Translations under genes and position numbers: made by a program
Source: a virus
DNA: 64,000 nucleotides
Reading direction: 5' to 3' (one strand)
Virus record (IMG/VR): IMGVR_UViG_3300025118_000005
Span: 15,503 to 79,502 of that record
The notes under the pieces: generated by a model
Databases searched by the model: none
Told to the model about the DNA's origin: nothing
What the model saw: only the letters and a program-made list of their open reading frames with translations
Shown: one piece after another, positions 1 to 64,000 of the stretch
Numbering within the stretch: the stretch's first letter is position 1
Layout of the letters: each line of letters starts with the position of its first letter

Positions 1-441
1 ATGAAGATGATTATGGACGATATAAAACTCACTTACATTCCCGACTCTCACGGCTTTATCAAAGTCTATATTTCCGCCAAGGACGGGGAAACAGTAGAGG
101 CATGGTTTAATGCCTTTTGGAATCACAACGCCACCAGCAATGAAGAAATCGAATGGATTTTTGATAATGAGGGCGCGTTTTGCTCGAATTGGAAAAGGTT
201 CACCAGTGCTATACAAGATATTTTCTTGTTTTCAATTCTAAACGAAAACGAGGACGCTTACAAGGGCGAAAAGGGCGGAGCAATGCCACGCGCAAAAGAA
301 TTGGCAAAAGCTAAAATTGACAGCATGGAGAAAAAAGACGGCTCCATGCGATACGGGCGAATCGGTCACGTTTATACGCTGGGCGAGGTTGTTACTAACG
401 ATGAAAAATCTTTCTTCTCTGGAAAATCCGCAGGAGAATAA
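1..441 (+). CDS. Hypothetical early protein
   Basis: 146-aa ORF starting ATGAAGATGATTATG like other early genes; no motif recognised. Confidence 0.6.
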   Translation: MKMIMDDIKLTYIPDSHGFIKVYISAKDGETVEAWFNAFWNHNATSNEEIEWIFDNEGAFCSNWKRFTSAIQDIFLFSILNENEDAYKGEKGGAMPRAKELAKAKIDSMEKKDGSMRYGRIGHVYTLGEVVTNDEKSFFSGKSAGE

Positions 442-443
442 AA

Positions 444-472
444 TTGACACAGGGGGAGAAATCCCCTATAAT
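444..472 (+). promoter_or_regulatory. sigma70-type promoter with GC hairpin in the spacer
   Basis: TTGACA(444)-17 nt-TATAAT(467); spacer GGGGGA-GAAA-TCCCCT; ATG at 481. Confidence 0.85.
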
Positions 473-480
473 TGGAGTTG

Positions 481-1242
481 ATGATGAAATTGAAATTCGG
501 AGAGCCAAACTCTAAACTTAAGAAATTGGCAAAGAAACTAAAACTGAAACTCAAGACGTTTTCCTTGCCTAGTGGCTGGACGTGTGGAGGTGCGAAAGAA
601 TGTTTTTCACGCGCAGACCGTGAGACTGGAAAAATCAAAGATGGAAAGCACACAAAATTTCGTTGCTTTCAAGCAAGCGCGGAAGCTGTTTACCCATCAC
701 TACGCAATGCCGTTTGGCACAACATGGATTTGATTGATGCGATTTTGAAAGATCACACAAAAGAATGTAAGTGGGAACCAATCGCGGATTTGATTTGCGA
801 AAGTCTACCCAAGGCTGACATTTACCGTGTCCACGTTGGCGGTGATTATTTTAATTATGATTACATGATTGCATGGTGTGAAGTTGCGAGGCGACACCCT
901 GACAGGATTTTTTACTCCTACACGAAGAGCCTTCACTTGTGGACGTTGTTTCCAAAATGCACAGATGGAACTCGCGCAGGAATCCCACCCAATTTAATTC
1001 TAACCGCATCGCGTGGTGGGCATTATGATAGTAAGATAGAAGAAAATGCTTTCAAGTGCGCGGAAGTTGTTTTTAGTGAGCAAGAGGCAATCGACAAAGG
1101 ATTGGAAATTGACCACGACGACGAACACGCAGCGTTTGGCAAATCATCTTTTGCGTTGTTGCTTCATGGTGTGCAACCGAAGGGCAGCGAAGCAAGCAAG
1201 GCGTTGTCAGCAATCAAACGACTAGCCAAGGTTACGGCGTGA
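481..1242 (+). CDS. Phage GP88-like protein (Cys-containing)
   Basis: FSLPSGWTC..AKEC, RCF.AS.E..YP, RVHVGGD, FYSYTKS motifs typical of the GP88 family; start moved to ATG 481 because of the promoter. Confidence 0.7.
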   Translation: MMKLKFGEPNSKLKKLAKKLKLKLKTFSLPSGWTCGGAKECFSRADRETGKIKDGKHTKFRCFQASAEAVYPSLRNAVWHNMDLIDAILKDHTKECKWEPIADLICESLPKADIYRVHVGGDYFNYDYMIAWCEVARRHPDRIFYSYTKSLHLWTLFPKCTDGTRAGIPPNLILTASRGGHYDSKIEENAFKCAEVVFSEQEAIDKGLEIDHDDEHAAFGKSSFALLLHGVQPKGSEASKALSAIKRLAKVTA

Positions 1243-1323
1243 TTATCATATTGGGATTTTTATGTATTATATTCTTTATCCACCTAGACAACTCAAACAA
1301 ACGAAGATAAATGAAAAAAAAGC

Positions 1324-1392
1324 TTGCACTGTATAAGGAAACAGGCTATACTTATTAAAGTGATGAGGGAAACCTTATCGGCTCTTTGAAAC
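1324..1392 (+). promoter_or_regulatory. sigma70 promoter followed by boxB-like hairpin and boxA-like antitermination motif
   Basis: TTGCAC(1324)-17-TATACT(1347); GATGAGG-GAAA-CCTTATC (1362-1379); GCTCTTTGAAAC (1381-1392). Confidence 0.7.
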
Positions 1393-1399
1393 AATTTAT

Positions 1400-1961
1400 G
1401 TTGCGGAAATTGGTGCGAAATCTCGTTTAGAGACTAGCAGTCTGGTAGCCGAAAGTGAATGCTCTGGGAAAACGTATCCATAACAAGGAGCAGGAGCGAA
1501 ACGATAGGTATCGGGCGGGGTTCGAATCCTCAACGCGACGACAATTTAGCATAGGTGACGGAACAAACGTCCGACAGAGGAAACGGCCTATGCGACAATT
1601 TAAGCTGACGACGGTCGGCTTAAGGGTATGGCTGAATATCCCTCCATCATAAGGGGAAAGGCATAGGGCCATGTGAGAGAGTGCAATCGTATGACTTGCA
1701 TGGTTCTAGTAAGCTGGAAACAAGAACTGTATTGTGCACTGGCTTTGTAGGTAATGCAGCAATCCTACTACCCATTAATTTTCGTGGTGCTGGATTACAG
1801 GCCATGATTAACAGACGCGCCTCAAACGGAAAGCAGGGAAGTATTCCACCTGTCGGCAAGAGAGGGAAGCCGTGGCGCGATAACTGAGAACTCACAATTT
1901 TTCCTGTGGTCGGTACAACCGTTAAAGAGATTGTAGGTACCAACGCCGAAGTCCGCCACGT
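1400..1961 (+). ncRNA. Array of four structured RNAs with tRNA-like ends
   Basis: Terminal stems 1400/1539, 1549/1593, 1624/1773, 1783/1960; GGTTCGAATCC T-loop at 1519-1529; AATTT linkers; no convincing ORF. Confidence 0.65.
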
Positions 1962-1978
1962 CACTTTTATATAAAGTG
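1962..1978 (+). terminator. Possible hairpin closing the ncRNA operon
   Basis: CACTTT-TATAT-AAAGTG; no U-tract. Confidence 0.3.
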
Positions 1979-2081
1979 GACGATATTATACTAGGCGGCG
2001 GGACCGGTCCCGAAATTGAGATTCAGTCTCATTACTTTTCTTCTTGACTCGGATACAGAAAAAGCTTATACTATAAAAACG

Positions 2082-2462
2082 ATGAGAGATTATCCTCTAA
2101 AGAGATACGCACTTTTAATCCTGATTGTTTCGAATACTGGTTGCCAGATGACTCAGAAAGTGTGGAGTGGCGTTAAACAATCTTTTGACCCCACAATTGC
2201 CCGTGGGGTTAATTCAATGTCTCCTCAGCAGCGTTATGAAAGTGATTATGAAGCAGGGCTGCCAGTTAGTCCAGAACAGTATGGGATAAATGAGCAAGCA
2301 TGGGATAACGAGCGGGTCTGGGGAAACATGCATAAAATTGGTGCTAGCAACTTTTACATGAGTAATGGTGGCAAAGCCGCATGGGAATTAAAAAGGGTAT
2401 ATGACCCGACAACCAGAAAATTCAGGAACTACAGAAACGAATTCGAATATTTAAATCGATAA
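2082..2462 (+). CDS. Putative lipoprotein/secreted protein
   Basis: Promoter TTGACT(2044)/TATACT(2067) puts the start at ATG 2082; hydrophobic stretch then NTGC. Confidence 0.55.
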   Translation: MRDYPLKRYALLILIVSNTGCQMTQKVWSGVKQSFDPTIARGVNSMSPQQRYESDYEAGLPVSPEQYGINEQAWDNERVWGNMHKIGASNFYMSNGGKAAWELKRVYDPTTRKFRNYRNEFEYLNR

Positions 2463-2518
2463 TTGATTAAAAAGAACTTGACTCGGAAGCGGAAACCGAG
2501 TAAGATAGAAACAGTTAG

Positions 2519-2971
2519 ATGATGATTATGAATAACCTACTATATAAAAACTACTGTGTCGGCGCAGAAATGCCTGACGGAACCATCCTGTTGTATGCTG
2601 GTAAGACCCGTAACCCTTTGTGGTATGGTGCGAATGCACGTGCCTGTGGAGGTTGGGCTGGTTACCCATCAGGATATTTTGACGAAATCCACGTTCATCA
2701 CAACTCGCCTAATGACAAGGCTCTTGAACAACGCCACATTAACACTGTCCGTGCTGTGGCTGCGCTCATGCCTGACGTTATTAAGTCGGGGAATATCAAC
2801 GATGATGGCTTTTATGGTTATCTCGGTGGTATTAGTCAACCTCTGTTCGATAAGATTGTAACATGGGTGCAAAGCACTCGTATTATGACCGAACGCCGAA
2901 TGGAGGCAAACAAGCGTAAGTTGGCTCGTAAGTTGAGCCAGTTGCGGAAACAACAACAGAAGGCTAACTAA
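2519..2971 (+). CDS. Hypothetical protein, possibly degenerate GIY-YIG fold
   Basis: Promoter TTGACT(2478)/TAAGAT(2501); YCV...LYAGKT...LEQRHI pattern is only suggestive. Confidence 0.45.
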   Translation: MMIMNNLLYKNYCVGAEMPDGTILLYAGKTRNPLWYGANARACGGWAGYPSGYFDEIHVHHNSPNDKALEQRHINTVRAVAALMPDVIKSGNINDDGFYGYLGGISQPLFDKIVTWVQSTRIMTERRMEANKRKLARKLSQLRKQQQKAN

Positions 2972-2983
2972 CAGTAGGGTCTT

Positions 2984-3007
2984 GGGGGAAGGGAAAACTT
3001 CCCCCTT
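2984..3007 (+). terminator. Hairpin terminator abutting next promoter
   Basis: GGGGGAAG-GGAAAA-CTTCCCCC then TTGACTTTTT. Confidence 0.7.
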
Positions 3008-3041
3008 GACTTTTTAACAGTTATATGTTATATTTAATACA

Positions 3042-3689
3042 ATGAAAGCCTACCACTACATCATCGGAGCAATTATTTTTATCCTTGTCACTTTGGCTGC
3101 GGCTAAAGATGTAAAAAAGCAAAGACAAGAATTAAGATTTCCTTTTCAAACTCAACCTGTTGAAGTAGACCAGACACTTCCCGAACAAGCACCGAAGCTA
3201 GACCCAAAAGAGTTAATGAGGAGAAAGCATCTCCGAATTATCGCTTGCACCTTGTTGGCAGAAGCGCGTGGAGAGGGTACGGATGGAATGTATGCTGTCG
3301 CCGCTGTCATATCACAACGAGCATTAAATCGTAAAATGCACCCAGTAGACGTTTGCTTACAAAGGAAACAATTTTCTTGCTGGAATAGCAAAAGCCTTGA
3401 TGCTTATAACAATCTTCTTGAATTAAAACCGTGGGGAGTATATGCCGTAAGAACAGCGAGGCTAGTCCTTGACGGTTACGAAAAGAATCAGTATTATCTT
3501 GCTCGTGAGGCATTTGGCTGGCCTGACCATTACCACGCTAAAGGAGTAAAGCCTTTTTGGACTAAAGGGCAACAGCCAGTGTGGATACTAAAGAATCATA
3601 TCTTTTACCGCTTAAACAAAAACGGAGTTCGTCATTATCCAGAAGGAACAGGCACACACTATAAACCAAAGCAATCGAAGTTCAAATAA
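3042..3689 (+). CDS. SleB/Hydrolase_2-family cell wall hydrolase with N-terminal membrane anchor
   Basis: TLLAEARGEG..GM.AVA.VI..R, QFSCWN, HYHA, HIFY motifs; hydrophobic N-terminus; promoter 3006-3034. Confidence 0.85.
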   Translation: MKAYHYIIGAIIFILVTLAAAKDVKKQRQELRFPFQTQPVEVDQTLPEQAPKLDPKELMRRKHLRIIACTLLAEARGEGTDGMYAVAAVISQRALNRKMHPVDVCLQRKQFSCWNSKSLDAYNNLLELKPWGVYAVRTARLVLDGYEKNQYYLAREAFGWPDHYHAKGVKPFWTKGQQPVWILKNHIFYRLNKNGVRHYPEGTGTHYKPKQSKFK

Positions 3690-3905
3690 AAAATAACTTC
3701 AAATAAAAAACAACTTCAAATATATTAAGAAGCCAAATAAAGAAGTTCGACCCGTCCCGCCGCCAAATATGGTTCGAAGAATATAACTGACAAATATGAC
3801 TCGAGAGATTTTTCTCGTGAGATTTTTCTCACGAGATTTTTTTTGAGATTTTTGAAAATGAGAATTTTTGAAGACGAAGATTTTTGAGATTTTCCCGATT
3901 TTTAC
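3678..3905. repeat. A/T-tract repeat array between convergent genes
   Basis: TTCAAATA x3 (3680-3722) then about eight (GA)GATTTTT units (3805-3903) either side of a GGGACGGGTC element. Confidence 0.8.
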
Positions 3906-4150
3906 CAATCGGGATATTCGTGGGCATCGTGCCATGCGTCATCCGCATACGTGCCATAGCCGTCATCCATGCTGCCGCCATCACCACAGCACCCACAGCA
4001 AGGCGCGTCCTCACAACGGGCATTCGCCTCGTCGTGATCTGCCTCAGTGGGCTCAGTGGGCTCATTCGCCCAATCGGCTGGCCCCATGTCCTCGGTGAAA
4101 GTTTCCTCGCAAGAAATGCGAGCGTCGTGGTTGTTGTTGTTATTCATCAT
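3902..4150 (-). CDS. Small acidic Cys/His-rich protein
   Basis: Minus-strand promoter TTGTAA-17-TACACT ends 6 nt before ATG 4150; RCEDAPCCGCC motif. Confidence 0.7.
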   Translation of the reverse strand: MMNNNNNHDARISCEETFTEDMGPADWANEPTEPTEADHDEANARCEDAPCCGCCGDGGSMDDGYGTYADDAWHDAHEYPDW

Positions 4151-4196
4151 TTTTAGAGTGTAGCTGATTTTTAAGATTGTTACAAGGAAAAGTTAT

Positions 4197-4451
4197 TCAC
4201 AGGTTACTACCCGCTAGGAAATCCTCCTCCACACAGCCCAACTGACTCCAGCCATCTTCATGCACCTCCTGCACACGCTCACGGAAACGCTTCTCATCAA
4301 AGCGAGGGTGCGTATCCCTCAAACGGATACAGGTATCCGTAAGGACTGATTCACGGGATTCGTTGTCTTCGATCTCGCCCAAAGTGCAGGCGATGAATTC
4401 AAAGTGGCGGCGGGTGAGGTTGAGGCTCGTGATTTGTTGTTTGTTTAACAT
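4197..4451 (-). CDS. Small phage protein (T.KHF..IA / PRFD..RF type), paralog of 10614-10868
   Basis: LTRRHFEFIA...HPRFDEKRF; minus promoter TTGACA(4486)/TACATT supports ATG 4451. Confidence 0.75.
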   Translation of the reverse strand: MLNKQQITSLNLTRRHFEFIACTLGEIEDNESRESVLTDTCIRLRDTHPRFDEKRFRERVQEVHEDGWSQLGCVEEDFLAGSNL

Positions 4452-4692
4452 GCTATAAATGTAACACAGAAACACCCATTTGTCAACCCACTATTTAAGA
4501 AAGTTATTCACATTTAGAATGATTCTGAGACTCATTCTCAATTTGACCCGTCCCGTCCCGATTCTGAGATTCAGTCTCAATTCGACCCGTCCCGCGCCGA
4601 GTTATTCACAGGCTGTTGATAACTTTTTGAAAAAACCGCTTGACTTTTTGTCATTTATGGGTTATATTATAACAACGAAAGCGAGAAAGATT

Positions 4693-4842
4693 ATGGTGAT
4701 GCTTGTGGCGAGAGCCTACAGACGGTCTAACCGTTGGAGCATTAAAACAGGGAGCGAGAAAGTCGCCCCACTCACCATTCATAGTTTACAGGATATGGCG
4801 GTATTCAGTCCGCGTAACGGGTATTGGATCCCACCACCCTTG
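4693..4842 (+). ncRNA. Putative structured ncRNA (multi-stem junction plus long hairpin)
   Basis: Promoter 4640-4668; ATGGTGA/TCACCAT closing stem, three inner hairpins, two with GNRA-type loops. Confidence 0.5.
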
Positions 4843-4932
4843 CAGACTGTGAATAACTTTTTGAAAAAACCGCTTGACTTTGTGTCATTTATGTGCTATA
4901 TTATACGTATAGAGAGTAAGAAAAACAAGATT

Positions 4933-5208
4933 ATGACAGAGATAGAACTAAAAAAACAAGAGGCGAAACTTCTCCTCAATCAGCAAGTGAAGATTCGCGC
5001 TCCTTGGAACGCCAACCTTCGCGGCCAAATCGCAACCGTCAAGGCCATCATGGCAGACGGTCAAACTCTTGACGTTGAGCTTGCTAATGGTAAGCACGCC
5101 TTTCTTGACGTGACTTTCGTGGATGAGATTCAAGAGCGGACACAGTTCGCCAAGACCGAGCAAAGCCTCGGCCCAATCGCCAACAGCGTTGTGCAAGACG
5201 GAATTTAG
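4933..5208 (+). CDS. Small SH3/KOW-like hypothetical protein
   Basis: Promoter 4874-4902, AAGATTATG start; QVKI...GQIATV...LDVEL pattern. Confidence 0.6.
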   Translation: MTEIELKKQEAKLLLNQQVKIRAPWNANLRGQIATVKAIMADGQTLDVELANGKHAFLDVTFVDEIQERTQFAKTEQSLGPIANSVVQDGI

Positions 5209-5211
5209 ATT

Positions 5212-5370
5212 ATGACAATAGAAAACAAAACACTAAAAGTAGGCGATGAAATTCGCTTTGGTATGCAACTAATGATAGTTGATGAGATTACAGAATTTGA
5301 CACCATCATTGCAATTGATGAAGATGGTCAAGATTTTGAACTAACAGAGAATGAAATTGACATTTATTAA
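5212..5370 (+). CDS. 52-aa acidic protein (not in ORF track)
   Basis: GATTATG start; MTIENKTLKVGDEIRF...EIDIY; packed between neighbours. Confidence 0.6.
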   Translation: MTIENKTLKVGDEIRFGMQLMIVDEITEFDTIIAIDEDGQDFELTENEIDIY

Positions 5371-5373
5371 ATT

Positions 5374-5613
5374 ATGAAAATGAAAAGACAACTAATTTTT
5401 AAGAGTGGAAAGCCTCAAAACGTAGTGCAGACCACGCGCAAACAAAATCTTGCTGCGGCGAAGTCCTGCGAGACATACAACGAAGCGGTGAGCCTATTCA
5501 GGGCGTTGCAACACGCCAACAACATGGGAACGGGTGAAAGTGATTTTGATATTCTTGAAACTCATTTTATTAATGAGAAAGGATTGACCAATTATATTAA
5601 GGAGGGATTATAA
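5374..5613 (+). CDS. Hypothetical protein
   Basis: Tightly packed in early operon. Confidence 0.6.
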   Translation: MKMKRQLIFKSGKPQNVVQTTRKQNLAAAKSCETYNEAVSLFRALQHANNMGTGESDFDILETHFINEKGLTNYIKEGL

Positions 5614-5617
5614 GATT

Positions 5618-5791
5618 ATGAAAAAAAACACAACGGAGCAAACTATCGCAGAAATTAAGGCAGACATCAAACGCACAGAAAAACATACTTGGTATTGTGA
5701 GCTAATCATTGCCGCCTGTGTTGGCGCGTCTATTGCTTTCGCTTTCGTTATTGCCCATTTAATGATAACAGGCCCAGCGTGGACATGGTGA
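5618..5791 (+). CDS. 57-aa membrane protein (not in ORF track)
   Basis: AAGATTATG start; C-terminal hydrophobic helix LIIAACVGASIAFAFVIAHLMI. Confidence 0.55.
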   Translation: MKKNTTEQTIAEIKADIKRTEKHTWYCELIIAACVGASIAFAFVIAHLMITGPAWTW

Positions 5792-5993
5792 GCCGATAAA
5801 AAAGTTAAAAAAAAGCTTGACACCGGCGGGACCGGTCCCTGAGACTCAGTCTCATTAGAGGTAGGACAATACCTGTCCCACCGTTAAAACTATTTTTCAG
5901 ACCCTCATTTGACCCCACAAAAACAGGGTTATTCTGACCGATTTATTTTCGCCCAGCCATTGACTTTTTGTCATTTATGGATTATATTTAGGT

Positions 5994-6245
5994 ATGTTAA
6001 AGATGACAGAGAAACAAAAAGCCACTTATGAACTTTGGTTCTTGGGTGATGTCTACGAGTCTGGTGTTAAGACTCGCGAAACCTTCAACAGGTTTTTAGT
6101 TGAGGCTGGATCTCTCTTGCGTATCGCCATAGACGAGAAAATTCTCGTTGGTGGTGTTGAGATTGTAGAAGTCAGCCCTGACGGTAGGGTAGTTGATTCG
6201 GTTTGGTCAATGAATGTTGACGAATTTGAGAAAGTTAATGGGTAG
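5994..6245 (+). CDS. Hypothetical protein
   Basis: Leaderless after promoter TTGACT(5960)/TATATT(5983). Confidence 0.65.
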   Translation: MLKMTEKQKATYELWFLGDVYESGVKTRETFNRFLVEAGSLLRIAIDEKILVGGVEIVEVSPDGRVVDSVWSMNVDEFEKVNG

Positions 6246-6283
6246 GACTACGGATGTCCCACCCTCTATGGTATACTAGACGC

Positions 6284-6523
6284 ATGAAGAATATGAAAAA
6301 CAAAACTAAAACCTACAACGTAGAGTTTACGACAGCATTCGCTGGCTCTCGTTATATTAACATTGTCCTAGAGGCGATTGACTCTCACCAAGCTGAATGG
6401 GTTGCTCGCAACCTTTGCCGCTTTGGTTACATTAGCAACACCACCGAAACCGATGAGGTTGCTGCTTACACTGAAGCAACTCACGATTGGGCTTATGATG
6501 AAGATTACGAAGTTTACTCCTAA
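6284..6523 (+). CDS. Hypothetical protein
   Basis: Follows extended -10 TGGTATACT; start trimmed relative to track. Confidence 0.6.
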   Translation: MKNMKNKTKTYNVEFTTAFAGSRYINIVLEAIDSHQAEWVARNLCRFGYISNTTETDEVAAYTEATHDWAYDEDYEVYS

Positions 6524-6530
6524 AAAGATT

Positions 6531-6686
6531 ATGAAGAAAACAAAAAGACAACTGATTGAGGAATTACCATCCTCAAACCTACGCAAAGAACACGAAAAAG
6601 AAATTCTCATTCACGGGATTTTTATGGGTGTTTTAATTGGTAGCCTATTCACGGGAATTATGATTCACCTTTTGGAAAAGCTTTAA
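6531..6686 (+). CDS. Small membrane protein
   Basis: AAGATTATG start at 6531; C-terminal TM helix. Confidence 0.55.
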   Translation: MKKTKRQLIEELPSSNLRKEHEKEILIHGIFMGVLIGSLFTGIMIHLLEKL

Positions 6687-6690
6687 GATT

Positions 6691-6996
6691 ATGAAAGAAA
6701 AACAACACTACTATACAGAACTCCGCGCAAAGGGGTTTAAGTACACCAACAAGTTCAGCGGATTTGATTCTGCTTGCGCTCACTTCTCAACAGAGTTCGA
6801 GCCTTATACTCTCGGCTGGGTAACTGCACAGGTTGAAGCCATCGATAAAATCGGTGGACAACAAACCTCTCACGGTTGGGTTGACTATACCGTTGGCAAA
6901 ACATTTGCCCAAACGGGTCACAAAGAAGTAACCGCTTCTTGCCCTTCATACTTTGAGGGGCACCGTAGCCAACCAGTATTTGAGGAGGTAAAGTAA
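6691..6996 (+). CDS. Hypothetical protein
   Basis: AAGATTATG start; operon packing. Confidence 0.6.
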   Translation: MKEKQHYYTELRAKGFKYTNKFSGFDSACAHFSTEFEPYTLGWVTAQVEAIDKIGGQQTSHGWVDYTVGKTFAQTGHKEVTASCPSYFEGHRSQPVFEEVK

Positions 6997-6999
6997 TTT

Positions 7000-7284
7000 A
7001 TGAAAACACAAACAAGAAACATTATTAACGCGAACAACGAAGATTCAAGCGAACCTTTTGCAGTCGCACAGCACATCATCCTAAAAAACTTTTGGGAGTA
7101 TTACCTAGAGCAAGCAGATGAAAACGGCATTGCCTTTGGTTTTGTTATGGGTGCAGAAAATGAATGGGGAAGCGTGGATCTCAACGAGATTAAACCTTAC
7201 GTGTTGAGCGTTGCAGGATACGGCAGCACCGAATCACTTAATGACGTCATGCCTCCAGCGGGCTATCGCTGGGAAGACGAGTAA
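7000..7284 (+). CDS. DUF2958-like protein
   Basis: WEYY.......AFGFVMG.E.EWGSV.L.EI pattern. Confidence 0.6.
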   Translation: MKTQTRNIINANNEDSSEPFAVAQHIILKNFWEYYLEQADENGIAFGFVMGAENEWGSVDLNEIKPYVLSVAGYGSTESLNDVMPPAGYRWEDE

Positions 7285-7483
7285 GATTATAAACTAAACA
7301 AAGTAAAAGAAAGAAAACCAAATTGGAAAACATAACACTAAACGAAAACGGAGATGCCGCCATTGTAGACGGCAAAGAATACCCAGTGCATGGCTTTGAC
7401 TATGCTGGATCAGAGGCAATCACAATCCCCGCATTGGATTTGATCTCTTACGACGATGGCGACACATGGGGAGACTTGGAATA

Positions 7484-7696
7484 ATGATTAAACATAAGAA
7501 AACACCACTATCAAAGAAGCTCAAGCCTCAGTATGCGTGCCACTATGAAGAAGATGGCACCAAGGTAGAGACTTGGGTCAAGAAAGATTACAACGGCATT
7601 GTAATTGCTCGTGTGCGTCAAGTGACTAACATCTTTGGCGAGATGTTACCCAAGGAAACTGTCGAGAGTCTTCCAGACCACCGATGGGTACTCTAA
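7484..7696 (+). CDS. Hypothetical protein
   Basis: End of early operon; start uncertain (7466 or 7484). Confidence 0.5.
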   Translation: MIKHKKTPLSKKLKPQYACHYEEDGTKVETWVKKDYNGIVIARVRQVTNIFGEMLPKETVESLPDHRWVL

Positions 7697-7859
7697 TTTG
7701 CGTTTGCAAGCATAGATTAGATTCGGCGATAAGTTTATAAAAAGACTTGACTTCTATAGGCGGCGGGACCGGTCCCGAGCGCCATATTGACACACGAAAA
7801 ACGCTATTTGTGCCACATTGTCTCTTGACTTTGTGTCTTTTATGTGGTATATTATAACA

Positions 7860-7958
7860 ATGAACAACGACATGAGAAGTTTTGAGATTTGGATTCTTAT
7901 CAGCATAGTGCTGTTTATCGGTACGCTTGCTTTCGGTTTTTACATCGAGAGCATTTAG
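7860..7958 (+). CDS. 32-aa single-TM peptide (not in ORF track)
   Basis: Dedicated promoter TTGACT(7825)/TATATT(7848), leaderless ATG; IWILISIVLFIGTLAFGFYI. Confidence 0.55.
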   Translation: MNNDMRSFEIWILISIVLFIGTLAFGFYIESI

Positions 7959-8021
7959 ATTGTGAATAACTTTTTGAGAATATCGCTTGACTTTTTGTCA
8001 TAAATGGAGTATATTATAACA

Positions 8022-8471
8022 ATGAAAGAGATGAACAAGAAAACCTTAAAACCCTTATTCGACCTAGATGGCACGCTCATCAAGGAAGACAGAGACTCTG
8101 ACAGGTTATTTGATTTCTTTCGCCCTCACGCGATTCTCGCACTGACAGAAGATGATTTGACTCCTCTCGGCATATTGGTCAGAGACTCTGGAAAAGAATT
8201 TGACATCCTCACCGCAAGAGGTCATCAAAACGCGGAATTTGTTAGAATCGCTTTAAGTGCTCTCGGATTCAACGTAGGCAGAATTGTTACCGTTGGAATC
8301 GACATTAACGAAGCTTCCGACTTGGATAACATCAGCAGCAAGAGAGTGGCTGAAAAGAAAATCAGAATTGCCAAATTCGTTCAACGTAAGCTAGTTGACA
8401 ACGACGAAAGAAACTTACGAGGATTAGGTGAGTTAGGTGAGTTAGTAAGTGAGACACAAACAGAATTTTAA
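8022..8471 (+). CDS. HAD-superfamily phosphatase-like protein
   Basis: FDLDGTL motif I, LTARG motif II, K...VDND motifs III/IV; promoter 7987-8015. Confidence 0.75.
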   Translation: MKEMNKKTLKPLFDLDGTLIKEDRDSDRLFDFFRPHAILALTEDDLTPLGILVRDSGKEFDILTARGHQNAEFVRIALSALGFNVGRIVTVGIDINEASDLDNISSKRVAEKKIRIAKFVQRKLVDNDERNLRGLGELGELVSETQTEF

Positions 8472-8510
8472 TCTTGACAAAGAAACAGAAAACCCGTATA
8501 CTATAAAAAG

Positions 8511-8699
8511 ATGATGAAGAAAAACAAACTACCTATCGTTGGAAAAATTCAAGACATCAACGACGAATTCAACAAAGCATTTCGCGATGAAGTGATGATG
8601 CCAATGGTCACGTTCGCCGTGACGCTCATGGTGTTCGCCGTGATGCTTGATTATTCGTTTCAACTCGTTGAAGCGATTGACATTATCCTAACCAACTAA
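8511..8699 (+). CDS. Small membrane protein
   Basis: Promoter TTGACA(8474)/TATACT(8497); TM helix. Confidence 0.6.
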   Translation: MMKKNKLPIVGKIQDINDEFNKAFRDEVMMPMVTFAVTLMVFAVMLDYSFQLVEAIDIILTN

Positions 8700-9132
8700 G
8701 ATTATGAAAAACCTATTAAATGCAATTGATGACCTCCTGTGGCCTTTGGGTACCGCTCTACTCGTAATCCTTGCGAGCGTGCATTTCGTGCCTATGTTTA
8801 TCGGCCTTTTGATTTTTTAAGTAGTCACTAAAACCTACGCTTGAGCCCTGAGCTTGTTATCTATTCCAAGCTTGTAACGAAACAGCGTGATGATTATGAC
8901 TGCGACCCCCCTAGGGGGTACCCCCCCGGGGGCATACCCTTGGGGGGGTTATTATACTATTAAAGGCTTGACATTATATAGCGGCGGGACCGGTCCTGCT
9001 TGGTACGTATACGTATAGTACGTATGCGTACAGTGTGTGTGTATGTGTGTGGTAGTACGTATGCGTACAGTGTGAATAACTTTTATTAAAAAAGCCCTTG
9101 ACAAATGCCTTGGTGTGTGTTATATTATTACC

Positions 9133-9300
9133 ATGATGAACGAAGAATCGATATACAAAGTAACCCTAGTCAAAGGGCCACAAACATCTATTATGCCTAT
9201 TAAGGCACGTGATGAGGCGCACGCTGTACGTATAGCGCAGCACATGGGCCTAGGCCTAGTGGTGAGGGTAGAATTCGCCTGTATAGACAATTTTAACTAA
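9133..9300 (+). CDS. Hypothetical protein, similar to 9993-10166
   Basis: Promoter 9098-9126; ESIY.VT...I.A.DE.HA.RI shared with 9993-10166. Confidence 0.6.
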   Translation: MMNEESIYKVTLVKGPQTSIMPIKARDEAHAVRIAQHMGLGLVVRVEFACIDNFN

Positions 9301-9564
9301 ACAACAAAAGGATAAACATATGATAAGCATAGGATTCGAGACACTCGTAGGCATAGGGCTAGTAGCATACGCACTATGGAAAACAGATAAAAAGAATTTG
9401 GGCATAGTGCTCATTGGCTTGGCTGGTGTGGCATTAGCCATATTGGGTAGACATAGTTGTGGGTGGTAGGGGGTACACCCCCCACACCCCCCCTAGGGGG
9501 GTGTGAATAACTTTATTAAGAAAGCCCTTGACTTTTAGGTGATTATAGACTATATTACATACAG

Positions 9565-9783
9565 ATGAAGATGATAATGAAACTACTCGGAGCTAAGTAC
9601 ATGGTCACCAGCCATGCTGGCACACGCTACTTCTGGAGGCTTAATGCAGCCATCAAGGCAGTACAGCATAACGTAAGCAGGGACATAGTATGGACGCTTA
9701 ACTATAAGCCCGCTTATGTACATAACCCTGTATTCACCAGCGTACACCCTGACGCTGCTAACTATCACACTGCTAGGCCCTAG
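9565..9783 (+). CDS. Hypothetical protein
   Basis: Promoter 9528-9556, MKMIM start. Confidence 0.55.
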   Translation: MKMIMKLLGAKYMVTSHAGTRYFWRLNAAIKAVQHNVSRDIVWTLNYKPAYVHNPVFTSVHPDAANYHTARP

Positions 9784-9992
9784 GGCGTACCCATCTACTA
9801 ACAAGCATGGACACAGGCTTATGTAAACAACACATACATCTTATATTAAAAGCTTGACATTGTATAGCATCGGGACCGGTCCCGTTATTGAGAATTAGTC
9901 TCATTACAATTGTGAATAACTTTTTCATATTATCGCTTGACTTTTTGTCATTTATGAGGTATACTATATGTATTGAGAGTGAGAGATTAAAG

Positions 9993-10166
9993 ATGATGAA
10001 AACAGAAAGCATATTCGACGTAACCTTTGAAGATGGTGGAAGCGTATTTATTCAAGCAATGGATGAAGAACACGCGCGCCGTATCGTAGAAACAAACAAC
10101 TTGTGGCGTTGGAACACTGAAGATGAGGGCCACGCTCGCACCGTAAGAAAGATTGAGAAAGTCTAA
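9993..10166 (+). CDS. Hypothetical protein, similar to 9133-9300
   Basis: Promoter 9937-9965; ESIFDVT...IQAMDEEHARRI. Confidence 0.6.
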   Translation: MMKTESIFDVTFEDGGSVFIQAMDEEHARRIVETNNLWRWNTEDEGHARTVRKIEKV

Positions 10167-10210
10167 GGGTAGGACAGCCTTTGTCCCACCCCTCGTGGTA
10201 TACTTAACGT

Positions 10211-10585
10211 ATGAAAATGATTATGAAAGAACAAACTAACAAAGCAAACAACCTTCGCCTTGGAGCGATTTACATCAACACCAACACTGGCGCACCTTGC
10301 CGCTTGGTCAACATCGTTGCCTGTCAAGGCGTATGGTTAGAAGCCTATGACGGACAAGGCTATGGTGACCTTGTGAAATTCGAAGATGTAGCGTATGCTG
10401 ACACGGATGAAGTCCAAGACTATTTGGATGACTATCGTGCTTACACCGCAAGCGAGAAAGCTCCAGCATACAAGCCAGAGCGTGAGTATGCTTACGGCAA
10501 AGAGATTGTGCGTGACTCTGATGGCTCTGCTGTTATCGGATGGTACGATGACAATGATGGCAACGACATTCGTTGCAGAGACTAA
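10211..10585 (+). CDS. Hypothetical protein
   Basis: Extended -10 TGGTATACT, MKMIM start. Confidence 0.65.
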   Translation: MKMIMKEQTNKANNLRLGAIYINTNTGAPCRLVNIVACQGVWLEAYDGQGYGDLVKFEDVAYADTDEVQDYLDDYRAYTASEKAPAYKPEREYAYGKEIVRDSDGSAVIGWYDDNDGNDIRCRD

Positions 10586-10613
10586 CACTATTAAACTTAA
10601 CCCTTATTATATT

Positions 10614-10868
10614 ATGACAAAGAAACATTTGGAATTCCTCGCCGCTCTCATTAACGCCGCACACAACGGCACAAGCGCAGAGACGCTGGCCACGCTGGCC
10701 GCCGCCTACTGTGCCAAGACCAACCCGCGCTTTGATGAAGCGCGTTTTCTGGCCGCGTGCGGAACCCACCTACCGCCACCCCCTGAGGTGATTGAGAGCC
10801 AAGACGACAACCGCAGGCCAGATGGTAAGGTCAAGCGCATGTACGGATTAGAAAATCACGCGCCGTAA
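10614..10868 (+). CDS. Small phage protein, paralog of 4197-4451
   Basis: MTKKHLEFLA...NPRFDEARFLAACG. Confidence 0.75.
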   Translation: MTKKHLEFLAALINAAHNGTSAETLATLAAAYCAKTNPRFDEARFLAACGTHLPPPPEVIESQDDNRRPDGKVKRMYGLENHAP

Positions 10869-11001
10869 GGCGCGGGGGGCATACCCCCCCCATTTATGAA
10901 AAAAACGGAGGGGCACATTTTAGAAAACGGGCGGGGGGGGTTAAAAATGAGTCTCCCCGAGGGCCTAAAAATCCCCCGGGGGCTTATTAAAATAATTTAA
11001 A

Positions 11002-11274
11002 TTATCTAATACCGCTAGAATATACAATAATCAGCGCGGCGTTCGATGGGGTAAAATTAGTACAATGGATAGGATAAGCTAAATTTAATGCCGTTTGACC
11101 GGGTATAGTAATTTGATCTAAATGAGGTTGATCATTAAAATTAATAGTATGTTGACCGGCAGCAGCGTTGATTACATTAAAAATATGAAATTGACCTGTA
11201 ACCGCTGTGCTTCCAGCCATTGTCCTCAACTGTACTCCGTGAGGGAATCCTGTGTCTTGATAGCTTACATTCAT
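11002..11274 (-). CDS. Hypothetical protein
   Basis: 90-aa ORF preceded by the GTGTA motif on the minus strand. Confidence 0.6.
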   Translation of the reverse strand: MNVSYQDTGFPHGVQLRTMAGSTAVTGQFHIFNVINAAAGQHTINFNDQPHLDQITIPGQTALNLAYPIHCTNFTPSNAALIIVYSSGIR

Positions 11275-11297
11275 GTTATTTACTTACACTATATATT

Positions 11298-12233
11298 TTA
11301 GTTTTGACCGCATCCTTGACAAGGGCCCTGAGGGTCTACCGATTTAGAGCGGGAGTTTTCATATTCTTTTCTATTAATATAATTTTCCATTGCTTCCTCT
11401 GCTTCTTCGCGACTAGGTGGATTTTTAAAGATATCTCTAGAATGGTCTTTAATAAGCTCCGAAAGACCCCAAAAAGTATTTCTATTATAATTGAGAGAAC
11501 CTTTATCAGCGGGACGAGAGGCGGTTACTCTATCGACCCCTCCTTCCTTTCGGATTCTATAACGATGTACGGGAGTATCATCATCTAGAGAAACCTGTTT
11601 GGAAGAATGGGCGACAGGAACGATATCTTTAATATATTTTAAATGATACCATAATAAAAGATCTTCGAATCCAGTATTGAATATCTTGTGTTCGGGGAAG
11701 AAAACTCCATCTTCTGGCAAAAAGTTACAATCAAATAAAGTAGCCCAAGGTCCGAATCTAAGGGTATCTACAGAATATTGAGCATTATTAATTCGAGGCT
11801 GAAAGGGGAATGGATTTTTTTCCCACGCTCCGACAACGAAAGGAGAATTTTTCTCAACGGCGGTATGTATCATATTCGGACGTTCGGGTAACATGTCGTC
11901 GTCTGCGTCCATAAATAAAATTGATTGATAGTCTTCTTTAAAATTATGCGCTTCTTTAATAAGGCGGTTTTTTGCTTCTCCCACTGTAGAAGCTTTATCG
12001 TATTCGTATAAATGAACCTTGTCTGCGGTTATCCTGCCCGCCTCTACATATCTAGCTAACTCTACTAAAGAGTTATCTGTAGAATCATCATCTCCAACCA
12101 AAAGTATCCAACTTTTATCTTTTAAAGATTCATCTAGGCTAAGAAGGCAATTTTCTAAACAACTTTCTTCATTGTACATGGAAAGCAATACTTGATAGCC
12201 ATGTCTCTCGGGTTGATATTCGTTTGACCACAT
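11298..12233 (-). CDS. GT2-family (GT-A) glycosyltransferase
   Basis: VLLSMYNEE..L..CL.S, VGDDDSTD, A.N, FMDADD, ED motifs. Confidence 0.85.
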   Translation of the reverse strand: MWSNEYQPERHGYQVLLSMYNEESCLENCLLSLDESLKDKSWILLVGDDDSTDNSLVELARYVEAGRITADKVHLYEYDKASTVGEAKNRLIKEAHNFKEDYQSILFMDADDDMLPERPNMIHTAVEKNSPFVVGAWEKNPFPFQPRINNAQYSVDTLRFGPWATLFDCNFLPEDGVFFPEHKIFNTGFEDLLLWYHLKYIKDIVPVAHSSKQVSLDDDTPVHRYRIRKEGGVDRVTASRPADKGSLNYNRNTFWGLSELIKDHSRDIFKNPPSREEAEEAMENYINRKEYENSRSKSVDPQGPCQGCGQN

Positions 12234-12279
12234 ATTTACTTGATTTTTTACAAGATAACATATATTATAAAATAGTCAA

Positions 12280-13146
12280 ATGAAAGGTATAATTTTAACT
12301 GGAGGACACGGTTCAAGGCTATATCCTTCAACCTTGGCTACGAACAAACAGCTTTTACCCGTCTTTGATAAACCCATGATCTATTATCCGTTGACGACGT
12401 TAATGGAAAACGGCGTTAATGATATTTGTATTATTACAAACCCTGCCTCCACGTCGAACTTCAAAAAATTAATGGGAGATGGGTCTCAGTGGGGTATAAA
12501 AATTATATACAGAGTCCAAAAAGAGCCCAAGGGGATTCCCGAGGCATTTTTAATTGCTAAAAGCTTTCTAAAGCGTGACGACGGAGTAGTTTTGATACTC
12601 GGAGACAATATTTATTATGGAGCAAATGATATTTTGCAAGATGCTTTTTATAATTTTAGTTCAGGCGGTACGATCTTTGGTTATCGCGTGGAAGACCCAA
12701 GACGATATGGGGTTGTAGAGATGCAAAGCAATAAAGTTTTATCTCTCGAAGAAAAACCCAAAAAGCCTAAAAGCAATTTCGCTATACCGGGACTCTATCT
12801 TTTTGACTATGACGTAATCGAAATTACAGAAAAATTAAAACCCTCTAAACGTGGCGAGCTTGAGATTACAGACGTTATGAAAGCGTACCTTCGTGATGAT
12901 GCCCTAAGTGCATTTAAGCTCCCTAGAGGAACAGTGTGGCTCGATGCGGGTACTTCTAGTAGCCTGTTTGATAGCTCCGCGTACGTTCAGACGATTGAAA
13001 AGCGACAAGGCGTAAAAATTGGCTGCCCAGAAGAAGCGGCTTACCAACAGGGTTACATTAACAAGACACAATTAAGAAAATTAATAAAAAACACTCCTGA
13101 TTGTGAGTATAAAAATTATCTATTAACAATATTAAAAAATGAATAA
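12280..13146 (+). CDS. rmlA: Glucose-1-phosphate thymidylyltransferase
   Basis: GIILTGGHGSRLYP, KQLLPVFDKPMIYYPL, LILGDN, EKP, RGELEITD, WLDAGT. Confidence 0.97.
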   Translation: MKGIILTGGHGSRLYPSTLATNKQLLPVFDKPMIYYPLTTLMENGVNDICIITNPASTSNFKKLMGDGSQWGIKIIYRVQKEPKGIPEAFLIAKSFLKRDDGVVLILGDNIYYGANDILQDAFYNFSSGGTIFGYRVEDPRRYGVVEMQSNKVLSLEEKPKKPKSNFAIPGLYLFDYDVIEITEKLKPSKRGELEITDVMKAYLRDDALSAFKLPRGTVWLDAGTSSSLFDSSAYVQTIEKRQGVKIGCPEEAAYQQGYINKTQLRKLIKNTPDCEYKNYLLTILKNE

Positions 13147-13723
13147 CACAGAATGTAATCATGTACTAACAAAAATAGCTTCTAAGTATAAAGCTTATAC
13201 AGATAAGTGCCCAATGAGCGAGTATAACATCCAACATGTATATACTGAGATTTATGGGCCTTTATTCGAGCATTTAAGGTATGAGCCCGTAAGATTACTC
13301 GAAGTTGGTGTTAGATGGGGCGGTTCGTTGGCAATGTGGCGTGATTTTTTCCCTAACGCAGTAATTTATGGGGTAGATATTAACCTCTCTCAGATGGTCG
13401 GTGAGCTAAAATCTGTAAATGTTATAGAAGGAAATGCGTATGACGAAGATTTTGCGAAAAAACATTTTGAAAATACAGAATTTGACATTATGATTGATGA
13501 CGGAACCCACGCGGAAAAAGACATTATAAAGTATTTTAACATTTATCGTAAATATTTAAAAAAAGGCGGTTATTTAATTGCTGAAGACATCGCGACTATT
13601 GAATTAGCAAGAAACGTTATCGATAATTTTAACGGGCCTATTAATAATATGAGCATAATTGATAGAGCTCATTGTATTCCTTCAACGAGAGGAGAGAGAA
13701 TGATCATGTATAAAGGCTGCTAA
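13139..13723 (+). CDS. Class I SAM-dependent methyltransferase
   Basis: LLEVGV..GGSL..W..FFP, FDIMIDDGTH, LK.GG.L..ED. Confidence 0.85.
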   Translation: MNNTECNHVLTKIASKYKAYTDKCPMSEYNIQHVYTEIYGPLFEHLRYEPVRLLEVGVRWGGSLAMWRDFFPNAVIYGVDINLSQMVGELKSVNVIEGNAYDEDFAKKHFENTEFDIMIDDGTHAEKDIIKYFNIYRKYLKKGGYLIAEDIATIELARNVIDNFNGPINNMSIIDRAHCIPSTRGERMIMYKGC

Positions 13724-13926
13724 TGAAAAAAGAAAATTATTTTAATAAACTTAAGTCTCCTATTCCCCAGCATCTTACTCCAGAAGAGAGGGAAAGGTGG
13801 GAAGAGGAGCACGAGTGGGAATTACAGGAAAGAGCGAGACGTAGAAAAGAGGGTTTTTATGATCAAAAGCCTAAAAAGAAAAATATAGGTTGGAAACTTA
13901 TACAAAAATTGTTTAAAAAGAGCTAA
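13723..13926 (+). CDS. Hypothetical charged protein
   Basis: Translationally coupled (TAATG). Confidence 0.5.
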   Translation: MKKENYFNKLKSPIPQHLTPEERERWEEEHEWELQERARRRKEGFYDQKPKKKNIGWKLIQKLFKKS

Positions 13927-13938
13927 AAAGGATCATTA

Positions 13939-14862
13939 ATGGTATTACTTTTAGGAGGAAGCGGATATATAGGCAATCAGTTTTTAAAAGAACTGAAGAA
14001 AATGGGCATAAATACTTATGACTTATCTCGTTCTGAATATGATTACTATGATGTAGACACACTAAGGCGCTTAATAAAGACTAAGGGGATTAAATTTTTA
14101 ATTAATTGTGCTGGGTATACTGGTAAACCCAACGTGGACGCTTGCGAAGATAATCAAAAGGAAGCCCTTCGAGGAAACGTGACGCTTCCTAGAGTCATAG
14201 CAAAAGCCTGTAGGTACTCAAAGGTTCCTTGGGCGCACGTCTCTTCGGGATGTATTTACAATGGAACCAAGGGGGCTAATGGATTTACTGAAAAGGATGT
14301 ACCTAATTTTACATTTGACTATGGTAACTGTAGTTATTATTCTGGTACAAAGGCTATGGCAGAAGAAGCACTATTGAAAGAATCAGATCAATGTTATATT
14401 TGGAGGTTAAGGATACCGTTTGATGAATTTGATGGATCAAGAAATTATTTGTCTAAATTAATGCGTTACCCAATGCTCCTAAGCGTTGATAATTCTATTT
14501 CTCATAGGGGAGATTTTGTTAAATATTGTCTAGCGTTATGGCAAGCGAAAGCAGATTTTGGTATATATAATGTAGTTAACACCGGTGCAGTAACAGCAAA
14601 ACAAATAACGGAAAAAATGAAGGAGATATTAAATAATGATATGTCTTTTAAGTTTTTTCAATCTGAACAGGATATGTATAGTTTAGGTGCCGCTCGTACC
14701 CCACGTTCTAATTGTGTTTTAGATAATACTAAGTTAAGAAAAGCCCTTTACCCCAAAAGGGTTCGTACCGCTCTCAAAGCTGTAGAGCATTCACTTAAAC
14801 ATTGGATAGAAGAAGGTAAAGAAAAAAAAGATAATGGAATCCCCAATTCGTATTGGGATTAA
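13939..14862 (+). CDS. RmlD-like NDP-sugar reductase, NRS/ER-type (possibly bifunctional 3,5-epimerase/4-reductase)
   Basis: GGSGYIG, NCAGYTGKPNVDACE, SSGCIY, YSGTK, RLRIP. Confidence 0.8.
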   Translation: MVLLLGGSGYIGNQFLKELKKMGINTYDLSRSEYDYYDVDTLRRLIKTKGIKFLINCAGYTGKPNVDACEDNQKEALRGNVTLPRVIAKACRYSKVPWAHVSSGCIYNGTKGANGFTEKDVPNFTFDYGNCSYYSGTKAMAEEALLKESDQCYIWRLRIPFDEFDGSRNYLSKLMRYPMLLSVDNSISHRGDFVKYCLALWQAKADFGIYNVVNTGAVTAKQITEKMKEILNNDMSFKFFQSEQDMYSLGAARTPRSNCVLDNTKLRKALYPKRVRTALKAVEHSLKHWIEEGKEKKDNGIPNSYWD

Positions 14863-14977
14863 TTATTTTAATTATTGTTGTTTTATTTGCCATGAGAAAA
14901 GAAATTAAATTTCCATCTAGCCCCCCTCCTGTTGACGATGGAAATATATACTTTCTATTAACGAATATAAATAAATT

Positions 14978-15790
14978 ATGAAGATTATCGCTGAGATTGG
15001 TATAAATCACAATGGAGAAGTCTCTTTGGCTAAAAAGCTAATCGACATTGCTTTAATTGCTGGATGTAGCCATGTAAAGCTTCAAAAGCGTAATCCAGAC
15101 CTCTGCGTACCCGAACATCAAAAAAACGTCTCTAAGAGTACTCCTTGGGGCAATATGACCTATCTGGAGTATAAGCACAGAATCGAATTTAACCATAAAC
15201 AATATAAAGAGATATTTGACTATTGTGATCTTAAAGGCATAAAGTGCTTCGCGAGCGTTTGGGATAAAGACTCTGTAGACTTCATGATGAAATATGCCGA
15301 TATGGCAAAAATCCCTTCTGCTTTAATCACTGATTTAGAATTATGTGAATACGCGAGGTGGAAGAACAAAGAACTATTAATCTCTACAGGTATGTCCACA
15401 GAAGAGGAAATAGAGCAGTGTGTTGAAGCTTGTAGTCCAGATGTAATTTTTCATACCAACTCTACTTATCCGGCTCCCGTCTCAGAGCTTAACCTTTCGT
15501 ATATAACTTGGTTAAAGGAGAAATACCCTCATTCAATTATTGGATATAGTGGACATGAATACGGTTTGGTCCCAACGTTTGCTGCTGTTGTCATGGGGGC
15601 GGAATATATTGAAAGGCATATTACCCTAGATCGAACAATGTGGGGGTCTGATCAAATGGCCTCGGTAGAGCCTGCGGGATTAATCAAAATGGTCAAAGCT
15701 ATTAAAGATCTCAAATCAAGCGTGGGTCATGGAGGCCCACGTGAATTGTTAGAGAGTGAAAAAGCCAAAAGACAGAGTCTAAGAAAATGA
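14978..15790 (+). CDS. neuB: N-acetylneuraminate synthase family protein (short, no C-terminal SAF domain)
   Basis: IIAEIGINHNG, VKLQK, ISTGM, GYSGHE, IERHITLDR. Confidence 0.92.
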   Translation: MKIIAEIGINHNGEVSLAKKLIDIALIAGCSHVKLQKRNPDLCVPEHQKNVSKSTPWGNMTYLEYKHRIEFNHKQYKEIFDYCDLKGIKCFASVWDKDSVDFMMKYADMAKIPSALITDLELCEYARWKNKELLISTGMSTEEEIEQCVEACSPDVIFHTNSTYPAPVSELNLSYITWLKEKYPHSIIGYSGHEYGLVPTFAAVVMGAEYIERHITLDRTMWGSDQMASVEPAGLIKMVKAIKDLKSSVGHGGPRELLESEKAKRQSLRK

Positions 15791-16815
15791 AACGAGCCTT
15801 ACATCTATTTCCATCCGACGGACATAATAACTCTGGAGATTTTATTATAGGCCCCGCAACGAAATGGCATTTCGAAAAAAATATTGTAAAAGAAGAAATA
15901 GAGTGGTCCAACAAAAATGTTAGGGATTATTTTGAAGATAAAGATGCTGACATGGTTAATAAGTATGATTATTTATTAATTGGAGGAGGTGGTTTAATAT
16001 TACCCGATACTAACCCTAATAATATATCATGCTGGCAATGGCCCGTATACTGTGATACTCTAAGAAAAATAACTGTCCCTATTTATGTTTTATCTATAGG
16101 TTATAATCTATTTTATAACCAAAAAATTACCATGATGAACCAAGCGGTCCCATCAGAGATTCCGCAAAGGTCTACTATTTTCAAAAACAATATTGAGACT
16201 TTAATTGAAATTAGCAAGCATTTTTCGTTAAGGCATAATGGAGATTGTGACCGACTAAAAGAAATCGTTGATCCAGAGTATCATGATAAAATCAAATTTG
16301 AATTTTGTCCCACTATAGAGTTTTCTAAAGATTATAAAGAGAAACACAAATTATCGTCCGATACAAGGGATATATACGCATTTGAGGTTAAAGACGATAG
16401 ACCAGATAGGAGATATCATAATACATCCAGACAAATTTTTTATGATCACTTAAAGAATTTTATTCTGCATCTTTTATCCTTAAACAAAAAAGTTTGTGTT
16501 TTATCTCATGACGGAAGCACGTCTTTTAAATCTTATCTTGATAAAGTAGGCGTAAACGTGGGCTTTATTAGTAACGCTTTTTCTACGGAAGAAAAAATTA
16601 TATCCAATTACTTAAAGATCGACAAATTATTTTGTATGGCTGGACACAGTCAAATGATGGGGCATGCGCTGGGATGTAACGTGATTAGCATGATCAGCCA
16701 TAATAAACAAAAATACTTCTTAGAAGACATAGGGGAATATATCGATAACAAATATGTTGATGTTAACAACGAACATGTATATAGTAAACTAATGGGAATA
16801 TATGAACAAATATAA
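15787..16815 (+). CDS. Polysaccharide pyruvyl transferase family protein
   Basis: NSGD, LIGGGGL, SIG, SLR, H near C-terminus. Confidence 0.7.
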   Translation: MKRALHLFPSDGHNNSGDFIIGPATKWHFEKNIVKEEIEWSNKNVRDYFEDKDADMVNKYDYLLIGGGGLILPDTNPNNISCWQWPVYCDTLRKITVPIYVLSIGYNLFYNQKITMMNQAVPSEIPQRSTIFKNNIETLIEISKHFSLRHNGDCDRLKEIVDPEYHDKIKFEFCPTIEFSKDYKEKHKLSSDTRDIYAFEVKDDRPDRRYHNTSRQIFYDHLKNFILHLLSLNKKVCVLSHDGSTSFKSYLDKVGVNVGFISNAFSTEEKIISNYLKIDKLFCMAGHSQMMGHALGCNVISMISHNKQKYFLEDIGEYIDNKYVDVNNEHVYSKLMGIYEQI

Positions 16816-17416
16816 TCCGCACAACCCTCACGTAAGCCCAACGGAGATAAAGCGATCTTTATCTAAGCATAAAACCGAAGAGCACATAGACTATAAAAGT
16901 TTTTATAATGAAATAAATTATATTTCCCCGGGTATTCATATGCGAAGCTATTATGATGTTTGCGTGGGTAAACTTAATGAGGGAGAAAAGTGGTTAGACG
17001 TAGGCTGTGGGTGCGCAAATTTTTTAAAACAAGCTATATCCGATAAAAATATAAAGCTTTACGGAATGGACGTAGTTGACGAAAGTGTTACTCGCGCGAT
17101 TAAGAACGGGGTTAATTGTATTAAAAATTCCGCGTCAGACCCATATCCTTATGAAAATGAAAGTTTTGATATGGTTACCTCAACGGACGTGTTAGAGCAT
17201 TTACATCCGAACGATGTAGACAAAGCTTTAAAAGAAATATTCAGGGTAGTAAAAAATAATAGGCACGCCCTCTTAGCTCCAGCAACGACGCCCGACCTAA
17301 CGGGGCTCTTGCACCTTACCGTGCAATCCAGAGATTGGTGGGTGAAGAAACTACAAGAAACGGGCTTCCAATTAGTTTCATACGTTGCCTACAAAGGAAT
17401 TCTTTTGCGCAAATGA
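16802..17416 (+). CDS. Class I SAM-dependent methyltransferase
   Basis: LDVGCGC, SFDMV...DVLEHL, EIFRV. Confidence 0.9.
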   Translation: MNKYNPHNPHVSPTEIKRSLSKHKTEEHIDYKSFYNEINYISPGIHMRSYYDVCVGKLNEGEKWLDVGCGCANFLKQAISDKNIKLYGMDVVDESVTRAIKNGVNCIKNSASDPYPYENESFDMVTSTDVLEHLHPNDVDKALKEIFRVVKNNRHALLAPATTPDLTGLLHLTVQSRDWWVKKLQETGFQLVSYVAYKGILLRK

Positions 17417-18048
17417 AAACTTTTTCTCTTATCTTGGCTCGAGGAGGGAGCAAGGGTATACCTAATAAAAATATAATCAAATTGGGTCATATTCCCCTCA
17501 TTCAATATTCTATAGAAGCCTCTAAGGCGTCCAGTGTTGACCAAACATGGGTAAGTACAGACTCTTTAAAAATAAGAGACACCGCAGCTAAGTTGGGAGC
17601 ATTTGTTATAAACCGGCCAGACGAAATTTCCCAAGATAATTCAAAAAGTGACGAAGCTCTAGTCCATTTTGCGAAAAATATAGATTTTGATATATTAGTA
17701 TTTATTCAGCCCACTTCTCCCCTACTTAAAGCGAAAGACATTGATAAGGGGATACAAATGATGAAAGACTATGATTCCGTCTTTTCCGTTTACAAAGAGC
17801 ACTGGATTCCCGAGTGGAATTTGAATGGAACCCCTTATCATTGGGATATCGCTAATCGGCCGATGAGACAAGACGTTCCCGAAACTTATGTGGAAAACGG
17901 AGCTTTTTATATTACTACTAAAAAAGCCTTGTTAAATTCTGGGTTAAGATATAGCGGTAGAATAGGGATGACGGAGATGCCCAAGAATAGAAGCTTTCAA
18001 ATAGATACTCCAGATGACTTAGAATTAGTAAAAAAGCTTTTATATTAA
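17413..18048 (+). CDS. neuA: Acylneuraminate cytidylyltransferase
   Basis: ARGGSKGIPNKN, VSTDS, QPTSP, ENGAFY, IDT.DD; ATG 17413 overlaps the upstream stop. Confidence 0.92.
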   Translation: MKTFSLILARGGSKGIPNKNIIKLGHIPLIQYSIEASKASSVDQTWVSTDSLKIRDTAAKLGAFVINRPDEISQDNSKSDEALVHFAKNIDFDILVFIQPTSPLLKAKDIDKGIQMMKDYDSVFSVYKEHWIPEWNLNGTPYHWDIANRPMRQDVPETYVENGAFYITTKKALLNSGLRYSGRIGMTEMPKNRSFQIDTPDDLELVKKLLY

Positions 18049-18073
18049 TTCGTTCCATGCTATAATTAATAGT

Positions 18074-18778
18074 ATGAATAAATTTGTAGAAGACTTTCAA
18101 GAAAACGGATTTGCTCTAGTTAAAGGCGTTCTTACCGGGAAAGAGAACGAAAATTTTAGAAAAATAGTCGAAGAATACTTCGCTGATCATCCGAGTTTAA
18201 AATTCAGCGGAGGAAGATGTCTGGGCGGATATACCAATATCACACCAGAGCTAAAAGAGCTAAACACCTTTCACGAAGACAAAAAAATGTTAGATATCGC
18301 TAAGGCTATTCTCGGAGAAGGTTTTATTTTCGCAGGGCATAGTGACCTTCACCAAGACAAAACAACAGATTGGCATAGAGATATTCTAATGGGGCCGTAT
18401 AAAATATATCAACAACGTGACCTGTGGGATGATGATTATAAAATTATTAAAATCGCATTTCTGTTACAGGATCATAGTGACAATGATTACGGGCTATGGG
18501 TTGTCCCTAAATCACATAATAGGCGAGACGATGATCCCTCTGTGAGAGCCGAGGGAGAGTATTGTGTACATAGTGAAGTGGGAGACGCGATTGTATTTGA
18601 CCAAAGAATATTACATAGAGGACAGCTATTATCTCAATATGTAGAGGAGTATAATCAATCGAGGTATTTAATTACATTCGGATACGGACTAGACAATACT
18701 CATACGGCCGAGCACGCACGAGGCACCGCAGCGAGACAGCAAGATCAACGAAGGAATCTTACTTACAAAAATGGCTAA
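18074..18778 (+). CDS. PhyH-like Fe(II)/2-oxoglutarate dioxygenase
   Basis: F.ENGF, WHRD, L.VVP.SH, GDAIVFD.R..HRG. Confidence 0.8.
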   Translation: MNKFVEDFQENGFALVKGVLTGKENENFRKIVEEYFADHPSLKFSGGRCLGGYTNITPELKELNTFHEDKKMLDIAKAILGEGFIFAGHSDLHQDKTTDWHRDILMGPYKIYQQRDLWDDDYKIIKIAFLLQDHSDNDYGLWVVPKSHNRRDDDPSVRAEGEYCVHSEVGDAIVFDQRILHRGQLLSQYVEEYNQSRYLITFGYGLDNTHTAEHARGTAARQQDQRRNLTYKNG

Positions 18779-19463
18779 ATTAAAAAAAATATCTGATTCT
18801 GACTTTGATCTTAATAAATCAGTAATTATTGCTGGTAAAGGCCCTACTATATCTAATGTCGAAAAGTTTTTAAGTGGGAAAGACCTAAATGACTTTTATA
18901 TTTGCGGGGTTAATACCGCTTACCAGCTTTTGCCTAAAGTAGATTTTTTATCTTTCTGTGACACAAATGTCTTAGATATTTTAAACAAAAATAGAAAAGA
19001 CTTTAATAAAATTAAGAGCCTTGTCTGCCCGTTGGTCTTGAGAAAGATGTATGACAACGGAATGTGCTTCGACACGGATAAGACTTATGAGTGGCTTCTG
19101 GAAGAGCTAAAAGATCTAGATATAAATATATATAATTTTAAATTATTTACTCAGCACTTATTTTTAGAAATAGATAGCGGAAAGATGGATGATTTTTATT
19201 TTAAAAGCTGCGGGGAAAAAGCAAAGTCAATTCCTCCTGAAGATACTTTAACAAGTAGCTATCATTGTGGATTATTGTGGTTAACGAAAGCGGGTTTCAA
19301 GGATTTTCATATTTTTGGAGTAAGCCAGCAAAACGAATATCACGCTTCTTTTAGCGAAAGTAATGATTGTGGAAATGATAGAGATAGTAAATGGTACGCA
19401 GAAAACTCGTTGAAGGGAGAGAGTATTTTAGAGGAAAATCACTGTAAATATCAATATCACTGA
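18771..19463 (+). CDS. Maf/sialyltransferase-like protein
   Basis: VIIAGKGPT, ICGVN, D.L.F.D, GFK...IFGV pattern; adjacent to neuA/neuB. Confidence 0.55.
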   Translation: MAKLKKISDSDFDLNKSVIIAGKGPTISNVEKFLSGKDLNDFYICGVNTAYQLLPKVDFLSFCDTNVLDILNKNRKDFNKIKSLVCPLVLRKMYDNGMCFDTDKTYEWLLEELKDLDINIYNFKLFTQHLFLEIDSGKMDDFYFKSCGEKAKSIPPEDTLTSSYHCGLLWLTKAGFKDFHIFGVSQQNEYHASFSESNDCGNDRDSKWYAENSLKGESILEENHCKYQYH

Positions 19464-19493
19464 CCCTCAAAAAGTGTATTATAATTAGAGGCT

Positions 19494-20468
19494 ATGAATC
19501 TTTTAGTCACAGGTGGAGCAGGTTTTATCGGAACCAATTTCGTTAAAATGATGCTAAGAAAAAGAACGGGCGTTAAGTTATTAGTCGTCATGGACAGTCT
19601 TACATACGCTTCTGATTTTAGTAACCTCGAAGAAGATCTAGACGATTATGCTGATTTTAAGTTTGCTAAAGTCGATATAAAAGACGATAAATATATTGAT
19701 TCGACCTTCGAAAAATATGGTATTACCCACGTAGTACATTTTGCAGCAGAAACTCATGTAGACAATTCTATTATCGGGCCAAGAGCTTTTGTAGAGACGA
19801 ACATCCTCGGGACCTTCAATCTTTTAGAGTCTGCTAGAAAACATGAGGTGGAAAGGTTTCATCATATCTCTACTGACGAAGTATTCGGTCATTTGGGAGA
19901 AAAGGGTAAGTTCACAGAAGATACTCCTTATGCTCCTAGGAACCCGTATTCGGCTTCTAAGGCGTCTTCTGACCATTTGGTAAGGTCATACTACCATACG
20001 TACGAATTACCTGTGACGATCTCAAATTGCTCTAATAATTACGGCCCCTATCAACATGAAGAGAAACTTATTCCTACCATTATTAATTCCATTTTAAAAA
20101 GAAAAAAAATACCAGTATACGGCCAAGGTTTAAACGTAAGAGACTGGATACATGTCGATGATCATTGCGACGCGCTATTAACTGTCTTGAAGAAGGGCGT
20201 CCCGGGAGAAACATATAATATCGGAGCCAACTGCGAAAAAAGAAATCTTGATGTTATTGTCTCTATTTGCGATATCTTAAAAGTAGAGCTCGAAGACTGT
20301 ACAGAATTTGTTTGTGACAGATTAGGCCATGATTTTAGATATGCCATAGACGCTTCTAAAATTATAAAAGAATTAAAGTGGAAGCCTAAGATCCCATTCG
20401 AAAAGGGTATTAGTAAGACCGTAGCGCATTATAAGAGTAAATATGATACTGAATTTAGAGACTTATAG
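19494..20468 (+). CDS. rmlB: dTDP-glucose 4,6-dehydratase
   Basis: TGGAGFIG, HFAAETHVDNSI, STDEV, YSASK, NCSNNYGP, RDWIHV, GHD.RY. Confidence 0.96.
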   Translation: MNLLVTGGAGFIGTNFVKMMLRKRTGVKLLVVMDSLTYASDFSNLEEDLDDYADFKFAKVDIKDDKYIDSTFEKYGITHVVHFAAETHVDNSIIGPRAFVETNILGTFNLLESARKHEVERFHHISTDEVFGHLGEKGKFTEDTPYAPRNPYSASKASSDHLVRSYYHTYELPVTISNCSNNYGPYQHEEKLIPTIINSILKRKKIPVYGQGLNVRDWIHVDDHCDALLTVLKKGVPGETYNIGANCEKRNLDVIVSICDILKVELEDCTEFVCDRLGHDFRYAIDASKIIKELKWKPKIPFEKGISKTVAHYKSKYDTEFRDL

Positions 20469-20484
20469 CGTGTAAATATAATTA

Positions 20485-21273
20485 ATGCTTGATAAACAAG
20501 TCAAATCAAAAGGGAAAGTCAAGATCAGAGGAGACAAAAAACTCGCGGAAGATCTAAACGAAACCAAAAACAAATATATTGCCGAAAACCCAATTGAAAG
20601 GCAAATTAAAATCAACCAATTTCCTTGGACGGAAAAACAAAAAGAATTTTTCAGAATAGCTTTAGATTATAATACTAAAATTATTTTCGTTAACGGCCCA
20701 GCAGGGACCTCTAAAACCCTTTTGTCCACTTATTGCGGATTGCAGCTTCTCAACATGAAGGCTATTTCAGACATTATGTATCTTCGATCTGCCGTGGAGA
20801 GCTCAGAAAAAAGTCTGGGGTATTTACCCGGAGACGCTAACGAAAAATTAAGATTTTATAATTTACCTTTTCTGGATAAGCTAGACGAACTATTAACTAC
20901 GACTAAACCAGAAAAGCTAGAAGAGCAACGTAGGATTTCTATGTTCCCAGTCAATTTCGCGAGAGGAATGAATTGGAAGGGAAAATGTATTATACTTGAT
21001 GAAGCTCAGAACTCTACAATAAAGGAGGTCGTGACCGTTCTTACGAGAATGGGGCAGGGCAGTAGGTGTTTCGTTTTAGCGGACCCGATGCAAACGGACC
21101 TTAGAAGCGAGAGTTGTCAGGGAGCGTTTGAAAACTTATCAAAACTATTCTCAGACGAAGAAAGCGCAGCAATGGGAATTTATACGTTTAACTTCTCCGA
21201 GGAGGATATTATGAGATCAGAGTTAGTTAAATTTATAGTCCAAAAAATAAACAAAGAAGGAGAAAGCAAATGA
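20485..21273 (+). CDS. phoH: PhoH-family ATPase
   Basis: GPAGTSKT, LGYLPG, RG, IILDEAQN, LTRMG, DI.RS. Confidence 0.92.
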   Translation: MLDKQVKSKGKVKIRGDKKLAEDLNETKNKYIAENPIERQIKINQFPWTEKQKEFFRIALDYNTKIIFVNGPAGTSKTLLSTYCGLQLLNMKAISDIMYLRSAVESSEKSLGYLPGDANEKLRFYNLPFLDKLDELLTTTKPEKLEEQRRISMFPVNFARGMNWKGKCIILDEAQNSTIKEVVTVLTRMGQGSRCFVLADPMQTDLRSESCQGAFENLSKLFSDEESAAMGIYTFNFSEEDIMRSELVKFIVQKINKEGESK

Positions 21274-22052
21274 GTGACCAAGCAAGAACTAAAAAAGAAG
21301 TAGAAGCCGACTTGTTACTCAAGCAAGCCGAACTAAAATATAAAGAGGCCGAGATTGAAAAGACTAAAGCCGAAACCAAGAAGGTCCAAGCAGAAGCTGG
21401 AAAAGCTCAGCTAGAATTTGAAAAGGCCCACAACTCTAGAAGCAAAGAGTTATATACGGACGAAGAAAATTATTTATATAGATTCTCTAAAGACGTAAAC
21501 CACCATTCCGTACAAGCATGTATGAGCAAGCTCACAGAATGGCATCGTAAAGACTCCAAGTGCAAAATAGAAATCGTTTTTTCTTCTCCCGGAGGAAGTA
21601 TCGTTGACGGATTTGAATTATTTGATTTCATTCAAGAACTTAGATCTAAAGGTCATCATATCTCGACGGGCTCGTTGGGTATGGCCGCTTCTATGGCGGG
21701 AATCCTTCTCCAAGCTGGAGACACTAGGTGGATTGGTCATCAAGCATGGTTGATGATTCACAGAGCCGCGTTCGGAGCCATAGGTAAAACGTATGAGATA
21801 GAAGACGAAGTAAGACTTGTTAAAAGAATCGAAGAGCGCGTCCTAGATATCTTTACATCAAGATCCAAGCTCAGCAAGCGCAGGCTCAAAAGAAACTGGG
21901 ATAGAAAAGATTGGTGGATTGACGCAGACGAATGTCTAGAGTTAGGTTTGGTAGACGAAATTAAAGCTATGATGCCAGAGCACCAAGTTAGCGCCAAAAG
22001 CAAAAAGAAGGTTAAAAAAAATGTACGGAAAGCTAAAAAAAGTTTGGAATAA
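21270..22052 (+). CDS. clpP: ClpP-family protease with N-terminal coiled coil
   Basis: SPGGS, AASMA (Ser), LMIH (His), DWW (Asp), LGLVDEI. Confidence 0.85.
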   Translation: MSDQARTKKEVEADLLLKQAELKYKEAEIEKTKAETKKVQAEAGKAQLEFEKAHNSRSKELYTDEENYLYRFSKDVNHHSVQACMSKLTEWHRKDSKCKIEIVFSSPGGSIVDGFELFDFIQELRSKGHHISTGSLGMAASMAGILLQAGDTRWIGHQAWLMIHRAAFGAIGKTYEIEDEVRLVKRIEERVLDIFTSRSKLSKRRLKRNWDRKDWWIDADECLELGLVDEIKAMMPEHQVSAKSKKKVKKNVRKAKKSLE

Positions 22053-22114
22053 AATTAGACATTGGGGCTGTAAAGTAGGATTATGTAATCTAGACAGGTG
22101 CAAATGCCAATGTC

Positions 22115-22834
22115 ATGAAAATAAGTAATTCACATAAGTTTATTTTTTTATCTAACCCGAAGTGTGGCTCTAGTTCACTAAGGAGGACTTTATATCCTTA
22201 TAGTCAGATAGACGCGCATAGTTTATATAAAAATGCTCCGTCGGGAAATAAAGAAATTATAAAACAAAATTTCATTAATATACTACATATAAGCGCTAAG
22301 GAGCTTAAGCACAGTATTAATCAATCAAACCTTCCTGATATATGGGACGAGTATTATACATTTAGTACAGTTAGAAATCCTTGGAGAAAAATGGTTTCTT
22401 GGTACTTTTTCCTTCAGCCCGATAAAAATATGTTAACGATACTAGATGCTCGTAACGCCTATGATATAGACTCTGCCTATACTCCGCACTTTAATGATTT
22501 TGTAGACCATTTGGCCAATAACGCCCGAGAGACCCTTCTTCCTAGTTATGATTTCTTTTTTAAAGACTGGGATACCGGAGCGGAACTTATGGATGATGTT
22601 TTTAAACTGGAAGACCTAGACGCTACGCTCCCTCCCCGTCTCGAAGAAAAGACAGGCCTTAAGCTGGAGACTCCCTTGCCTAATTATATGCCAGATTTTA
22701 AATTAGAAGCTCAATCCAAGCATGTTAAATTTAAAGGCGACCCTTACGATTTATACAACGAATCTTCCAAACAATTCGTTAGTGAGTTCTACAAAAGTGA
22801 TATAGAAAAATTTGATTATTCCTTCGGAGAATAA
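22115..22834 (+). CDS. Sulfotransferase family 2 protein
   Basis: 5'-PSB NPKCGSSS; 3'-PB VRNPW.KMVSWY; C-terminal Y..D...F.Y. Confidence 0.85.
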   Translation: MKISNSHKFIFLSNPKCGSSSLRRTLYPYSQIDAHSLYKNAPSGNKEIIKQNFINILHISAKELKHSINQSNLPDIWDEYYTFSTVRNPWRKMVSWYFFLQPDKNMLTILDARNAYDIDSAYTPHFNDFVDHLANNARETLLPSYDFFFKDWDTGAELMDDVFKLEDLDATLPPRLEEKTGLKLETPLPNYMPDFKLEAQSKHVKFKGDPYDLYNESSKQFVSEFYKSDIEKFDYSFGE

Positions 22835-22842
22835 TTAGTCTC

Positions 22843-23010
22843 CTATTCAATTTCTCTGTGGTCTATTAACTTCAACAATGCGTAAGCTTTGTTATTAATC
22901 ATACTTAACTCGACACTAATCCCGGGGTCATCATGTTTACAAAAAGGAAAAGATATGTCTAGTATCTCGTTTATTAGTTTTTTTGCTTCTTCTTTACCGT
23001 CTTTGCTCAT
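22843..23010 (-). CDS. Hypothetical protein
   Basis: Fills the gap on the minus strand; start probably MSKDG. Confidence 0.4.
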   Translation of the reverse strand: MSKDGKEEAKKLINEILDISFPFCKHDDPGISVELSMINNKAYALLKLIDHREIE

Positions 23011-23078
23011 GCTATATCTTACAGAAATAAGCACAAAAAATCAATAAAATATTGAAAAGTATGGTATAATATAATGTT

Positions 23079-23477
23079 ATGCTAAAGACATATTGTCAAA
23101 ATTGCGGGTCATTAAATCAATACGTATCAGAAAAACCTAATTTTTGTAACAAGTGTGGAATTAAATTTTCTCACGCTTTAGCCACCTCTGATACAGAACT
23201 TAAGGTCGACGCCTTCGGCGTGGTAGAAGAGGTCGTTGTCGATGACCCCGATCAAACCATAACAAATATTTTAAAACTGGGAGGGCTAGATGTAGAGATA
23301 GATATGACCAATCGGCCCATAGGCGATACTGTCGGTAGCTTAATGGGAACTAGTGAAGAGGGCACCCATCCCGGATCGACCACGGGTATAGACGAAAAAT
23401 ATACCATGGAAGATTTCGAGAGAGAGGCTGGCTCTGTGAGAAAACAAGACAGTGGAAATGAAAAAGAAGAAACCTAA
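23079..23477 (+). CDS. Double zinc-ribbon protein
   Basis: YCQNCG...FCNKCG. Confidence 0.7.
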   Translation: MLKTYCQNCGSLNQYVSEKPNFCNKCGIKFSHALATSDTELKVDAFGVVEEVVVDDPDQTITNILKLGGLDVEIDMTNRPIGDTVGSLMGTSEEGTHPGSTTGIDEKYTMEDFEREAGSVRKQDSGNEKEET

Positions 23478-24183
23478 GAAAAAAACAGCGAAGAAGTCGG
23501 GGGAAAAGGAAAAAGGTTTTGAGGATTACATAGAAATTATCAATGAGGAAATATCAAAAAAAAGGTACAAATGGAATTTAACTTCTTTAGCTTGGCTAGA
23601 TTTTGAAGATGTATCTCAGATATTGAGATTTCATATTTTTAAAAAATGGCACTTATATGACCAAAGCAAAAATATTAAGCCTTGGATAAGAACCATTATA
23701 GCTAACCAAATAAAGAACTTAATTAGAAATAATTATACGAACTTTATTAAACCCTGTTCTCGATGCGAGGCTACTAGAGGAGAAGAGGGCTGCGAGATTT
23801 ACGAAAAACAATGTAGCGCTTGTCCTTTATATAAAAATTGGGAAAAAAATAAAAAAGCTGGCTTCGCGGCTAAGATGCCCGTGCCGCTTGAGAGCTATAG
23901 GCAGGAAGCGTTCTATATTGAAAATAATCAGTCTTTGGATATAGAAAGGTGCGCGACGATATTACATGAGAAAATGGAGGAGGCATTAAAGCCTCATGAA
24001 TGGAAAATTTATAAATATTTATACATAGACCATCTAGACGAATTAGCGGCCGCTAAAAAAATGGGGTATAAGACTTCGGAAAAAAATAGGTCTCCGGGGT
24101 ACAAGCAGATTAAAAATGTCAAAAAAAGAATAATAGCTAAAGTAAAAGACTTAATAGAAAAAGACGAAATAGATATTTGGTGA
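23452..24183 (+). CDS. Sigma-factor-like protein with Cys-rich insert
   Basis: DFEDVSQ...W..YD.....W...I..NQIKNL.R resembles sigma region 2; C-terminal HTH-like segment; CxxC..C..CxxC insert. Confidence 0.7.
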   Translation: MEMKKKKPKKKTAKKSGEKEKGFEDYIEIINEEISKKRYKWNLTSLAWLDFEDVSQILRFHIFKKWHLYDQSKNIKPWIRTIIANQIKNLIRNNYTNFIKPCSRCEATRGEEGCEIYEKQCSACPLYKNWEKNKKAGFAAKMPVPLESYRQEAFYIENNQSLDIERCATILHEKMEEALKPHEWKIYKYLYIDHLDELAAAKKMGYKTSEKNRSPGYKQIKNVKKRIIAKVKDLIEKDEIDIW

Positions 24184-24185
24184 TA

Positions 24186-25268
24186 ATGAAAATAAAATTA
24201 ACAAACCAACAAAAAAGAAACGTTCTGGAAGAATGGGACTCTAGAAAAAAGAATCCCCCCTCCCTTCTAGAACTAATTAGAGTCGCATATCCAGATCAAC
24301 CGCATTTAGACGGCAGGAGTAAAGAGGGTAAAAGCGTAAAGGCTTTCTTGGCTATGAAACAAATTAAAGCTCTGGCCTCTCATCAATATCAACCCAAAAA
24401 AATTGAGCTAACAGAAGAGCAAGAAGAATTTATTAACAACAACTTCGGTATGATGTCTGCTGTCGAAATGGCTAGAGTTTTGTTTAAGAATAATGAATTG
24501 ACTAATCTTAATCAGGAGTCTAGGGCTGTCGACGAGCACATTAAAACTTTAAATCCTACCGCCGCTTTTCAGCCTAGTCAAGTTCCCGAACAAGGATATA
24601 AACCGCCCAAAACCATACCCGCGGCAATCACTAAGGTTAACCATTATGTTCTTGAGGGAATAGACAAAAATAAAATTACCCCCAAAAATAAAAAGGATAT
24701 TAATAGTTTAATCGGTTATCTTCATACTTATAGATTCTTACATCAGATGAACGGTTATGAAAATCAAACTTCTAGAGAGCTTTTTGAAAGTAGCTTTGTT
24801 AGATATACTTATGATAAAAGCGATTTAATGCAAGAAGAGGTAGATCAATATATTGTACTTGCTACAGAAGTCGTTATCGCCTCAAATATCCAAAGAAGAG
24901 TGGAAAGACTTCAACAACATTTAGATAATGCCGCAGAAGACACAGAAGGAAGAAGGATCGCAATGGCTCTTGTTGATGCAATTAACACGGCGCAAACAGA
25001 ATATAATCAATGCGTTAACCGCCAGCAAAAGCTTCTCGAAAGCCTAAAGGAAAAACGGAGCGACAAGCTAAAAAAACAAATTAAAGAAAATGCTAGTGTG
25101 CTTACTTTGGTTGAGATGTGGAGGGAAGAAGAAACTCGCAAGAAAATGATTGAGTTAGCCGAACGTCGAAAAATGGTCATAAAAAACGAAATCGAAAATC
25201 TCACGTCTATGGACGAAGTTAAATCTAGAATTTTGGGAATATCAGAAGGAGAAATATTAGATGGATGA
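24186..25268 (+). CDS. Helical protein of the packaging module, function unknown
   Basis: Long ORF with coiled-coil C-terminus, two genes upstream of terminase. Confidence 0.6.
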   Translation: MKIKLTNQQKRNVLEEWDSRKKNPPSLLELIRVAYPDQPHLDGRSKEGKSVKAFLAMKQIKALASHQYQPKKIELTEEQEEFINNNFGMMSAVEMARVLFKNNELTNLNQESRAVDEHIKTLNPTAAFQPSQVPEQGYKPPKTIPAAITKVNHYVLEGIDKNKITPKNKKDINSLIGYLHTYRFLHQMNGYENQTSRELFESSFVRYTYDKSDLMQEEVDQYIVLATEVVIASNIQRRVERLQQHLDNAAEDTEGRRIAMALVDAINTAQTEYNQCVNRQQKLLESLKEKRSDKLKKQIKENASVLTLVEMWREEETRKKMIELAERRKMVIKNEIENLTSMDEVKSRILGISEGEILDG

Positions 25269-26232
25269 AAAACCAAAAATTATTTGCAAAATATGCGAAG
25301 ACCGCTTCACCGATTATAAAGGCTTACATAGGCACTTAAGAGCTCATAATTGTTTGGTGGTAGACTACTATCATGCTTATTACCCTAGGAAAGACTTATT
25401 AACTGGGGATTTAATTAAATTTAAAAATAGAAAACAATATCTTTATTCACATTTTAATACTCGGCACTCTATGAAAAAGTGGACTCAGGTCACGCCGAAA
25501 AAAGATGTTCGTAATTATTGTGAGTCTTATTTAAAAAGAAGAGCAAAGAAAAAAAAGTTAAAGTTCGCGCCTTGCGAGGTAGAAGCAAGGTCTCTCATGT
25601 GCCCGCCCATTACATATCTTAATTCTACTTTCGACGACAATTATTATGGATATTGTTCGACAGAGCTCGGCTTAGAAAATAAATACACAAAATGGCCCGG
25701 GAAAATCTCTCTACCTTTTGACGCGCCAATAGACGCTATTAAAAAAATGCGTTATAAAATATATATTGACAGCAGAGAGCAAAAACCATTTAAGCTATCA
25801 TTTCCTACAGAAGTAAAAGCTTTGAAATACGGGGACTACGCATTAGATGACGATCGTCTTAGTGGAAATACTTATATAGAAAGAAAATCTATAACAGATT
25901 TTATAGGGACTTTAAGTGGGGGGTATGATAGATTTGTTAAAGAAATAGAGCGGTCCGAAAAAGATAAAGTTAGATTAGTAGTATTAGTCGAAGAAAGTAT
26001 TAACGACTGTTTGTCATTTAAGCATTTACCTTATGTTTCAAAAAAAATAAAAGCTACGCCAGAATTTGTTTTTCATAATGTCCGGACACTTTTGCAGACG
26101 TACAAAAACTTAGATTTTTTATTTGTCCGGGGGAGAAAAGAAGCGACAAGGGTAACTGAAAAATTACTTTTAAATGGCCGTGTTTATTCTAAGATAGACC
26201 TGCAGCTAGCTTATGATATAAAAAAATTATAA
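25261..26232 (+). CDS. ERCC4/XPF-family nuclease with N-terminal C2H2 zinc finger
   Basis: CKIC...LHRHLRAH; IDSREQ, GDY, IERKS..D. Confidence 0.85.
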   Translation: MDEKPKIICKICEDRFTDYKGLHRHLRAHNCLVVDYYHAYYPRKDLLTGDLIKFKNRKQYLYSHFNTRHSMKKWTQVTPKKDVRNYCESYLKRRAKKKKLKFAPCEVEARSLMCPPITYLNSTFDDNYYGYCSTELGLENKYTKWPGKISLPFDAPIDAIKKMRYKIYIDSREQKPFKLSFPTEVKALKYGDYALDDDRLSGNTYIERKSITDFIGTLSGGYDRFVKEIERSEKDKVRLVVLVEESINDCLSFKHLPYVSKKIKATPEFVFHNVRTLLQTYKNLDFLFVRGRKEATRVTEKLLLNGRVYSKIDLQLAYDIKKL

Positions 26233-26233
26233 T

Positions 26234-28057
26234 ATGTGGTATTGTCCAGACAAATACATTAAAGACGTCCCCAACATCAACCAAGAGCTTCTAAAGCTAG
26301 AGGGGGCACTCACAGAAAAAGAGGCTAAAGTTTCTTTGGCTAAATTTTTAAGAAGTAATCTCGGATTTACGACAGAGCTCGTCTCCGGAATCAAACTCGC
26401 CCCATATCAAGAGATCACCTTAAAGGGGATGATGAACCGTAATTTTTCGATGTGTGTGTGGGGACGCGGCTGCGGTAAAACTTTTATCGCATCTATTTTT
26501 TGTTTTCTTCAATGTATCTTTTTTCCGGGGACTAAAATCCTTATCGCTGGCCCGACGTTTCGTACGGCCAGATTCATATTCGAAAATTTAGAAAAAATTA
26601 CCGAATCTAAAGGGGCGGAACTTTTAATGCAATGTTTCGGTGCAAAATCAAAACGCAATGATCAATTTAAATGGGACATTAACGGGGGGACAATTACAGC
26701 TATTCCTTTAAGCGGAGAAAAAATCCGCGGCTTTCGTGCAAACGTCCTTGTCCTCGATGAGTACCTTCTGCTTCCAGAAGACTTAATTAAAACAGTTTTA
26801 ATGCCTTTTCTAGTAGCCCCGCAAGACATGAAAGAGCGAATAGAAATTAGAGAAATGGAAGACAGACTCATATCTGAAGGAAAAATGGAAGAGTCGCATA
26901 GGATGGTTTTCGAAAATGATTCTAAAATGATAGCCTTATCTTCTGCGTCTTATACATTCGAAAATTTGTTCAAACAATATAAGGAGTGGATACAAAAAAT
27001 TAATAGCCCGGAAAAGGGGGACGCAGATTATTTTGTGTCTCAAATGGGATATGAATCTTTACCCGAACATATGATTGACCAGATAATCATTGAGGAAGCT
27101 AAAGAGGGAGGACAAAGCCACTCTAGTTTTCAGCGAGAATATTGCGCTCAATTTACTGACGGGTCAGATAGTTATTTTAGCGCTAAAAAAATGCACGAAT
27201 GTACTATCCCCGACGGAGAAAGTCCTACCTCAAAAATAGTAGGAGATAAAAATACAAAATATATTTTAGCTATCGATCCTAGCTTTTCAAATAGCCCGAC
27301 GTCTGATTACTTTGCGATGTCTATTTTAGAATTAGATGATCATACGAAACAAGGGACGCTAGTCCACAGTTATGCTGTCGCGGGAGGCGACTTGGGAGAT
27401 CATATACGTTATATGTATTATATAATTAAAAATTTCGATTTAGAGATGATCGTCATTGATAACGCGGGATACCAATTTATAGACAGTTGCAATGAAAATG
27501 GATTATTTAAAAACGCTAAAATAGAATTAAAGTTTTTTGATTTTAATAGCGACGCCGAGGGGGAGGATTATGACAAGATGCTAGTCAAATCTCGTAGGGC
27601 GTACAACAAAGAGAATGGAGCAATTTGTTTTAAACAAGTTTTCACTTCTGATTTTATTAGAAGAGCGAACGAGCATCTTCAAGCTAATATAGATCATAAA
27701 AGAATATGGTTTGCGTCTAAAGCCGTGGCTAATGAAAAAGCCTTTAACAAATATTCCAGCCAAAGGATCACTCTAAAACACACTGGAGAGAAGAGCCTTA
27801 TAGAGCTTATTGAAGGTCAGGACGCTCTTATCTATCAAACCAAAAAACAATGTGCCTTGGTTGAGGTTAAAACTACCGCTAGAGGAACGCAGACATTTGA
27901 CCTTCCACAGCACCTAAAGCGTTCTACAAGCGCAAGTAGAGCTCGCAAAGATAATTATACTACCCTTATGCTCTCTAATTGGGGGATCAAGTGCTATTAT
28001 GATATGATGGGAATGCCCAAAGAAGATATTGGCACTTTTGTTCCAAGGATGCTATAA
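26234..28057 (+). CDS. terL: Terminase large subunit
   Basis: Walker A GRGCGKT, RGFRA, Walker B VLVLDE, F.REY.A.F, nuclease LAIDP, C-terminal KD. Confidence 0.92.
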   Translation: MWYCPDKYIKDVPNINQELLKLEGALTEKEAKVSLAKFLRSNLGFTTELVSGIKLAPYQEITLKGMMNRNFSMCVWGRGCGKTFIASIFCFLQCIFFPGTKILIAGPTFRTARFIFENLEKITESKGAELLMQCFGAKSKRNDQFKWDINGGTITAIPLSGEKIRGFRANVLVLDEYLLLPEDLIKTVLMPFLVAPQDMKERIEIREMEDRLISEGKMEESHRMVFENDSKMIALSSASYTFENLFKQYKEWIQKINSPEKGDADYFVSQMGYESLPEHMIDQIIIEEAKEGGQSHSSFQREYCAQFTDGSDSYFSAKKMHECTIPDGESPTSKIVGDKNTKYILAIDPSFSNSPTSDYFAMSILELDDHTKQGTLVHSYAVAGGDLGDHIRYMYYIIKNFDLEMIVIDNAGYQFIDSCNENGLFKNAKIELKFFDFNSDAEGEDYDKMLVKSRRAYNKENGAICFKQVFTSDFIRRANEHLQANIDHKRIWFASKAVANEKAFNKYSSQRITLKHTGEKSLIELIEGQDALIYQTKKQCALVEVKTTARGTQTFDLPQHLKRSTSASRARKDNYTTLMLSNWGIKCYYDMMGMPKEDIGTFVPRML

Positions 28058-28076
28058 TTAGTGTACTTATAAAAAG

Positions 28077-30197
28077 ATGAAAACAGGTCAAAATAGCTCA
28101 AAAAAGATCAAGCCAGAACCAAAGACCAAAACCCCAAGAAAAAGGGCGTCAAAACCTGATACTTCCGGTCAGCCTTTAATGGCAATGCATTCAAGCACGG
28201 CGGCAACGACGACTAGAACCAGACGAAATAAAGCGGCAGGGATACAGCAGACTGATAGATTTGTAAACATTGATAAAGGTATGGTGCCGTTTAATTATAG
28301 CACGACTGGGTATGGAAACAAAACCTCCAATATTGATGTAAGAGACGCCGTGGTTTTATGTCAAAAAGCCTATTATAATTTTTCTGTATTTAGAAACGCT
28401 ATCGATATGATGGCAGAGTTTTCTTGTAGTGACATTTATCTTACGGAAGGAACGAAAAAGTCTAAAGAGTTTTTCTCCACTTTATTTAGCAAGGTTAATA
28501 TGTGGAGCCTTCAAGATAGATTTTTTAGAGAGTATTATAGGAGTGGGAATGTTTTTGTATATAGATTTGATTCTAAAATTTTAAAATCTGATTTAAATAA
28601 AATGACTCGTACTTTCGGGCTATCCGCAGCAAATCAAAAGTATATTATCCCAGCTAGATACGTTGTCTTAAACCCCGCAGATATCCAAGTGGGAGGAAAT
28701 ATCTCTTTCGCTGTTAATAAATATTATAAACGAATAAACGGCTATGAACTGTCAAGGCTTAGGAACCCGAGAACCGAAGAAGATAAAGAGGTCTACAATG
28801 GTCTAGAGCCGGAGCTTCAAAAAGAAATCAAAACAAATAGTGAGGTCGCCATCCCCCTTAATGAAGAAAAAATTAATGCGGTCTTTTATAAAAAGCAAGA
28901 TTACGAACCGCTTGCGGTTCCTATGGGCTACCCAGTGCTGGACGATATTAACTGGAAAGCGGAAATGAAAAAAATGGATATGGCCGTTTCTCGGACCATG
29001 CAGCAAACCATTCTTCTTGTAACGATGGGCACAGACCCAGATAAAGGGGGAGTTAACCAACAAAATCTAGCGGCCATGCAAGACTTGTTTACAAATGAAT
29101 CTGTCGGTCGAGTTTTAATTGCAGATTATACTACCAAAGCGAGCTTCGTGGTTCCGGAAATTGGAAGTATCCTTGACCCCAAAAAATACGAAGTCGTTGA
29201 TAAAGATATAGCCATGGGTCTTAGCGCCATTATCACAGGCGGAACAGAAAAATTTGCTAATCAATCAGTAAAGATAGAAATGTTTGTTGCTAGATTAAGA
29301 CAAGCACGGAAAGCGTTTTTAAATCAATTTCTTATGCCAGAGATTAAAAGGATAGCGAAAGACTTAGGCTTTAAAGGTTATCCTACCGCACACTTTCATA
29401 AATTGTCGATAAAGAATGATCCAATTCTTGCTAGAATTTACGCTAGGTTTGTTGAGATGGGAATTATGACTCCGGAAGAAGGCATGCAAGCTATTGAAAG
29501 TGGTAGGCTGCCGTTAAGTGAAGAGTCTGTAGAGTCTCAACAAGAATATAAAAAGTTGAGAAGTAAAGGTCTTTATGAGCCCATGGTGGGCGGGCCAGAA
29601 ACTCAAAAAGACTTGTCGGATAGAACGCAAAAAGGGCAGATGGATCTTCAAAAAGAAAATATTAAGTCGCAAGAGAAAATGAATAAAGAAAAGATGAAAA
29701 GCGACGAAAAGAAGGCCGCACAAAAACCAGCAGGAGTGACGCCTCAAAAAAACGGAGCAAAGCCTGCGCCAAAGACAAAAAACGGACCGGCTGGAAGACC
29801 CGGAGGAACAAGCTCTCCTCAAACAACTAAAAAAGTATCTCCCATAGGGGCAAAATATACCAAGGACGGTAAGGCATATAAATCATATAATTTCTTACTA
29901 ACTAAAGTTAAAGACTGCTTTATTGAAGCGGATAAGCTTAATAAGAAAGTAGAAACCTCATTAAAAAGAAAGCATAAAGTAAAAGAACTAAGTGAAGATC
30001 AAAGAGCTATCGCTTTTGATATAACCAAAATAATTGTCGCTAACGAAGAGCCGAAGAACTGGAGCAGAAAAGCTAAAGATTATATAAAGAATCCGATAGA
30101 CACGAATCCAGACAGAATTAAAGAAATTCAAATTATAGCAGCCGAGCATCAAGTCGATGATTATTTAGCCAGCATTTTATATATAAGCAAAGAATAA
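28077..30197 (+). CDS. Portal protein
   Basis: Directly after terL; AYY....RNAID.M.EF, EYYRSGNVF.Y portal-like motifs; low-complexity tail with GRP. Confidence 0.8.
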   Translation: MKTGQNSSKKIKPEPKTKTPRKRASKPDTSGQPLMAMHSSTAATTTRTRRNKAAGIQQTDRFVNIDKGMVPFNYSTTGYGNKTSNIDVRDAVVLCQKAYYNFSVFRNAIDMMAEFSCSDIYLTEGTKKSKEFFSTLFSKVNMWSLQDRFFREYYRSGNVFVYRFDSKILKSDLNKMTRTFGLSAANQKYIIPARYVVLNPADIQVGGNISFAVNKYYKRINGYELSRLRNPRTEEDKEVYNGLEPELQKEIKTNSEVAIPLNEEKINAVFYKKQDYEPLAVPMGYPVLDDINWKAEMKKMDMAVSRTMQQTILLVTMGTDPDKGGVNQQNLAAMQDLFTNESVGRVLIADYTTKASFVVPEIGSILDPKKYEVVDKDIAMGLSAIITGGTEKFANQSVKIEMFVARLRQARKAFLNQFLMPEIKRIAKDLGFKGYPTAHFHKLSIKNDPILARIYARFVEMGIMTPEEGMQAIESGRLPLSEESVESQQEYKKLRSKGLYEPMVGGPETQKDLSDRTQKGQMDLQKENIKSQEKMNKEKMKSDEKKAAQKPAGVTPQKNGAKPAPKTKNGPAGRPGGTSSPQTTKKVSPIGAKYTKDGKAYKSYNFLLTKVKDCFIEADKLNKKVETSLKRKHKVKELSEDQRAIAFDITKIIVANEEPKNWSRKAKDYIKNPIDTNPDRIKEIQIIAAEHQVDDYLASILYISKE

Positions 30198-30201
30198 TAA
30201 C

Positions 30202-32910
30202 ATGTCTCGAAATAGAATTATCCATAATATACAAAATGTATTCGTGGGTTCTCCCGAGGACGAGACGGATAATTTGATTACTGGTATCGCTGGACACCAA
30301 GTCTTAAAACGCTTAAACAAAGTCCAGTCTATCAATTACAATATCGATCTACCTAAGGGTGATGCTGCCGTCTTAGGAAAATCCATTCCCTTTTCAAGAA
30401 AAGCAGATCAACCAGCGGAGGTCGGTCTTAGCATAGACTATTTATTAGACGGGGTTAATAACGAAAAAAGAATAGGCTTAAACACAGACAACGAAAACGA
30501 AAATTCTGTTGACCGTAATAAGTCCATAGTTCACGATATGGCTACGGTGGGCACGAAGGACAAAAGAAATCTTTACTTGGTAGTTAATAATAAAGAGGGA
30601 GATATTAAACAGGGGAACTGGGATAGGGATATTATTTATACTTCAGATTTTAGTACGGATACTGATGGTTGGGGACAAAGTAATGGAACTAAGAGTCGTG
30701 TGGATCTGTACGGTGGGGAAACTAACGTGTTCAGGAGTAAAGGAAACACTACCGAAGATCCGCATGATGCATGGAAGCAGTATTTGTTCACGGTGGGGAA
30801 AAGATACAAAATATCAGGTAAATTTTATATTTCTGGCGGCAGCACTACTTATAAAGGAATGGTTATATACTTGGGATCGCAGAGCTCATATGAGGGCCAG
30901 AAGTTTCATTTCACGAAAACCTCGTCACCTTGGACTCCTATAACTATAGCAACATGGGTAGATTTTGAGTTTGAAGTTATTGCCGGTCACGAGAATATTT
31001 ATTTTTACCCTGTAGATACTAACGGACTCTCAGACTTCGCAGCGACAACCTCGGATGAATTTGGACTTAAAGATATTGTAGTAACAGAAATATATTCAAC
31101 TGACATTCCTCATGATGGATTTTATAATGGGACATTTGGTGAACTTGATGTTATCGATCCCAATAGCGCGGATTACTCTACCGTAATTTTTCAAAATTGT
31201 TACCTTACTAAATACGCTTTAAACTTAGAGGTCGGTTCTCTCCCCAATGTAAGTTTAGATTACGTCGGAGAAAACATAGTGGGTTACGCTTCCGGCAGTG
31301 GAGTTAATATTCCTTATTTGGATTTAAAAAAGGGAGAGATAACGAATACTGCTGCTAGTGTTTATACTTCAGATTTTAGTGCTAGCAAAGATGAATGGGA
31401 AGGAATTAGCCTTTCTGTGCTTGAAAATTATTCTTCTGAATCTACAGACGAGGGCTTTTCCTTATGCGCTAGGGCAGATACCTGCGCCGCAGGGTGCTCT
31501 CACTATATACGTCGTGATGACGTATTTGAGGCTGGAAAAAAATATAAAGTATCAGGGAAAATTCTTATAGCTAATACGTCTGCGAATATAGACTATGTGC
31601 GAGTTATTACTGCTGACACTGAAATTGCGAGAGTAACTGTAAAAAATTCGTGGGAAAGCTTTTCTGCTGAAGTTGCGGTATCAACCGCTTATGACCTACA
31701 GTCCTTATTTTTCACTACGCACAAGTCGAACGGCAGTCAGATTTATACTGGTGGAAGCACCACAAGTACATATGATGCATTTTATGTTGCAGATATTGTA
31801 GTAACAGAAGTCAAAGAATTCATTGTCCCACGAAATTTTAGTGAAGCTGCTCTTTATGATAACGATTTTTTTGTAGCTCATGGAGATATTGGTATCACAA
31901 TTAGTCAAACGGACTTGAACTATACTTCTGACTGGAGCAAGGGGTCGGTGAATACAACGATCAATACTGATGGATGGGTTAGCGACGATGAGTTATTAGC
32001 TAATCATGACGGAGTAGCCGGAGAAGACGATACGCTTTGGATAAGGGGACAAGGTACGGACGGTAATCATTTTACATATAAGAACGGCGTGTTCGTGAAG
32101 GGAGAAAAATACAAAATAAGCGGTAAAATATACCTCGAGTCCTCATCAGTATCATATAAAAAAGTTGAAGTTATAAATGGAGCCACTTGCGGAGAAAATG
32201 TTATATTTTCGTTCGATGAAACGTTATCAGATCAATGGGTGACTTTTGAAAAAGAATTCGTTGCTACTCAAGAGAATCTTCAAGTCAGATATCTTACGCT
32301 GCAAGGTGCCACTTATATATGTTCATTTTTAGACGTAGACTATACTTCCGCACAAAAGGACAGTATTTATCTTAAGGACTTTATAATAACGTCCCTGACT
32401 CAAACCACCGGGTTCTATGATAATCATATCACAAGTTGTAGTATTTCTTCGAACTTTAATAGAGATAAAATAAGTTATATCGGTCACAAAATGGTCTCAG
32501 ATAGACCGATACAACTACCTGCGGGAGCAGAGCTATCCTTTAGCACTACAGCTAAAGATAATATATCTGGCTCTTTTTTAGACGACATGAGGTTAGATAA
32601 GGAGTATAATATAACGGTAGAGTTTAAGCACCACCCAAAGGAAAATCCGACGGATAACGTGTTAGCTAGATATATTTTGTCTGGGGCCAAGTTCGACGGT
32701 ATAGATTATAGCAGCGCGATAGGAAGCAATAAGACTGCCAATATGAATTTTTCAACATACATGGACCTTGAGGCGGGAAGAAGCTGCGGACTTTTTATAA
32801 GTGGAAAAGTAACCACGGCGGTTGCAGATTTGATAACAGAAAATGGAGATAACGTTACTGATAATAATTCTAATGAAATTATATCAATGCCGGTGTATCC
32901 ACAATACTAA
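30202..32910 (+). CDS. Tail tube-like virion protein with three inserted beta-sandwich repeats
   Basis: Three YTSD[FW]S..[DE]W...KYK[IV]SGK...W..F repeats set in a backbone with tube-like patterns (F.NCYL..Y). Confidence 0.5.
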   Translation: MSRNRIIHNIQNVFVGSPEDETDNLITGIAGHQVLKRLNKVQSINYNIDLPKGDAAVLGKSIPFSRKADQPAEVGLSIDYLLDGVNNEKRIGLNTDNENENSVDRNKSIVHDMATVGTKDKRNLYLVVNNKEGDIKQGNWDRDIIYTSDFSTDTDGWGQSNGTKSRVDLYGGETNVFRSKGNTTEDPHDAWKQYLFTVGKRYKISGKFYISGGSTTYKGMVIYLGSQSSYEGQKFHFTKTSSPWTPITIATWVDFEFEVIAGHENIYFYPVDTNGLSDFAATTSDEFGLKDIVVTEIYSTDIPHDGFYNGTFGELDVIDPNSADYSTVIFQNCYLTKYALNLEVGSLPNVSLDYVGENIVGYASGSGVNIPYLDLKKGEITNTAASVYTSDFSASKDEWEGISLSVLENYSSESTDEGFSLCARADTCAAGCSHYIRRDDVFEAGKKYKVSGKILIANTSANIDYVRVITADTEIARVTVKNSWESFSAEVAVSTAYDLQSLFFTTHKSNGSQIYTGGSTTSTYDAFYVADIVVTEVKEFIVPRNFSEAALYDNDFFVAHGDIGITISQTDLNYTSDWSKGSVNTTINTDGWVSDDELLANHDGVAGEDDTLWIRGQGTDGNHFTYKNGVFVKGEKYKISGKIYLESSSVSYKKVEVINGATCGENVIFSFDETLSDQWVTFEKEFVATQENLQVRYLTLQGATYICSFLDVDYTSAQKDSIYLKDFIITSLTQTTGFYDNHITSCSISSNFNRDKISYIGHKMVSDRPIQLPAGAELSFSTTAKDNISGSFLDDMRLDKEYNITVEFKHHPKENPTDNVLARYILSGAKFDGIDYSSAIGSNKTANMNFSTYMDLEAGRSCGLFISGKVTTAVADLITENGDNVTDNNSNEIISMPVYPQY

Positions 32911-32921
32911 AGGAATTAAAA

Positions 32922-34037
32922 ATGGCGCAAATTAAATTAAGAAACGTAAATCCAGTAGTCTTTAATTATAACGTGGGCTTAGGCGATATCAACCCGGACG
33001 AAAAGCTGGTTATTAATGATGGGAATCTCCGCTTCGACCATGGAAACGACGGAAGCGGACTTCGGTTTAAGTCTAGCTCTAGCTCCGGTAATAAAAGTTC
33101 AATCCGCTGGATAAATCAATCAGACACAGAAGTATTTAAACTGACTGTCGATCCAGACGGCAATAAAACAGATAAATTCACACTAAACGCTGGAGCAGTC
33201 GATTGCGTTACATTTTTACAGGACGGTAAGACCGGTTTGGGCAAAGACGACCCTCAAGTAAGATTGCACGTTAAGGACGGAGGCACTGAAACTGTAAGGT
33301 TCGAAAGTACTTCTGATCCTTCGTGGCTGCGCTTGACAAATAGCGCTGGGTTTGCTCAGTTAGGGGCTCGAGGGAATGATATAGAACTTGCTCCGGCTGG
33401 TAGTCCAAAGTTTTATTTTAAAGAAGCTGGAAAGCTCGGTATCAATACGGGGGGCGCTCCAGATTCAGCATTGCATGTCGTAGGAGACTCTATTCGTATA
33501 AATGATCAAGAAAGTGATGCGAGCAGTAGACTTTTTCTTAGTGAGGGCAACTATGAAGGTAAATATGGATTTTCTTTGTTATATGCAGGATCAGCGAATC
33601 CAACACTAGATTTAACGACCTTCGCGTCTGAAGCGAACACTTTTAGTATAGTAAGGCATGATAATAATGCAATTGGCGAAAGCGTACTTGAGATAGCAAG
33701 GGGGTCAGGTAAAGTTACCATAAGAGAAGAGCTTGAAGTAGACGGAGACATTCAGGCGGGGGGGAATATATTAGAAAGCGGCTCCTCGTCTAATGCGGGG
33801 TCGCTATATATCTCTGGAGGAAACGCCACAAACACCGGCGGCAGCATTGTCCTGTGTGGGTCTTCTCACACGACGAAAACAAACGTCGTCGAGATTAGAA
33901 AGGGGTCTATTGTTATGCTGCAAATTACCGCCGATGGCAAACTTAATATTCCTCTTGCAAATCTACCTAGCTCAAATGACAATCTTGCTCAAGGAGATTT
34001 ATGGAAAAATGGAGAGTCTTTACAAGTTAAGGTTTAA
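32922..34037 (+). CDS. Tail fibre/spike-like protein
   Basis: G..G[LI]...P...LHV fibre repeats. Confidence 0.65.
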   Translation: MAQIKLRNVNPVVFNYNVGLGDINPDEKLVINDGNLRFDHGNDGSGLRFKSSSSSGNKSSIRWINQSDTEVFKLTVDPDGNKTDKFTLNAGAVDCVTFLQDGKTGLGKDDPQVRLHVKDGGTETVRFESTSDPSWLRLTNSAGFAQLGARGNDIELAPAGSPKFYFKEAGKLGINTGGAPDSALHVVGDSIRINDQESDASSRLFLSEGNYEGKYGFSLLYAGSANPTLDLTTFASEANTFSIVRHDNNAIGESVLEIARGSGKVTIREELEVDGDIQAGGNILESGSSSNAGSLYISGGNATNTGGSIVLCGSSHTTKTNVVEIRKGSIVMLQITADGKLNIPLANLPSSNDNLAQGDLWKNGESLQVKV

Positions 34038-34076
34038 TAAATTTGACATTTTTTATAAAAGTGCTATAATATAATT

Positions 34077-34268
34077 ATGGCAGAAGATACTGATAAAAAG
34101 TTGGGGATAGAAGAATCATTTAATCTCATAGTCCAACTAGCTAGAAATGCCAAGCTTTCTTGGAACGAGCACAGGCAGGTTCACGCAGCGGTTGAAGTCG
34201 TTTACAACGCATTAAATGATAAAAAAACCTCAGCGCAAGAAGCTTTCGAAGAAGAGCAAGAGGAATAA
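34077..34268 (+). CDS. Small protein under its own sigma70 promoter
   Basis: TTGACA(34043)-16-TATAAT(34065), leaderless. Confidence 0.6.
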   Translation: MAEDTDKKLGIEESFNLIVQLARNAKLSWNEHRQVHAAVEVVYNALNDKKTSAQEAFEEEQEE

Positions 34269-34291
34269 TCTAGCATTATCCATAAATAAAG

Positions 34292-34326
34292 AAGGGGGCC
34301 TCCTTTTGGGGGGGGGCCCTTTTCTT
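34292..34326 (+). terminator. Rho-independent terminator
   Basis: AAGGGGGCCTCCT/GGGGGGGGCCCTT stem then TTTCTT. Confidence 0.8.
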
Positions 34327-34382
34327 ATGTAAAGCTAGGTAAAGTTTTACTTTTTATAGAAAAATAGGGTGTAGTATAATAT

Positions 34383-34571
34383 ATGCTGAGTTATCCGGAA
34401 ATCCGTGGCGTCCTTGCCGAACTCGAAGAAGAATATTCATTTCAAAAAAAACATCCGCAAAGCGAAAACTTTGCTGTCAATGCCCGATACGTTATTGCCA
34501 TAGTCGATCGTCGTATACGAGAAAAAATTAAAAGTAAATACGATAGCGGCGGAGAAAGAATACAATTTTAA
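34383..34571 (+). CDS. Hypothetical protein
   Basis: GTGTA motif at 34369. Confidence 0.55.
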   Translation: MLSYPEIRGVLAELEEEYSFQKKHPQSENFAVNARYVIAIVDRRIREKIKSKYDSGGERIQF

Positions 34572-34574
34572 ATT

Positions 34575-35012
34575 ATGAAAAACCTACTACTTAAATTTAA
34601 AGGCTATCTAGGCTCCGCATGGAACTATACTCTAAATCACTACCTATGCGTTTGTGCCGTTTTAATTACCTCTATTTGTTTCATGGGATATAACTTAAAA
34701 ATAAGAGCAGACTATGAAAAAAGACTGTCAGCCTTAGCAAATGATCGTGTTGAGGCTCTGGGCCTGATAGGAAATCAATCTGAAGCTTTATCGCTACAGG
34801 GAGAAGCTCTAAGTAGCCAGCGCAGCGCACTTAATGATCAGTCAGAACTAATGAGCCGGATGATAAAGATAATTAACGAACACAGAGCGACCATTATCCA
34901 ACAAGATCAAGTGATCCAAGAGCTAGTAAAAAGACTTCGGGCGCTAGGAGGCTTACCAGAAGTGCCGCCCGTGGATAAAGGCAAGTGGATTATTTTTAAT
35001 GAATCTTCGTAA
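34575..35012 (+). CDS. TM plus coiled-coil protein (i-spanin-like architecture)
   Basis: N-proximal TM helix followed by heptad-rich region. Confidence 0.5.
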   Translation: MKNLLLKFKGYLGSAWNYTLNHYLCVCAVLITSICFMGYNLKIRADYEKRLSALANDRVEALGLIGNQSEALSLQGEALSSQRSALNDQSELMSRMIKIINEHRATIIQQDQVIQELVKRLRALGGLPEVPPVDKGKWIIFNESS

Positions 35013-35268
35013 GCTAGATAAATATTCTCATTATTGGAATAAAGAAAAGACAGATTGGGCTGTTGAGGGTAAAGATGGACGCTGGTGGATTTTTCGTGGA
35101 CCAGCGTCTTCTAAAGCAAGGAATAAAAAGAAGATGAAAATCAAAAAGAAAAAAGAATCTTCAATTATTTTAACAAAGCCCTATTTTCTGCTAATAATAA
35201 TAATAATAATAAGCGCAATATTAGGAGTGAGTTTAGCTCTTAATGTCGTGTATTACTTATTGAGATAA
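34999..35268 (+). CDS. Small membrane protein
   Basis: Basic stretch then C-terminal TM helix. Confidence 0.55.
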   Translation: MNLRKLDKYSHYWNKEKTDWAVEGKDGRWWIFRGPASSKARNKKKMKIKKKKESSIILTKPYFLLIIIIIISAILGVSLALNVVYYLLR

Positions 35269-35281
35269 AAAGGACAAAAAA

Positions 35282-35932
35282 ATGAGAGACAAAAATTTAC
35301 ATGTATTAATTCACCCGGCTCTTTCGTTAGCCACGATTAAACGCGAAGTACAGTTGATCAGTCAAGCGGGAGACGACATCTCTATCGTTAGTCATGGTGG
35401 CGGTGACGGAGTTTTAGATGCGTATATGCTGGCTAAAAGCGACAATATTATAAGCTGTCACATCATAAAAAATAGTGACGTCCCACTGAGCGCCAGAGGG
35501 AGAGGCGTACTTTTACATGGTCATATTACGGCCGACAATCTTAAAAACTATGTCGTTGATTTTCTAAAAGGCTACCATGTAGAACATAATGTTTTGTATA
35601 TGGCTAATGTGGAAGCAGACGTCGTTGAAGAGGAAGTCATTGAAGACGAAGTGGTCGAAAGCGTAATCGAAGACGAATTGGTTGAAGACGAATTGGTTGA
35701 AGACGAATTGGTTGAAGACGAAGTCGAAGACGAATTGGTTGAAGACGAAGTCGAAGACGAATTGGTTGAAGACGAAGTCGAAGACGAATTGGTTGAAGAC
35801 GAAGTCGAAGACGAATTGGTTGAAGACGAAGACGTCGAGGAAGATTTAGATGAAGAAGACTCTACAGAAGATAACTTATCTGACGGCTCTGATTCTGATG
35901 ATAGGCCCGATAGTCGGATGTGGGATAATTAG
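35282..35932 (+). CDS. Protein with acidic tandem-repeat tail
   Basis: EDELV/EDEV repeats from 15- and 12-nt DNA units (about 35669-35830). Confidence 0.65.
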   Translation: MRDKNLHVLIHPALSLATIKREVQLISQAGDDISIVSHGGGDGVLDAYMLAKSDNIISCHIIKNSDVPLSARGRGVLLHGHITADNLKNYVVDFLKGYHVEHNVLYMANVEADVVEEEVIEDEVVESVIEDELVEDELVEDELVEDEVEDELVEDEVEDELVEDEVEDELVEDEVEDELVEDEDVEEDLDEEDSTEDNLSDGSDSDDRPDSRMWDN

Positions 35933-36383
35933 TCCTTACCAACGAAACTCCGAAGGATACTACGAAAGACACTATTGGACTTGCGGCCCTATTGCATTAG
36001 AAAAAGCTTTCAACGCGGTTTATACTAGAGACGGTATAGTTTTCGTTAGGGACCCTTTCCCTCGGGGAGCGCTAAGTAAAGAAATCCAAAAAAGAGGGAT
36101 GAAGCTAAAAGAGCTTTTATCCTTTTTTAATAAGGAGGCAATATGTATAACTTGGCCTAGCGATATTAAACACGTCGCTGAACATCACGGTTTTAAACTC
36201 ACAAAAATAGATGACATCGACAGCCTTGACCCCGCAAAGGATATCGCTATAGTTTTAATCCATGGTCGACATTTTTCTAAAGAATATCATTGGATCGTAT
36301 ATCCCATTGATGATGTTAAAAACTTTTATGAAAAAAAAACAGTTATTGACACTATATATTTACTAAAATGGAAAGATAAATGA
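35850..36383 (+). CDS. Lipoprotein with C39-like cysteine peptidase motifs
   Basis: Lipobox IVGC; TCGP.AL and HWIV. Confidence 0.6.
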   Translation: MKKTLQKITYLTALILMIGPIVGCGIISPYQRNSEGYYERHYWTCGPIALEKAFNAVYTRDGIVFVRDPFPRGALSKEIQKRGMKLKELLSFFNKEAICITWPSDIKHVAEHHGFKLTKIDDIDSLDPAKDIAIVLIHGRHFSKEYHWIVYPIDDVKNFYEKKTVIDTIYLLKWKDK

Positions 36384-36559
36384 ATAATCTTAAATTAATT
36401 CCACTATGGGCTTGGGCAGTTTTGCTCGGAGCGTGTATCGTCCTAGGCGTTTGGCTTGGAGGTAACGATGTCGGATGCGATGGCAATGACTGTGATGCTG
36501 GCTGTTGCGACTCTGGGGTTTGCGCTGTAGAAGACTGCTCTTGTTCCTGTAAAAAATAA
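36380..36559 (+). CDS. 59-aa TM peptide with Cys-rich tail (not in ORF track)
   Basis: ATGA overlap; MNNLKLIPLWAWAVLLGACIVLGVWLGGNDVGCDGNDCDAGCCDSGVCAVEDCSCSCKK. Confidence 0.6.
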   Translation: MNNLKLIPLWAWAVLLGACIVLGVWLGGNDVGCDGNDCDAGCCDSGVCAVEDCSCSCKK

Positions 36560-36627
36560 CTCTTGCTTTTGCTTCGGTTCTCTGTTATTGTATATCTATC
36601 CCTAGGTAGGGACTTAGATATATAAAT

Positions 36628-36846
36628 ATGAAAACTATTAAAATCGTGTGTATCGGGGCGCTTCTTGCATCTTTTTCTGTAGGCTGCGCCGTAACTCAGC
36701 ATCTTCCCTCTGTCACCCTTGGCCCTAAAGCTAACCATGATAAATTGCTTGGCGTTAGCGTCAGTAAGAAAGGTGTAGCAGTGGTTGCTCCGCTCGTTGA
36801 GGTAGGTGTCCCGGCCCCCTCTTTAAGGGTGGGCGACAGTAAGTAG
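36628..36846 (+). CDS. Small lipoprotein
   Basis: Signal peptide with lipobox SVGC. Confidence 0.65.
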   Translation: MKTIKIVCIGALLASFSVGCAVTQHLPSVTLGPKANHDKLLGVSVSKKGVAVVAPLVEVGVPAPSLRVGDSK

Positions 36847-36877
36847 AAGAGATAAGATTCGTTTTATAGAATCTACG

Positions 36878-36912
36878 AACCTCCCATTTTTAATGGGGGG
36901 TTATTTTTTTTT
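36878..36912 (+). terminator. Rho-independent terminator
   Basis: AACCTCCCAT/ATGGGGGGTT stem then poly-T. Confidence 0.8.
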
Positions 36913-36997
36913 ACTTTTAGTGATAATTAACCTAAAATAGGTGTATTAATATTTAGCTCTTACTGCGAAGAAATAATAATTTAATATCGATCTATTT

Positions 36998-37531
36998 ATG
37001 GATAAACTAGAGTTTGAAAACTTTGAAGTGAACGCCTCTGATCAAAATGCTGATCAAGAGGTAGTCAATGATGTACGGAATTCCGAAGAGCAAGCCATCG
37101 AATTTTCTTCACGCGTGATGGCCGCGTTATATCGAAAAGTAAAAGAGCATAATAGTAACTGCCCTTCGAAGGTAGATCATTCACAATTAAAAAAAGTTTA
37201 TAGGCGCGGTGCACAAACTGTAGAAGAAGAACCGGGTTTACACGCGATGGCTCGAGTGAATATGTTCTTAAGAATGAAAAAGGGCGGTAAGATCGTTTAT
37301 CAAAAACCGAAAGTAGAGCAGACAGCAGAGCTTAAAGAATTAATATTCGAAAACAAAGCCAGAATTCAAGTCAATACATTTATTGATATTACTGAAGACT
37401 GGCTGCCGATAGAAGCCGACTTTATTCAGGCTGGCGAAGATATCGACGAACACAAACTAAATTATAACTTCAAAGATATTAACGAACTATATCTTGATGA
37501 TTACGAAAAATTAGATATTATCTGGGGATAA
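36998..37531 (+). CDS. Head-module hypothetical protein
   Basis: LKKVYRRGA...AMARVN.FL; first gene of the head operon. Confidence 0.6.
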   Translation: MDKLEFENFEVNASDQNADQEVVNDVRNSEEQAIEFSSRVMAALYRKVKEHNSNCPSKVDHSQLKKVYRRGAQTVEEEPGLHAMARVNMFLRMKKGGKIVYQKPKVEQTAELKELIFENKARIQVNTFIDITEDWLPIEADFIQAGEDIDEHKLNYNFKDINELYLDDYEKLDIIWG

Positions 37532-37536
37532 AAAAA

Positions 37537-38004
37537 ATGGAAATAGACTTCACTGATCAAATCAAAAAACTAAAAGCGATAAAAGAATGCGGCTGCGCAG
37601 ACAACTGTGATTGCTCGGGCGACTGTGGGGGAAATTGCGGCTGTCAAGAAATACAAGCGGAAAAAAACTATCCCGGGAAAAATGTAGAGCGTCGCGAAGA
37701 CGGAGTACCTAAAAAGAAACAAAAAAAGCGGGCCTGCAAAAAGGGCGAACATCGAGACAAGAGCGGCAAGCTAGTAAAGAATAGTAAAGGCGATGAAGAA
37801 AAAGGTTACGACTTACCACAGCCTAAAACCAAAGGGTTAGAAAATCCCCGAAATCAACATGAATATGATAACAATAGAGACGTAAATGTTGATGGACCGG
37901 TTGACCTCTCTCCGTACATGCCTCAAACGAAAGAGCTAGAAAATCCCCGCAACATGCATGAGTATTATAAAAACTTGTATAAGAAAGTAAAGGGGCTAGA
38001 CTAA
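37537..38004 (+). CDS. Cys-rich protein with internal repeat
   Basis: CGCADNCDCSGDCGGNCGC; P.TK.LENPRN.HEY x2. Confidence 0.6.
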   Translation: MEIDFTDQIKKLKAIKECGCADNCDCSGDCGGNCGCQEIQAEKNYPGKNVERREDGVPKKKQKKRACKKGEHRDKSGKLVKNSKGDEEKGYDLPQPKTKGLENPRNQHEYDNNRDVNVDGPVDLSPYMPQTKELENPRNMHEYYKNLYKKVKGLD

Positions 38005-39518
38005 TGCAAAAATATAAATATACAACTATTTTTAGTTCGACTCTGAAGCCCTTGGTGTCAGAAGAGAAAGATAAGTACTTAGCTATGGCTAGCTTAATGG
38101 AAGTATCAGATTTTATTCCGAATATTGATACCTCCCAAAATATTGATTTATTGCCCATCGCTTTTAATGCCGCGGTCGCGAATAGAGTTAACAAGAACGG
38201 GGATGTTATTGATGGTGGAACTGCTTTAAAAGTTTATAAAAATTTTATTAACAAACCTATTAATATTGAACATAATAGAGAGAAGATTGTAGGGACTATC
38301 CTCGCTGCAGGATTTAGCGAGTTTGGAACCGATAAGGCTATGACCGAAACACAAGCGGCTGAGATGAAAGGCCCGTTTAATATTACGCTTGGTGGCGTAA
38401 TTTGGAAAGTAGCTAGTAGCGAGTTAGCAGACTTAATTGAAGACTCTGCTGACCCGACAAGTGAAAATTATTTGAAAATTTCAGCCAGCTGGGAATTGGG
38501 TTTTACCGACTACCATCTGGTGATTTTGCCTGAAGATGAAAAAAATATTGAAGACGGTCAATTTGTTACAGAATCGAAAGAAATTGAGCTTCTCAGTAGT
38601 CATTTAAGGGCTTTGGGCGGTGACGGAAAGCTGGATAACGGCAAGAATGTTTATCGTCAAGTAGTGGCCGAAGTTGTTCCTCTGGGCATCGGTCTCACTG
38701 AAACTCCCGCGGCGGAAGTCAAGGGGGTTGCAACTGAGGAAGATAAAAAGGAAGATAAAAAGGAAGAAATTTCTGACGATCAAAAGAACAACAGTTCACA
38801 AATAGAAACAAATAATGTAAATATAAGTGAGAATACCATGAAAAAGACAATCGAAAAAATGAAAGATATCAACGACGAGTCGTTGACCGAAATGTCTGCT
38901 TCTACTATCACGGACTTCATTAAAAGCGAGCTCGATAAGGCCGCTGATCAATACCAACAGGAGATGACCGAGAAGGAAGCTGCCCTTGAGGTCGCTACCA
39001 CAAAATCCGATACTCTTCAGGTGGAACATGATCAGCTAACCGACGAACTTACTAAAGTGAAGGACGCGTTAGGTGAGCTTGAGAAAGCTAACACCGAGAG
39101 AGAAGCGGAAGAACAGTTTAATCAACGCATGTCTGGTTTAGACGAAGAATATGTGCTTACCGATGAAGATCGGGAGGTCATTGCTTCTGACATTAAAGAC
39201 ATGAACAAAGATGCTTTTACTGCTTATACAGCGAAGTTAAGCGTTCTTTTGAAGGACAAGAACAAAGCTACTATTGCCGAGGCTGATGCCTTAACGCAGT
39301 TGGAGCCCCTTGTCGCTTCTGAAGAAAAGGAAGAGGTCAAAGAAGCTATTGCTTCTGAGACTGAAACTGCTGTGAAAGAAGTTGTAGAAGAAGCTTTAGA
39401 AAACGCCGAAGCCGAACAAGATGAGGTTCCGGTGAGTTCTGAGGCCGCAGAGCCTTCGATTTACGAAAAGTATGCAAAGGCTTTTGGTCTCGACCAATTC
39501 GACATTAAAATTAACTAA
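38004..39518 (+). CDS. Prohead protease / scaffold fusion
   Basis: N.NGD, F..KPINIEH, SASWEL in globular N-half; acidic coiled-coil C-half; upstream of capsid genes. Confidence 0.75.
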   Translation: MQKYKYTTIFSSTLKPLVSEEKDKYLAMASLMEVSDFIPNIDTSQNIDLLPIAFNAAVANRVNKNGDVIDGGTALKVYKNFINKPINIEHNREKIVGTILAAGFSEFGTDKAMTETQAAEMKGPFNITLGGVIWKVASSELADLIEDSADPTSENYLKISASWELGFTDYHLVILPEDEKNIEDGQFVTESKEIELLSSHLRALGGDGKLDNGKNVYRQVVAEVVPLGIGLTETPAAEVKGVATEEDKKEDKKEEISDDQKNNSSQIETNNVNISENTMKKTIEKMKDINDESLTEMSASTITDFIKSELDKAADQYQQEMTEKEAALEVATTKSDTLQVEHDQLTDELTKVKDALGELEKANTEREAEEQFNQRMSGLDEEYVLTDEDREVIASDIKDMNKDAFTAYTAKLSVLLKDKNKATIAEADALTQLEPLVASEEKEEVKEAIASETETAVKEVVEEALENAEAEQDEVPVSSEAAEPSIYEKYAKAFGLDQFDIKIN

Positions 39519-39536
39519 ATTAAGGAGAAATAAAAA

Positions 39537-40112
39537 ATGGCATCAAAATTATTACCATTCAGACAAATCAGTGAAAACGACGTTGTCAACTTATTTGCCT
39601 ATGACGGTTCTGAAGCTATCAGGGGACTAATTGTCTCTCTCGATACTGGTAAGGGCTGGAATATGGACGATGAGCTCGAGACGACTTCGATCAATCTAAG
39701 CTACAACAATACAGTTTCTGACCGTTATTCGGTCGCGGCGAGAGTAGACACCTGTGCATCAGGTGATGTTCCTTTCGGCATGTTAATGTATGACGTAACT
39801 GAAACGGATGAGAACGGGGAGAAATTAATTTATCACCCTCGTAAAGCTCATGAAATGCAAGTATCGGTTAGCGGCCAAGCCGTTCCGGTCTTGACAAGGG
39901 GAATTGTCCTCGTTAACACTCCAGACGCGGACGTGGCGTTGCAGGCCGTTAAGGCTGGCGATGCAGCATACGCAGGAGCAGGTGGAGCAATTATTGCTCA
40001 CGACAACGCTCCCGCAACGCTATTTAGAGTAGGAACCTTCCTAGGACCTCGCTCGGCAAAAGACAACGTTCTCTTGAAGCTTGATTGTCATTCGTCGCAC
40101 GGTGACCACTAA
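39537..40112 (+). CDS. Capsid decoration/cement protein
   Basis: Between protease and MCP, strong AAGGAG SD, PFGML...V.V...G pattern. Confidence 0.65.
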   Translation: MASKLLPFRQISENDVVNLFAYDGSEAIRGLIVSLDTGKGWNMDDELETTSINLSYNNTVSDRYSVAARVDTCASGDVPFGMLMYDVTETDENGEKLIYHPRKAHEMQVSVSGQAVPVLTRGIVLVNTPDADVALQAVKAGDAAYAGAGGAIIAHDNAPATLFRVGTFLGPRSAKDNVLLKLDCHSSHGDH

Positions 40113-40141
40113 ACAATTAAATAAAAAGGAGAATTAAAACA

Positions 40142-41305
40142 ATGAAATTAAAATTAAAAAATACTCCCGAGCAAGTAGAGTTGATTAAGGCTCTTGGTTC
40201 CAGAGATCAAACCGTTTCTGCTGAAGCTGCTTCAGCATTTGCGTCCTTTATTGGTCCTGTGATTTCCAAGGTAATCGCTACTGCCGGAACATCTAACCTC
40301 ATCTTTTCTGATGTACGTTATGATGAAGACGACAGCCCCAGTTATCCACTGGATCTGTATTATGACGAGAGTGAGGGTTATGTAACCACTTGGTCTCAAA
40401 ACATCGCTGGCGGTATGCCCACCTCGCAAGTCGAGGGCGTAGCCGAGATGAAAATCGCCACCTATCGTTTAGATAGCGCGGTTAGCTTCTTAAAGAAGTA
40501 TGCTCGTAAGAGCCGTCTCGACGTCATCAGTAAAGCTCTTGAGCGTATGGCTCAGGAAGTTTTGATCAAGCAAGAGAGAAATGCTTGGGCCGTGATCCTT
40601 AAGGCTCTCGCTCAGGCGACCTCTGCACACTCAACAGCTTATGCACAGACTGACCAAAATGGTGGCCACATTCTTGCTAGTGAGAAGATGGGCGACTTCA
40701 AGGTAAATGACTTAAGCAGAATGTTGACCTTAATGAGAAGACTAAGTACTTCTTGGTCCGGTCATACTCCTGCTGGCGGCGACGCTTATGGCCTCACCGA
40801 CTTATTCGTAAGTCCTGAGATCAAGCAGCAGATCCGTGCGTTTGCTTATAACGCTATGAACTCCGTGAGCGATACTCGCGGTACGGTTGCTCTCCCGGAC
40901 AATGTCCGTGAAGACATCTTCCGTGCGGCAGGAACAAGTGAGATCTACGGTGTGAGAATCAGTGATCTCTTGGAGCTCGGCATGGCTAAAAAATACAACA
41001 CGTTGTTCGCGTCCTTCTTGGGTGCGTCTCAAACGATTGCGCATGACGATAGTGATGCGGATCAAGACGACGTATTTAGCAACTCCGCTGAGGTAGGGAC
41101 CGGTCATCAAATTCTGATCGGACTTGATGGTTCTCGTGAATCATTCATTCGCCCAGTGGCTGTTCAGCATGATAGCGGCGGAACTTTCTCCGCGTTGCCT
41201 GATGACCAATTTGCTGCTCGCGCAGACAAAACTGGCTTCTACGGCTTCTTGGAAGAGGGTCGCGTCTGTATCGACGCTAAGGCTATTGTAGGCATGGTTG
41301 TCTAA
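40142..41305 (+). CDS. Major capsid protein
   Basis: 387 aa, synteny, strong SD, biased codons, terminator directly after. Confidence 0.8.
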   Translation: MKLKLKNTPEQVELIKALGSRDQTVSAEAASAFASFIGPVISKVIATAGTSNLIFSDVRYDEDDSPSYPLDLYYDESEGYVTTWSQNIAGGMPTSQVEGVAEMKIATYRLDSAVSFLKKYARKSRLDVISKALERMAQEVLIKQERNAWAVILKALAQATSAHSTAYAQTDQNGGHILASEKMGDFKVNDLSRMLTLMRRLSTSWSGHTPAGGDAYGLTDLFVSPEIKQQIRAFAYNAMNSVSDTRGTVALPDNVREDIFRAAGTSEIYGVRISDLLELGMAKKYNTLFASFLGASQTIAHDDSDADQDDVFSNSAEVGTGHQILIGLDGSRESFIRPVAVQHDSGGTFSALPDDQFAARADKTGFYGFLEEGRVCIDAKAIVGMVV

Positions 41306-41327
41306 TTTGACACTATATCTTTATCAC

Positions 41328-41357
41328 AACTCGGGGGGTTTCCCCCGAGTTTTTTTT
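41328..41357 (+). terminator. Rho-independent terminator
   Basis: AACTCGGGGG-GTTT-CCCCCGAGTT-TTTTTT. Confidence 0.92.
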
Positions 41358-41400
41358 GTCTTTATAGTCATTATATGTTATAATATGTGAGTAGTTAAAG

Positions 41401-42945
41401 ATGGCTGTTTCTAGGAGAAAATATGGGGTTCCAGCGAGGGAAGTCGACAAAAAGACCAAAGGGTCAGAGACTTTAGGGCATAACTCTGACGTCGATAAGC
41501 GCCCCAGAGTATTAAAAGACGGAACTCTTCAAGTAGAAAACTTAAAGGAAGTCTCTAGCGATGGGCTAAGTTATGAATTAGACAAAAAAAATAATACGTT
41601 TTTCTTTTCACAGTCTTTAGACTCAAATACTCAAATAAATTATATTCCGCAAGCTGTAGATAAGGTATATAAAACTACAGCCTCATTCAAGGGCGAGGTT
41701 AAAGAGGCTTTCGCTACGTTTCGCAGTGATGTAAAAAAGTTTTCTGTCAAAAATATGGACAGATATAAAACTCAGCACAAGCAAGCTAGACTATTAATAG
41801 ACCAAATCCATAAAGATCATAATACGTTCCTTTTTACAGAGAAAAGAGGGGGGGACACTTTGTGGAATCAAATCTATCGAGACGTAACTAACTTTGGTCC
41901 TTATAATTATGACGTAAAATTAGAAGTAACAAAAGACATAGAATTTATTAATGACTTAATTGTGATCCGGTCAGGAGGGTTCGCGACTAAATATAATAAA
42001 GGAGCAAATGGATATTCCAATCTTAGAAGCGGAGATGGCATAGCTTGGGTTTCCCCTCATGATCAATTAGCTTATTCTGGTAAAAATTTGTATTTTTCTT
42101 CCGGAGCTAGTTATTTTAATAAAGCAAGCGGCGTAAGCACCGGGACCGCAGGCACGCTAGCAATAGATCACGGTATGCTTCCGACCGCTGTAAGCGGTAG
42201 AGACGTAACTTATTATGTGCATGCTTTATCTTCTAAATTTGTATCTATACCGAAGGGAGCAAATCTTGGGTCAGGAATGGTATATTCTAAACATAATTCT
42301 GATGGGACGTACGATAATCTTACAAGCACAAATCCTCTGTATGGAGATTTTTATTATATTTATGATGAATATCAAACAAATTTCAATAAAACTGGGTGGA
42401 ACGGGGTTATCCCCTCTGGGTCTTGGTTTACGATAGAGACTTGGTCTACAAATCCAAAATATATAGGCTTTGATGGAGAAATTACAATTAAGCCAACGGG
42501 GGAAAATGATCCCACTTGTACTTATTCTGCAACTGCCCAAGGAACTGCTTCAGACACGGACTATCAAGAAAGCGTAAGAAAAGCTTACGCTGTAGCAAAG
42601 AAAAAATTCTATAAAAACCTAAACAAAATTTTAATTTCAAAAGGAATTAGAAATAAACCCTCTAGACTTTTAAGATATGAAAGAATGTTATTAAGAGCGG
42701 CCCAAGATATATTTGACGGGGTTACTATAATAAAAAATGATCAGATAGCCAAGGTCCAAGGAACCGAAAGCGACCCATTAAATAGCCCAGTTTATTATGA
42801 CGGTACTAGCGAAGTCTATGGAGGTAATCAGTCCAACGCTAATTATAATCCAGCTTCATTTTATGAAGAGAGATTTTTGAAAAATAAATCGTCTTCTATC
42901 GGCTCCAATAGTTCCGGGGGGAGCTCTGGGGGAGGCTCATACTAG
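41401..42945 (+). CDS. Putative virion protein
   Basis: 514-aa ORF with Gly/Ser tail in the structural region. Confidence 0.55.
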   Translation: MAVSRRKYGVPAREVDKKTKGSETLGHNSDVDKRPRVLKDGTLQVENLKEVSSDGLSYELDKKNNTFFFSQSLDSNTQINYIPQAVDKVYKTTASFKGEVKEAFATFRSDVKKFSVKNMDRYKTQHKQARLLIDQIHKDHNTFLFTEKRGGDTLWNQIYRDVTNFGPYNYDVKLEVTKDIEFINDLIVIRSGGFATKYNKGANGYSNLRSGDGIAWVSPHDQLAYSGKNLYFSSGASYFNKASGVSTGTAGTLAIDHGMLPTAVSGRDVTYYVHALSSKFVSIPKGANLGSGMVYSKHNSDGTYDNLTSTNPLYGDFYYIYDEYQTNFNKTGWNGVIPSGSWFTIETWSTNPKYIGFDGEITIKPTGENDPTCTYSATAQGTASDTDYQESVRKAYAVAKKKFYKNLNKILISKGIRNKPSRLLRYERMLLRAAQDIFDGVTIIKNDQIAKVQGTESDPLNSPVYYDGTSEVYGGNQSNANYNPASFYEERFLKNKSSSIGSNSSGGSSGGGSY

Positions 42946-42958
42946 GGGAGTTTAATAT

Positions 42959-44449
42959 ATGTCAGATGTTAAAATCAATAGAGTAAACAGGAACTTTACG
43001 ATTAAAGTCCATTTATATTACGATGCTTCATCAAAAAATCGTGATTCTGACAGTAATCCTCGATTTTATTTAAAGCCCGTATCGTTATTAAATGTTGAAA
43101 AGGTAGCTTTCACAGATGACGGGGGGCGAAAAAATAATTATACTAAATATGGAAATAGATTTTGGAAGTGGAAGTCCGATGATACGCTATCTGACGCTCA
43201 GGTGGAAGCTATTTATAATAAAATTAAAGATAATTATCCATATGGACACATAGAAAATGATCTTGCCACAGAAAATAAATATATTCTTGACGTAAAGGAA
43301 AATAAAGCTTTTCAATCTTTTTATAAAACTTATTGGGAAAACCATGCAGATGAAATAAAACAACCGAAAACTGTTCACGAAGAACAAAAGGACTATCCTC
43401 ATCCTTACATATCGTTTATTTCTAACGAAATTATAACTTATAAATATACAGTTGGAGACGTGCCTGTCGTCCCAATTCAAACAGATTTAGCATATGATTA
43501 TGTTTCTGGAATAAATAATTATTATGCTCAGCCGCAAGATTATTCTTGTAACAGTGATGAGATATCTGTTTCTGTAGTAGGGAGTGTCTCTGGAGTAACA
43601 GGGTTTAACAATTATTTTGTGACTGAAGGCTTCTATGAATACCCACTTAAACTAAAAGCCAGCGGTAGACACAGATTTGATTTATGGAGCGGAGACGATC
43701 ATTACGGAGGAGCCACTTGGCCAACTGGTGTAGACGGTAATTACAGCGGCTTTAGATTTAGATTTAGCACTGGGCTTGAAGGGACTTTGGCAGGATTTAA
43801 TGATTATACAGATGGGATTTCTTATCACGAGGGTCCTGAGATAGGAAATTATTATGTAAAAGTATTAACTAAAACTCCCGCTTCTACGCCCGGGGACGAT
43901 TACCACCCCTATATTGATACTGGTAGCTCGTTAGGGTATGCTTTGAGCGGAAGCGGGGGAACCGCTACGGGAGTTAACTCTGGAGCGTATTCCCTTGGTT
44001 ACGATGAAGGCCCAGTGATAACACTAAGGAGAGAGTCTACATATTACTTTAATCAACAGAATGCCTCAAACGAGGGACACCCAATATATATTTCTACTGA
44101 TCCGTCAGGGGCTGGTTCCGATGTATATACGAGCGGAGTCTCTCATTTTCCGCAGGACCGAAAGTACATAAGCGGGGGCCAATATTTTACGACTTTTGAG
44201 GTCCCTTATAATGCCCCTAATACTTTATATTATTCTTGCGAGAATCACACTTATATGGGGGGTAAGATAAATATTATTGATTCTCCCGCACCTACTGGTT
44301 CTGGTCGTATACCGGGAGAAAGCATCGTCCTTAATTCTACCGGTACGGGAGATTTTGTTTTACGATACTATTCTCCAGAAGGCTCTGGAATGGGGGGATT
44401 AGCGCTAATGAAGAAGGACTGTGGAGCAAGTGCTATGTTCGGAACGTAA
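42959..44449 (+). CDS. Virion protein with cupredoxin-like domain
   Basis: TL.R..TY.F......GHP, VP..AP.TLYY.C..H..MGG. Confidence 0.6.
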   Translation: MSDVKINRVNRNFTIKVHLYYDASSKNRDSDSNPRFYLKPVSLLNVEKVAFTDDGGRKNNYTKYGNRFWKWKSDDTLSDAQVEAIYNKIKDNYPYGHIENDLATENKYILDVKENKAFQSFYKTYWENHADEIKQPKTVHEEQKDYPHPYISFISNEIITYKYTVGDVPVVPIQTDLAYDYVSGINNYYAQPQDYSCNSDEISVSVVGSVSGVTGFNNYFVTEGFYEYPLKLKASGRHRFDLWSGDDHYGGATWPTGVDGNYSGFRFRFSTGLEGTLAGFNDYTDGISYHEGPEIGNYYVKVLTKTPASTPGDDYHPYIDTGSSLGYALSGSGGTATGVNSGAYSLGYDEGPVITLRRESTYYFNQQNASNEGHPIYISTDPSGAGSDVYTSGVSHFPQDRKYISGGQYFTTFEVPYNAPNTLYYSCENHTYMGGKINIIDSPAPTGSGRIPGESIVLNSTGTGDFVLRYYSPEGSGMGGLALMKKDCGASAMFGT

Positions 44450-44456
44450 CTTTAAT

Positions 44457-44485
44457 TTGACTTAAAGAGGAAATGGTATTATAAT
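44457..44485 (+). promoter_or_regulatory. sigma70 promoter for the ribozyme transcript
   Basis: TTGACT(44457)-17-TATAAT(44480); predicted +1 about 44491-44492. Confidence 0.85.
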
Positions 44486-44490
44486 ATAAT

Positions 44491-44800
44491 AGATTTAAAA
44501 ATCGGCCTTATTGGGTGAATTCGGTGGAACTCTCTCGTAGACAATACCGAGCCAAGCTAGAGATGGTTTAAAGTTCTCTAGAAGGTGTAGAGACTAGACG
44601 GTGAGAACCAAACGATAATCCGTCCACGAGCGCCCAACACCGTAAAGGTGAAGATATAGTCCGAACTACATGGCGACATGTAGAAGCCGTAATTAAAAAA
44701 GCGACGATAACAAATTGGACTACGCGATTAGTGCAGTGTACTAACCATGGGTTATGTACCTCATGGCATAAGTAAACTAAATTGTGTGTCGGCTGAGTCT
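44491..44800 (+). ncRNA. Group I ribozyme, stand-alone and apparently circularly permuted
   Basis: P AATTCGGTGGAA, Q AATACCGAGC, R GTAGAGACTA, S AAGATATAGTCC; P3 TTGGGTG/CGCCCAA; P8 CACC/GGTG; P9 CTACATG-GCGA-CATGTAG; P1 and P2-5' found at the 3' end. Core identity is firm, permutation is inferred. Confidence 0.85.
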
Positions 44801-44805
44801 TAATT

Positions 44806-45195
44806 ATGGCAGCGAAGAAAAAAGTAACGGAAAAGAGTACGGCAAAAAAAGTCGAGAACCTGACGCAAACTGACGGAATGGTGAAGGGGGAGACCTCTGT
44901 TCCGTCATCTTTAGATCAGGTTTGGGGGGACGATGGAACATCAAAATATAAAACTTTAAATCTTGACGTATATGAACGAGTACTTAGTAACATGTCAAAA
45001 TCTGATTTAAAAGCGGAAGCTGTTAGAACAGGTTTATTGCCTATAGATAATATGGATCAATTAAGGATTAGGCTCATAAGAGAATTTAGGGCTCATGTCT
45101 CTTCCTATAAGAGGCCAACCGGCTTAAAAAGAGAGTCTGTTGATGATCCAAATTTAGATCCAGATGTTCGTAAAATTTTAAGCGAAGGCAAATAA
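44806..45195 (+). CDS. Hypothetical protein
   Basis: Starts 5 nt after the ribozyme terminal stem. Confidence 0.65.
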   Translation: MAAKKKVTEKSTAKKVENLTQTDGMVKGETSVPSSLDQVWGDDGTSKYKTLNLDVYERVLSNMSKSDLKAEAVRTGLLPIDNMDQLRIRLIREFRAHVSSYKRPTGLKRESVDDPNLDPDVRKILSEGK

Positions 45196-45241
45196 ATTCC
45201 ACTTAATATAAGTACTTCGAGTGTAGTATTAATAGAATACT

Positions 45242-45601
45242 ATGTCACTCGTTAATTACAATCTAGATGTTATTCAGGGATCGACCTTTGCTGCTCAACT
45301 ATTTACTCAAGACGCAAACGGCGTAGCAATTAATCTCTCTGGATATTTAGTAAGGGGCCACGTTAAATATAATTATGGTACGGGGGCCGCCTTATGCAAC
45401 TTAAACCCAGAGATTAATGAAGATTCTCCTTATACCTCTGAAAGCGGCGTCGTAGACGTATCTATTTCTGCCGCTGCCGCAGCGAGTTTGCCCGTTACAG
45501 TCGGAGTATACGATATAGAAATGTATAAAGCGGACGAATCCGAGGTCAAAAAATTACTTGACGGAAGAGTTCGTATCCACCCAGAAGTTACTAATATTTA
45601 A
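45242..45601 (+). CDS. BppU-N-like / fibre adaptor protein
   Basis: QGSTF...G.AINLSGY...GVYDIE...LL.G.V.I.PEVT. Confidence 0.6.
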   Translation: MSLVNYNLDVIQGSTFAAQLFTQDANGVAINLSGYLVRGHVKYNYGTGAALCNLNPEINEDSPYTSESGVVDVSISAAAAASLPVTVGVYDIEMYKADESEVKKLLDGRVRIHPEVTNI

Positions 45602-45606
45602 GGTTC

Positions 45607-46656
45607 ATGGCGCAAGACCCACAAAAAATTAAAGTGGTACTCTCTGGCGCTCAAAGCACCAGCGTCAAGCACCCTTCTAACTCTAATAAAGTAACCGTCG
45701 TCCAGCAAGAGCAGTCTTCTTCTGTCTCCAAGACGGCTAAGACAGATATAAATGTCGGGTTTATGGGCGTGCAGGGCCCAGCGGGTAATCAATTATTGGG
45801 GAAGGGGGCGGATGGATCGATACAATATAATCGTGATGGACTTGTGTCCGGTGCAAAAGGGTTCTTTTATCACCCTAAAGCGACCAACTTAAGCATAACT
45901 AATAATGATCTTATCTTAGGCACAGGTAACGTTTTTGTTTTATCTGGTATACCTTCTGATTCGAACGCTTTTTTACTTAAAGATGCTAATAGAAATATTC
46001 TTCGTGTGGATACAGACGAGAAAAGCATTGTCTTATCTGAAGATGGATCGAATGATTATTATGTAGGTTTAGGATTACAAGACCCGCAGGAAAGAGTTCA
46101 CATAGGTGGTGGTAATTTAAGGGTAGACGGTGACATGCTTGTTAGCGGAAATCTTTTACCGTTAACTAGCGGAACATCCAGTTTAGGTTCTCAGGAGTAT
46201 CCGTTTAAGGATATATATTTACAGGGGAATAGTATTGTCTTTGTCGATTCAGAGTCCAAGATTACAGCTTCTTCAACCGGGTTTTCTTTTCAGGTAATAA
46301 CTGGAGGAGTAACGCGGACCTTATTTACGGCAACCGAAAAAAGCGTTGGCATATTTCAAGGTGACGGTTCGGCATTAACTGGCGTTCCTTATACCGGACT
46401 ACGAGACGCTGGGGCATATCTTAGTCTGGCGGTTCCAAGTGGAGCTTCGAGCGTAACTGTAAACTATGGAAAAACCTTAAATTATGACCCACAAATCATT
46501 TGTTCATTAAATCCCCCAGCAAATAGTAATGAACAATATTTTACCTTTGTACAAGATATAGGGAGATCCGACTGTAAGGCCTTTTTTAGCGACAAAGTCA
46601 GTGGAGATGGCTTTATTTTAAACTGTCACGTCTCCCCCAGAAATCCAGCATATTAA
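45607..46656 (+). CDS. Tail fibre-like protein
   Basis: G.DGSIQYN, VGLG...P.E.VH, SLGS....FKDIYL, F.GDGSALTG. Confidence 0.65.
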   Translation: MAQDPQKIKVVLSGAQSTSVKHPSNSNKVTVVQQEQSSSVSKTAKTDINVGFMGVQGPAGNQLLGKGADGSIQYNRDGLVSGAKGFFYHPKATNLSITNNDLILGTGNVFVLSGIPSDSNAFLLKDANRNILRVDTDEKSIVLSEDGSNDYYVGLGLQDPQERVHIGGGNLRVDGDMLVSGNLLPLTSGTSSLGSQEYPFKDIYLQGNSIVFVDSESKITASSTGFSFQVITGGVTRTLFTATEKSVGIFQGDGSALTGVPYTGLRDAGAYLSLAVPSGASSVTVNYGKTLNYDPQIICSLNPPANSNEQYFTFVQDIGRSDCKAFFSDKVSGDGFILNCHVSPRNPAY

Positions 46657-46711
46657 TTTGTGACATTTTATTTTTAGGGTGTATTAATAAGGAGGAGCTT
46701 TGTAAGATATT

Positions 46712-48439
46712 ATGCCAAAAACATTCAACGTAGAACAATTAAGGTTAAACGGTCAGTTACTTACCGGTAACTCGGCTGGTGAACTATTTTATGACGGACA
46801 GCCACTCGCCAATGGCGATACCGCCGTCCCTCTCGGGAGACTAATTATAGCTGGTGATGCTTTAAAGCATGCCGATAAGGTTAGTGACTCGGAGGATTTA
46901 TCCGCCCATCGTACGCTGCATGTGATGGTAGACGAGAGTACTATCGACATTAATGCTTCTGATAAACTAATGGTCCCTACCGGTGGCATTGGTTATCAAC
47001 AACTTCACGCTACTAGTATTGCCGGTGCAGGTCTTGCTGGTGGCCAAACTGCTCCGTTAAGCGTTGTTGGAGGGTCAGGTATCGTAGTAGCTAGCGATGC
47101 TGTGAATATTCCGGAAACGGGCGTTACTGCAACTATGTTACTCGGGTCTATCCCTGATAGTAAGCTCAACAACATCGTCTCTGTGGGTAAAGTAGAAGGT
47201 AGCGCAATACAATTAAATGGCACTACCTTAGTCGACTTAGCTTCCAACGGCCTCGCGTTAAATACAAACTCTGTCGGCATAACCCATATCCAATCTGCCG
47301 TTGCCGGAACCGGCCTGCAGGGAGGTAATGGTTCAGCAATTAGAGTTGGTGCTGGTGCCGGTCTCGAAGTAGATTCTACAACGGTCGGTATTGTGGCCGG
47401 TGGGGTTACTTCCGATATGCTCGAAGGAAGTATAGCGGATAGCAAATTAGCCACTATTACTACGGCAGGAAAAGTTGACGGCGGCGCAGTACAATTAAAC
47501 GCTAATGGTTTAGAAGACGACGAAGGTTTAGGAATTAAGAATTCTGGTGTTGTCGGTACGATGATTCATCCAAATACGGCCGGAGCCGGTTTGGGTGGAG
47601 GAGGCGTTGCCGGAGCCCTCGTGGTGAATGCCGGTTCAGGTATCTTGGTTCAAGATGACGAAGTAAACATCGATGAATCGGGAGTTATTACCTCAATGAT
47701 CCGTGACGGAAATGTTACAAATGACAAACTCGGTACGAACCTTTCGATTGCCAAAACTGATTTGGCTGCGGGAGACGGTTTAAATTTAAATAGCAATACT
47801 TTATCTGTTGATCTTGCTACCGCTCCGGGCCTTGAATTTGACGGAGGAGACTTAAGAGTAAATCAAGACGTAATCTTGGGCAAGTCTAGCGCAACTCAAA
47901 CTCTTTCTGGTAATTATACTTTTTCTAATACCCTAGTTCTTTCATCCGGCATAACTGTTGCGGGCGATTTACAGGTTCAAGGGACTACTTTAGTTACCGA
48001 ACAAAATCAAGTTAACATTGGTGACGACATCATCGTACTTAATGCTGACTATCCCGGCGACGATCCGCCCGATGCGGGTATCGAAATTGAACGGGGCACA
48101 CTAACTAATGCCAAGTTCCTTTTTGACGACACCGACCATTATTGGGTAGCGGGTATTGGCTCAGACAAACATCGGGTTGATACCAAAAAGTACTCCCGGT
48201 CTTATGGAGTGGAAATGACCAAAGACGCCACGCAACATAAGTTATCTTTCGGGCATACTTTCGAATCATTGCCTAATGTCGTTGTTTCCCTACAGCATAC
48301 TGGCAAACATAACGTAACCAATCCTGACCTACTCGGAGCAATGGTTACAAAGGTATATACCACGGGCGTATGGGTTGACTTTACGAACGAACTTCCGCAT
48401 TCAGGATATTATCTCAATGCTTATGCTGCTGTAGCATAA
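46712..48439 (+). CDS. Tail fibre with Gly-rich shaft repeats and lectin-like tip
   Basis: Repeated AG.GL.GG / GVT..ML.GSI.DSKL; FGHTF...P.VVVS. Confidence 0.7.
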   Translation: MPKTFNVEQLRLNGQLLTGNSAGELFYDGQPLANGDTAVPLGRLIIAGDALKHADKVSDSEDLSAHRTLHVMVDESTIDINASDKLMVPTGGIGYQQLHATSIAGAGLAGGQTAPLSVVGGSGIVVASDAVNIPETGVTATMLLGSIPDSKLNNIVSVGKVEGSAIQLNGTTLVDLASNGLALNTNSVGITHIQSAVAGTGLQGGNGSAIRVGAGAGLEVDSTTVGIVAGGVTSDMLEGSIADSKLATITTAGKVDGGAVQLNANGLEDDEGLGIKNSGVVGTMIHPNTAGAGLGGGGVAGALVVNAGSGILVQDDEVNIDESGVITSMIRDGNVTNDKLGTNLSIAKTDLAAGDGLNLNSNTLSVDLATAPGLEFDGGDLRVNQDVILGKSSATQTLSGNYTFSNTLVLSSGITVAGDLQVQGTTLVTEQNQVNIGDDIIVLNADYPGDDPPDAGIEIERGTLTNAKFLFDDTDHYWVAGIGSDKHRVDTKKYSRSYGVEMTKDATQHKLSFGHTFESLPNVVVSLQHTGKHNVTNPDLLGAMVTKVYTTGVWVDFTNELPHSGYYLNAYAAVA

Positions 48440-48465
48440 AAGACTAGATAACAATATTCGACTCC

Positions 48466-48500
48466 TAAAAAGCCCCACCAAAATGGTGGGGTTTTTATTT
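48466..48500. terminator. Bidirectional Rho-independent terminator
   Basis: AAAAAGCCCCACC-AAAAT-GGTGGGGTTTTT. Confidence 0.9.
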
Positions 48501-48547
48501 GCATTTCTTTACATTTAAAAATATAATAAAGTAAGGAGTTATCGCTT

Positions 48548-48847
48548 ATGACTAAAAAAGAATTACTGCAACGAAAAAGGGAAATAGAGCAAATAGCAAA
48601 CTTTATTGTAAATAATATTACCTTGGCTGAAGTCTCTGCGATGGTCATAGAAAGAGCTACTGAGACAGCTGAATTTATTGTAATAAATAATTTGGATCCC
48701 AAAAATTTTAATTCTCAAGCGGGCAGAAAAAAAATGTGGAAAGACTTAAGAAAGCTAAAATCATCAGGAAAGATAACCCCAGTGATGAAGCCGGGCACAG
48801 TATCACACCTCGGTTTCTCTACGAAAAGAGCCAAAAAAAATAAATGA
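48548..48847 (+). CDS. Basic hypothetical protein
   Basis: Promoter TTGCAT(48499)-17-TATAAT(48522). Confidence 0.6.
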
Positions 48848-49815
48848 ACGGTAAAAATTTATATATAGGAAATATTCTTGGACCAACGGGGCCTACGGGC
48901 CCCCAAGGGATTTCTGGCTTGATAGGGTCTACTGGTCCATCGGGCGCGACTGGCCCCGAAGGAGGCCCCATGGGGGCGACAGGCCCGAGTGGGTATACGG
49001 GAGCCACGGGGCCGGAGGGTTTAACCCCTATGCTCACTGGAGCATCTTATACAGCCGTAGACTTATCTCTTTTGTCTACAGGGGACAATGTCACTCTTAC
49101 TGTTCCCGCTGGATTGAAATATGATATTGGAACTTATATAAAAGCCTGCGTGACCGGAACAAGTTATGAATATTTTCAAGGAACAATAAACTATTATGAT
49201 AATACCACGCTTACTCTGAAAGCAGAATATTTTTATGGTTCTATTTCTGGAGACCAATGGAAGTTAGGTATCGCTGGCAAAACGGGCCCCGTTGGGCCAG
49301 AAGGAGCGCCGGGCGCGCAAGGGGGAGTCGGCCAAGTCCCTGACGGATATTTCGTAATGGCAAATGAAGGTTACGCGGATAGCGGAGCGCTTTATCAACT
49401 TGGTTCCTCCGTCGGAATTAATAATAATGCTCCCGCAGCGGGGATTGACGTAAGCGGAAATATAAGAGCTAGTGAATTTTTAACGGGTGAACCCGTGGGA
49501 GGAGATAGTAATCAACCGACTTTAACTTCTGGTATTGTGGTGATTAATCCAGCAACGGGAGTAGAGGGATATCAAACAGGGGTATTGCATTATATGATTC
49601 CTAAAATAGAATATCAAATTTTTGCTGGAGATGGTTTGACGGATACTTTTACGTTGGAGAGTCCTTGTCGTGGAGCCGAATGGCTCTTAATGTGGAACGC
49701 TAACGCCACCAGTCACCCGAACCCAAATCAATATTCAGTAAACGGAAAGACGGTTATTTTTGACAGTCAATCTGTCCCTATAGGGGATATAGAAGTTAGA
49801 CATATAATATTATAA
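48844..49815 (+). CDS. Collagen-like fibre protein
   Basis: GPT/GAT Gly-X-Y repeats. Confidence 0.8.
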
Positions 49816-51506
49816 TGGCAGAGAAAAAAACATTTACGGCACAAAAGATTCGTACGAGCGAAATATGTGGAGTCGACGGAGAACTTATAGTTAATAGCGA
49901 ATCTATTAGCGGTGCTTCAGGGACTTTTGACGAACTAACCGTCGGCGGAGTAAAATACATTCCAAGAGACCAAATCGCTTATGGATTTAGATTCGGCGGG
50001 CCACCGATTGATGTACCAAGCGGCTTGCCTTTCGTTACTGGGTCCAGCCCACAACTGTTTACCGGCTTGGCTTCTGGGCATAATTATGTTTTCGTAGAAG
50101 AGGCGTCTTCTTTTGCTAGTGGAGACCACATTATCATAAATCCGGGGGGATTATATAGTGACGGAAATCCGCAAGAAGAACAAACTATTACGGGAATATC
50201 ATATTACCGTCCTTCAGATGGTTGTAACGCTACTATCTACGACAATACCGCCGCAGGGCAAGGGACAATCTATCATAATAATGAACGCTCGATTGCCGCA
50301 GGAAATAAAGTTATATTTGGTAATTCTGACGTAGATATACATGGGCATCAATTTATATATGATGTTACTGAAACGATAGGGGCAGGGAATGATCTTAGGG
50401 GGATAAAGGTTACTCCGACATTACGAAACAGCATCCCCATAAGCGGCTGTATATGCGTCGTCGCGCCCACCCTAGAAACTGAAAATAATTTATTTCATAA
50501 CTATCCAATCGGAACAAAAGTCGCGAGAAAATATGCAAATACCTCGACCTCTTTTGTGGGAAGCGGGACTAGCGGGGATCCCTATTGGAACAATGTAGTT
50601 TTATTAGTCCAATCTAATAATCAGGATGGAGAAACAGTTTTTGAAGATACTTCATTATCGGATCATACTGTAACCGGTTACGGAAATGTACAACACAAAT
50701 CGGGAGAATACAAATTTGGAAATTCTTCAATGTATTTTGACGGGACTGGAGACTACTTAAAAATTCCGCACAGTACGAATTTTAACTTTAATAATTTTGA
50801 CGCAACGATCGAGTTCTGGTATAAACATGTTGCTCATTCGACTCAGGGTGACGATTCAAGTACTGTGGATGAAGATATTATATTAAGTAAGGGGAGAAAT
50901 AATTCAACGGCAACCGGGTGGCTATTCCGTTTATCTAACCCCGCGAACTCTCAGTTTCAAGAGGGTCTTATATCATTTACGTTTTATGATGGCTTTAGTG
51001 TAGGGAATGCAATAAATACAACGCAAAGAGTGGATGACGGAAATTGGTATCATATAGCCGCTACAAAAAATAATGGTAATTCAAATTGGTCATTGTTCTT
51101 AAACGGAACGGGCCAAGGCTCGGTCACAGACTATGTTCATAATTTTGATAACGCTGATAATATTGTAGTCGGCGCGGGAAAAAGATATCAAGATGGGGTC
51201 ACTGGTAATTATGCGAACTTTTATTTAGAGGACTTGAGAATAACAAATACGATTAGATATACTAACGACTTTATCGCGCCCACCCAGAATTTTGATAATT
51301 TCCTTAGAGCTCCAGACGCTTGTAGCAGTACTTGCTACGATACTCGGTATTTATACGTTGATAAAGGCGTATATACTGGAGATTTTGATTGGCATCTTAC
51401 GGGTTACAGAGAATATTTTATAGATTTTTCAGGCGTAGACGTTCATATAACAGGAGATAATAAAACTGGTTTATTAACGTTAGTCTATCCAGACGAAGGA
51501 ATATAA
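49815..51506 (+). CDS. LamG/concanavalin-A-like domain virion protein
   Basis: KFGNSSMYFDGTGDYL, TIEFW, WYHIA, YLEDLRIT. Confidence 0.8.
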   Translation: MAEKKTFTAQKIRTSEICGVDGELIVNSESISGASGTFDELTVGGVKYIPRDQIAYGFRFGGPPIDVPSGLPFVTGSSPQLFTGLASGHNYVFVEEASSFASGDHIIINPGGLYSDGNPQEEQTITGISYYRPSDGCNATIYDNTAAGQGTIYHNNERSIAAGNKVIFGNSDVDIHGHQFIYDVTETIGAGNDLRGIKVTPTLRNSIPISGCICVVAPTLETENNLFHNYPIGTKVARKYANTSTSFVGSGTSGDPYWNNVVLLVQSNNQDGETVFEDTSLSDHTVTGYGNVQHKSGEYKFGNSSMYFDGTGDYLKIPHSTNFNFNNFDATIEFWYKHVAHSTQGDDSSTVDEDIILSKGRNNSTATGWLFRLSNPANSQFQEGLISFTFYDGFSVGNAINTTQRVDDGNWYHIAATKNNGNSNWSLFLNGTGQGSVTDYVHNFDNADNIVVGAGKRYQDGVTGNYANFYLEDLRITNTIRYTNDFIAPTQNFDNFLRAPDACSSTCYDTRYLYVDKGVYTGDFDWHLTGYREYFIDFSGVDVHITGDNKTGLLTLVYPDEGI

Positions 51507-51507
51507 C

Positions 51508-53091
51508 ATGGCTAACTTTTTTTTAGGAAACGTATTGGGCGCGACCGGACCTACGGGGCCCCTAGGCTTATCTGGATTAATTGGCTCTACGGGCGCAACT
51601 GGACCAGCGGGAGGGCCGACAGGAGCAACTGGCCCGAGCGGGGCTTCAGGAGTCGCTGGTCCTACAGCGATTTGCACGGGGACAAGTGATACGTCTATAG
51701 ACCTTGGTAATTCAGCAAATAGTATTGGTCGGACGGTGACAATAATTTCAAATCCGGGAAGATGTTGGTTTATCGGACAGCTTCTTATGATAAAAAGCTC
51801 GGCATCTGCGGCCTATATAACGGGGGAAGTAGAGTCGTATAATAGTATGAACGGCTCTTTATCATTCAAGATCATGAGTAAAAGCGGACTTGGAAGCCCT
51901 AACGATTGGAATATTAGTTTGAGCGGACCGATCGGTCCCACCGGACCGATGGGACCAACGGGGCCGTTCTTTATGATCGATCAAGATACGGTAACGGGAG
52001 CGGTGATCGTTACAGGTTCACATAGTGTTCATGGTACTGGAGAAAACGTTTTTGATAATAATAGTGAGACCTATTGGGCAGCAAATATAAAAACACGCAC
52101 AGATGAAAATTGGGATAACGTAAAATTACTAATTCAATCAGAAGATGCCGACGGAAATACCGCCTTCGTAGATTCCTCTTCTAGCTCTCATGCTGTTACG
52201 GCTAATGGAGATATCCAACACAAAACGACTCAAGCTAAATTTGGTACTTCATCTATATATTTTGACGGTACTGAAGATTATCTCGGTATGGCAAATCATG
52301 CTGATTGGGATTTCGGTAGCGATGATTTTACGATTGAAACTTGGGTTAATTTTGCAGGATGGGAGTCGACAGGCTTCAATACGCTAGCTTGGATCGGAAG
52401 CGTCCAACTTGATTATAAAAACACTTCTAACGAACTAAGGGTATATTGCTATGGAAGTTCGACGCATAGCATAATTGCAACATGGACCGCCTCTCTTAAC
52501 AGTTGGCATCACGTAGCAATTGTTCGTAACGGTACGGATCTTAAACTCTATTTAGACGGCTCCCAGTTAGGAGCGACTACCGACATCGGAACCGCCACTT
52601 TAAATACTCCAGACGATAAGCCTTCTACAATTGGCGGTAGATCAACGTTAGGCGGCGTCTTATCTGTAGACAGATTTTTCAACGGATACATGGAAGATAT
52701 CCGCATAACAAAAACAGCCCGTTATATTTCTAATTTTAACACAGACTTACCGACAGTAATTACTTTGTTTCAAAAAAATGATGTTTATTTAAAGGTGGAT
52801 TATGGATATAACTCTGAGCCTTGGAATAAGCAACAAATTAGTAAATATTATTTCGAAGTAATAGAAGAAGATATAGATTATATGCCTTGTCGTTGGAGGA
52901 TAGAGGCGTCAAATGATGACGCTTCTTGGAAAGTGCTAGATACGAGGTTAAATCAAAAATTTATATCCGGAAGATTTAATTATAGTTTTGCTAATAGCGG
53001 AGAATACAGGTATTATAAATTGAGCATAGCGTCAGGTATGGACCCAGTTGTTGTTAGGCTTAGAGAAATGGGTCTTGTAACTACACGATAA
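51508..53091 (+). CDS. Collagen + LamG + discoidin-like fibre protein
   Basis: GXT repeats; KFGTSSIYFDG..DYL; P.RW.IEASND..SW.VLD, YRYYKL. Confidence 0.8.
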   Translation: MANFFLGNVLGATGPTGPLGLSGLIGSTGATGPAGGPTGATGPSGASGVAGPTAICTGTSDTSIDLGNSANSIGRTVTIISNPGRCWFIGQLLMIKSSASAAYITGEVESYNSMNGSLSFKIMSKSGLGSPNDWNISLSGPIGPTGPMGPTGPFFMIDQDTVTGAVIVTGSHSVHGTGENVFDNNSETYWAANIKTRTDENWDNVKLLIQSEDADGNTAFVDSSSSSHAVTANGDIQHKTTQAKFGTSSIYFDGTEDYLGMANHADWDFGSDDFTIETWVNFAGWESTGFNTLAWIGSVQLDYKNTSNELRVYCYGSSTHSIIATWTASLNSWHHVAIVRNGTDLKLYLDGSQLGATTDIGTATLNTPDDKPSTIGGRSTLGGVLSVDRFFNGYMEDIRITKTARYISNFNTDLPTVITLFQKNDVYLKVDYGYNSEPWNKQQISKYYFEVIEEDIDYMPCRWRIEASNDDASWKVLDTRLNQKFISGRFNYSFANSGEYRYYKLSIASGMDPVVVRLREMGLVTTR

Positions 53092-54419
53092 TGTCTAAAT
53101 TATATTTAGGAGACATAATAGGAGCAACCGGCCCGGTTGGGCCGATAGGAATTTTAGGCAGTAAGGGAGATACGGGCGCGACCGGAGCGATGGGTCCCTC
53201 TCAAGGAGCCACTGGGCCGGCTGGCCCTGATGGCGCAGAAGGAGATATGGGGCCAACGGGCCCGTCGCCTAACTGCAATGGAACATCTTCAACCCCTATA
53301 GATTTAAGCTCAATAAATATAGGCGATATCCCGAGCATTACCGTAGACTCCGCAGAATATTGTTGGGGGGAGGGCCAACATCTAATTATTATTAGCAATG
53401 ACGCAAGTTATCCTAGTCAACATATTATAGCTGAGGTCCTTGAGTATACTGACTCAAATTTAAAATTTAGTGTTTTAGGCAAATCGGGAGGCTCAAATAT
53501 ATCAGATTGGAATATTAGTATTTCTGGAGGCGTGGGAGCTACTGGGCCCGTGGGGGCTGGAGCTTCAGGAGCGGGTAGTGAAATTTCATTTTTTGCCCAT
53601 AGAGACGGAGTAGCGCAAAATATATCTACCAATACCTCTACGATTGTTCAGCTTAATCATACAGATTTTAATATTGGAAACTGTTTTGATGTAACCACAT
53701 ATAAATTTACGCCTACTACAGCCGGGCGGTATTTATTAAATGGCGCTATGCAGTTTGATGATGTAAACTGGAAAGAACAATTTGCGCTCTCCATTAGAAA
53801 AAACGGAGAAGACATTATTAAAACTGTTGTTGTCACCACTGACGGACTGTCGGATCCGCCCATGGATATATCTATTGTATCTTACGCTAATGGAACGACT
53901 GATTATTTCGAAATGATCGTATGGCATGATGACCCTTCTGGCTCACAAAGTCTATTTGGTACTAAGTCTGCGACTAATTTCGGAGGGTTTTTAATTTCTG
54001 GGGGACCGGGACTGACTGGAGCCACGGGGCCACAAGGAGACAGGGGGACAACGACCCTAAGAAGCCCTACCGATCCGATTTATATAACGAGCTCGACACA
54101 AGATCTAGATTGCTCTGTTTCGGATGTCTTTCATTGTTCTCTAGACTCGAATTCTACGGTTAGGCTTACGGGGGCATCCAATGGTCAGAGGATATATGTG
54201 ATCATGCAATGTTCAAATATTAATCATGCGTTAACTTGGTCCGCTGACAACATTGTAGGCTCTTCAGCGTCCGGGGTAATCCGATGGCAAAACGGTTTTC
54301 CTCCGTCTTTAACTGGAGAGGTGGGGTCTGTGACCATGTATGAATTTTTAGTTGTCCCTCTTGGCGGGGCCGCTTATACCTTTCTTGGCTGGGGCTCTAA
54401 TAAATGGGACATGAGTTAA
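53091..54419 (+). CDS. Collagen + C1q-like domain fibre protein
   Basis: GXT repeats; F.A, FN.G..FD..T.KFTP..AG.Y, I.KNG, F.GF. Confidence 0.75.
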   Translation: MSKLYLGDIIGATGPVGPIGILGSKGDTGATGAMGPSQGATGPAGPDGAEGDMGPTGPSPNCNGTSSTPIDLSSINIGDIPSITVDSAEYCWGEGQHLIIISNDASYPSQHIIAEVLEYTDSNLKFSVLGKSGGSNISDWNISISGGVGATGPVGAGASGAGSEISFFAHRDGVAQNISTNTSTIVQLNHTDFNIGNCFDVTTYKFTPTTAGRYLLNGAMQFDDVNWKEQFALSIRKNGEDIIKTVVVTTDGLSDPPMDISIVSYANGTTDYFEMIVWHDDPSGSQSLFGTKSATNFGGFLISGGPGLTGATGPQGDRGTTTLRSPTDPIYITSSTQDLDCSVSDVFHCSLDSNSTVRLTGASNGQRIYVIMQCSNINHALTWSADNIVGSSASGVIRWQNGFPPSLTGEVGSVTMYEFLVVPLGGAAYTFLGWGSNKWDMS

Positions 54420-55537
54420 GGATAATGTTTGTTTAACCAATCTAAATTATCTATTTTATTTACTTGATAGAACCCATCCTTATTTAAATCATTTATCGAA
54501 TTAAAATACTCTTTATACATCTTTGATATTCTTTCCATAGAAAAATTATTGTTTGCCCATTTAGCGCAATTCTTTGGGGTAATATTTTTTATGTTTTCAA
54601 GGGCCCAAACAAAGTGGTTCATATTTCGACATCTGTATCCTGTTATTCCATGTAAATTGTTCTCCGCAAAGCACCCCCAATCAGAAGTGATAACCGGGGT
54701 TCCGCTAAACATCGCCTCTATCGTCACGCCTCCAAATGGCTCAATATAATGCGTGGGAAGGATAAGGGCCTCAGCGTCTCTCAGAAGGGCCTTTCTTCGC
54801 TCTACGTTCGCGTATCCGATGACTTCTACATGGTCCGGTACTTTGTCATACCCCAAGCTCTTTAGGCTTCCCTGACCGGCTATAAGAAGCTTTTTACCTA
54901 CTTTAGCCGTGGCGTCTATAGCTATCCGCAAACCTTTGATTTCTGTTATTCTACCCAAATAAAGAATGTAATTATCTTTAAGGCAACTAAACTCAAAATC
55001 CTCAGGATCAAAGTAATTAGGAATAACCGCATCGTACCAAGCGGGCTGAGCTATTTTCTTTTCTCCATATATAGCGTGCATAACAGCGTACGACTCGAAG
55101 ACTTTGTGCGGGGCAAAGGTGCCACCAGCGTTATAGCCTATCCCCGGTTCAATAATGAAGGCTTGTTCTTTGAATGGGTCAGATACTGGCTTATGTCCAG
55201 ACCCCCAAAAACATAGAACCGCATCGCCCTTTTCTATTCTTTTTTCTAGCTCCCTTTTTCCCTTTATATAAAAAGCCTGATGAGCATAATCTGAGGTATT
55301 GTGCTTAAAAAACTCCTTTTTCCAATCATATGTTCCATACGCCTTTAATAAATCGTCATTTGTCGTCACGCTTACATGTTCAGCGCATTCTACCTCTGAA
55401 TCTTCGTGGCCATAATGAATAATAGTATATTCATCCTGCATCATCTGACAAAACTTTAATACTTTTTGCGTAAAAGCGCAAGAAAGATATTCTTTAGAGG
55501 TCACTGTATGAGGAATGGCCAAAACATGCAATTTCAT
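54416..55537 (-). CDS. GT4-family (GT-B) glycosyltransferase
   Basis: LYLGRI...KG...AI, EPFG.V.IEAM.SGTPVI. Confidence 0.9.
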   Translation of the reverse strand: MKLHVLAIPHTVTSKEYLSCAFTQKVLKFCQMMQDEYTIIHYGHEDSEVECAEHVSVTTNDDLLKAYGTYDWKKEFFKHNTSDYAHQAFYIKGKRELEKRIEKGDAVLCFWGSGHKPVSDPFKEQAFIIEPGIGYNAGGTFAPHKVFESYAVMHAIYGEKKIAQPAWYDAVIPNYFDPEDFEFSCLKDNYILYLGRITEIKGLRIAIDATAKVGKKLLIAGQGSLKSLGYDKVPDHVEVIGYANVERRKALLRDAEALILPTHYIEPFGGVTIEAMFSGTPVITSDWGCFAENNLHGITGYRCRNMNHFVWALENIKNITPKNCAKWANNNFSMERISKMYKEYFNSINDLNKDGFYQVNKIDNLDWLNKHYP

Positions 55538-55598
55538 ATAAAAAAGATATTATAATTTACCTGTTTTTTCAAGATAATACTAGGGAGAAAGTAGCTTA

Positions 55599-56198
55599 AT
55601 GTCACATAAAGTACCAGATGGAGAATCGTGTAAAAATTACTTCAAATTAGGGAAATCGTTTCCTGACAATGTTAAAGACGCGATTTGCGGAATCGATGAG
55701 GTCGTAGGATCAACAGGCCCTACGGGACCAGCGGGGCCTAGGGGCCCCGGCGATGGCGTTAGTGATCCAGCCATTGTAACGGATATACTAAACGGTGTCA
55801 ACGGAACTGTAGATGATCGTACTATACCCACCTATGTTGATCCTTCTGGGTGGTATACAGCTTCTAATCAGTATGCACCGTTACTAGAAACCGCCTCTAT
55901 AACGAATGAGACTTATGTGCCAGACGCTTTAAATGTAAATATATTTGATGTAACTCACAGCGGTACATGTACTATTGCTCCTCCCGTTAATATAAAAAAC
56001 GGCAGAACGATAAGTATCGTTTTGAGACAAGCAGGTAATGGCAATAACGAAATAAATTGGGACCCTTCTTTTGAGTTCGATGGAGGATATGGGGATATCA
56101 CCTATACTTCCGGAGCTAAAGATGTAATGGTAGGGACCATGATAAATGATTTTATGTTCTGTACTCTCGCTGCAGACGTGAAGCCCGTTGCCACCTAA
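55599..56198 (+). CDS. Short collagen-containing virion protein
   Basis: GSTGPTGPAGPRG; C-terminal domain resembling the end of 53091-54419. Confidence 0.65.
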   Translation: MSHKVPDGESCKNYFKLGKSFPDNVKDAICGIDEVVGSTGPTGPAGPRGPGDGVSDPAIVTDILNGVNGTVDDRTIPTYVDPSGWYTASNQYAPLLETASITNETYVPDALNVNIFDVTHSGTCTIAPPVNIKNGRTISIVLRQAGNGNNEINWDPSFEFDGGYGDITYTSGAKDVMVGTMINDFMFCTLAADVKPVAT

Positions 56199-56215
56199 TA
56201 ACATGAAATATATTT

Positions 56216-59200
56216 ATGGCGCGTGGAACGGTACAACCATTCAGAAGAAACTCGGCACTCTATAGAGTTTACGACGATCTTATTTTGTGGTTAAAGTTTG
56301 AAAATAACTTTGACGATTCTTCATTTTATTATCAGCAAGTAACTGGGCATAACCCCGATCTTATTTCTCCTTCCGTAAGGAATATTGAGCTTCCTCCATT
56401 TGATAAAGTTAACTACTATGAGGGGAATTTTTCCGCAGGGTTTAATTTAGATACCGTTCAACGCGAGCCAGAGTATGAAGTAATTACTCCTAAAAAATTT
56501 GATAAGTCAGCTAAAGACCCTATTGACGGTTGGATTAAATCTAAGACTTATAAATATACCGCTATTCGTGACGGTAAGCATACATTTCGTTGGGAAGCGA
56601 CTATATCAGAAGGAAGTTATTATATAGCTCAAAGAATTTTAAAAAATAGTATAGAACTAGAGGTAGTGGGGACGAATGGCGGGACCATAATTAAAGCAGG
56701 CAACCCCAAAAGGTACGATAAGAGGGGAAACTATTGTAGCAGTAGTTGGCCAGAGAATCATTGCCCTAGGGATTATAAAGTAAAGAAATTAAATTTAAAA
56801 AAAGGAGACGTCGTTGAAATTCAATGGGGCGCAGGTTGTTGCTGCGGATCATGTATTTCGCCTGAAGAATATCATGTAACATTTATACCTATTTGGAACA
56901 CCTCTCAGATCATAAGCGTAAATCAATTTAGGGTCAAACCTCCGACTTCCACTTTAAACAAAATTCCATGGGAAGGGTCAAAATATCAACAAGATCAATC
57001 TCTATGCTGCGGCGAATCTACCTTCTTGGATTCGTCGTCAGAAGCTCATTCGATAACGCCTATAGGCGACGTCACTCATTCGAATAGTAAATCAAAATTT
57101 GGTAGCTCTTCTATTTATTTCGACGGAAATGGAGATTGGCTGAGTATCCCTGACAAAAGCTGGGACTTCGGAGAAGAAAATTTTACTGTTGAATGTTTTT
57201 TTTATGTAGAAACATTGGCAAATAATTTTACCCCGGCCCCGGGCTCGGTAGGACTTATTTCTTCAATGGGGGATGCAGCGAGCACAGCTGATAATGGCTG
57301 GGTTCTGGGATATAATGAAGACGGTACGATTTTCTTTAATGTTTTTGTAAACGAAACTACAACTGTAATTTCTCTCAATAAGAGCAACGCTATACAAGAA
57401 GGACAATGGCATCATATCGCTGCTCAAAGAGCGAGTATGAATGACGCGTGGGGTGATAGGCCGTGGAGCACTGCGACGCTATGGCTTGATGGACAACAGG
57501 TGGATAGTGACACGATTTGGTGCGAAAAAATCCCATATTCGGAGTGCGATACCATAATCGGCGGAGATATTAGCTATGGTCATAGCCTTGCCATAGGAAG
57601 ATTCTATACTGATTGGAATTCTTATTATCACAAAGGATATATAGACGAAATTAGAATAAGTCAAGGTCCGGCGAAGTCGAGCATGGGCGCGTCGAATGCC
57701 TATCGTTATGATGAGGATTATAATAGTGGTCCGCCGGCCGGAGCGCTTACGGTTGATTCAGATACATCTTTACTTATTCATTCTGACTTTTCCTGCGACA
57801 ATACGCCTTCCAGTGAATCATGTTCAAACTGTGGAAACCCTTCTTCGTACATTACCAATGAGTGTATGAAGAACATTTATACTGAAGGCGGAGTTAAGTA
57901 TTATGGTGAACCAAATAAGGAAGACAAAATACATCTTGGCGGAGAAGCCGTATTAGTTAGTGGAACTGGCGTATTTACAACTGATCCCCAAATAGATTCT
58001 GCGGCAGAATTTGATTTAGCTGGAGATTTTTGTTTTGAATTTTGGGCTAAATTTAATGAGGTACCTAGTGGAACAACCGAAGATCCCGGGGCAACGCTTT
58101 TTGACTTTGGTGATCTTAAGTTTACTAATACTAGCGGTTTCTTTACTATCCATACTCCCGAAGATGAAGTGATAGATTATTACGAAAAAGATTTTGCTTT
58201 TCCTACAGATAGTACCCTCCCGAGCATGACGAATACTTTTACGCATTATGCTGTTCAGAGAAGAGCGGATAATTTGGAACTTTGGATGGGGCACCATGAT
58301 CCGAAAAATAATAATAATACATTTATGATAAGGGTCGCTGAAGAAAACGTGTATGGGAAAATTACAGGACTTCAGCCTACGGGAACATGGAAAAACGCAA
58401 GGAGCATAGGGGCTACAATCAGTGGAACAAATTTCTTTTCGGGATGGATGGACGATTTTAAAGTATGGAAAACTTGGATATATGGACCCGAGCCGGTTAT
58501 CCCCGGAGGCCCGGAAGCAAGGGGAATCTATATTACTCCAAATCCTCGTAGGACCATACTTCGGAATCAACGAAATTTAAGTACGAGCTTATCAAAGCTA
58601 ACTTCTAACCCCATCGTCGCTCATAATTATGCAGTTATATGTAAAGCGCACGAGGTAATGCTGTGGTGCACCGTCAGAAGCGTATACGACCCAAGATGGA
58701 GCGTACATCGGCCGTTGCCTTATGAAATACTCTGGTATAAAGACGGACACTACTTGGGATCGAGTGCAAAAAGTAAGTTCAGCGCAAGGTTTCCCAACGC
58801 TAATCAACACTTTACTATCGGTAAATATGGAGCGGGAGAGCTACTCATTCGTAATTTTCAATCATGGTCTGCTGGAACTTATACCGCGGTAATTAAAATC
58901 GGTCCTCCGGGCCGACCGAAATACATATTTAGTAACCCGCAAATTGTTCCGGCAAGATTATTTTATAGAAATTGTTTTCCCACTTCTTGCTTCGGAGAAG
59001 GAACCAGAGTTTTATTATACGAAAACTCTCATAAAAAAATAGAAGAGCTAATAGAAGGTAAAGACACGGTATTAGGACTAAGCCATACTGAATCAGGAGA
59101 TTTTATTAATAAGAACAAGGTTCAAAAAGTCCATAAAAGAAAAGCAAAAAGATATTATAAGGTCACTTATGAAGTTCCCATGCATAAAGTGGTACTTGCA

Positions 59201-61585
59201 GAAAAAACACTTAAAGTTACAGAAGAGCATCCTTTTTATATAGGCGATGGAAAATATGCTCCGATAAAAGATTTAAATGTAGGGGACATTTTGTGGCTAC
59301 ATATATGGAGCAGGACTAATTATGACCAACCGTATCAAAGTACATTATACCTTACTCGAATTAAAAAGAAAGAGCTTATTGAAGAAGAGTTAACGGTATA
59401 TAATTTAACGGTTGATGGTTCAAATAATTATTTCGCTGGGAATGTCGCAGTCCATAATAAATCTCCAAGACCCCCACCAAGATACCCCCGGTTAAGGCTG
59501 GGATATTCACTATCCCCATCAAGTTATATATATTGGAATAGATGCCCATCCATTGTACAGTTAGGTCAAACCGTTAAATTTCATACTGAATTTTGGTATG
59601 CGAGCCCGTCCTACCCAATCGATTGGAGATGGATAAACCCCGGTAGAGGAAACGAAGTGAGTACTCCGGATAAATCTACTTTAGAATTTACGAATATAAG
59701 AAAAAGTATAAAAAGTCCGATTGCAATCGAGGCTGAGGATGCTAATGGGACCATATGGACCGCTGGGCCATGTTCGATTAAGGTAAAATTACCAGATTTA
59801 CTTTGTCCGGAAATTACGTCTGCTGATCCGAATCGATCAACAAGAGATTTGTCCATAACTTATCCTTTTCGAAGAGTTTCTTCTCGATGGTACTCTGGCA
59901 TCGCAGGCTACGGTTACCCCTGTGGTAGATGGTGGATGCAAATGACCATAATACCCGATCAAACAAGCATTACTCTACCATTTTCCGTCGACGCCGTGGA
60001 CCCCATGCCTGCAGAAATGAACACTGGAGGACTAAAATATGAATGGAGATTAGTTGGATATCAATACGAAGAATATTATTATTCGCATTATGAGCAAAGG
60101 ACAGGAACCTATGTCGATACGGGCTGGTCGACGGGAACAAAAAATAAATCTTTTTACATTTTAGAATACTTTTCAGGTACGGCTTATTGTCGGGTATCTT
60201 ATAATAATTATCCTATAAATACCAGAGTCCAAGACCCAGAGGGACGATATCATTATGGACCATTTTCTCAAATGGAATTTTCTATAAATTTTCCAGAATG
60301 TGAAGAGCCTTATGCTCAAGCGACAGAGTCCGGAGGATCATATTATAGTGGTTATTATGGTGGCTATTCTAATGATCATCGTTATATTAATACGTCTAGG
60401 GCTGCGGATGGGACAGAAATAGAGACCAGCGTAAAAAATTTAAGCCTTAATTCTTGCCAAGAAATGACATTTAATATCTCTTGTTACCTAGATAAAGCTA
60501 AATGCCTCCGGAGTCGTTATACAAGTGGAAAAGGATATACTAACGATATAGAAATTACGACCGGTTCGAATTTTGATAGTAAAACCACCACTTTAGATCC
60601 CGGAGAATATATGTGGAACGAATTAGACATGATTACCTTTAAAAAGAAATTTTATATGGATGATAACGGAACGTTTTTAGAGGTTAAATTAAAAAACGAA
60701 TGTGGAGAGAGGATATTAAGATGGAACTTCAAAGTCGTAGGCGCGTATAAAATTTACATATATCCAAATAATTGGAGTCTTAGATATAATTACTCGTGGC
60801 ATCGTTGGTATTCTGGTGATTCAAATTCTACGTATATTAATTTTTATTATCAAGAACGAATAGTTAAAAACTGGTATACGGGATCAGTAGAAAAATATAA
60901 GAGATATATACCCGACAACAACGTTAATTTAAATTATAGAATTTATAATTACTATTATACTTATTGGAATAGGTGGACACCCTATAACCCTTTATCTTCC
61001 TGTAGATATTATAGAGTTTCAGTGAATGGAAACGTTGTAGGCGCCGGTTGGCAGTCTTTAGATCGGCCCATTTATTATTATTATTATCCCGGAGGGGGTT
61101 CTTCTGGATGGTGCTCTAATGGTATTTGTTATTCTTATGATTGGGCTGGTCCGCCAACGTTATCGTTAACTCCGAGTTCTAATTATTGGCAGTCATACAT
61201 AAATATTTTAGTAAATCGAACTGAAGGGGTATGGCCACAAAAAAAGAATGTTGTTCTTCTGGAGCTCGTAAATAACGTCCCTAACGCTAGTAATATCAGC
61301 GGGGGGCAAATCACCAGCCACACTATTTATGTAAATTTTGAAACGCTGCCGACAATTCAAAGCTGGACCTTATATCCACGATGGGGATGGTGGTATTGCG
61401 GTTATTATTATTGGGGGTACTATCGTAGGTATAGAAGAGCTTATTGGTGGTACTATCCGTATTGTTATTGGTGGGGTTGGGGCCGCTTTGGAGGAGCCGG
61501 CGGATGGAAAAAAGTAACTAACTCCTATGTTGTGCCTCAAAGGCAACGGCTCACGTTTCGTGATGGGGGAGGTAGCTTACGATGA
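56216..61585 (+). CDS. 1789-aa virion protein: LamG domains, Ig-like segments, Hint domain, Tyr/Trp-rich C-terminus
   Basis: KFGSSSIYFDGNGDWL; WYKDG...GTYT; CF..GT...HPF...VYNLTV....NYFA...VHN. Confidence 0.85.
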   Translation: MARGTVQPFRRNSALYRVYDDLILWLKFENNFDDSSFYYQQVTGHNPDLISPSVRNIELPPFDKVNYYEGNFSAGFNLDTVQREPEYEVITPKKFDKSAKDPIDGWIKSKTYKYTAIRDGKHTFRWEATISEGSYYIAQRILKNSIELEVVGTNGGTIIKAGNPKRYDKRGNYCSSSWPENHCPRDYKVKKLNLKKGDVVEIQWGAGCCCGSCISPEEYHVTFIPIWNTSQIISVNQFRVKPPTSTLNKIPWEGSKYQQDQSLCCGESTFLDSSSEAHSITPIGDVTHSNSKSKFGSSSIYFDGNGDWLSIPDKSWDFGEENFTVECFFYVETLANNFTPAPGSVGLISSMGDAASTADNGWVLGYNEDGTIFFNVFVNETTTVISLNKSNAIQEGQWHHIAAQRASMNDAWGDRPWSTATLWLDGQQVDSDTIWCEKIPYSECDTIIGGDISYGHSLAIGRFYTDWNSYYHKGYIDEIRISQGPAKSSMGASNAYRYDEDYNSGPPAGALTVDSDTSLLIHSDFSCDNTPSSESCSNCGNPSSYITNECMKNIYTEGGVKYYGEPNKEDKIHLGGEAVLVSGTGVFTTDPQIDSAAEFDLAGDFCFEFWAKFNEVPSGTTEDPGATLFDFGDLKFTNTSGFFTIHTPEDEVIDYYEKDFAFPTDSTLPSMTNTFTHYAVQRRADNLELWMGHHDPKNNNNTFMIRVAEENVYGKITGLQPTGTWKNARSIGATISGTNFFSGWMDDFKVWKTWIYGPEPVIPGGPEARGIYITPNPRRTILRNQRNLSTSLSKLTSNPIVAHNYAVICKAHEVMLWCTVRSVYDPRWSVHRPLPYEILWYKDGHYLGSSAKSKFSARFPNANQHFTIGKYGAGELLIRNFQSWSAGTYTAVIKIGPPGRPKYIFSNPQIVPARLFYRNCFPTSCFGEGTRVLLYENSHKKIEELIEGKDTVLGLSHTESGDFINKNKVQKVHKRKAKRYYKVTYEVPMHKVVLAEKTLKVTEEHPFYIGDGKYAPIKDLNVGDILWLHIWSRTNYDQPYQSTLYLTRIKKKELIEEELTVYNLTVDGSNNYFAGNVAVHNKSPRPPPRYPRLRLGYSLSPSSYIYWNRCPSIVQLGQTVKFHTEFWYASPSYPIDWRWINPGRGNEVSTPDKSTLEFTNIRKSIKSPIAIEAEDANGTIWTAGPCSIKVKLPDLLCPEITSADPNRSTRDLSITYPFRRVSSRWYSGIAGYGYPCGRWWMQMTIIPDQTSITLPFSVDAVDPMPAEMNTGGLKYEWRLVGYQYEEYYYSHYEQRTGTYVDTGWSTGTKNKSFYILEYFSGTAYCRVSYNNYPINTRVQDPEGRYHYGPFSQMEFSINFPECEEPYAQATESGGSYYSGYYGGYSNDHRYINTSRAADGTEIETSVKNLSLNSCQEMTFNISCYLDKAKCLRSRYTSGKGYTNDIEITTGSNFDSKTTTLDPGEYMWNELDMITFKKKFYMDDNGTFLEVKLKNECGERILRWNFKVVGAYKIYIYPNNWSLRYNYSWHRWYSGDSNSTYINFYYQERIVKNWYTGSVEKYKRYIPDNNVNLNYRIYNYYYTYWNRWTPYNPLSSCRYYRVSVNGNVVGAGWQSLDRPIYYYYYPGGGSSGWCSNGICYSYDWAGPPTLSLTPSSNYWQSYINILVNRTEGVWPQKKNVVLLELVNNVPNASNISGGQITSHTIYVNFETLPTIQSWTLYPRWGWWYCGYYYWGYYRRYRRAYWWYYPYCYWWGWGRFGGAGGWKKVTNSYVVPQRQRLTFRDGGGSLR
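58988..59458 (+). other. Hint (intein-like) autoprocessing domain, 157 aa, no endonuclease
   Basis: Block A CFGEGT, block B VTEEHPF, block F VYNLTV, block G VHN followed by Lys. Confidence 0.9.
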
Positions 61586-64000
61586 GTCAGGCAAAGAATA
61601 TATATACGCTTACCAGTCAAGGGGGCGTTGCTCCTTATTTTTGGGAGGTGACGATTGCTAACACGGATGGAGAAGGTAATATTACGCCATATACTACTCC
61701 ATTTTTACCAAAAGGCGTGTTTGTATCGGGCGATCCGAGTGAAGTAAAACCGTCGCGGCCAATAAATATTGTAGATCATCTTAGGGGTGGATGTGCAGAC
61801 TGCTGGTACTCAGAAGGTGACGGACCCAGTATATATATTGACCAAAATGCTTCCCCGGGTGAATATTATTTTAAAGCGGTTCTTATTGATTCAAACGGGC
61901 TAAGAACAGATAATCCCGTAACCGAAGAAGAGGGCGCGGGAATAATAGGGCCGATAACTGTCTATGGAGATAGCTTTAGTTTGTTAAAAAATAATACTTC
62001 TAGTTTATTTGTTCAATTTGACGACATTGAACTATGTGAAGGAGGGTGCGATACGGATAATAAATATTTAAAATATGATCCTGACTTTCTTCATATTAAT
62101 GAGCGTTACGAATTATCCAGAGACGAAGCGAATACAAACGAAAATAAAATTACATGGATATATACTGGGATTACTTATGAATATGGTTCAATGACCGCTA
62201 TGCTCGGCGGGCATACGCCTCCTAATGTATATTCATTCTTGTCAGATGCGGATGGAAATATTGTTAATGATATAAATGACGGGGTCACTGGACATGGAGT
62301 AAGGAATCCAATTTATTTTCAAAGAGATTTTACGGACACAGAGGGAAAAGAAGATTGTAAGTGTGGGGGAACAGGAAAAGCAGGATATGCTTATATACAA
62401 GCTACGCTAGCAAGAGATGGTTGTTCTAAAGCTGGAGTAGATGAAGATACGGGGCTTCCAGTAACTCTTTTGGGTGATGAATTTATATTAAGTTATCATG
62501 GAAGTGGAAATTATGATTGGGGAAATATATATCATTTATCAGGATGTTTTGGTGATCCATATAACGAATTAAATACCAAGGGTCCGTACGTAAGCGATAA
62601 TACTATGTGCCTTGTGACAGGAACCGTCGGAAAACAGCCTTGGCAAAAAGAACAAGTGCTAGGGATAAATGGAACATGTGGTATAGAATATGATTCTTGT
62701 AATGCTGTTGATATCGATGTCACAAAAACCCCCACTCCTTACGCAACGTGTCTTGTTACTTCTACTTCGACACCGACCTTCACCCCAAGTGCGTCTCCAA
62801 CTGTAAGCCCTACAGAACCTTCTACGCCTACGCCGAGCGTCGGTCCTACTGCCGAGCCTCTTATTTCCGGCGCTTTATTTACGATGGTTGGTTGTAAGCC
62901 CGGAGGTTATTCGACGGGACCGAATTTAAACTTAGACTTAACGTCAGAATTCTTTTCTGTATTACTTGATCCTACTTTGGCTACTAGGGATTATAGGGAT
63001 ATTACCAACGGAGAGCCAGTTTTAAGAATCAACGATAAATGTTATGAAGGAGCTTTTCATGCGGTTGATCGATCTCAGGATGTTTTTGTTGTTGAAACTG
63101 ATTCTCTAGGAATCCCCCAATATAAAAATACCCCACTTAACGTAGGATGGGTTGGAAGAAAATCAAGATCGTTAGACCCATATTTAGAACCACCTCACTC
63201 TTCGTGGTGGGATGCTTTAACAGATTTTACTATATATGATTCGTTAACCGAAATAGATCCTAATTGGAAAGCGTTTGAGACTTGTGAAGAATGTGAACAA
63301 ACTGGAACTCCCTCACCGACTTTAGAATTTACAGAGACTCCATTAGCTACTGCTACCGATAGCCCGACAGCTACCGTTAGCCCCACGAGTCCTGTAACTG
63401 CTAGTCCCAGCCCAACGGCTGGGGCTAGCTCTACCCCTTCTCCTAGTCCACAGCCTACAATTAGTCCAGAGCCCACGCGAGGACCGAGAATACATCCTAC
63501 TGTTAGCCCGCTCGTCTCTGATGAGCCGACTCAGACGCCTGATACTACGAGAACTCCCTCGGAGACTCCGAGCTCTACGGAGACTCCGACGCCTCCTGCT
63601 ACGTCGACTAAAACACCCACTCCTACAGAGACGCCTTCGCCTCCGGCTACGGCAACAGCTACGCCGACACAATCTGAACCATATAGAAGGCCACCGAGAA
63701 CGATTATACCGACCGAGGAGCCAGTGGAAACGCCTACCTCGACAGTGTCTTCAACAAAGACTCCGACGCCTACAGAGACGCCGACAGAGACACACACACC
63801 GACAGAGACCCCAACTAAAACGCCTTCGCCTACGGCAACTCATACTCCTACAGAGACGCTATCCGCACCGGCAACGGAAACACCAACCGCTTCACCCACG
63901 GGAGGACCGAGAATACATCCTACTGTTAGCCCGCTCGTCTCTGATGAGCCGACTCAGACGCCTGATACTACGAGAACTCCCTCGGAGACTCCGAGCTCTA
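61582..64000 (+). CDS. Large protein with mucin-like Thr/Pro/Ser repeats, truncated by window end (not in ORF track)
   Basis: ATGA overlap with upstream stop; MSQAKNIYTL...; no stop seen in the frame; TPTPTETP repeats. Confidence 0.85.
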   Translation, partial: MSQAKNIYTLTSQGGVAPYFWEVTIANTDGEGNITPYTTPFLPKGVFVSGDPSEVKPSRPINIVDHLRGGCADCWYSEGDGPSIYIDQNASPGEYYFKAVLIDSNGLRTDNPVTEEEGAGIIGPITVYGDSFSLLKNNTSSLFVQFDDIELCEGGCDTDNKYLKYDPDFLHINERYELSRDEANTNENKITWIYTGITYEYGSMTAMLGGHTPPNVYSFLSDADGNIVNDINDGVTGHGVRNPIYFQRDFTDTEGKEDCKCGGTGKAGYAYIQATLARDGCSKAGVDEDTGLPVTLLGDEFILSYHGSGNYDWGNIYHLSGCFGDPYNELNTKGPYVSDNTMCLVTGTVGKQPWQKEQVLGINGTCGIEYDSCNAVDIDVTKTPTPYATCLVTSTSTPTFTPSASPTVSPTEPSTPTPSVGPTAEPLISGALFTMVGCKPGGYSTGPNLNLDLTSEFFSVLLDPTLATRDYRDITNGEPVLRINDKCYEGAFHAVDRSQDVFVVETDSLGIPQYKNTPLNVGWVGRKSRSLDPYLEPPHSSWWDALTDFTIYDSLTEIDPNWKAFETCEECEQTGTPSPTLEFTETPLATATDSPTATVSPTSPVTASPSPTAGASSTPSPSPQPTISPEPTRGPRIHPTVSPLVSDEPTQTPDTTRTPSETPSSTETPTPPATSTKTPTPTETPSPPATATATPTQSEPYRRPPRTIIPTEEPVETPTSTVSSTKTPTPTETPTETHTPTETPTKTPSPTATHTPTETLSAPATETPTASPTGGPRIHPTVSPLVSDEPTQTPDTTRTPSETPSS
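63481..64000 (+). repeat. Exact in-frame direct repeat, period 423 nt
   Basis: 63481-63577 identical to 63904-64000 (GPRIHPTVSPLVSDEPTQTPDTTRTPSETPSS). Confidence 0.9.

Follow-up and report, generated by a model that had tools for sequence, protein, structure and literature searches.

What is transcribed from a gene-free region of about 650 bases in the genome of a marine phage, and to what end? The region lies at 1324-1985 of the 64,000-nucleotide stretch of viral DNA analysed here (the window). Behind a promoter it contains a GAAA hairpin and a boxA-like element, and then four RNA modules between which N-ACAATTT or TTAATTT serves as linker (Table 1). An earlier note on this DNA had read it as an rrn-style operon of four non-canonical RNAs with tRNA-like ends. 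The main part of this reading holds: the region is a self-contained operon that encodes a set of structured non-coding RNAs behind a hairpin and boxA-like leader, with conserved AU-rich linkers, and nearly all of the elements named were found in place. Other parts have to be corrected. The Rfam search returned RF01745 for Unit 3, which is therefore the catalogued manA RNA, and no family for Unit 1; tRNA-like ends are present in Unit 1 only. In an uncultured marine tailed phage, 1324-1985 thus likely forms a transcription unit of its own that makes RNAs only and works by the mechanism proposed below.

Table 1. Features of the RNA operon and of its 3' flank (positions refer to the window).
Feature	Positions	Strand	Sequence or basis
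Sigma-70-type promoter	1324-1352	+	TTGCAC (1324-1329), 17 nt, TATACT (1347-1352); A-tract and GC ahead
Leader hairpin, 7 bp, GAAA tetraloop, boxB-like position	1362-1379	+	GAUGAGG-GAAA-CCUUAUC
boxA-like element GGCTCTTTGAAACAATTT = GGCUCUUUGAAACAAUUU	1380-1397	+	consensus comparison
Unit 1, 140 nt, uncatalogued tRNA-like family	1400-1539	+	alignment of 18 homologs; model score 127 bits here
Linker G + ACAATTT	1540-1547	+	nearly all homologs have N-ACAATTT here (N = G, A or U)
Unit 2, 45-nt RNA of hairpin type, inner sequence conserved	1549-1593	+	GCATAGG/CCTATGC stem
Linker G + ACAATTT	1594-1601	+	sequence
Unit 3, manA RNA (Rfam RF01745)	1603-1778	+	covariance model, full model 1-192
End of linker TTAATTTT (1775-1782)	1779-1782	+	after manA
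Unit 4a, hairpin with conserved 14-nt loop UGCUGGAUUACAGG	1783-1806	+	loop conserved, stem covaries
Unit 4b, three-way-junction domain closed by CGCGCC/GGCGCG	1814-1879	+	homologs and agreeing fold
CCUGUGGUC, complementary to the 4a loop, tentative pseudoknot	1903-1911	+	one compensatory change
3' extension, AU-rich hairpin ~1958-1982, part of operon uncertain	1912-1985	+	folds
GC-rich palindrome, core CGGGACCGGTCCCG, intergenic repeat	1994-2012	+	repeat count
Separate promoter of the next gene	2044-2072	+	TTGACT, 17 nt, TATACT; promoter scan

Transcription presumably starts near 1359-1361. The -35 element of the promoter ahead of this position fell under the cut-off of the promoter scan. The promoter named in the earlier note is present, and its layout of A-tract, GCTTGnAC and -10 element also heads homologous operons in related loci (L003/L007, L018 and L020). 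The leader hairpin (dG -9.8, z -3.45) is of the GNRA type, which is kept in relatives with differing stem sequences, and is directly followed by the boxA-like core GGCUCUUUGAAACAA at 1380-1394, so that the GNRA hairpin plus boxA-like leader described earlier was recovered. The small hairpin with GCUCUUUGAAACAA immediately behind it, at the start of a long transcript that is not translated, compares with the rrn-type leaders that recruit Nus factors; the present case differs in that the transcript comes from a phage and carries small RNAs instead of rRNA, with a candidate boxA and putative binding of NusB/S10. Antitermination leaders composed of a boxB hairpin and boxA are also located upstream of CRISPR arrays and of suhB. 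The site at 1380-1397 is the only one of its kind in the window; clear boxA-like sites are found in seven distinct related leaders, and one group of relatives has a U-rich variant instead. Published consensus sequences are UGCUCUUUAACA for Escherichia coli and AUGAUCUUUGAAA for Bacillus subtilis, the latter behind a small 5' hairpin (PMC13753749). The phage element departs from both and is intermediate between them. The 17-nt boxA-like word had at least 120 matches in bacterial genomes, and 82 of them, from 80 loci, were inspected. None was located upstream of a 16S gene; most appeared to be random occurrences within coding sequence, which makes them uninformative on the host and on boxA.

Unit 1 is a member of an uncatalogued tRNA-like RNA family that is well supported by 18 distinct members and strong covariation. 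Its 22 homologs, 18 of them distinct, are located on marine metagenome contigs. A search of 1200-2150 gave no Rfam family for Unit 1 at E up to 10 and ARAGORN made no call; the program found no tRNA gene anywhere in the window, as had been expected, and we found no genuine tRNA in this virus record. The consensus structure of the family is a four-way junction, with the same topology as the single-sequence fold, and consists of a 6-bp acceptor stem, the D-loop-like segment GGAAAUUGG, a P2 hairpin, a long-range P3 helix around a domain of ~85 nt and the T arm GGGG-UUCGAAU-CCUC. Acceptor stem (GTTGCG/CGCGAC) and T arm are those that had been picked out from the single sequence. These features exceed chance: 94% of cells are paired in the alignment, and 15 pairs have changed on both sides, versus 3-6 in slid controls. 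The T arm and GGAARUUGGUGC, which includes the D-loop-like GGAARUUGG, are invariant in all 18 homologs, as are ~20 further positions of the inner domain of these otherwise diverged sequences, whereas the acceptor stem varies freely. Discriminator and first four acceptor pairs are variable, and pair 3:70 is C-G or U-G. The segment GGAAUUGGU of Unit 1 is also found as the D-loop of the tRNA-Leu of cyanophage S-CREM1.

Unit 1 thus has a genuinely tRNA-like acceptor and T-arm module, with a covarying acceptor stem, a T loop of the UUCRANU type and the GG of the D-loop; the position of the anticodon arm is taken by the ~85-nt domain and there is no anticodon. The statement that none of the four RNAs forms a cloverleaf does not apply to Unit 1, which has cloverleaf topology although ARAGORN and the Rfam models of tRNA and tmRNA give no call. 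In the replacement of the anticodon arm, in the acceptor-type helix stacked on a T arm and in the elbow GG it resembles other mimics of the upper half of tRNA, namely tmRNA, YrlA and viral tRNA-like structures. In YrlA the two ends of the RNA pair with each other as the Ro-binding stem and enclose the tRNA-like domain, and the gene has Ro60 (rsr) in its vicinity. Assignment of Unit 1 to ordinary tRNA, tmRNA or YrlA was rejected. It is not an ordinary tRNA (no ARAGORN call, no RF00005 match at E up to 10). It is not a tmRNA either, as it lacks G3:U70 and a tag reading frame, is too short with 140 nt and matches neither the ARAGORN nor the Rfam tmRNA model. YrlA was dismissed because the ends of Unit 1 form an acceptor stem instead of a Ro-binding stem, no Rfam match was obtained and no TROVE/Ro60 domain was present among the scanned proteins. 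Processing of Unit 1 by tRNA-maturation enzymes is plausible; the conserved extra domain of ~85 nt, however, exceeds what a processing handle needs, and Unit 1 probably has a function of its own.

Unit 2, with the GCATAGG/CCTATGC stem already recognised in the earlier note, has five distinct homologs and folds with z -3.04. Its outer stem covaries (AUAGG/CCUAU, UUGGG/CCCAA, CAAGG/CCUUG), and stems of Unit 4 do so as well. The AU-rich linkers that had been proposed to split the units are found between the modules. The motif ACAATTT occurs at 1391, 1541, 1595 and 1894, that is in four of its 15 copies in 64 kb, and manA and the manA-like modules of relatives finish in CCA-(C/U)(A/U)AAUUU. The ends of Units 1 and 2 had been interpreted as a discriminator followed by a CCA-like ACA. 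G-ACAATTT is indeed present at both ends; the interpretation is weakened, as ACAATTT also follows the boxA-like element and recurs within Unit 4. The triplet is moreover always followed by AUUU, and on all these grounds the motif looks like a general linker or cleavage signal. The encoded tail of Unit 1 is N-ACA-AUUU and not CCA; CCA is encoded by the true tRNAs of the related phage L004.

Unit 3 matches RF01745 with 72.7 bits (gathering score 55.2, E 1.5e-16), far under the ~170 bits listed for the copies of T4-like cyanophages. Aligned to the consensus structure, it shows the 5' hairpin (CGACGG), the long-range outer stem (GGGUA/UACCC) and the terminal hairpin on the 3' side (GUAGG...CCUAC), while part of the inner stems are reduced or missing. 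The GGGTA/TACCC and GTAGG/CCTAC pairings seen before correspond to the outer stem and the last hairpin of the Rfam manA alignment. The start of the unit had to be moved from 1624 to 1603, the CGACGG hairpin at 1603-1620 being part of manA. Like most known members, this manA has a marine phage as its source. The original description of the family was that of a riboswitch candidate of 5' untranslated regions (Weinberg et al. 2010, PMC2864571), a criterion that stems from the functional hypothesis and not from the Rfam model. In contrast to such a 5'-UTR element, Unit 3 is a module of a boxA-led RNA-only operon beside a tRNA-like RNA, and Unit 4, a repeat element and a further promoter stand between it and the next gene. 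The sole functional data for manA are that other members than Unit 3 form 10-mers and 60-mers, RNA-only cages, in vitro (preprint 10.64898/2026.07.01.735769). In S-CREM1, manA is located exactly between tRNA-Leu and tRNA-Asn with a spacing of 0-2 nt. In the cyanophages P-SSM2 and P-HM1 it is located directly upstream of genes (16 nt upstream of purL in P-SSM2) with no tRNA nearby, so that not every manA has a tRNA or a tRNA-like RNA beside it. A blastn search of the phage collection with the S-CREM1 manA gave only the self-match.

CGTGGTG and CGCCACG of Unit 4 are complementary, as had been noted, but the long-range closure derived from them is not supported by relatives, which keep a local hairpin instead (CGUGG, 14-nt loop, CCAUG). 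This Unit 4a hairpin retains its loop, with a covarying stem, in L008, L024, L028, L029, L030 and L039, and in L008 it is followed by a run of U. Homologs of the Unit 4b domain, compared by eye, are present in L008 (319-401) and L029 (701-783), with an identical closing stem and a variable inner hairpin. The second pairing suggested for Unit 4, GATTACAGG with CCTGTGGTC, has one compensatory change in L024, L029 and L039, the loop of which contains AUUAUAGG, with CUAUAGUCC in the corresponding position further downstream. In the single sequence this pairing is not significant, as 12-43% of single-sequence shuffles also give a run of 9-10 bp between the loop and the segment downstream of it; the tentative pseudoknot of Unit 4 therefore depends on that one compensatory change. 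For 1912-1985 no homologs were found. A canonical terminator was detected neither there nor elsewhere between Unit 4 and the next gene, so that read-through into this gene is possible. The palindrome at 1994-2012 has five plus-strand copies in the early region (1994, 5822, 7759, 8980 and 9866) versus 0.02 expected and probably marks the 3' limit of the RNA unit.

Comparison with related operons supports the view of a separate unit. Several of them end in a 13-bp hairpin and U7 ahead of the next promoter, which argues for an independent RNA-only unit and against a 5' untranslated region, and the genes downstream of the array differ between loci. The order of the modules is shuffled: Unit 2 follows Unit 1 in the window and precedes it in L020 and L023, and manA is placed before Unit 1 in L035. 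A manA or a manA-like variant shares the operon with Unit 1 in 17 of the 18 distinct loci (ten manA at the Rfam gathering score); the longer manA-like variant of relatives is not detected by Rfam. The exception is L023, with a Unit 1 and no manA of any kind, and L031 contains a second copy of Unit 1. In L004 real genes for tRNA-Cys and tRNA-Asp are located at the same place, after a GP88-family gene. Searches of the phage collection with the region and with the first 12 kb (blastn and megablast) gave no match, and four patterns for Unit 1 and manA retrieved only one other viral contig from IMG/VR. Four RNA libraries yielded assembled contigs of relatives only, from which ends, strand and level are not readable and which may include DNA, so that they carry no weight here; one contig of 237 nt extends from Unit 1 over the linker into a manA hairpin, and in short manA contigs there is adapter sequence at 1617 and 1624.

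Similar arrangements are known from the tRNA array of S-CREM1 (with wcaG, manA and abiF) and from RNAC and RNAD of T4, in which tRNA-shaped elements share a transcript with structured RNAs of 50-200 nt and set these apart from each other. RNAC and RNAD are described in PMC3014915 as derived from the tRNA region, with a role that is given there as unknown. The window differs from both arrays in that it has no genuine tRNA, its sole tRNA-shaped element lacks an anticodon arm, and a boxA-type leader and conserved ACAAUUU linkers are present.

We propose the following mechanism. The promoter would start a transcript of ~600 nt, the first 40 nt of which, with the GNRA hairpin and then the boxA-like element, resemble the leaders of rRNA operons. 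This leader may load antitermination factors of the NusB/S10 type, so that Rho would not stop the polymerase on the untranslated transcript. The RNA would fold into four modules that are independent of each other, with a terminal helix to close each of them, and the AU-rich linkers (N-ACAAUUU or UUAAUUU) are putative cleavage sites, for which RNase E and/or RNase P are candidates. Cleavage would free stable RNAs of ~140, 47, 176 and 130-200 nt. Unit 1 keeps the upper half of a tRNA, with an acceptor stem, an invariant T arm and a D-loop-like GG able to form the elbow, and no anticodon arm; it is thus most likely read by RNase P and by other enzymes that recognise the elbow. Recognition by RNase P would define the ends of Unit 1 and of its neighbour, the same job that the real tRNAs flanking manA would do in S-CREM1. 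The released manA would act as a free RNA, presumably in trans, and not as a cis-regulatory switch. In a more far-reaching version the RNAs would work together as a device without protein parts. Host tRNA enzymes would cut out the modules at the tRNA-like element, and manA would assemble into cages in the infected cell; the tRNA-like RNA and the small modules would be cargo, adaptors or further components of the assembly, unless the tRNA-like RNA acts separately and blocks an elbow-reading host factor. We regard this version as unlikely; if true, the device would be a phage-encoded ribonucleic 'organelle' without dedicated proteins.

Other readings of the locus place the function elsewhere. 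Close to the idea of the earlier note, Unit 1 could be the functional centre, released as a tRNA mimic that acts as a decoy or inhibitor of an elbow-reading host factor (a defence nuclease or a CCA-modifying toxin) or as a cofactor of the ribosome or of a tRNA enzyme. The invariance of the T arm, the D-loop-like GG and the ~20 inner positions next to a freely varying acceptor stem suggests selection beyond the needs of a cleavage signal, and the manA-free Unit 1 of L023 and the second copy in L031 are in agreement with such a role. However, an RNA without an anticodon arm would be no decoy for defence nucleases with the anticodon loop as their target, aminoacylation by one synthetase is unlikely given the variable discriminator and acceptor pairs, and pair 3:70 is not the G-U of alanine identity. 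Genes for a partner protein (Ro60, an RNA ligase or a CCA enzyme) were not found among the scanned window proteins, in a record that holds only part of the phage, nor did Pfam and PHROG scans of ~50 window proteins reveal an RNA-handling enzyme. The mimic or decoy role is speculation, which we treat as possible but doubtful. The array as a long cis-regulatory 5' leader, in which a manA riboswitch controls the gene at 2082-2462, would suit the original description of manA, its position ahead of purL in P-SSM2 and the lack of a canonical terminator behind Unit 4. It is contradicted by the next gene's own promoter, by the strong terminators and new promoters that follow the array in relatives, by changing downstream genes and shuffled module order, and by the S-CREM1 manA, which is cut out by flanking tRNAs; we consider it quite improbable.

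Still less can be said for a decayed tRNA cluster, with Unit 1 as a tRNA pseudogene that has received an insertion and the remainder as degenerate spacer. The real tRNAs at the same place in L004 and the tRNA-derived D-loop and T-arm sequences of Unit 1 would fit. But every helix of Unit 1, also within the inserted domain, shows purifying selection and compensatory changes, 18 distinct copies are conserved in different phages, and the supposed spacer contains a manA RNA above the Rfam threshold; covariation through Unit 1 brings this very improbable reading close to refutation. That the region encodes small proteins is hardly conceivable. Open reading frames of 65-105 codons do exist, at 1455-1652 (+), 1681-1887 (+) and 1647-1964 (-), but none recurs among the homologs and no conserved reading frame was found in 1324-1985. 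The homologs of Unit 1 are 134-152 nt long and differ in length by non-multiples of three, and substitutions are compensatory for RNA pairing, for which reasons a coding region was rejected. Neither a conserved protein-coding signature nor a match to ordinary tRNA or tmRNA models, two of the findings that the earlier note had named as contrary to its reading, was obtained.

The RNA-only transcription unit, which we prefer, bears on manA. This RNA, an orphan riboswitch candidate since 2010, is here one product of a promoter-to-terminator operon of RNAs only, with a leader in the style of rRNA antitermination at its head. Its location in such an operon, its almost constant pairing with a tRNA-shaped RNA and its tRNA flanks in a cyanophage point to a free RNA with defined ends. 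A free manA RNA fits the 2026 report of RNA-only cages and gives this in-vitro result a testable biological frame. The locus moreover adds an uncatalogued tRNA-like family with 18 distinct members and several further conserved modules. It also hints at phages that rely on antitermination of the boxA type for the expression of long RNAs without translation.

The operon at window positions 1324-1985 lies in a 770-base gap between a GP88-family gene and a small ORF that has its own promoter. Its source is a 79.5-kb IMG/VR virus record with an estimated completeness of ~48%, of which the window represents bases 15503-79502, and a search of the GenBank phage collection revealed no close relative of this record. 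Nearly all long ORFs of the window lie on the + strand; among their products are a large terminase, tail-fibre proteins and those of a sugar-nucleotide gene cluster. An rrn-style operon of several non-canonical RNAs had been proposed in the earlier note by inspection of the DNA. This architecture proved to be correct in outline, the feature is real, and all motifs named there were found where they had been placed. We consider the operon reading of the segment likely, and have much less confidence in any specific role for Units 1, 2 and 4.

Coordinates of the operon, its surroundings and selected features of related loci (L numbers, mostly metagenome or viral contigs; positions refer to the window unless a locus is named)
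Feature	Position	Strand	Details
GP88-family gene	481-1242		
Promoter	1324-1329; 1347-1352		TTGCAC, 17 nt, TATACT; A-tract upstream
Leader hairpin	1362-1379		7 bp, GAAA loop; fold -9.8 kcal/mol, z -3.45
boxA-like element	1380-1397		GGCUCUUUGAAACAAUUU; directly 3' of leader hairpin
Unit 1	1400-1539		tRNA-like RNA
Unit 2	1549-1593		hairpin RNA
Unit 3 (manA RNA)	1603-1778		Rfam RF01745, whole model; 72.7 bits, gathering score 55.2
Unit 4 hairpin	1783-1806		
Unit 4 domain	1814-1879		closed by CGCGCC/GGCGCG
Complement of Unit 4 loop	1903-1911		CCUGUGGUC
Small ORF	2082-2462		
Promoter of small ORF	2044-2072		ORF's own
GC-rich palindrome	1994-2012, 5822-5840, 7759-7777, 8980-8998, 9866-9884	+	core CGGGACCGGTCCCG
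Group I intron	44470-44683	+	Rfam RF00028, 67.7 bits
tRNA-Cys and tRNA-Asp, L004	3107-3258		
Further module, L007	9036-9130		
Further module, L014 and L040	past manA		
Further module, L017 and L023	upstream of Unit 1		
Further module, L004	240-335		
Further module, L028	~3945-4030		

Several other features of the window were recorded. The GC-rich palindrome occurs in five intergenic copies in the early region (0.02 expected), often flanked by TTGAC-type words, and may serve as a terminator, operator or processing site. Comparable GC hairpins, set between TTGACA and TGTCAA, are present in related phages. The group I intron begins 21 nt past the stop codon of a tail-fibre/baseplate-like ORF (42959-44449) and ahead of another ORF (44806-45195), and may interrupt a structural gene. 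A block of lower GC content (0.35-0.39) at 11298-24183, probably an auxiliary module for surface glycans, has sugar-nucleotide and polysaccharide genes; these code for a CTP_transf_3 cytidylyltransferase, a GT2 glycosyltransferase, methyltransferases and two nucleotide-sugar epimerase-like proteins. A 1789-aa protein encoded at 56216-61585 (+) combines a Laminin_G_3 domain with an intein/HINT splicing domain (residues 934-1081).

Relatives of the operon were obtained by two routes. The neighbouring GP88-family protein as query led to four viral contigs, one of which (L003/L007) carries the same operon with the same promoter form, leader hairpin and GATCTTTGAAACAATTT, a Unit 1 homolog (70% identity), an ACAATTT linker and a second module differing from that of the window; its manA-like module ends in CCATTAATTT, directly followed by the promoter of the next gene. 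Another of the four (L004) has real tRNA-Cys and tRNA-Asp genes, both CCA-encoding, at the equivalent place right after the GP88-family gene. Metagenome contigs were scanned with a gapped pattern built on two Unit 1 copies, and 22 of the 36 stretches retrieved were true Unit 1 homologs, representing 18 distinct sequences and marine without exception; the remainder were ordinary tRNAs that fitted the pattern by chance.

The homologous operons of the relatives likewise open with an A-tract followed by a TTGCAC-type -35 and a -10 element. The boxA-like site is unique in the 64-kb window; an exact GAUCUUUGAAA is present in the leaders of L007 and L020, a clear boxA-like site in seven distinct related leaders, GYUCKUUGACAAUUU in two and a U-rich variant in one group. 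The published boxA consensus is UGCUCUUUAACA for E. coli, and the boxA-like element of B. subtilis rrn operons, AUGAUCUUUGAAA, binds NusB and adjoins a small 5' hairpin on its 3' side (PMC13753749), an arrangement that the window leader shares. From this leader we infer Nus-factor antitermination, by which the untranslated transcript would be shielded against Rho in the manner of rrn operons.

In the alignment of Unit 1 (18 sequences, 174 columns) the window copy has 54 invariant positions, and a covariance model built from it (R1) scores all members at 104-138 bits. The consensus fold starts with a 6-bp terminal helix, a single-stranded GAARUUGG and a hairpin of variable length (P2), followed by the long-range helix P3 (GUCUGR with YAUCGGGC), which encloses three more helices; the arm GGGG-UUCGAAU-CCUC abuts P3 and is separated by two A from the 3' strand of the terminal helix. 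Standard pairs make up 94% of the cells, and changes on both sides were found at 15 of 35 pairs, versus 36-50% and 3-6 pairs when the 3' partners were slid by 1-3 columns. The homolog covariation suggested as a check is thus present, for example in the terminal helix (pair 1 G-C/G-U/A-U, pair 2 C-G/U-G/U-A, pair 4 A-U/G-C/G-U). Contrary to the statement that none of the RNAs forms a cloverleaf, the topology of Unit 1 is a cloverleaf with four helices meeting at one junction. If G7-A and another non-canonical layer are counted, the stacked acceptor and T stems would reach the 12 layers of a tRNA. The invariant GGAARUUGGU is the same as the D loop, GGAAUUGGU, in tRNA-Leu of cyanophage S-CREM1, so that the two G residues forming the elbow with the T loop appear to be retained. 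Unit 1 differs from tRNA in that it lacks a D stem in the usual place and an anticodon arm, has a variable discriminator (G, A or U), ends in ACA instead of CCA and has C-G or U-G as pair 3:70. As expected in the earlier note, ARAGORN called no tRNA or tmRNA in the window, nor in the record's initial 15.6 kb, and no Rfam family matched Unit 1 at E values up to 10. A coding function was rejected, as lengths of 134-152 nt ignore the reading frame and no ORF recurs among the homologs. The assignment of Unit 1 to a new tRNA-like family is well supported.

Model R1 also picked up two further tRNA-like sequences. A divergent one at L004 100-230 (R1 30 bits) has the T arm GAGG-UUCGAGC-CCUC and the tail UAACAUUUU. 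In L031, a second Unit 1 copy (3702-3774), truncated where the contig stops and situated ~3.5 kb away from the first, has its own promoter-like leader, which indicates that one phage can carry two such operons.

Unit 3 is a known RNA, manA, starting at 1603 and not at 1624 as given in the earlier note, and together with the distant group I intron it is one of only two Rfam matches within the window. In the manA consensus, the stems GGGTA/TACCC and GTAGG/CCTAC, both recognised before, correspond to the outer stem and the final hairpin, respectively. At the Rfam threshold manA is present in ten loci; a longer manA-like variant in five loci, undetected by Rfam at E 0.05, has the CGACGG 5' hairpin, the GCAGGUAAU...AAUCCUGU 3' hairpin and the closing stem all as in manA. 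L023 alone carries Unit 1 but neither manA nor the variant. The description of manA from 2010 took it for a likely 5'-UTR riboswitch (PMC2864571), and according to cryo-EM manA RNAs assemble in vitro to decamers and a 60-mer icosahedral cage (2026 preprint 10.64898/2026.07.01.735769, which does not mention tRNAs or operons).

Units 2 and 4, too, are conserved, though less clearly delimited. Unit 2 has five distinct homologs with a conserved inner sequence and a covarying outer stem (AUAGG/CCUAU to UUGGG/CCCAA and CAAGG/CCUUG). Unit 4 is a composite of a hairpin and a separate domain, and the CGTGGTG/CGCCACG closure assumed previously is not conserved. The hairpin, with the 14-nt loop UGCUGGRUUAYAGG conserved on differing stems, occurs in six loci, in L008 with a run of U directly after; the domain was found again in L008 and L029/L030. 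The loop is complementary to CCUGUGGUC downstream of the hairpin, and L024, L029 and L039 show a compensatory change at the equivalent place (loop U for window C, partner A for window G). Since runs of such length are not rare in shuffled single sequences, we propose this pseudoknot only tentatively. For the last 70 nt of the operon (1912-1985) no homolog was detected.

In every operon compared, promoter and leader are followed by modules parted by (N)ACAATTT, TTAATTT or CATTTT. Their order is Unit 1, Unit 2, manA, Unit 4 in the window; Unit 1, manA in L014, L021, L024 and L040; Unit 2, Unit 1, manA-like in L020; and manA, Unit 1 in L035. The arrays of L014, L024, L029, L039 and L040 end in a 13-bp hairpin and, directly 3' of it, seven U (dG -21.5, z -6.6); a new promoter comes after this, and the downstream genes differ from locus to locus. 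Shuffled modules, terminator with new promoter and varying downstream genes together show an independent, RNA-only transcription unit of exchangeable modules. Related operons hold at least three further conserved RNA modules, one with CUUGGCAA.CCUAACG, one with CUUGGUCGAUGUAACCU...GGCGAACC and one with AAAGCUGGGUGCAGUCAUGUGGCACAG; Rfam scans of those loci found none of them.

Across the 64-kb window the linker ACAATTT shows no enrichment (15 copies versus ~20 expected); four of these copies, all on the + strand, fall within 1391-1900, three of them where modules meet and one within Unit 4. Its ACA had been interpreted as a CCA-like triplet of tRNA-like ends. As ACAATTT also follows boxA and occurs within Unit 4, it rather represents a general linker than a CCA mimic peculiar to such ends. 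Classic RNase E sites read ACAG(A/U)AUUUG, and RNase P generally cuts any helix ending in a 3' NCCA-like tail. Either enzyme is a candidate for the proposed cleavage at the linkers.

A comparable neighbourhood exists in S-CREM1 (OP535465), where manA (record 10215-10429) starts two bases past tRNA-Leu and ends at the start of tRNA-Asn, with wcaG and abiF RNAs between other tRNAs of that array; this manA must be freed by tRNA processing. In this cultured cyanophage (L044 1246-2145) a 900-nt segment holds the three catalogued RNAs wcaG, manA and abiF interspersed among six tRNAs of the same strand, and ARAGORN additionally called a tRNA-His(atg)-like gene (1469-1540) that is not annotated. In P-SSM2 and P-HM1 manA is located upstream of genes without tRNAs, and a tRNA or tRNA-like neighbour of manA is therefore frequent, not universal. 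RNAC and RNAD of T4 derive from the tRNA region of that phage, and no role is known for them (PMC3014915). Most likely, a boxA-antiterminated precursor would be cut at the linkers into free RNAs, and the tRNA-like module would bring RNase P-type processing beside manA.

What the first reader, a model, noticed from the sequence alone, without database searches (positions are those of the whole stretch)
44457..44800. Stand-alone, naturally permuted group I intron predicted to make a ~52-nt RNA circle
Seen: a complete group I core (P3-P9, P/Q/R/S motifs, 44511-44717) in an intergenic gap, interrupting no gene, with a sigma70 promoter whose +1 (~44491) leaves only 20 nt before P3, too little for P1+P2. 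The missing parts are downstream of the putative omega-G (44717, or 44718). GCAT|AA (44766-71) pairs with TTGTGT (44782-87), giving the diagnostic U44769-G44784 wobble of P1. Immediately after, GTCGG-C-TGAGTCT (44788-800) pairs with the transcript 5' end AGATTTA-AAAA-TCGGC (44491-506), rebuilding P2 just before J2/3 and P3. The order is therefore 3'-half intron, 3' splice site, exon, 5' splice site, 5'-half intron, opened in L2. Established: this permuted intron-exon layout is how group I introns are engineered to circularise RNA, and natural permuted group II introns make circles. Inference: back-splicing gives a circle of 44718-44769 with junction GGCAU|GACUAC. I cannot tell whether natural phage examples are already catalogued. 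P10 looks weak.
Basis: partly seen in the sequence, partly recalled or inferred. Interest (0 to 1): 0.95.

Follow-up and report, generated by a model that had tools for sequence, protein, structure and literature searches.

The report
Guide-first permuted group I ribozyme
A marine phage carries a complete self-splicing-type (group I) RNA enzyme that interrupts no gene, has its own promoter, and has its cut site behind the catalytic core instead of in front of it, so it should cut its own transcript just ahead of the next gene and close a conserved 77-base RNA into a ring.

Summary
The core observation holds. Rfam finds a group I core (67.7 bits) in the 356-nt gap between a tail-fibre-like gene and a 129-aa ORF, directly behind an 11/12 sigma70-type promoter.

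I collected 16 further full-length syntenic homologues from uncultured phages. In most of them a promoter-like site is kept, and nothing upstream can form a conventional P1 or P2.

Its P1 (44766-71/44782-87) pairs in 59% of cells and keeps the U.G wobble in 2 of 17 sequences. Its outer "P2" helix pairs in 37%.

The real P1 is the guide UCGGCC (44502-07), which lies 3 nt before P3, paired with GGCU|GA (44791-96). This helix is 100% paired in 17 sequences, its G.U wobble is invariant, and two pairs covary. RNAalifold predicts it unprompted. A second subfamily keeps it with a flipped pair (GCCC/GGGU).

OmegaG is G44717, by homology to conventional relatives in capsid genes. The predicted circle is therefore 44718-44794, which is 77 nt rather than 52, and the intron is opened in L1, not L2.

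No RNA evidence for the junction could be obtained here. I found no published phage or bacterial example. Earlier notes of this scan describe the same family on other DNA.

The parts
44457..44485 (+). Sigma70-type promoter: -35 TTGACT at 44457-62, 17-nt spacer, -10 TATAAT at 44480-85. The inferred transcription start is about 44491-93.
   Evidence: 11 of 12 matches. Both hexamers are kept in L005 and L048 while the spacer diverges. A site scoring at least 9/12 that ends 7-18 nt before the guide is present in 11 of 17 family members.
44502..44507 (+). Internal guide sequence UCGGCC, the 3' strand of P1. G44504 is the wobble G. The 3-nt linker UUA (44508-10) follows, then P3.
   Evidence: Pairs with 44791-96. 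It is 100% paired in 17 sequences, G.U is 17/17, and two pairs covary. RNAalifold predicts the helix de novo.
44511..44683 (+). Group I catalytic core:
- P3 44511-17/44631-37
- P4 44521-26/44545-50
- P5 44531-33/44539-41
- P6 44551-53/44584-86
- P6a 44557-63/44575-81
- P7 44592-96/44657-61 (pseudoknot)
- P7.1 44597-601/44620-24
- P8 44638-41/44647-50
- P9 44666-72/44677-83, with a GCGA loop
   Evidence: Rfam 67.7 bits. Across 17 homologues the whole model is 94.9% paired against 35-39% for slid controls. 42 pairs show compensatory change, and 0 of 500 shuffles reach this.
44686..44705 (+). P9.1 hairpin (GCCGU/GCGAC) with an invariant loop AAUUAAAAAA, followed by the conserved GAUAACA.
   Evidence: Helix 11 has 3 of 5 pairs with compensatory change. 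The loop and GAUAACA are shared with conventional capsid-gene introns L166, L197 and L172.
44715..44717 (+). 3' splice site. U44715 and U44716 form P9.0 with A44664 and G44663. OmegaG is G44717.
   Evidence: The pairs G63.U16 (17/17) and A64-U15 (15/17) come. The position is homologous to the 3' splice sites ..AUUG|GUG and ..ACUG|AUG of L166 and L197. Their exon junctions align without a gap to intron-less capsid genes.
44718..44794 (+). The 'exon', which is the predicted 77-nt circle. Closing stem S1 is 44723-29/44780-86 and hairpin H2 is 44745-51/44760-66. The internal loop carries the conserved GCAGUGUACUAAC. The first bases, GACU, can form P10 with the guide region 44500-03.
   Evidence: S1 has 6 of 7 pairs and H2 has 7 of 7 pairs with compensatory change. 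Length is 75-80 nt in all 17 members. P10 is 85% paired with weak support. MFE is -22.5 kcal/mol, z -1.8.
44791..44796 (+). P1 target strand GGCU|GA. The predicted 5' splice site lies between U44794 and G44795, 11 nt before the start codon.
   Evidence: A second subfamily has GGGU|AA opposite the guide AUGCCC.
44806..45195 (+). Downstream 129-aa ORF (Lys-rich N-terminus, no Pfam or PHROG family). It would be released as the 3' fragment after the first step.
   Evidence: The same gene follows the element in the family members found. Of the 80 loci kept for this gene family, 14 carry the element (12 distinct) and the other 66 do not.

Best explanation
This is a stand-alone, naturally permuted ('guide-first') group I ribozyme gene.

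**Layout of the RNA.** A sigma70-type promoter starts the RNA about 10 nt before the internal guide sequence UCGGCC (44502-07). A P2-less catalytic core follows directly (P3-P9, P7.1, P9.1). It ends in P9.0 and omegaG at G44717.

**Where the target strand lies.** The strand that the guide recognises is not upstream. It lies 77 nt downstream, at GGCU|GA (44791-96), and forms P1 with the G44504.U44794 wobble.

**First step.** By ordinary group I chemistry, an external guanosine bound in P7 attacks after U44794. This releases the downstream RNA, which in this phage is the mRNA of the 129-aa gene with one extra G at its 5' end.

**Second step.** The new 3'-OH of U44794 attacks after omegaG. P10 (GACU 44718-21 with the guide region) and the closing stem S1, which holds the two ends together, help this step. 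The result joins U44794 to G44718.

**Products.** A 77-nt circular RNA (44718-44794), a free linear ribozyme of about 227 nt, and the downstream RNA.

**Shown here.** The core, the promoter, the absence of an upstream P1, the covarying guide/target helix with an invariant wobble, the position of omegaG, and the structured, length-constrained exon.

**Inferred.** The transcription start, catalysis itself, and the formation and role of the circle.
For: **Core.** It reaches the Rfam threshold (67.7 bits). Across 17 phage homologues it is under strong structural selection. These homologues share only 33% amino-acid identity in the upstream gene but about 79% nucleotide identity in the RNA. The model is 94.9% paired with 42 covarying pairs, and 0 of 500 shuffles reach this.

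**Promoter.** The hexamers are conserved while the spacer diverges. The upstream AT-rich hairpins that Rfam aligned as P1/P2 are not conserved. No guide-complementary site sits at a conserved upstream position, and 7 of 17 members have none within 200 nt.

**Guide/target helix.** It is 100% paired, the G.U is 17/17, and two pairs covary (C-G/U-A/U.G and G-C/A-U). Slid controls give 0-58% and 1 of 500 shuffles reaches it. RNAalifold finds it without prompting. L149 and L222 keep the same layout with guide AUGCCC and target GGGU|AA, a flipped pair with the wobble retained.

**OmegaG.** Its position is homologous to the 3' splice site of conventional relatives, checked against intron-less capsid genes. 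P9.0 is conserved.

**Exon.** Length is 75-80 nt in all members, with covarying stems.

**Stand-alone RNA gene.** In L088 an intrinsic terminator follows the target strand. In L149 the next gene is on the other strand.

[quoted passage not shown] It makes circles with P1 alone (PMC10457212).
Against: There is no biochemical or RNA evidence here. The RNA and DNA contigs I laid showed no joint, and contigs cannot show a rare junction.

P10 is only weakly supported (85% paired, 26 of 500 shuffles). In some members the promoter sits so close that the outer P10 pairs may not exist.

The covariation in P1 rests on few independent events. L052 and L068 are close to each other.

Exon sequence is not conserved between subfamilies (77 nt structured here, a 25-nt hairpin in L149). 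That argues against one shared function for the circle.

Six of 17 members have no strong sigma70-like site at the expected distance: 4 have only weaker or more distant sites and 2 have sites too close to be usable.
Confidence: 0.6

Rival explanations
1. Same guide-first architecture, but only the first step matters. The ribozyme is a GTP-dependent self-cleaving leader that cuts after U44794 to give the downstream mRNA a defined short 5' end. In this phage that end would read G+GAGU, which resembles a Shine-Dalgarno sequence. The circle is a by-product or is not formed.
For: In the main family the target strand always lies 10-50 nt before the start codon of the same 129-aa gene. Exon sequence is not conserved across subfamilies. 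P10 is weak.
Against: OmegaG and P9.0 are invariant or nearly so, yet they are needed only for the second step. The exon has a covarying closing stem that brings its two ends together, and its length is constrained to 75-80 nt. L088 has a terminator right after the target strand and L149 has no co-oriented downstream gene, so mRNA maturation cannot be the general role.
Confidence: 0.2
2. The RNA is a trans-acting ribozyme. Its 5'-terminal guide targets another phage or host RNA, which it cleaves or trans-splices. The cis target serves only to hold or release the guide.
For: A guide at the 5' end followed by the core, omegaG and a 3' tail is the layout of engineered trans-splicing ribozymes (PMC10457212). 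After self-processing, a free ribozyme with an exposed guide would remain.
Against: The guide has only 4-6 informative bases. It covaries with a cis site at a fixed distance, which a trans target would not require. No candidate target was identified.
Confidence: 0.07
3. It is a conventional group I intron in a read-through transcript from the tail-fibre-like gene, with P1 and P2 formed from upstream sequence as in the Rfam alignment.
For: Rfam aligns 44474-44493 to the P1 positions of the model. Read-through from upstream cannot be excluded.
Against: That stretch is the AT-rich -10 region. It is marked with non-canonical pairs, has no U.G, and is not conserved as a hairpin in L005 or L048. No upstream guide complement is conserved. 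The ORF frame downstream cannot extend upstream of 44797, and the flanking genes are complete in relatives that lack any intron.
Confidence: 0.03
4. It is a decaying relic of a mobile intron that lost its 5' part. It has no activity and no function.
For: It has no homing endonuclease gene and interrupts no gene. Related mobile introns are common in phage capsid and terminase genes.
Against: The RNA is about 79% identical between phages whose flanking protein is only 33% identical. There are 42 pairs with compensatory change, and the catalytic joints are invariant. A relic would not keep this.
Confidence: 0.03
5. One reading: P1 at 44766-71/44782-87, an end-to-end P2, opening in L2, and a 52-nt circle 44718-44769.
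For: The pairings can be drawn in this one sequence.
Against: Its P1 is 59% paired with the wobble kept in 2 of 17. Its outer P2 is 37% paired. UUGUGUG belongs to the covarying stem S1.
Confidence: 0.02

Closest known systems
[quoted passage not shown] 2023, PMC10457212)
   Same: The order of parts is identical: internal guide at the 5' end, ribozyme core, omegaG, the segment to be circularised, then the target site NNNNNU. P1 forms end to end within one molecule. P10 is optional.
   Different: STS is a laboratory design on an IC1 intron with inserts of kilobase size. The element here is natural, belongs to a small P2-less phage type with P7.1 and P9.1, and has a 75-80 nt structured non-coding insert and its own promoter.
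Permuted intron-exon (PIE) constructs (Puttaraju and Been 1992; T4 td and Anabaena; reviewed in PMC13580324)
   Same: The 3' part of the intron comes first, then the 3' splice site, the exon, the 5' splice site and the 5' part of the intron. Two ordinary transesterifications give a circular exon.
   Different: PIE constructs are opened in a peripheral loop (P6, P8 and others), and each half carries a substantial part of the fold. Here the break is in L1, so the '5' half' is only the two bases after the cut plus whatever lies downstream.
ND5-717 group I intron of corallimorpharian mitochondria (Chi et al. 2019, PMC6545197)
   Same: [quoted passage not shown]
   Different: There the gene is an ordinary split ND5 gene on a circular genome. 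The permutation arises at the transcript level from an 18-19 kb intron, and the spliced exons encode a protein. Here the permutation is written in the DNA of a linear phage locus, no gene is split, and the exon is a small non-coding RNA.
Circularly permuted group II ribozymes of bacteria (Roth et al. 2021, PMC8637638)
   Same: They are natural self-splicing ribozymes with reversed splice-site order. They release small circles (15-86 nt) and have no known biological role.
   Different: They are a different ribozyme class (group II, branching chemistry, about 900 nt). They are found in bacterial chromosomes and plasmids, not in phage structural-gene regions.
Conventional phage group I introns of the same sequence clade (capsid-gene introns L166, L197, L172; terminase intron of Vibrio phage VEN, MG545917)
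   Same: They share the core, P7.1, the P9.1 loop AAUUAAAAAA, GAUAACA and the omegaG context. VEN also lacks P2, and its guide lies 4 nt before P3.
   Different: They interrupt protein genes. Their P1 5' strand lies upstream, in the 5' exon. Some carry homing endonuclease genes. Their exons join into an open reading frame.
Lariat-capping (GIR1) ribozyme
   Same: It is a group I-derived ribozyme without a conventional upstream P1. It sits ahead of an ORF and acts at a site 3' of its core.
   Different: No Rfam GIR1 match appears even at E 10. Here P7, J8/7, a guide with a U.G wobble and omegaG are all of the ordinary splicing type. GIR1 is known only inside eukaryotic twin-ribozyme rDNA introns.

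Membership tests
Group I catalytic intron (Rfam RF00028) | Conserved core P3-P9 with the P3/P7 pseudoknot and the J8/7, J6/7 and J4/5 joints | tested here: met
   67.7 bits against a gathering score of 50. The helices are 95-100% paired across 17 homologues, with compensatory changes in P3, P4, P6a, P7.1, P8 and P9.
Group I catalytic intron (Rfam RF00028) | P1 formed by an internal guide and the 5' splice site, with a U.G wobble at the cut | tested here: met
   Guide 44502-07 pairs with 44791-96. G.U is 17/17 and the neighbouring pairs covary. The target strand, however, lies downstream of the core.
Group I catalytic intron (Rfam RF00028) | Terminal omegaG preceded by P9.0 | tested here: met
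   G44717 is invariant. P9.0 is G63.U16 (17/17) and A64-U15 (15/17). The position is homologous to the 3' splice sites of L166 and L197.
Group I catalytic intron (Rfam RF00028) | It is an intervening sequence: it interrupts a gene, and splicing joins two flanking exons into a linear functional RNA | tested here: not met
   It is intergenic. The flanking genes are complete in relatives without the element. There is no conserved upstream exon-guide pairing. So it has a group I ribozyme fold but is not an intron in the usual sense.
Group I catalytic intron (Rfam RF00028) | Guanosine-dependent self-splicing activity | not testable with these tools
   This needs in vitro transcription with Mg2+ and GTP.
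Permuted intron-exon / STS-type circularising group I RNA | The 3' splice site lies upstream of the 5' splice site on one transcript | tested here: met
   OmegaG is at 44717 and the 5' splice site follows 44794. The spacing is 75-80 nt in all 17 members.
Permuted intron-exon / STS-type circularising group I RNA | The transcript starts inside the permuted intron (here before the guide), not in an upstream exon | tested here: inconclusive
   A conserved promoter-like site ends 7-18 nt before the guide in 11 of 17 members. No 5' end data exist.
Permuted intron-exon / STS-type circularising group I RNA | A covalently closed circular exon is produced | not testable with these tools
   The one read-laying run returned contigs only, with no joint.
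Lariat-capping ribozyme (GIR1, RF01807) | A match to the family model, with a P15/P10/P2-P2.1 core in place of a guide-based P1 | tested here: not met
   No Rfam family other than RF00028 matches 44300-44950 at E up to 10. An ordinary guide/target P1 is present.
Allosteric (c-di-GMP-II riboswitch-controlled) group I ribozyme | A riboswitch aptamer fused upstream of the ribozyme | tested here: not met
   No riboswitch family matches. Only about 10 nt of RNA precede the guide.

The most novel reading that the evidence does not exclude
The conserved, tightly folded 75-80 nt ring is itself the product that selection keeps. It would be an exonuclease-resistant small circular RNA that these phages make during infection from a strong promoter, for example as a regulator or as a decoy for a host factor. 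If so, guide-first group I ribozymes would be a natural, widespread circular-RNA factory in phages, with several guide/target variants and ring sizes.
Probability: 0.3. Interest if true: 0.95.

Novelty: new variant of a known kind. Interest (0 to 1): 0.85.

Why it matters
Group I ribozymes are textbook introns. Outside the laboratory, the permuted order that yields circles is in print only for one giant coral mitochondrial intron and, in a different ribozyme class, for group II RNAs.

A domesticated, promoter-driven group I ribozyme family in phages would be new in several ways:
- It is conserved far better than its neighbouring genes.
- It has the same guide-first wiring that engineers arrived at in 2023 for circular RNA production.
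- It would show that evolution has reused the splicing chemistry for something other than removing an intron.
- It would add phages to the sources of natural circular RNA.
- It could supply compact scaffolds (about 230 nt) that already work as circularisers.

It is also directly testable with one in vitro transcription experiment.

Tried and rejected
Homologues came from the search for related loci and pattern scans instead.
- **Read laying** on three metatranscriptome runs and one DNA run gave contigs only and no joints. Most RNA cover was other introns sharing 44649-44684. This gives no verdict on expression or on the circle.
- **Loose-end pattern.** A viral-contig scan for the loose-end sequence seen before 44495 found nothing.
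- **First probe.** The 26-mer from P7-P9 found only an unrelated intron in a uracil-DNA-glycosylase-like gene (L003).
- **Genome-contig scan.** The scan with the J6/7-P7 motif returned mostly ordinary introns of candidate-phyla-radiation (CPR) bacteria and others. One truncated family member turned up in a 3.1-Mb assembly of unknown taxon. No host could be named.
- **Rfam on a rejoined sequence.** Tools take references only, and Infernal is not in the script box.
- **Ideas dropped.** A conventional P1 from hairpins 44450-67 or 44477-91 (not conserved). A tRNA-like exon (ARAGORN found none). An intron splitting the upstream gene, whose C-terminus would be the 18-codon frame after 44719 (the exon region evolves as RNA helices, not codons).
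- **Protein families.** Pfam and PHROGs gave nothing for the 129-aa protein.
- **Pseudoknot.** A proposed pairing of GUGCA 44731-35 with the H2 loop is only partly supported (63% and 94% for its two parts). RNAalifold prefers an extension of S1.

Full report
**What is at the locus**

The window is part of a 79.5-kb IMG/VR marine phage record, estimated about 48% complete. DNA runs holding it are marine and hydrothermal-vent metagenomes.

ORF 42959-44449 is tail-fibre-like (phrog_677). ORF 44806-45195 encodes 129 aa and matches no Pfam or PHROG family. Between them lies a 356-nt gap.

Rfam finds one group I intron core in the whole record, at 44470-44683, scoring 67.7 bits against a gathering score of 50. 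The best sigma70-type site in the 4 kb scanned is TTGACT-17-TATAAT at 44457-44485, with 11 of 12 matches. It overlaps the bases that Rfam forced into its P1 positions, and those pairs are flagged as non-canonical.

**Finding relatives**

Annotated phages hold only conventional relatives of the core, all inside genes:
- Vibrio phage VEN terminase, with a homing endonuclease
- Bacillus phage SP-15 recA
- Pseudoalteromonas phage H101

VEN is useful because its P1 (UGCUGGU|...GCCAGCA) is followed after 4 nt by P3, with no P2.

Laying contigs of three RNA runs and one DNA run gave no joints. It did show that relatives' similarity starts at about 44495-44504.

A pattern scan of metagenome contigs, a scan with the upstream protein, and a profile scan with the 129-aa protein family then uncovered true syntenic homologues. 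The element sits directly upstream of the same 129-aa gene in 17 distinct full-length loci: the window, L005, L048, L049, L053, L087, L054, L117, L081, L052, L056, L088, L068, L082, L178, L220 and L205. There are also two truncated copies (L036, L327).

Of the 80 loci kept for that gene family, 14 carry the element (12 distinct) and the other 66 do not.

In L005 the upstream protein is only 33% identical to ours, while the RNA is about 79% identical. L005's core scores 68.3 bits, although a first search with default filters missed it.

**What is upstream**

In L005 and L048 the two promoter hexamers are kept in place while the spacer diverges.

| Promoter-like site | Members |
|---|---|
| At least 9/12, ending 7-18 nt before the guide | 11 of 17 |
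| Weaker or more distant | 4 |
| Too close to be usable | 2 |

The AT-rich hairpins upstream in the window (44450-67 and 44477-91) are not conserved. A four-base site able to pair with the guide occurs upstream only at scattered positions. It is absent within 200 nt in 7 of 17 members. A conventional upstream P1/P2 is therefore not supported.

**The real P1**

In all members the hexamer U-Y-G-R-C-C lies exactly 3 nt before P3 (window 44502-07). It pairs with G-G-Y-U-R-A (window 44791-96), which lies 10-50 nt before the start codon.

On alignment A3 (17 sequences, 358 columns) the numbers are:
- 100% of cells paired.
- The G.U wobble is present in 17 of 17 sequences.
- The flanking pairs read C-G/U-A/U.G at one position and G-C/A-U at another.
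- Slid controls pair in 0-58% of cells.
- 1 of 500 shuffles reaches the observed values.

RNAalifold predicts the same helix unprompted.

An invariant wobble flanked by covarying Watson-Crick pairs is the signature of a group I P1, not of a mere closing stem.

A second subfamily has the same layout with a different pair:
- L222 and L149 element 2: guide AUGCCC, a 3-nt linker, P3, and target GGGU|AA downstream.
- L149 element 1: guide AGGCCC and target GGGU|C.

Here the pair next to the wobble is flipped to C-G and the wobble is retained.

|---|---|---|---|
| P1: 44766-71/44782-87 | 59% | U.G kept in 2 of 17 | 64 |
| Outer 'P2': 44491-97/44794-800 | 37% | Not supported | 65 |
| Inner 'P2': 44502-06/44788-92 | 95% | No compensatory change; a three-base-shifted register of the true P1 | 65 |

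UUGUGUG (44780-86) is the 3' strand of stem S1, which pairs with 44723-29. Six of its seven pairs show compensatory change. For example, CGCGAUU/AAUUGUG in the window becomes CAGUAUU/AAUACUG in L005.

**The 3' splice site**

The closest conventional relatives share the P9.1 loop AAUUAAAAAA and the GAUAACA motif. They sit in major capsid genes (L166, L197, L172).

Their P1 (GGAU|, guide GUCC) fixes the 5' splice site. Joining the exons at ..AUUG|GUG gives a protein that aligns without a gap to intron-less capsid genes. The homologous G in the window is G44717.

It is preceded by P9.0: G44663.U44716 in 17/17 and A44664-U44715 in 15/17.

The first exon bases, GACU (44718-21), can pair with the guide region 44500-03 as P10. 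The two inner pairs hold in 17/17 and the outer two in 11-13 of 17. Some covariation is present, but statistical support is weak.

**The piece in between**

The segment 44718-44794 is 77 nt, and 75-80 nt in every member. It is folded:
- S1 brings its two ends together, leaving tails of 5 and 8 nt that carry the P10 and P1 strands.
- Hairpin H2 (44745-51/44760-66) covaries in all seven pairs.
- An internal loop keeps GCAGUGUACUAAC.

This is the geometry one would design for ring closure.

In L149 element 2 the corresponding piece is a 25-nt hairpin, and in element 1 it is 12-15 nt. So the sequence of the piece is not shared across subfamilies.

**Mechanism and context**

The layout is guide, core, omegaG, insert, target. 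[quoted passage not shown] It is a PIE arrangement opened in L1.

The expected products are:
- a circle of 44718-44794,
- a free ribozyme of about 227 nt,
- the downstream RNA carrying the added G.

In the window the downstream RNA is the mRNA of the 129-aa gene. In L088 an intrinsic terminator follows the target, and in L149 the next gene is convergent. The element therefore behaves as a stand-alone RNA gene, and maturation of one particular mRNA cannot be its general role.

None of the catalysis has been observed. My single read-laying run returned contigs without joints.

**Literature and earlier notes**

Full-text searches found several related cases:
- natural permuted group II ribozymes (PMC8637638),
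- one natural back-spliced group I intron in coral mitochondria, described there as the first such case (PMC6545197),
- engineered PIE and STS systems (PMC13580324, PMC10457212).

They found no phage or bacterial stand-alone permuted group I ribozyme. The library is incomplete, so this is absence in what I could search.

After my model was fixed I looked up the scan's earlier notes. Several follow-ups on other genomes describe the same guide-first family with a 76-nt ring. One reports an exact head-to-tail joint in environmental RNA for a 72-nt relative. These are unchecked AI notes. They agree with my model but are not independent evidence.

**Verdict**

| Item | Verdict |
|---|---|
| Observation | Partly confirmed |
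| Guide-first architecture | About 0.85-0.9 |
| Two-step reaction giving the 77-nt circle | About 0.6 |
| Novelty | New natural variant of a known ribozyme class; high interest |

Noticed in passing
window 1603-1778 (+): manA RNA motif (Rfam RF01745, 72.7 bits against a gathering score of 55.2), in the early-gene part of the window.
   Followed up: no
L149:5442-5999 (+): Two group I cores lie in tandem in one intergenic gap (Rfam 100.9 and 86.2 bits). Both appear guide-first. Element 1 has guide AGGCCC (5479-84) with GGGU|C (5708-12). Element 2 has guide AUGCCC (5757-62) with GGGU|AA (5994-99). The predicted rings are only about 12-15 nt and 25 nt. The next gene lies on the opposite strand.
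   Followed up: partly
L088:1385-1415 (+): An intrinsic terminator (13-bp stem and a T run) begins just after the aligned element, 10 nt downstream of the predicted cut. In this member the ribozyme looks like a self-contained RNA gene.
   Followed up: partly
window 44795-44808: The bases after the predicted cut are GAGUCUUAAUU-AUG. Addition of the external G would create 5'-GGAGU, with 8 nt between the GGAG and the AUG. That is Shine-Dalgarno-like, in a leader with no other such site. L049 and L088 share GAGU. Most members instead have AAGGA further downstream.
   Followed up: no
window 44659-44664 with 44715-44720: GUCCGA and UUGGAC are complementary in all 17 members (RNAalifold). This pairing would compete with P7. 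It may be no more than P9.0 plus an artefact of pseudoknot-free folding, or it may be an alternative inactive fold.
   Followed up: no
L166:6842-7391, L197:7064-7733, L172:4237-4901 (-): The closest conventional relatives of the ribozyme interrupt major capsid genes near the N-terminus, at the motif ..EDLMD|[VM]I.DISP. They have upstream P1 and P2. This points to the likely ancestry of the permuted form.
   Followed up: partly
L005:5638-5865: Rfam's default filters missed this 68.3-bit group I core when 18.8 kb were searched together. They found it in an 800-nt search. Negative gathering-threshold scans of loci should be read with care.
   Followed up: yes
window 44806-45195 and loci L049-L128: The 129-aa Lys-rich protein is widespread in uncultured phages: 273 viral stretches encode a relative, and 53 protein clusters match at E up to 1e-5. 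It has no known family. In element-free loci such as L002 it follows a gene that I did not search against any protein library, and a terminator.
   Followed up: partly
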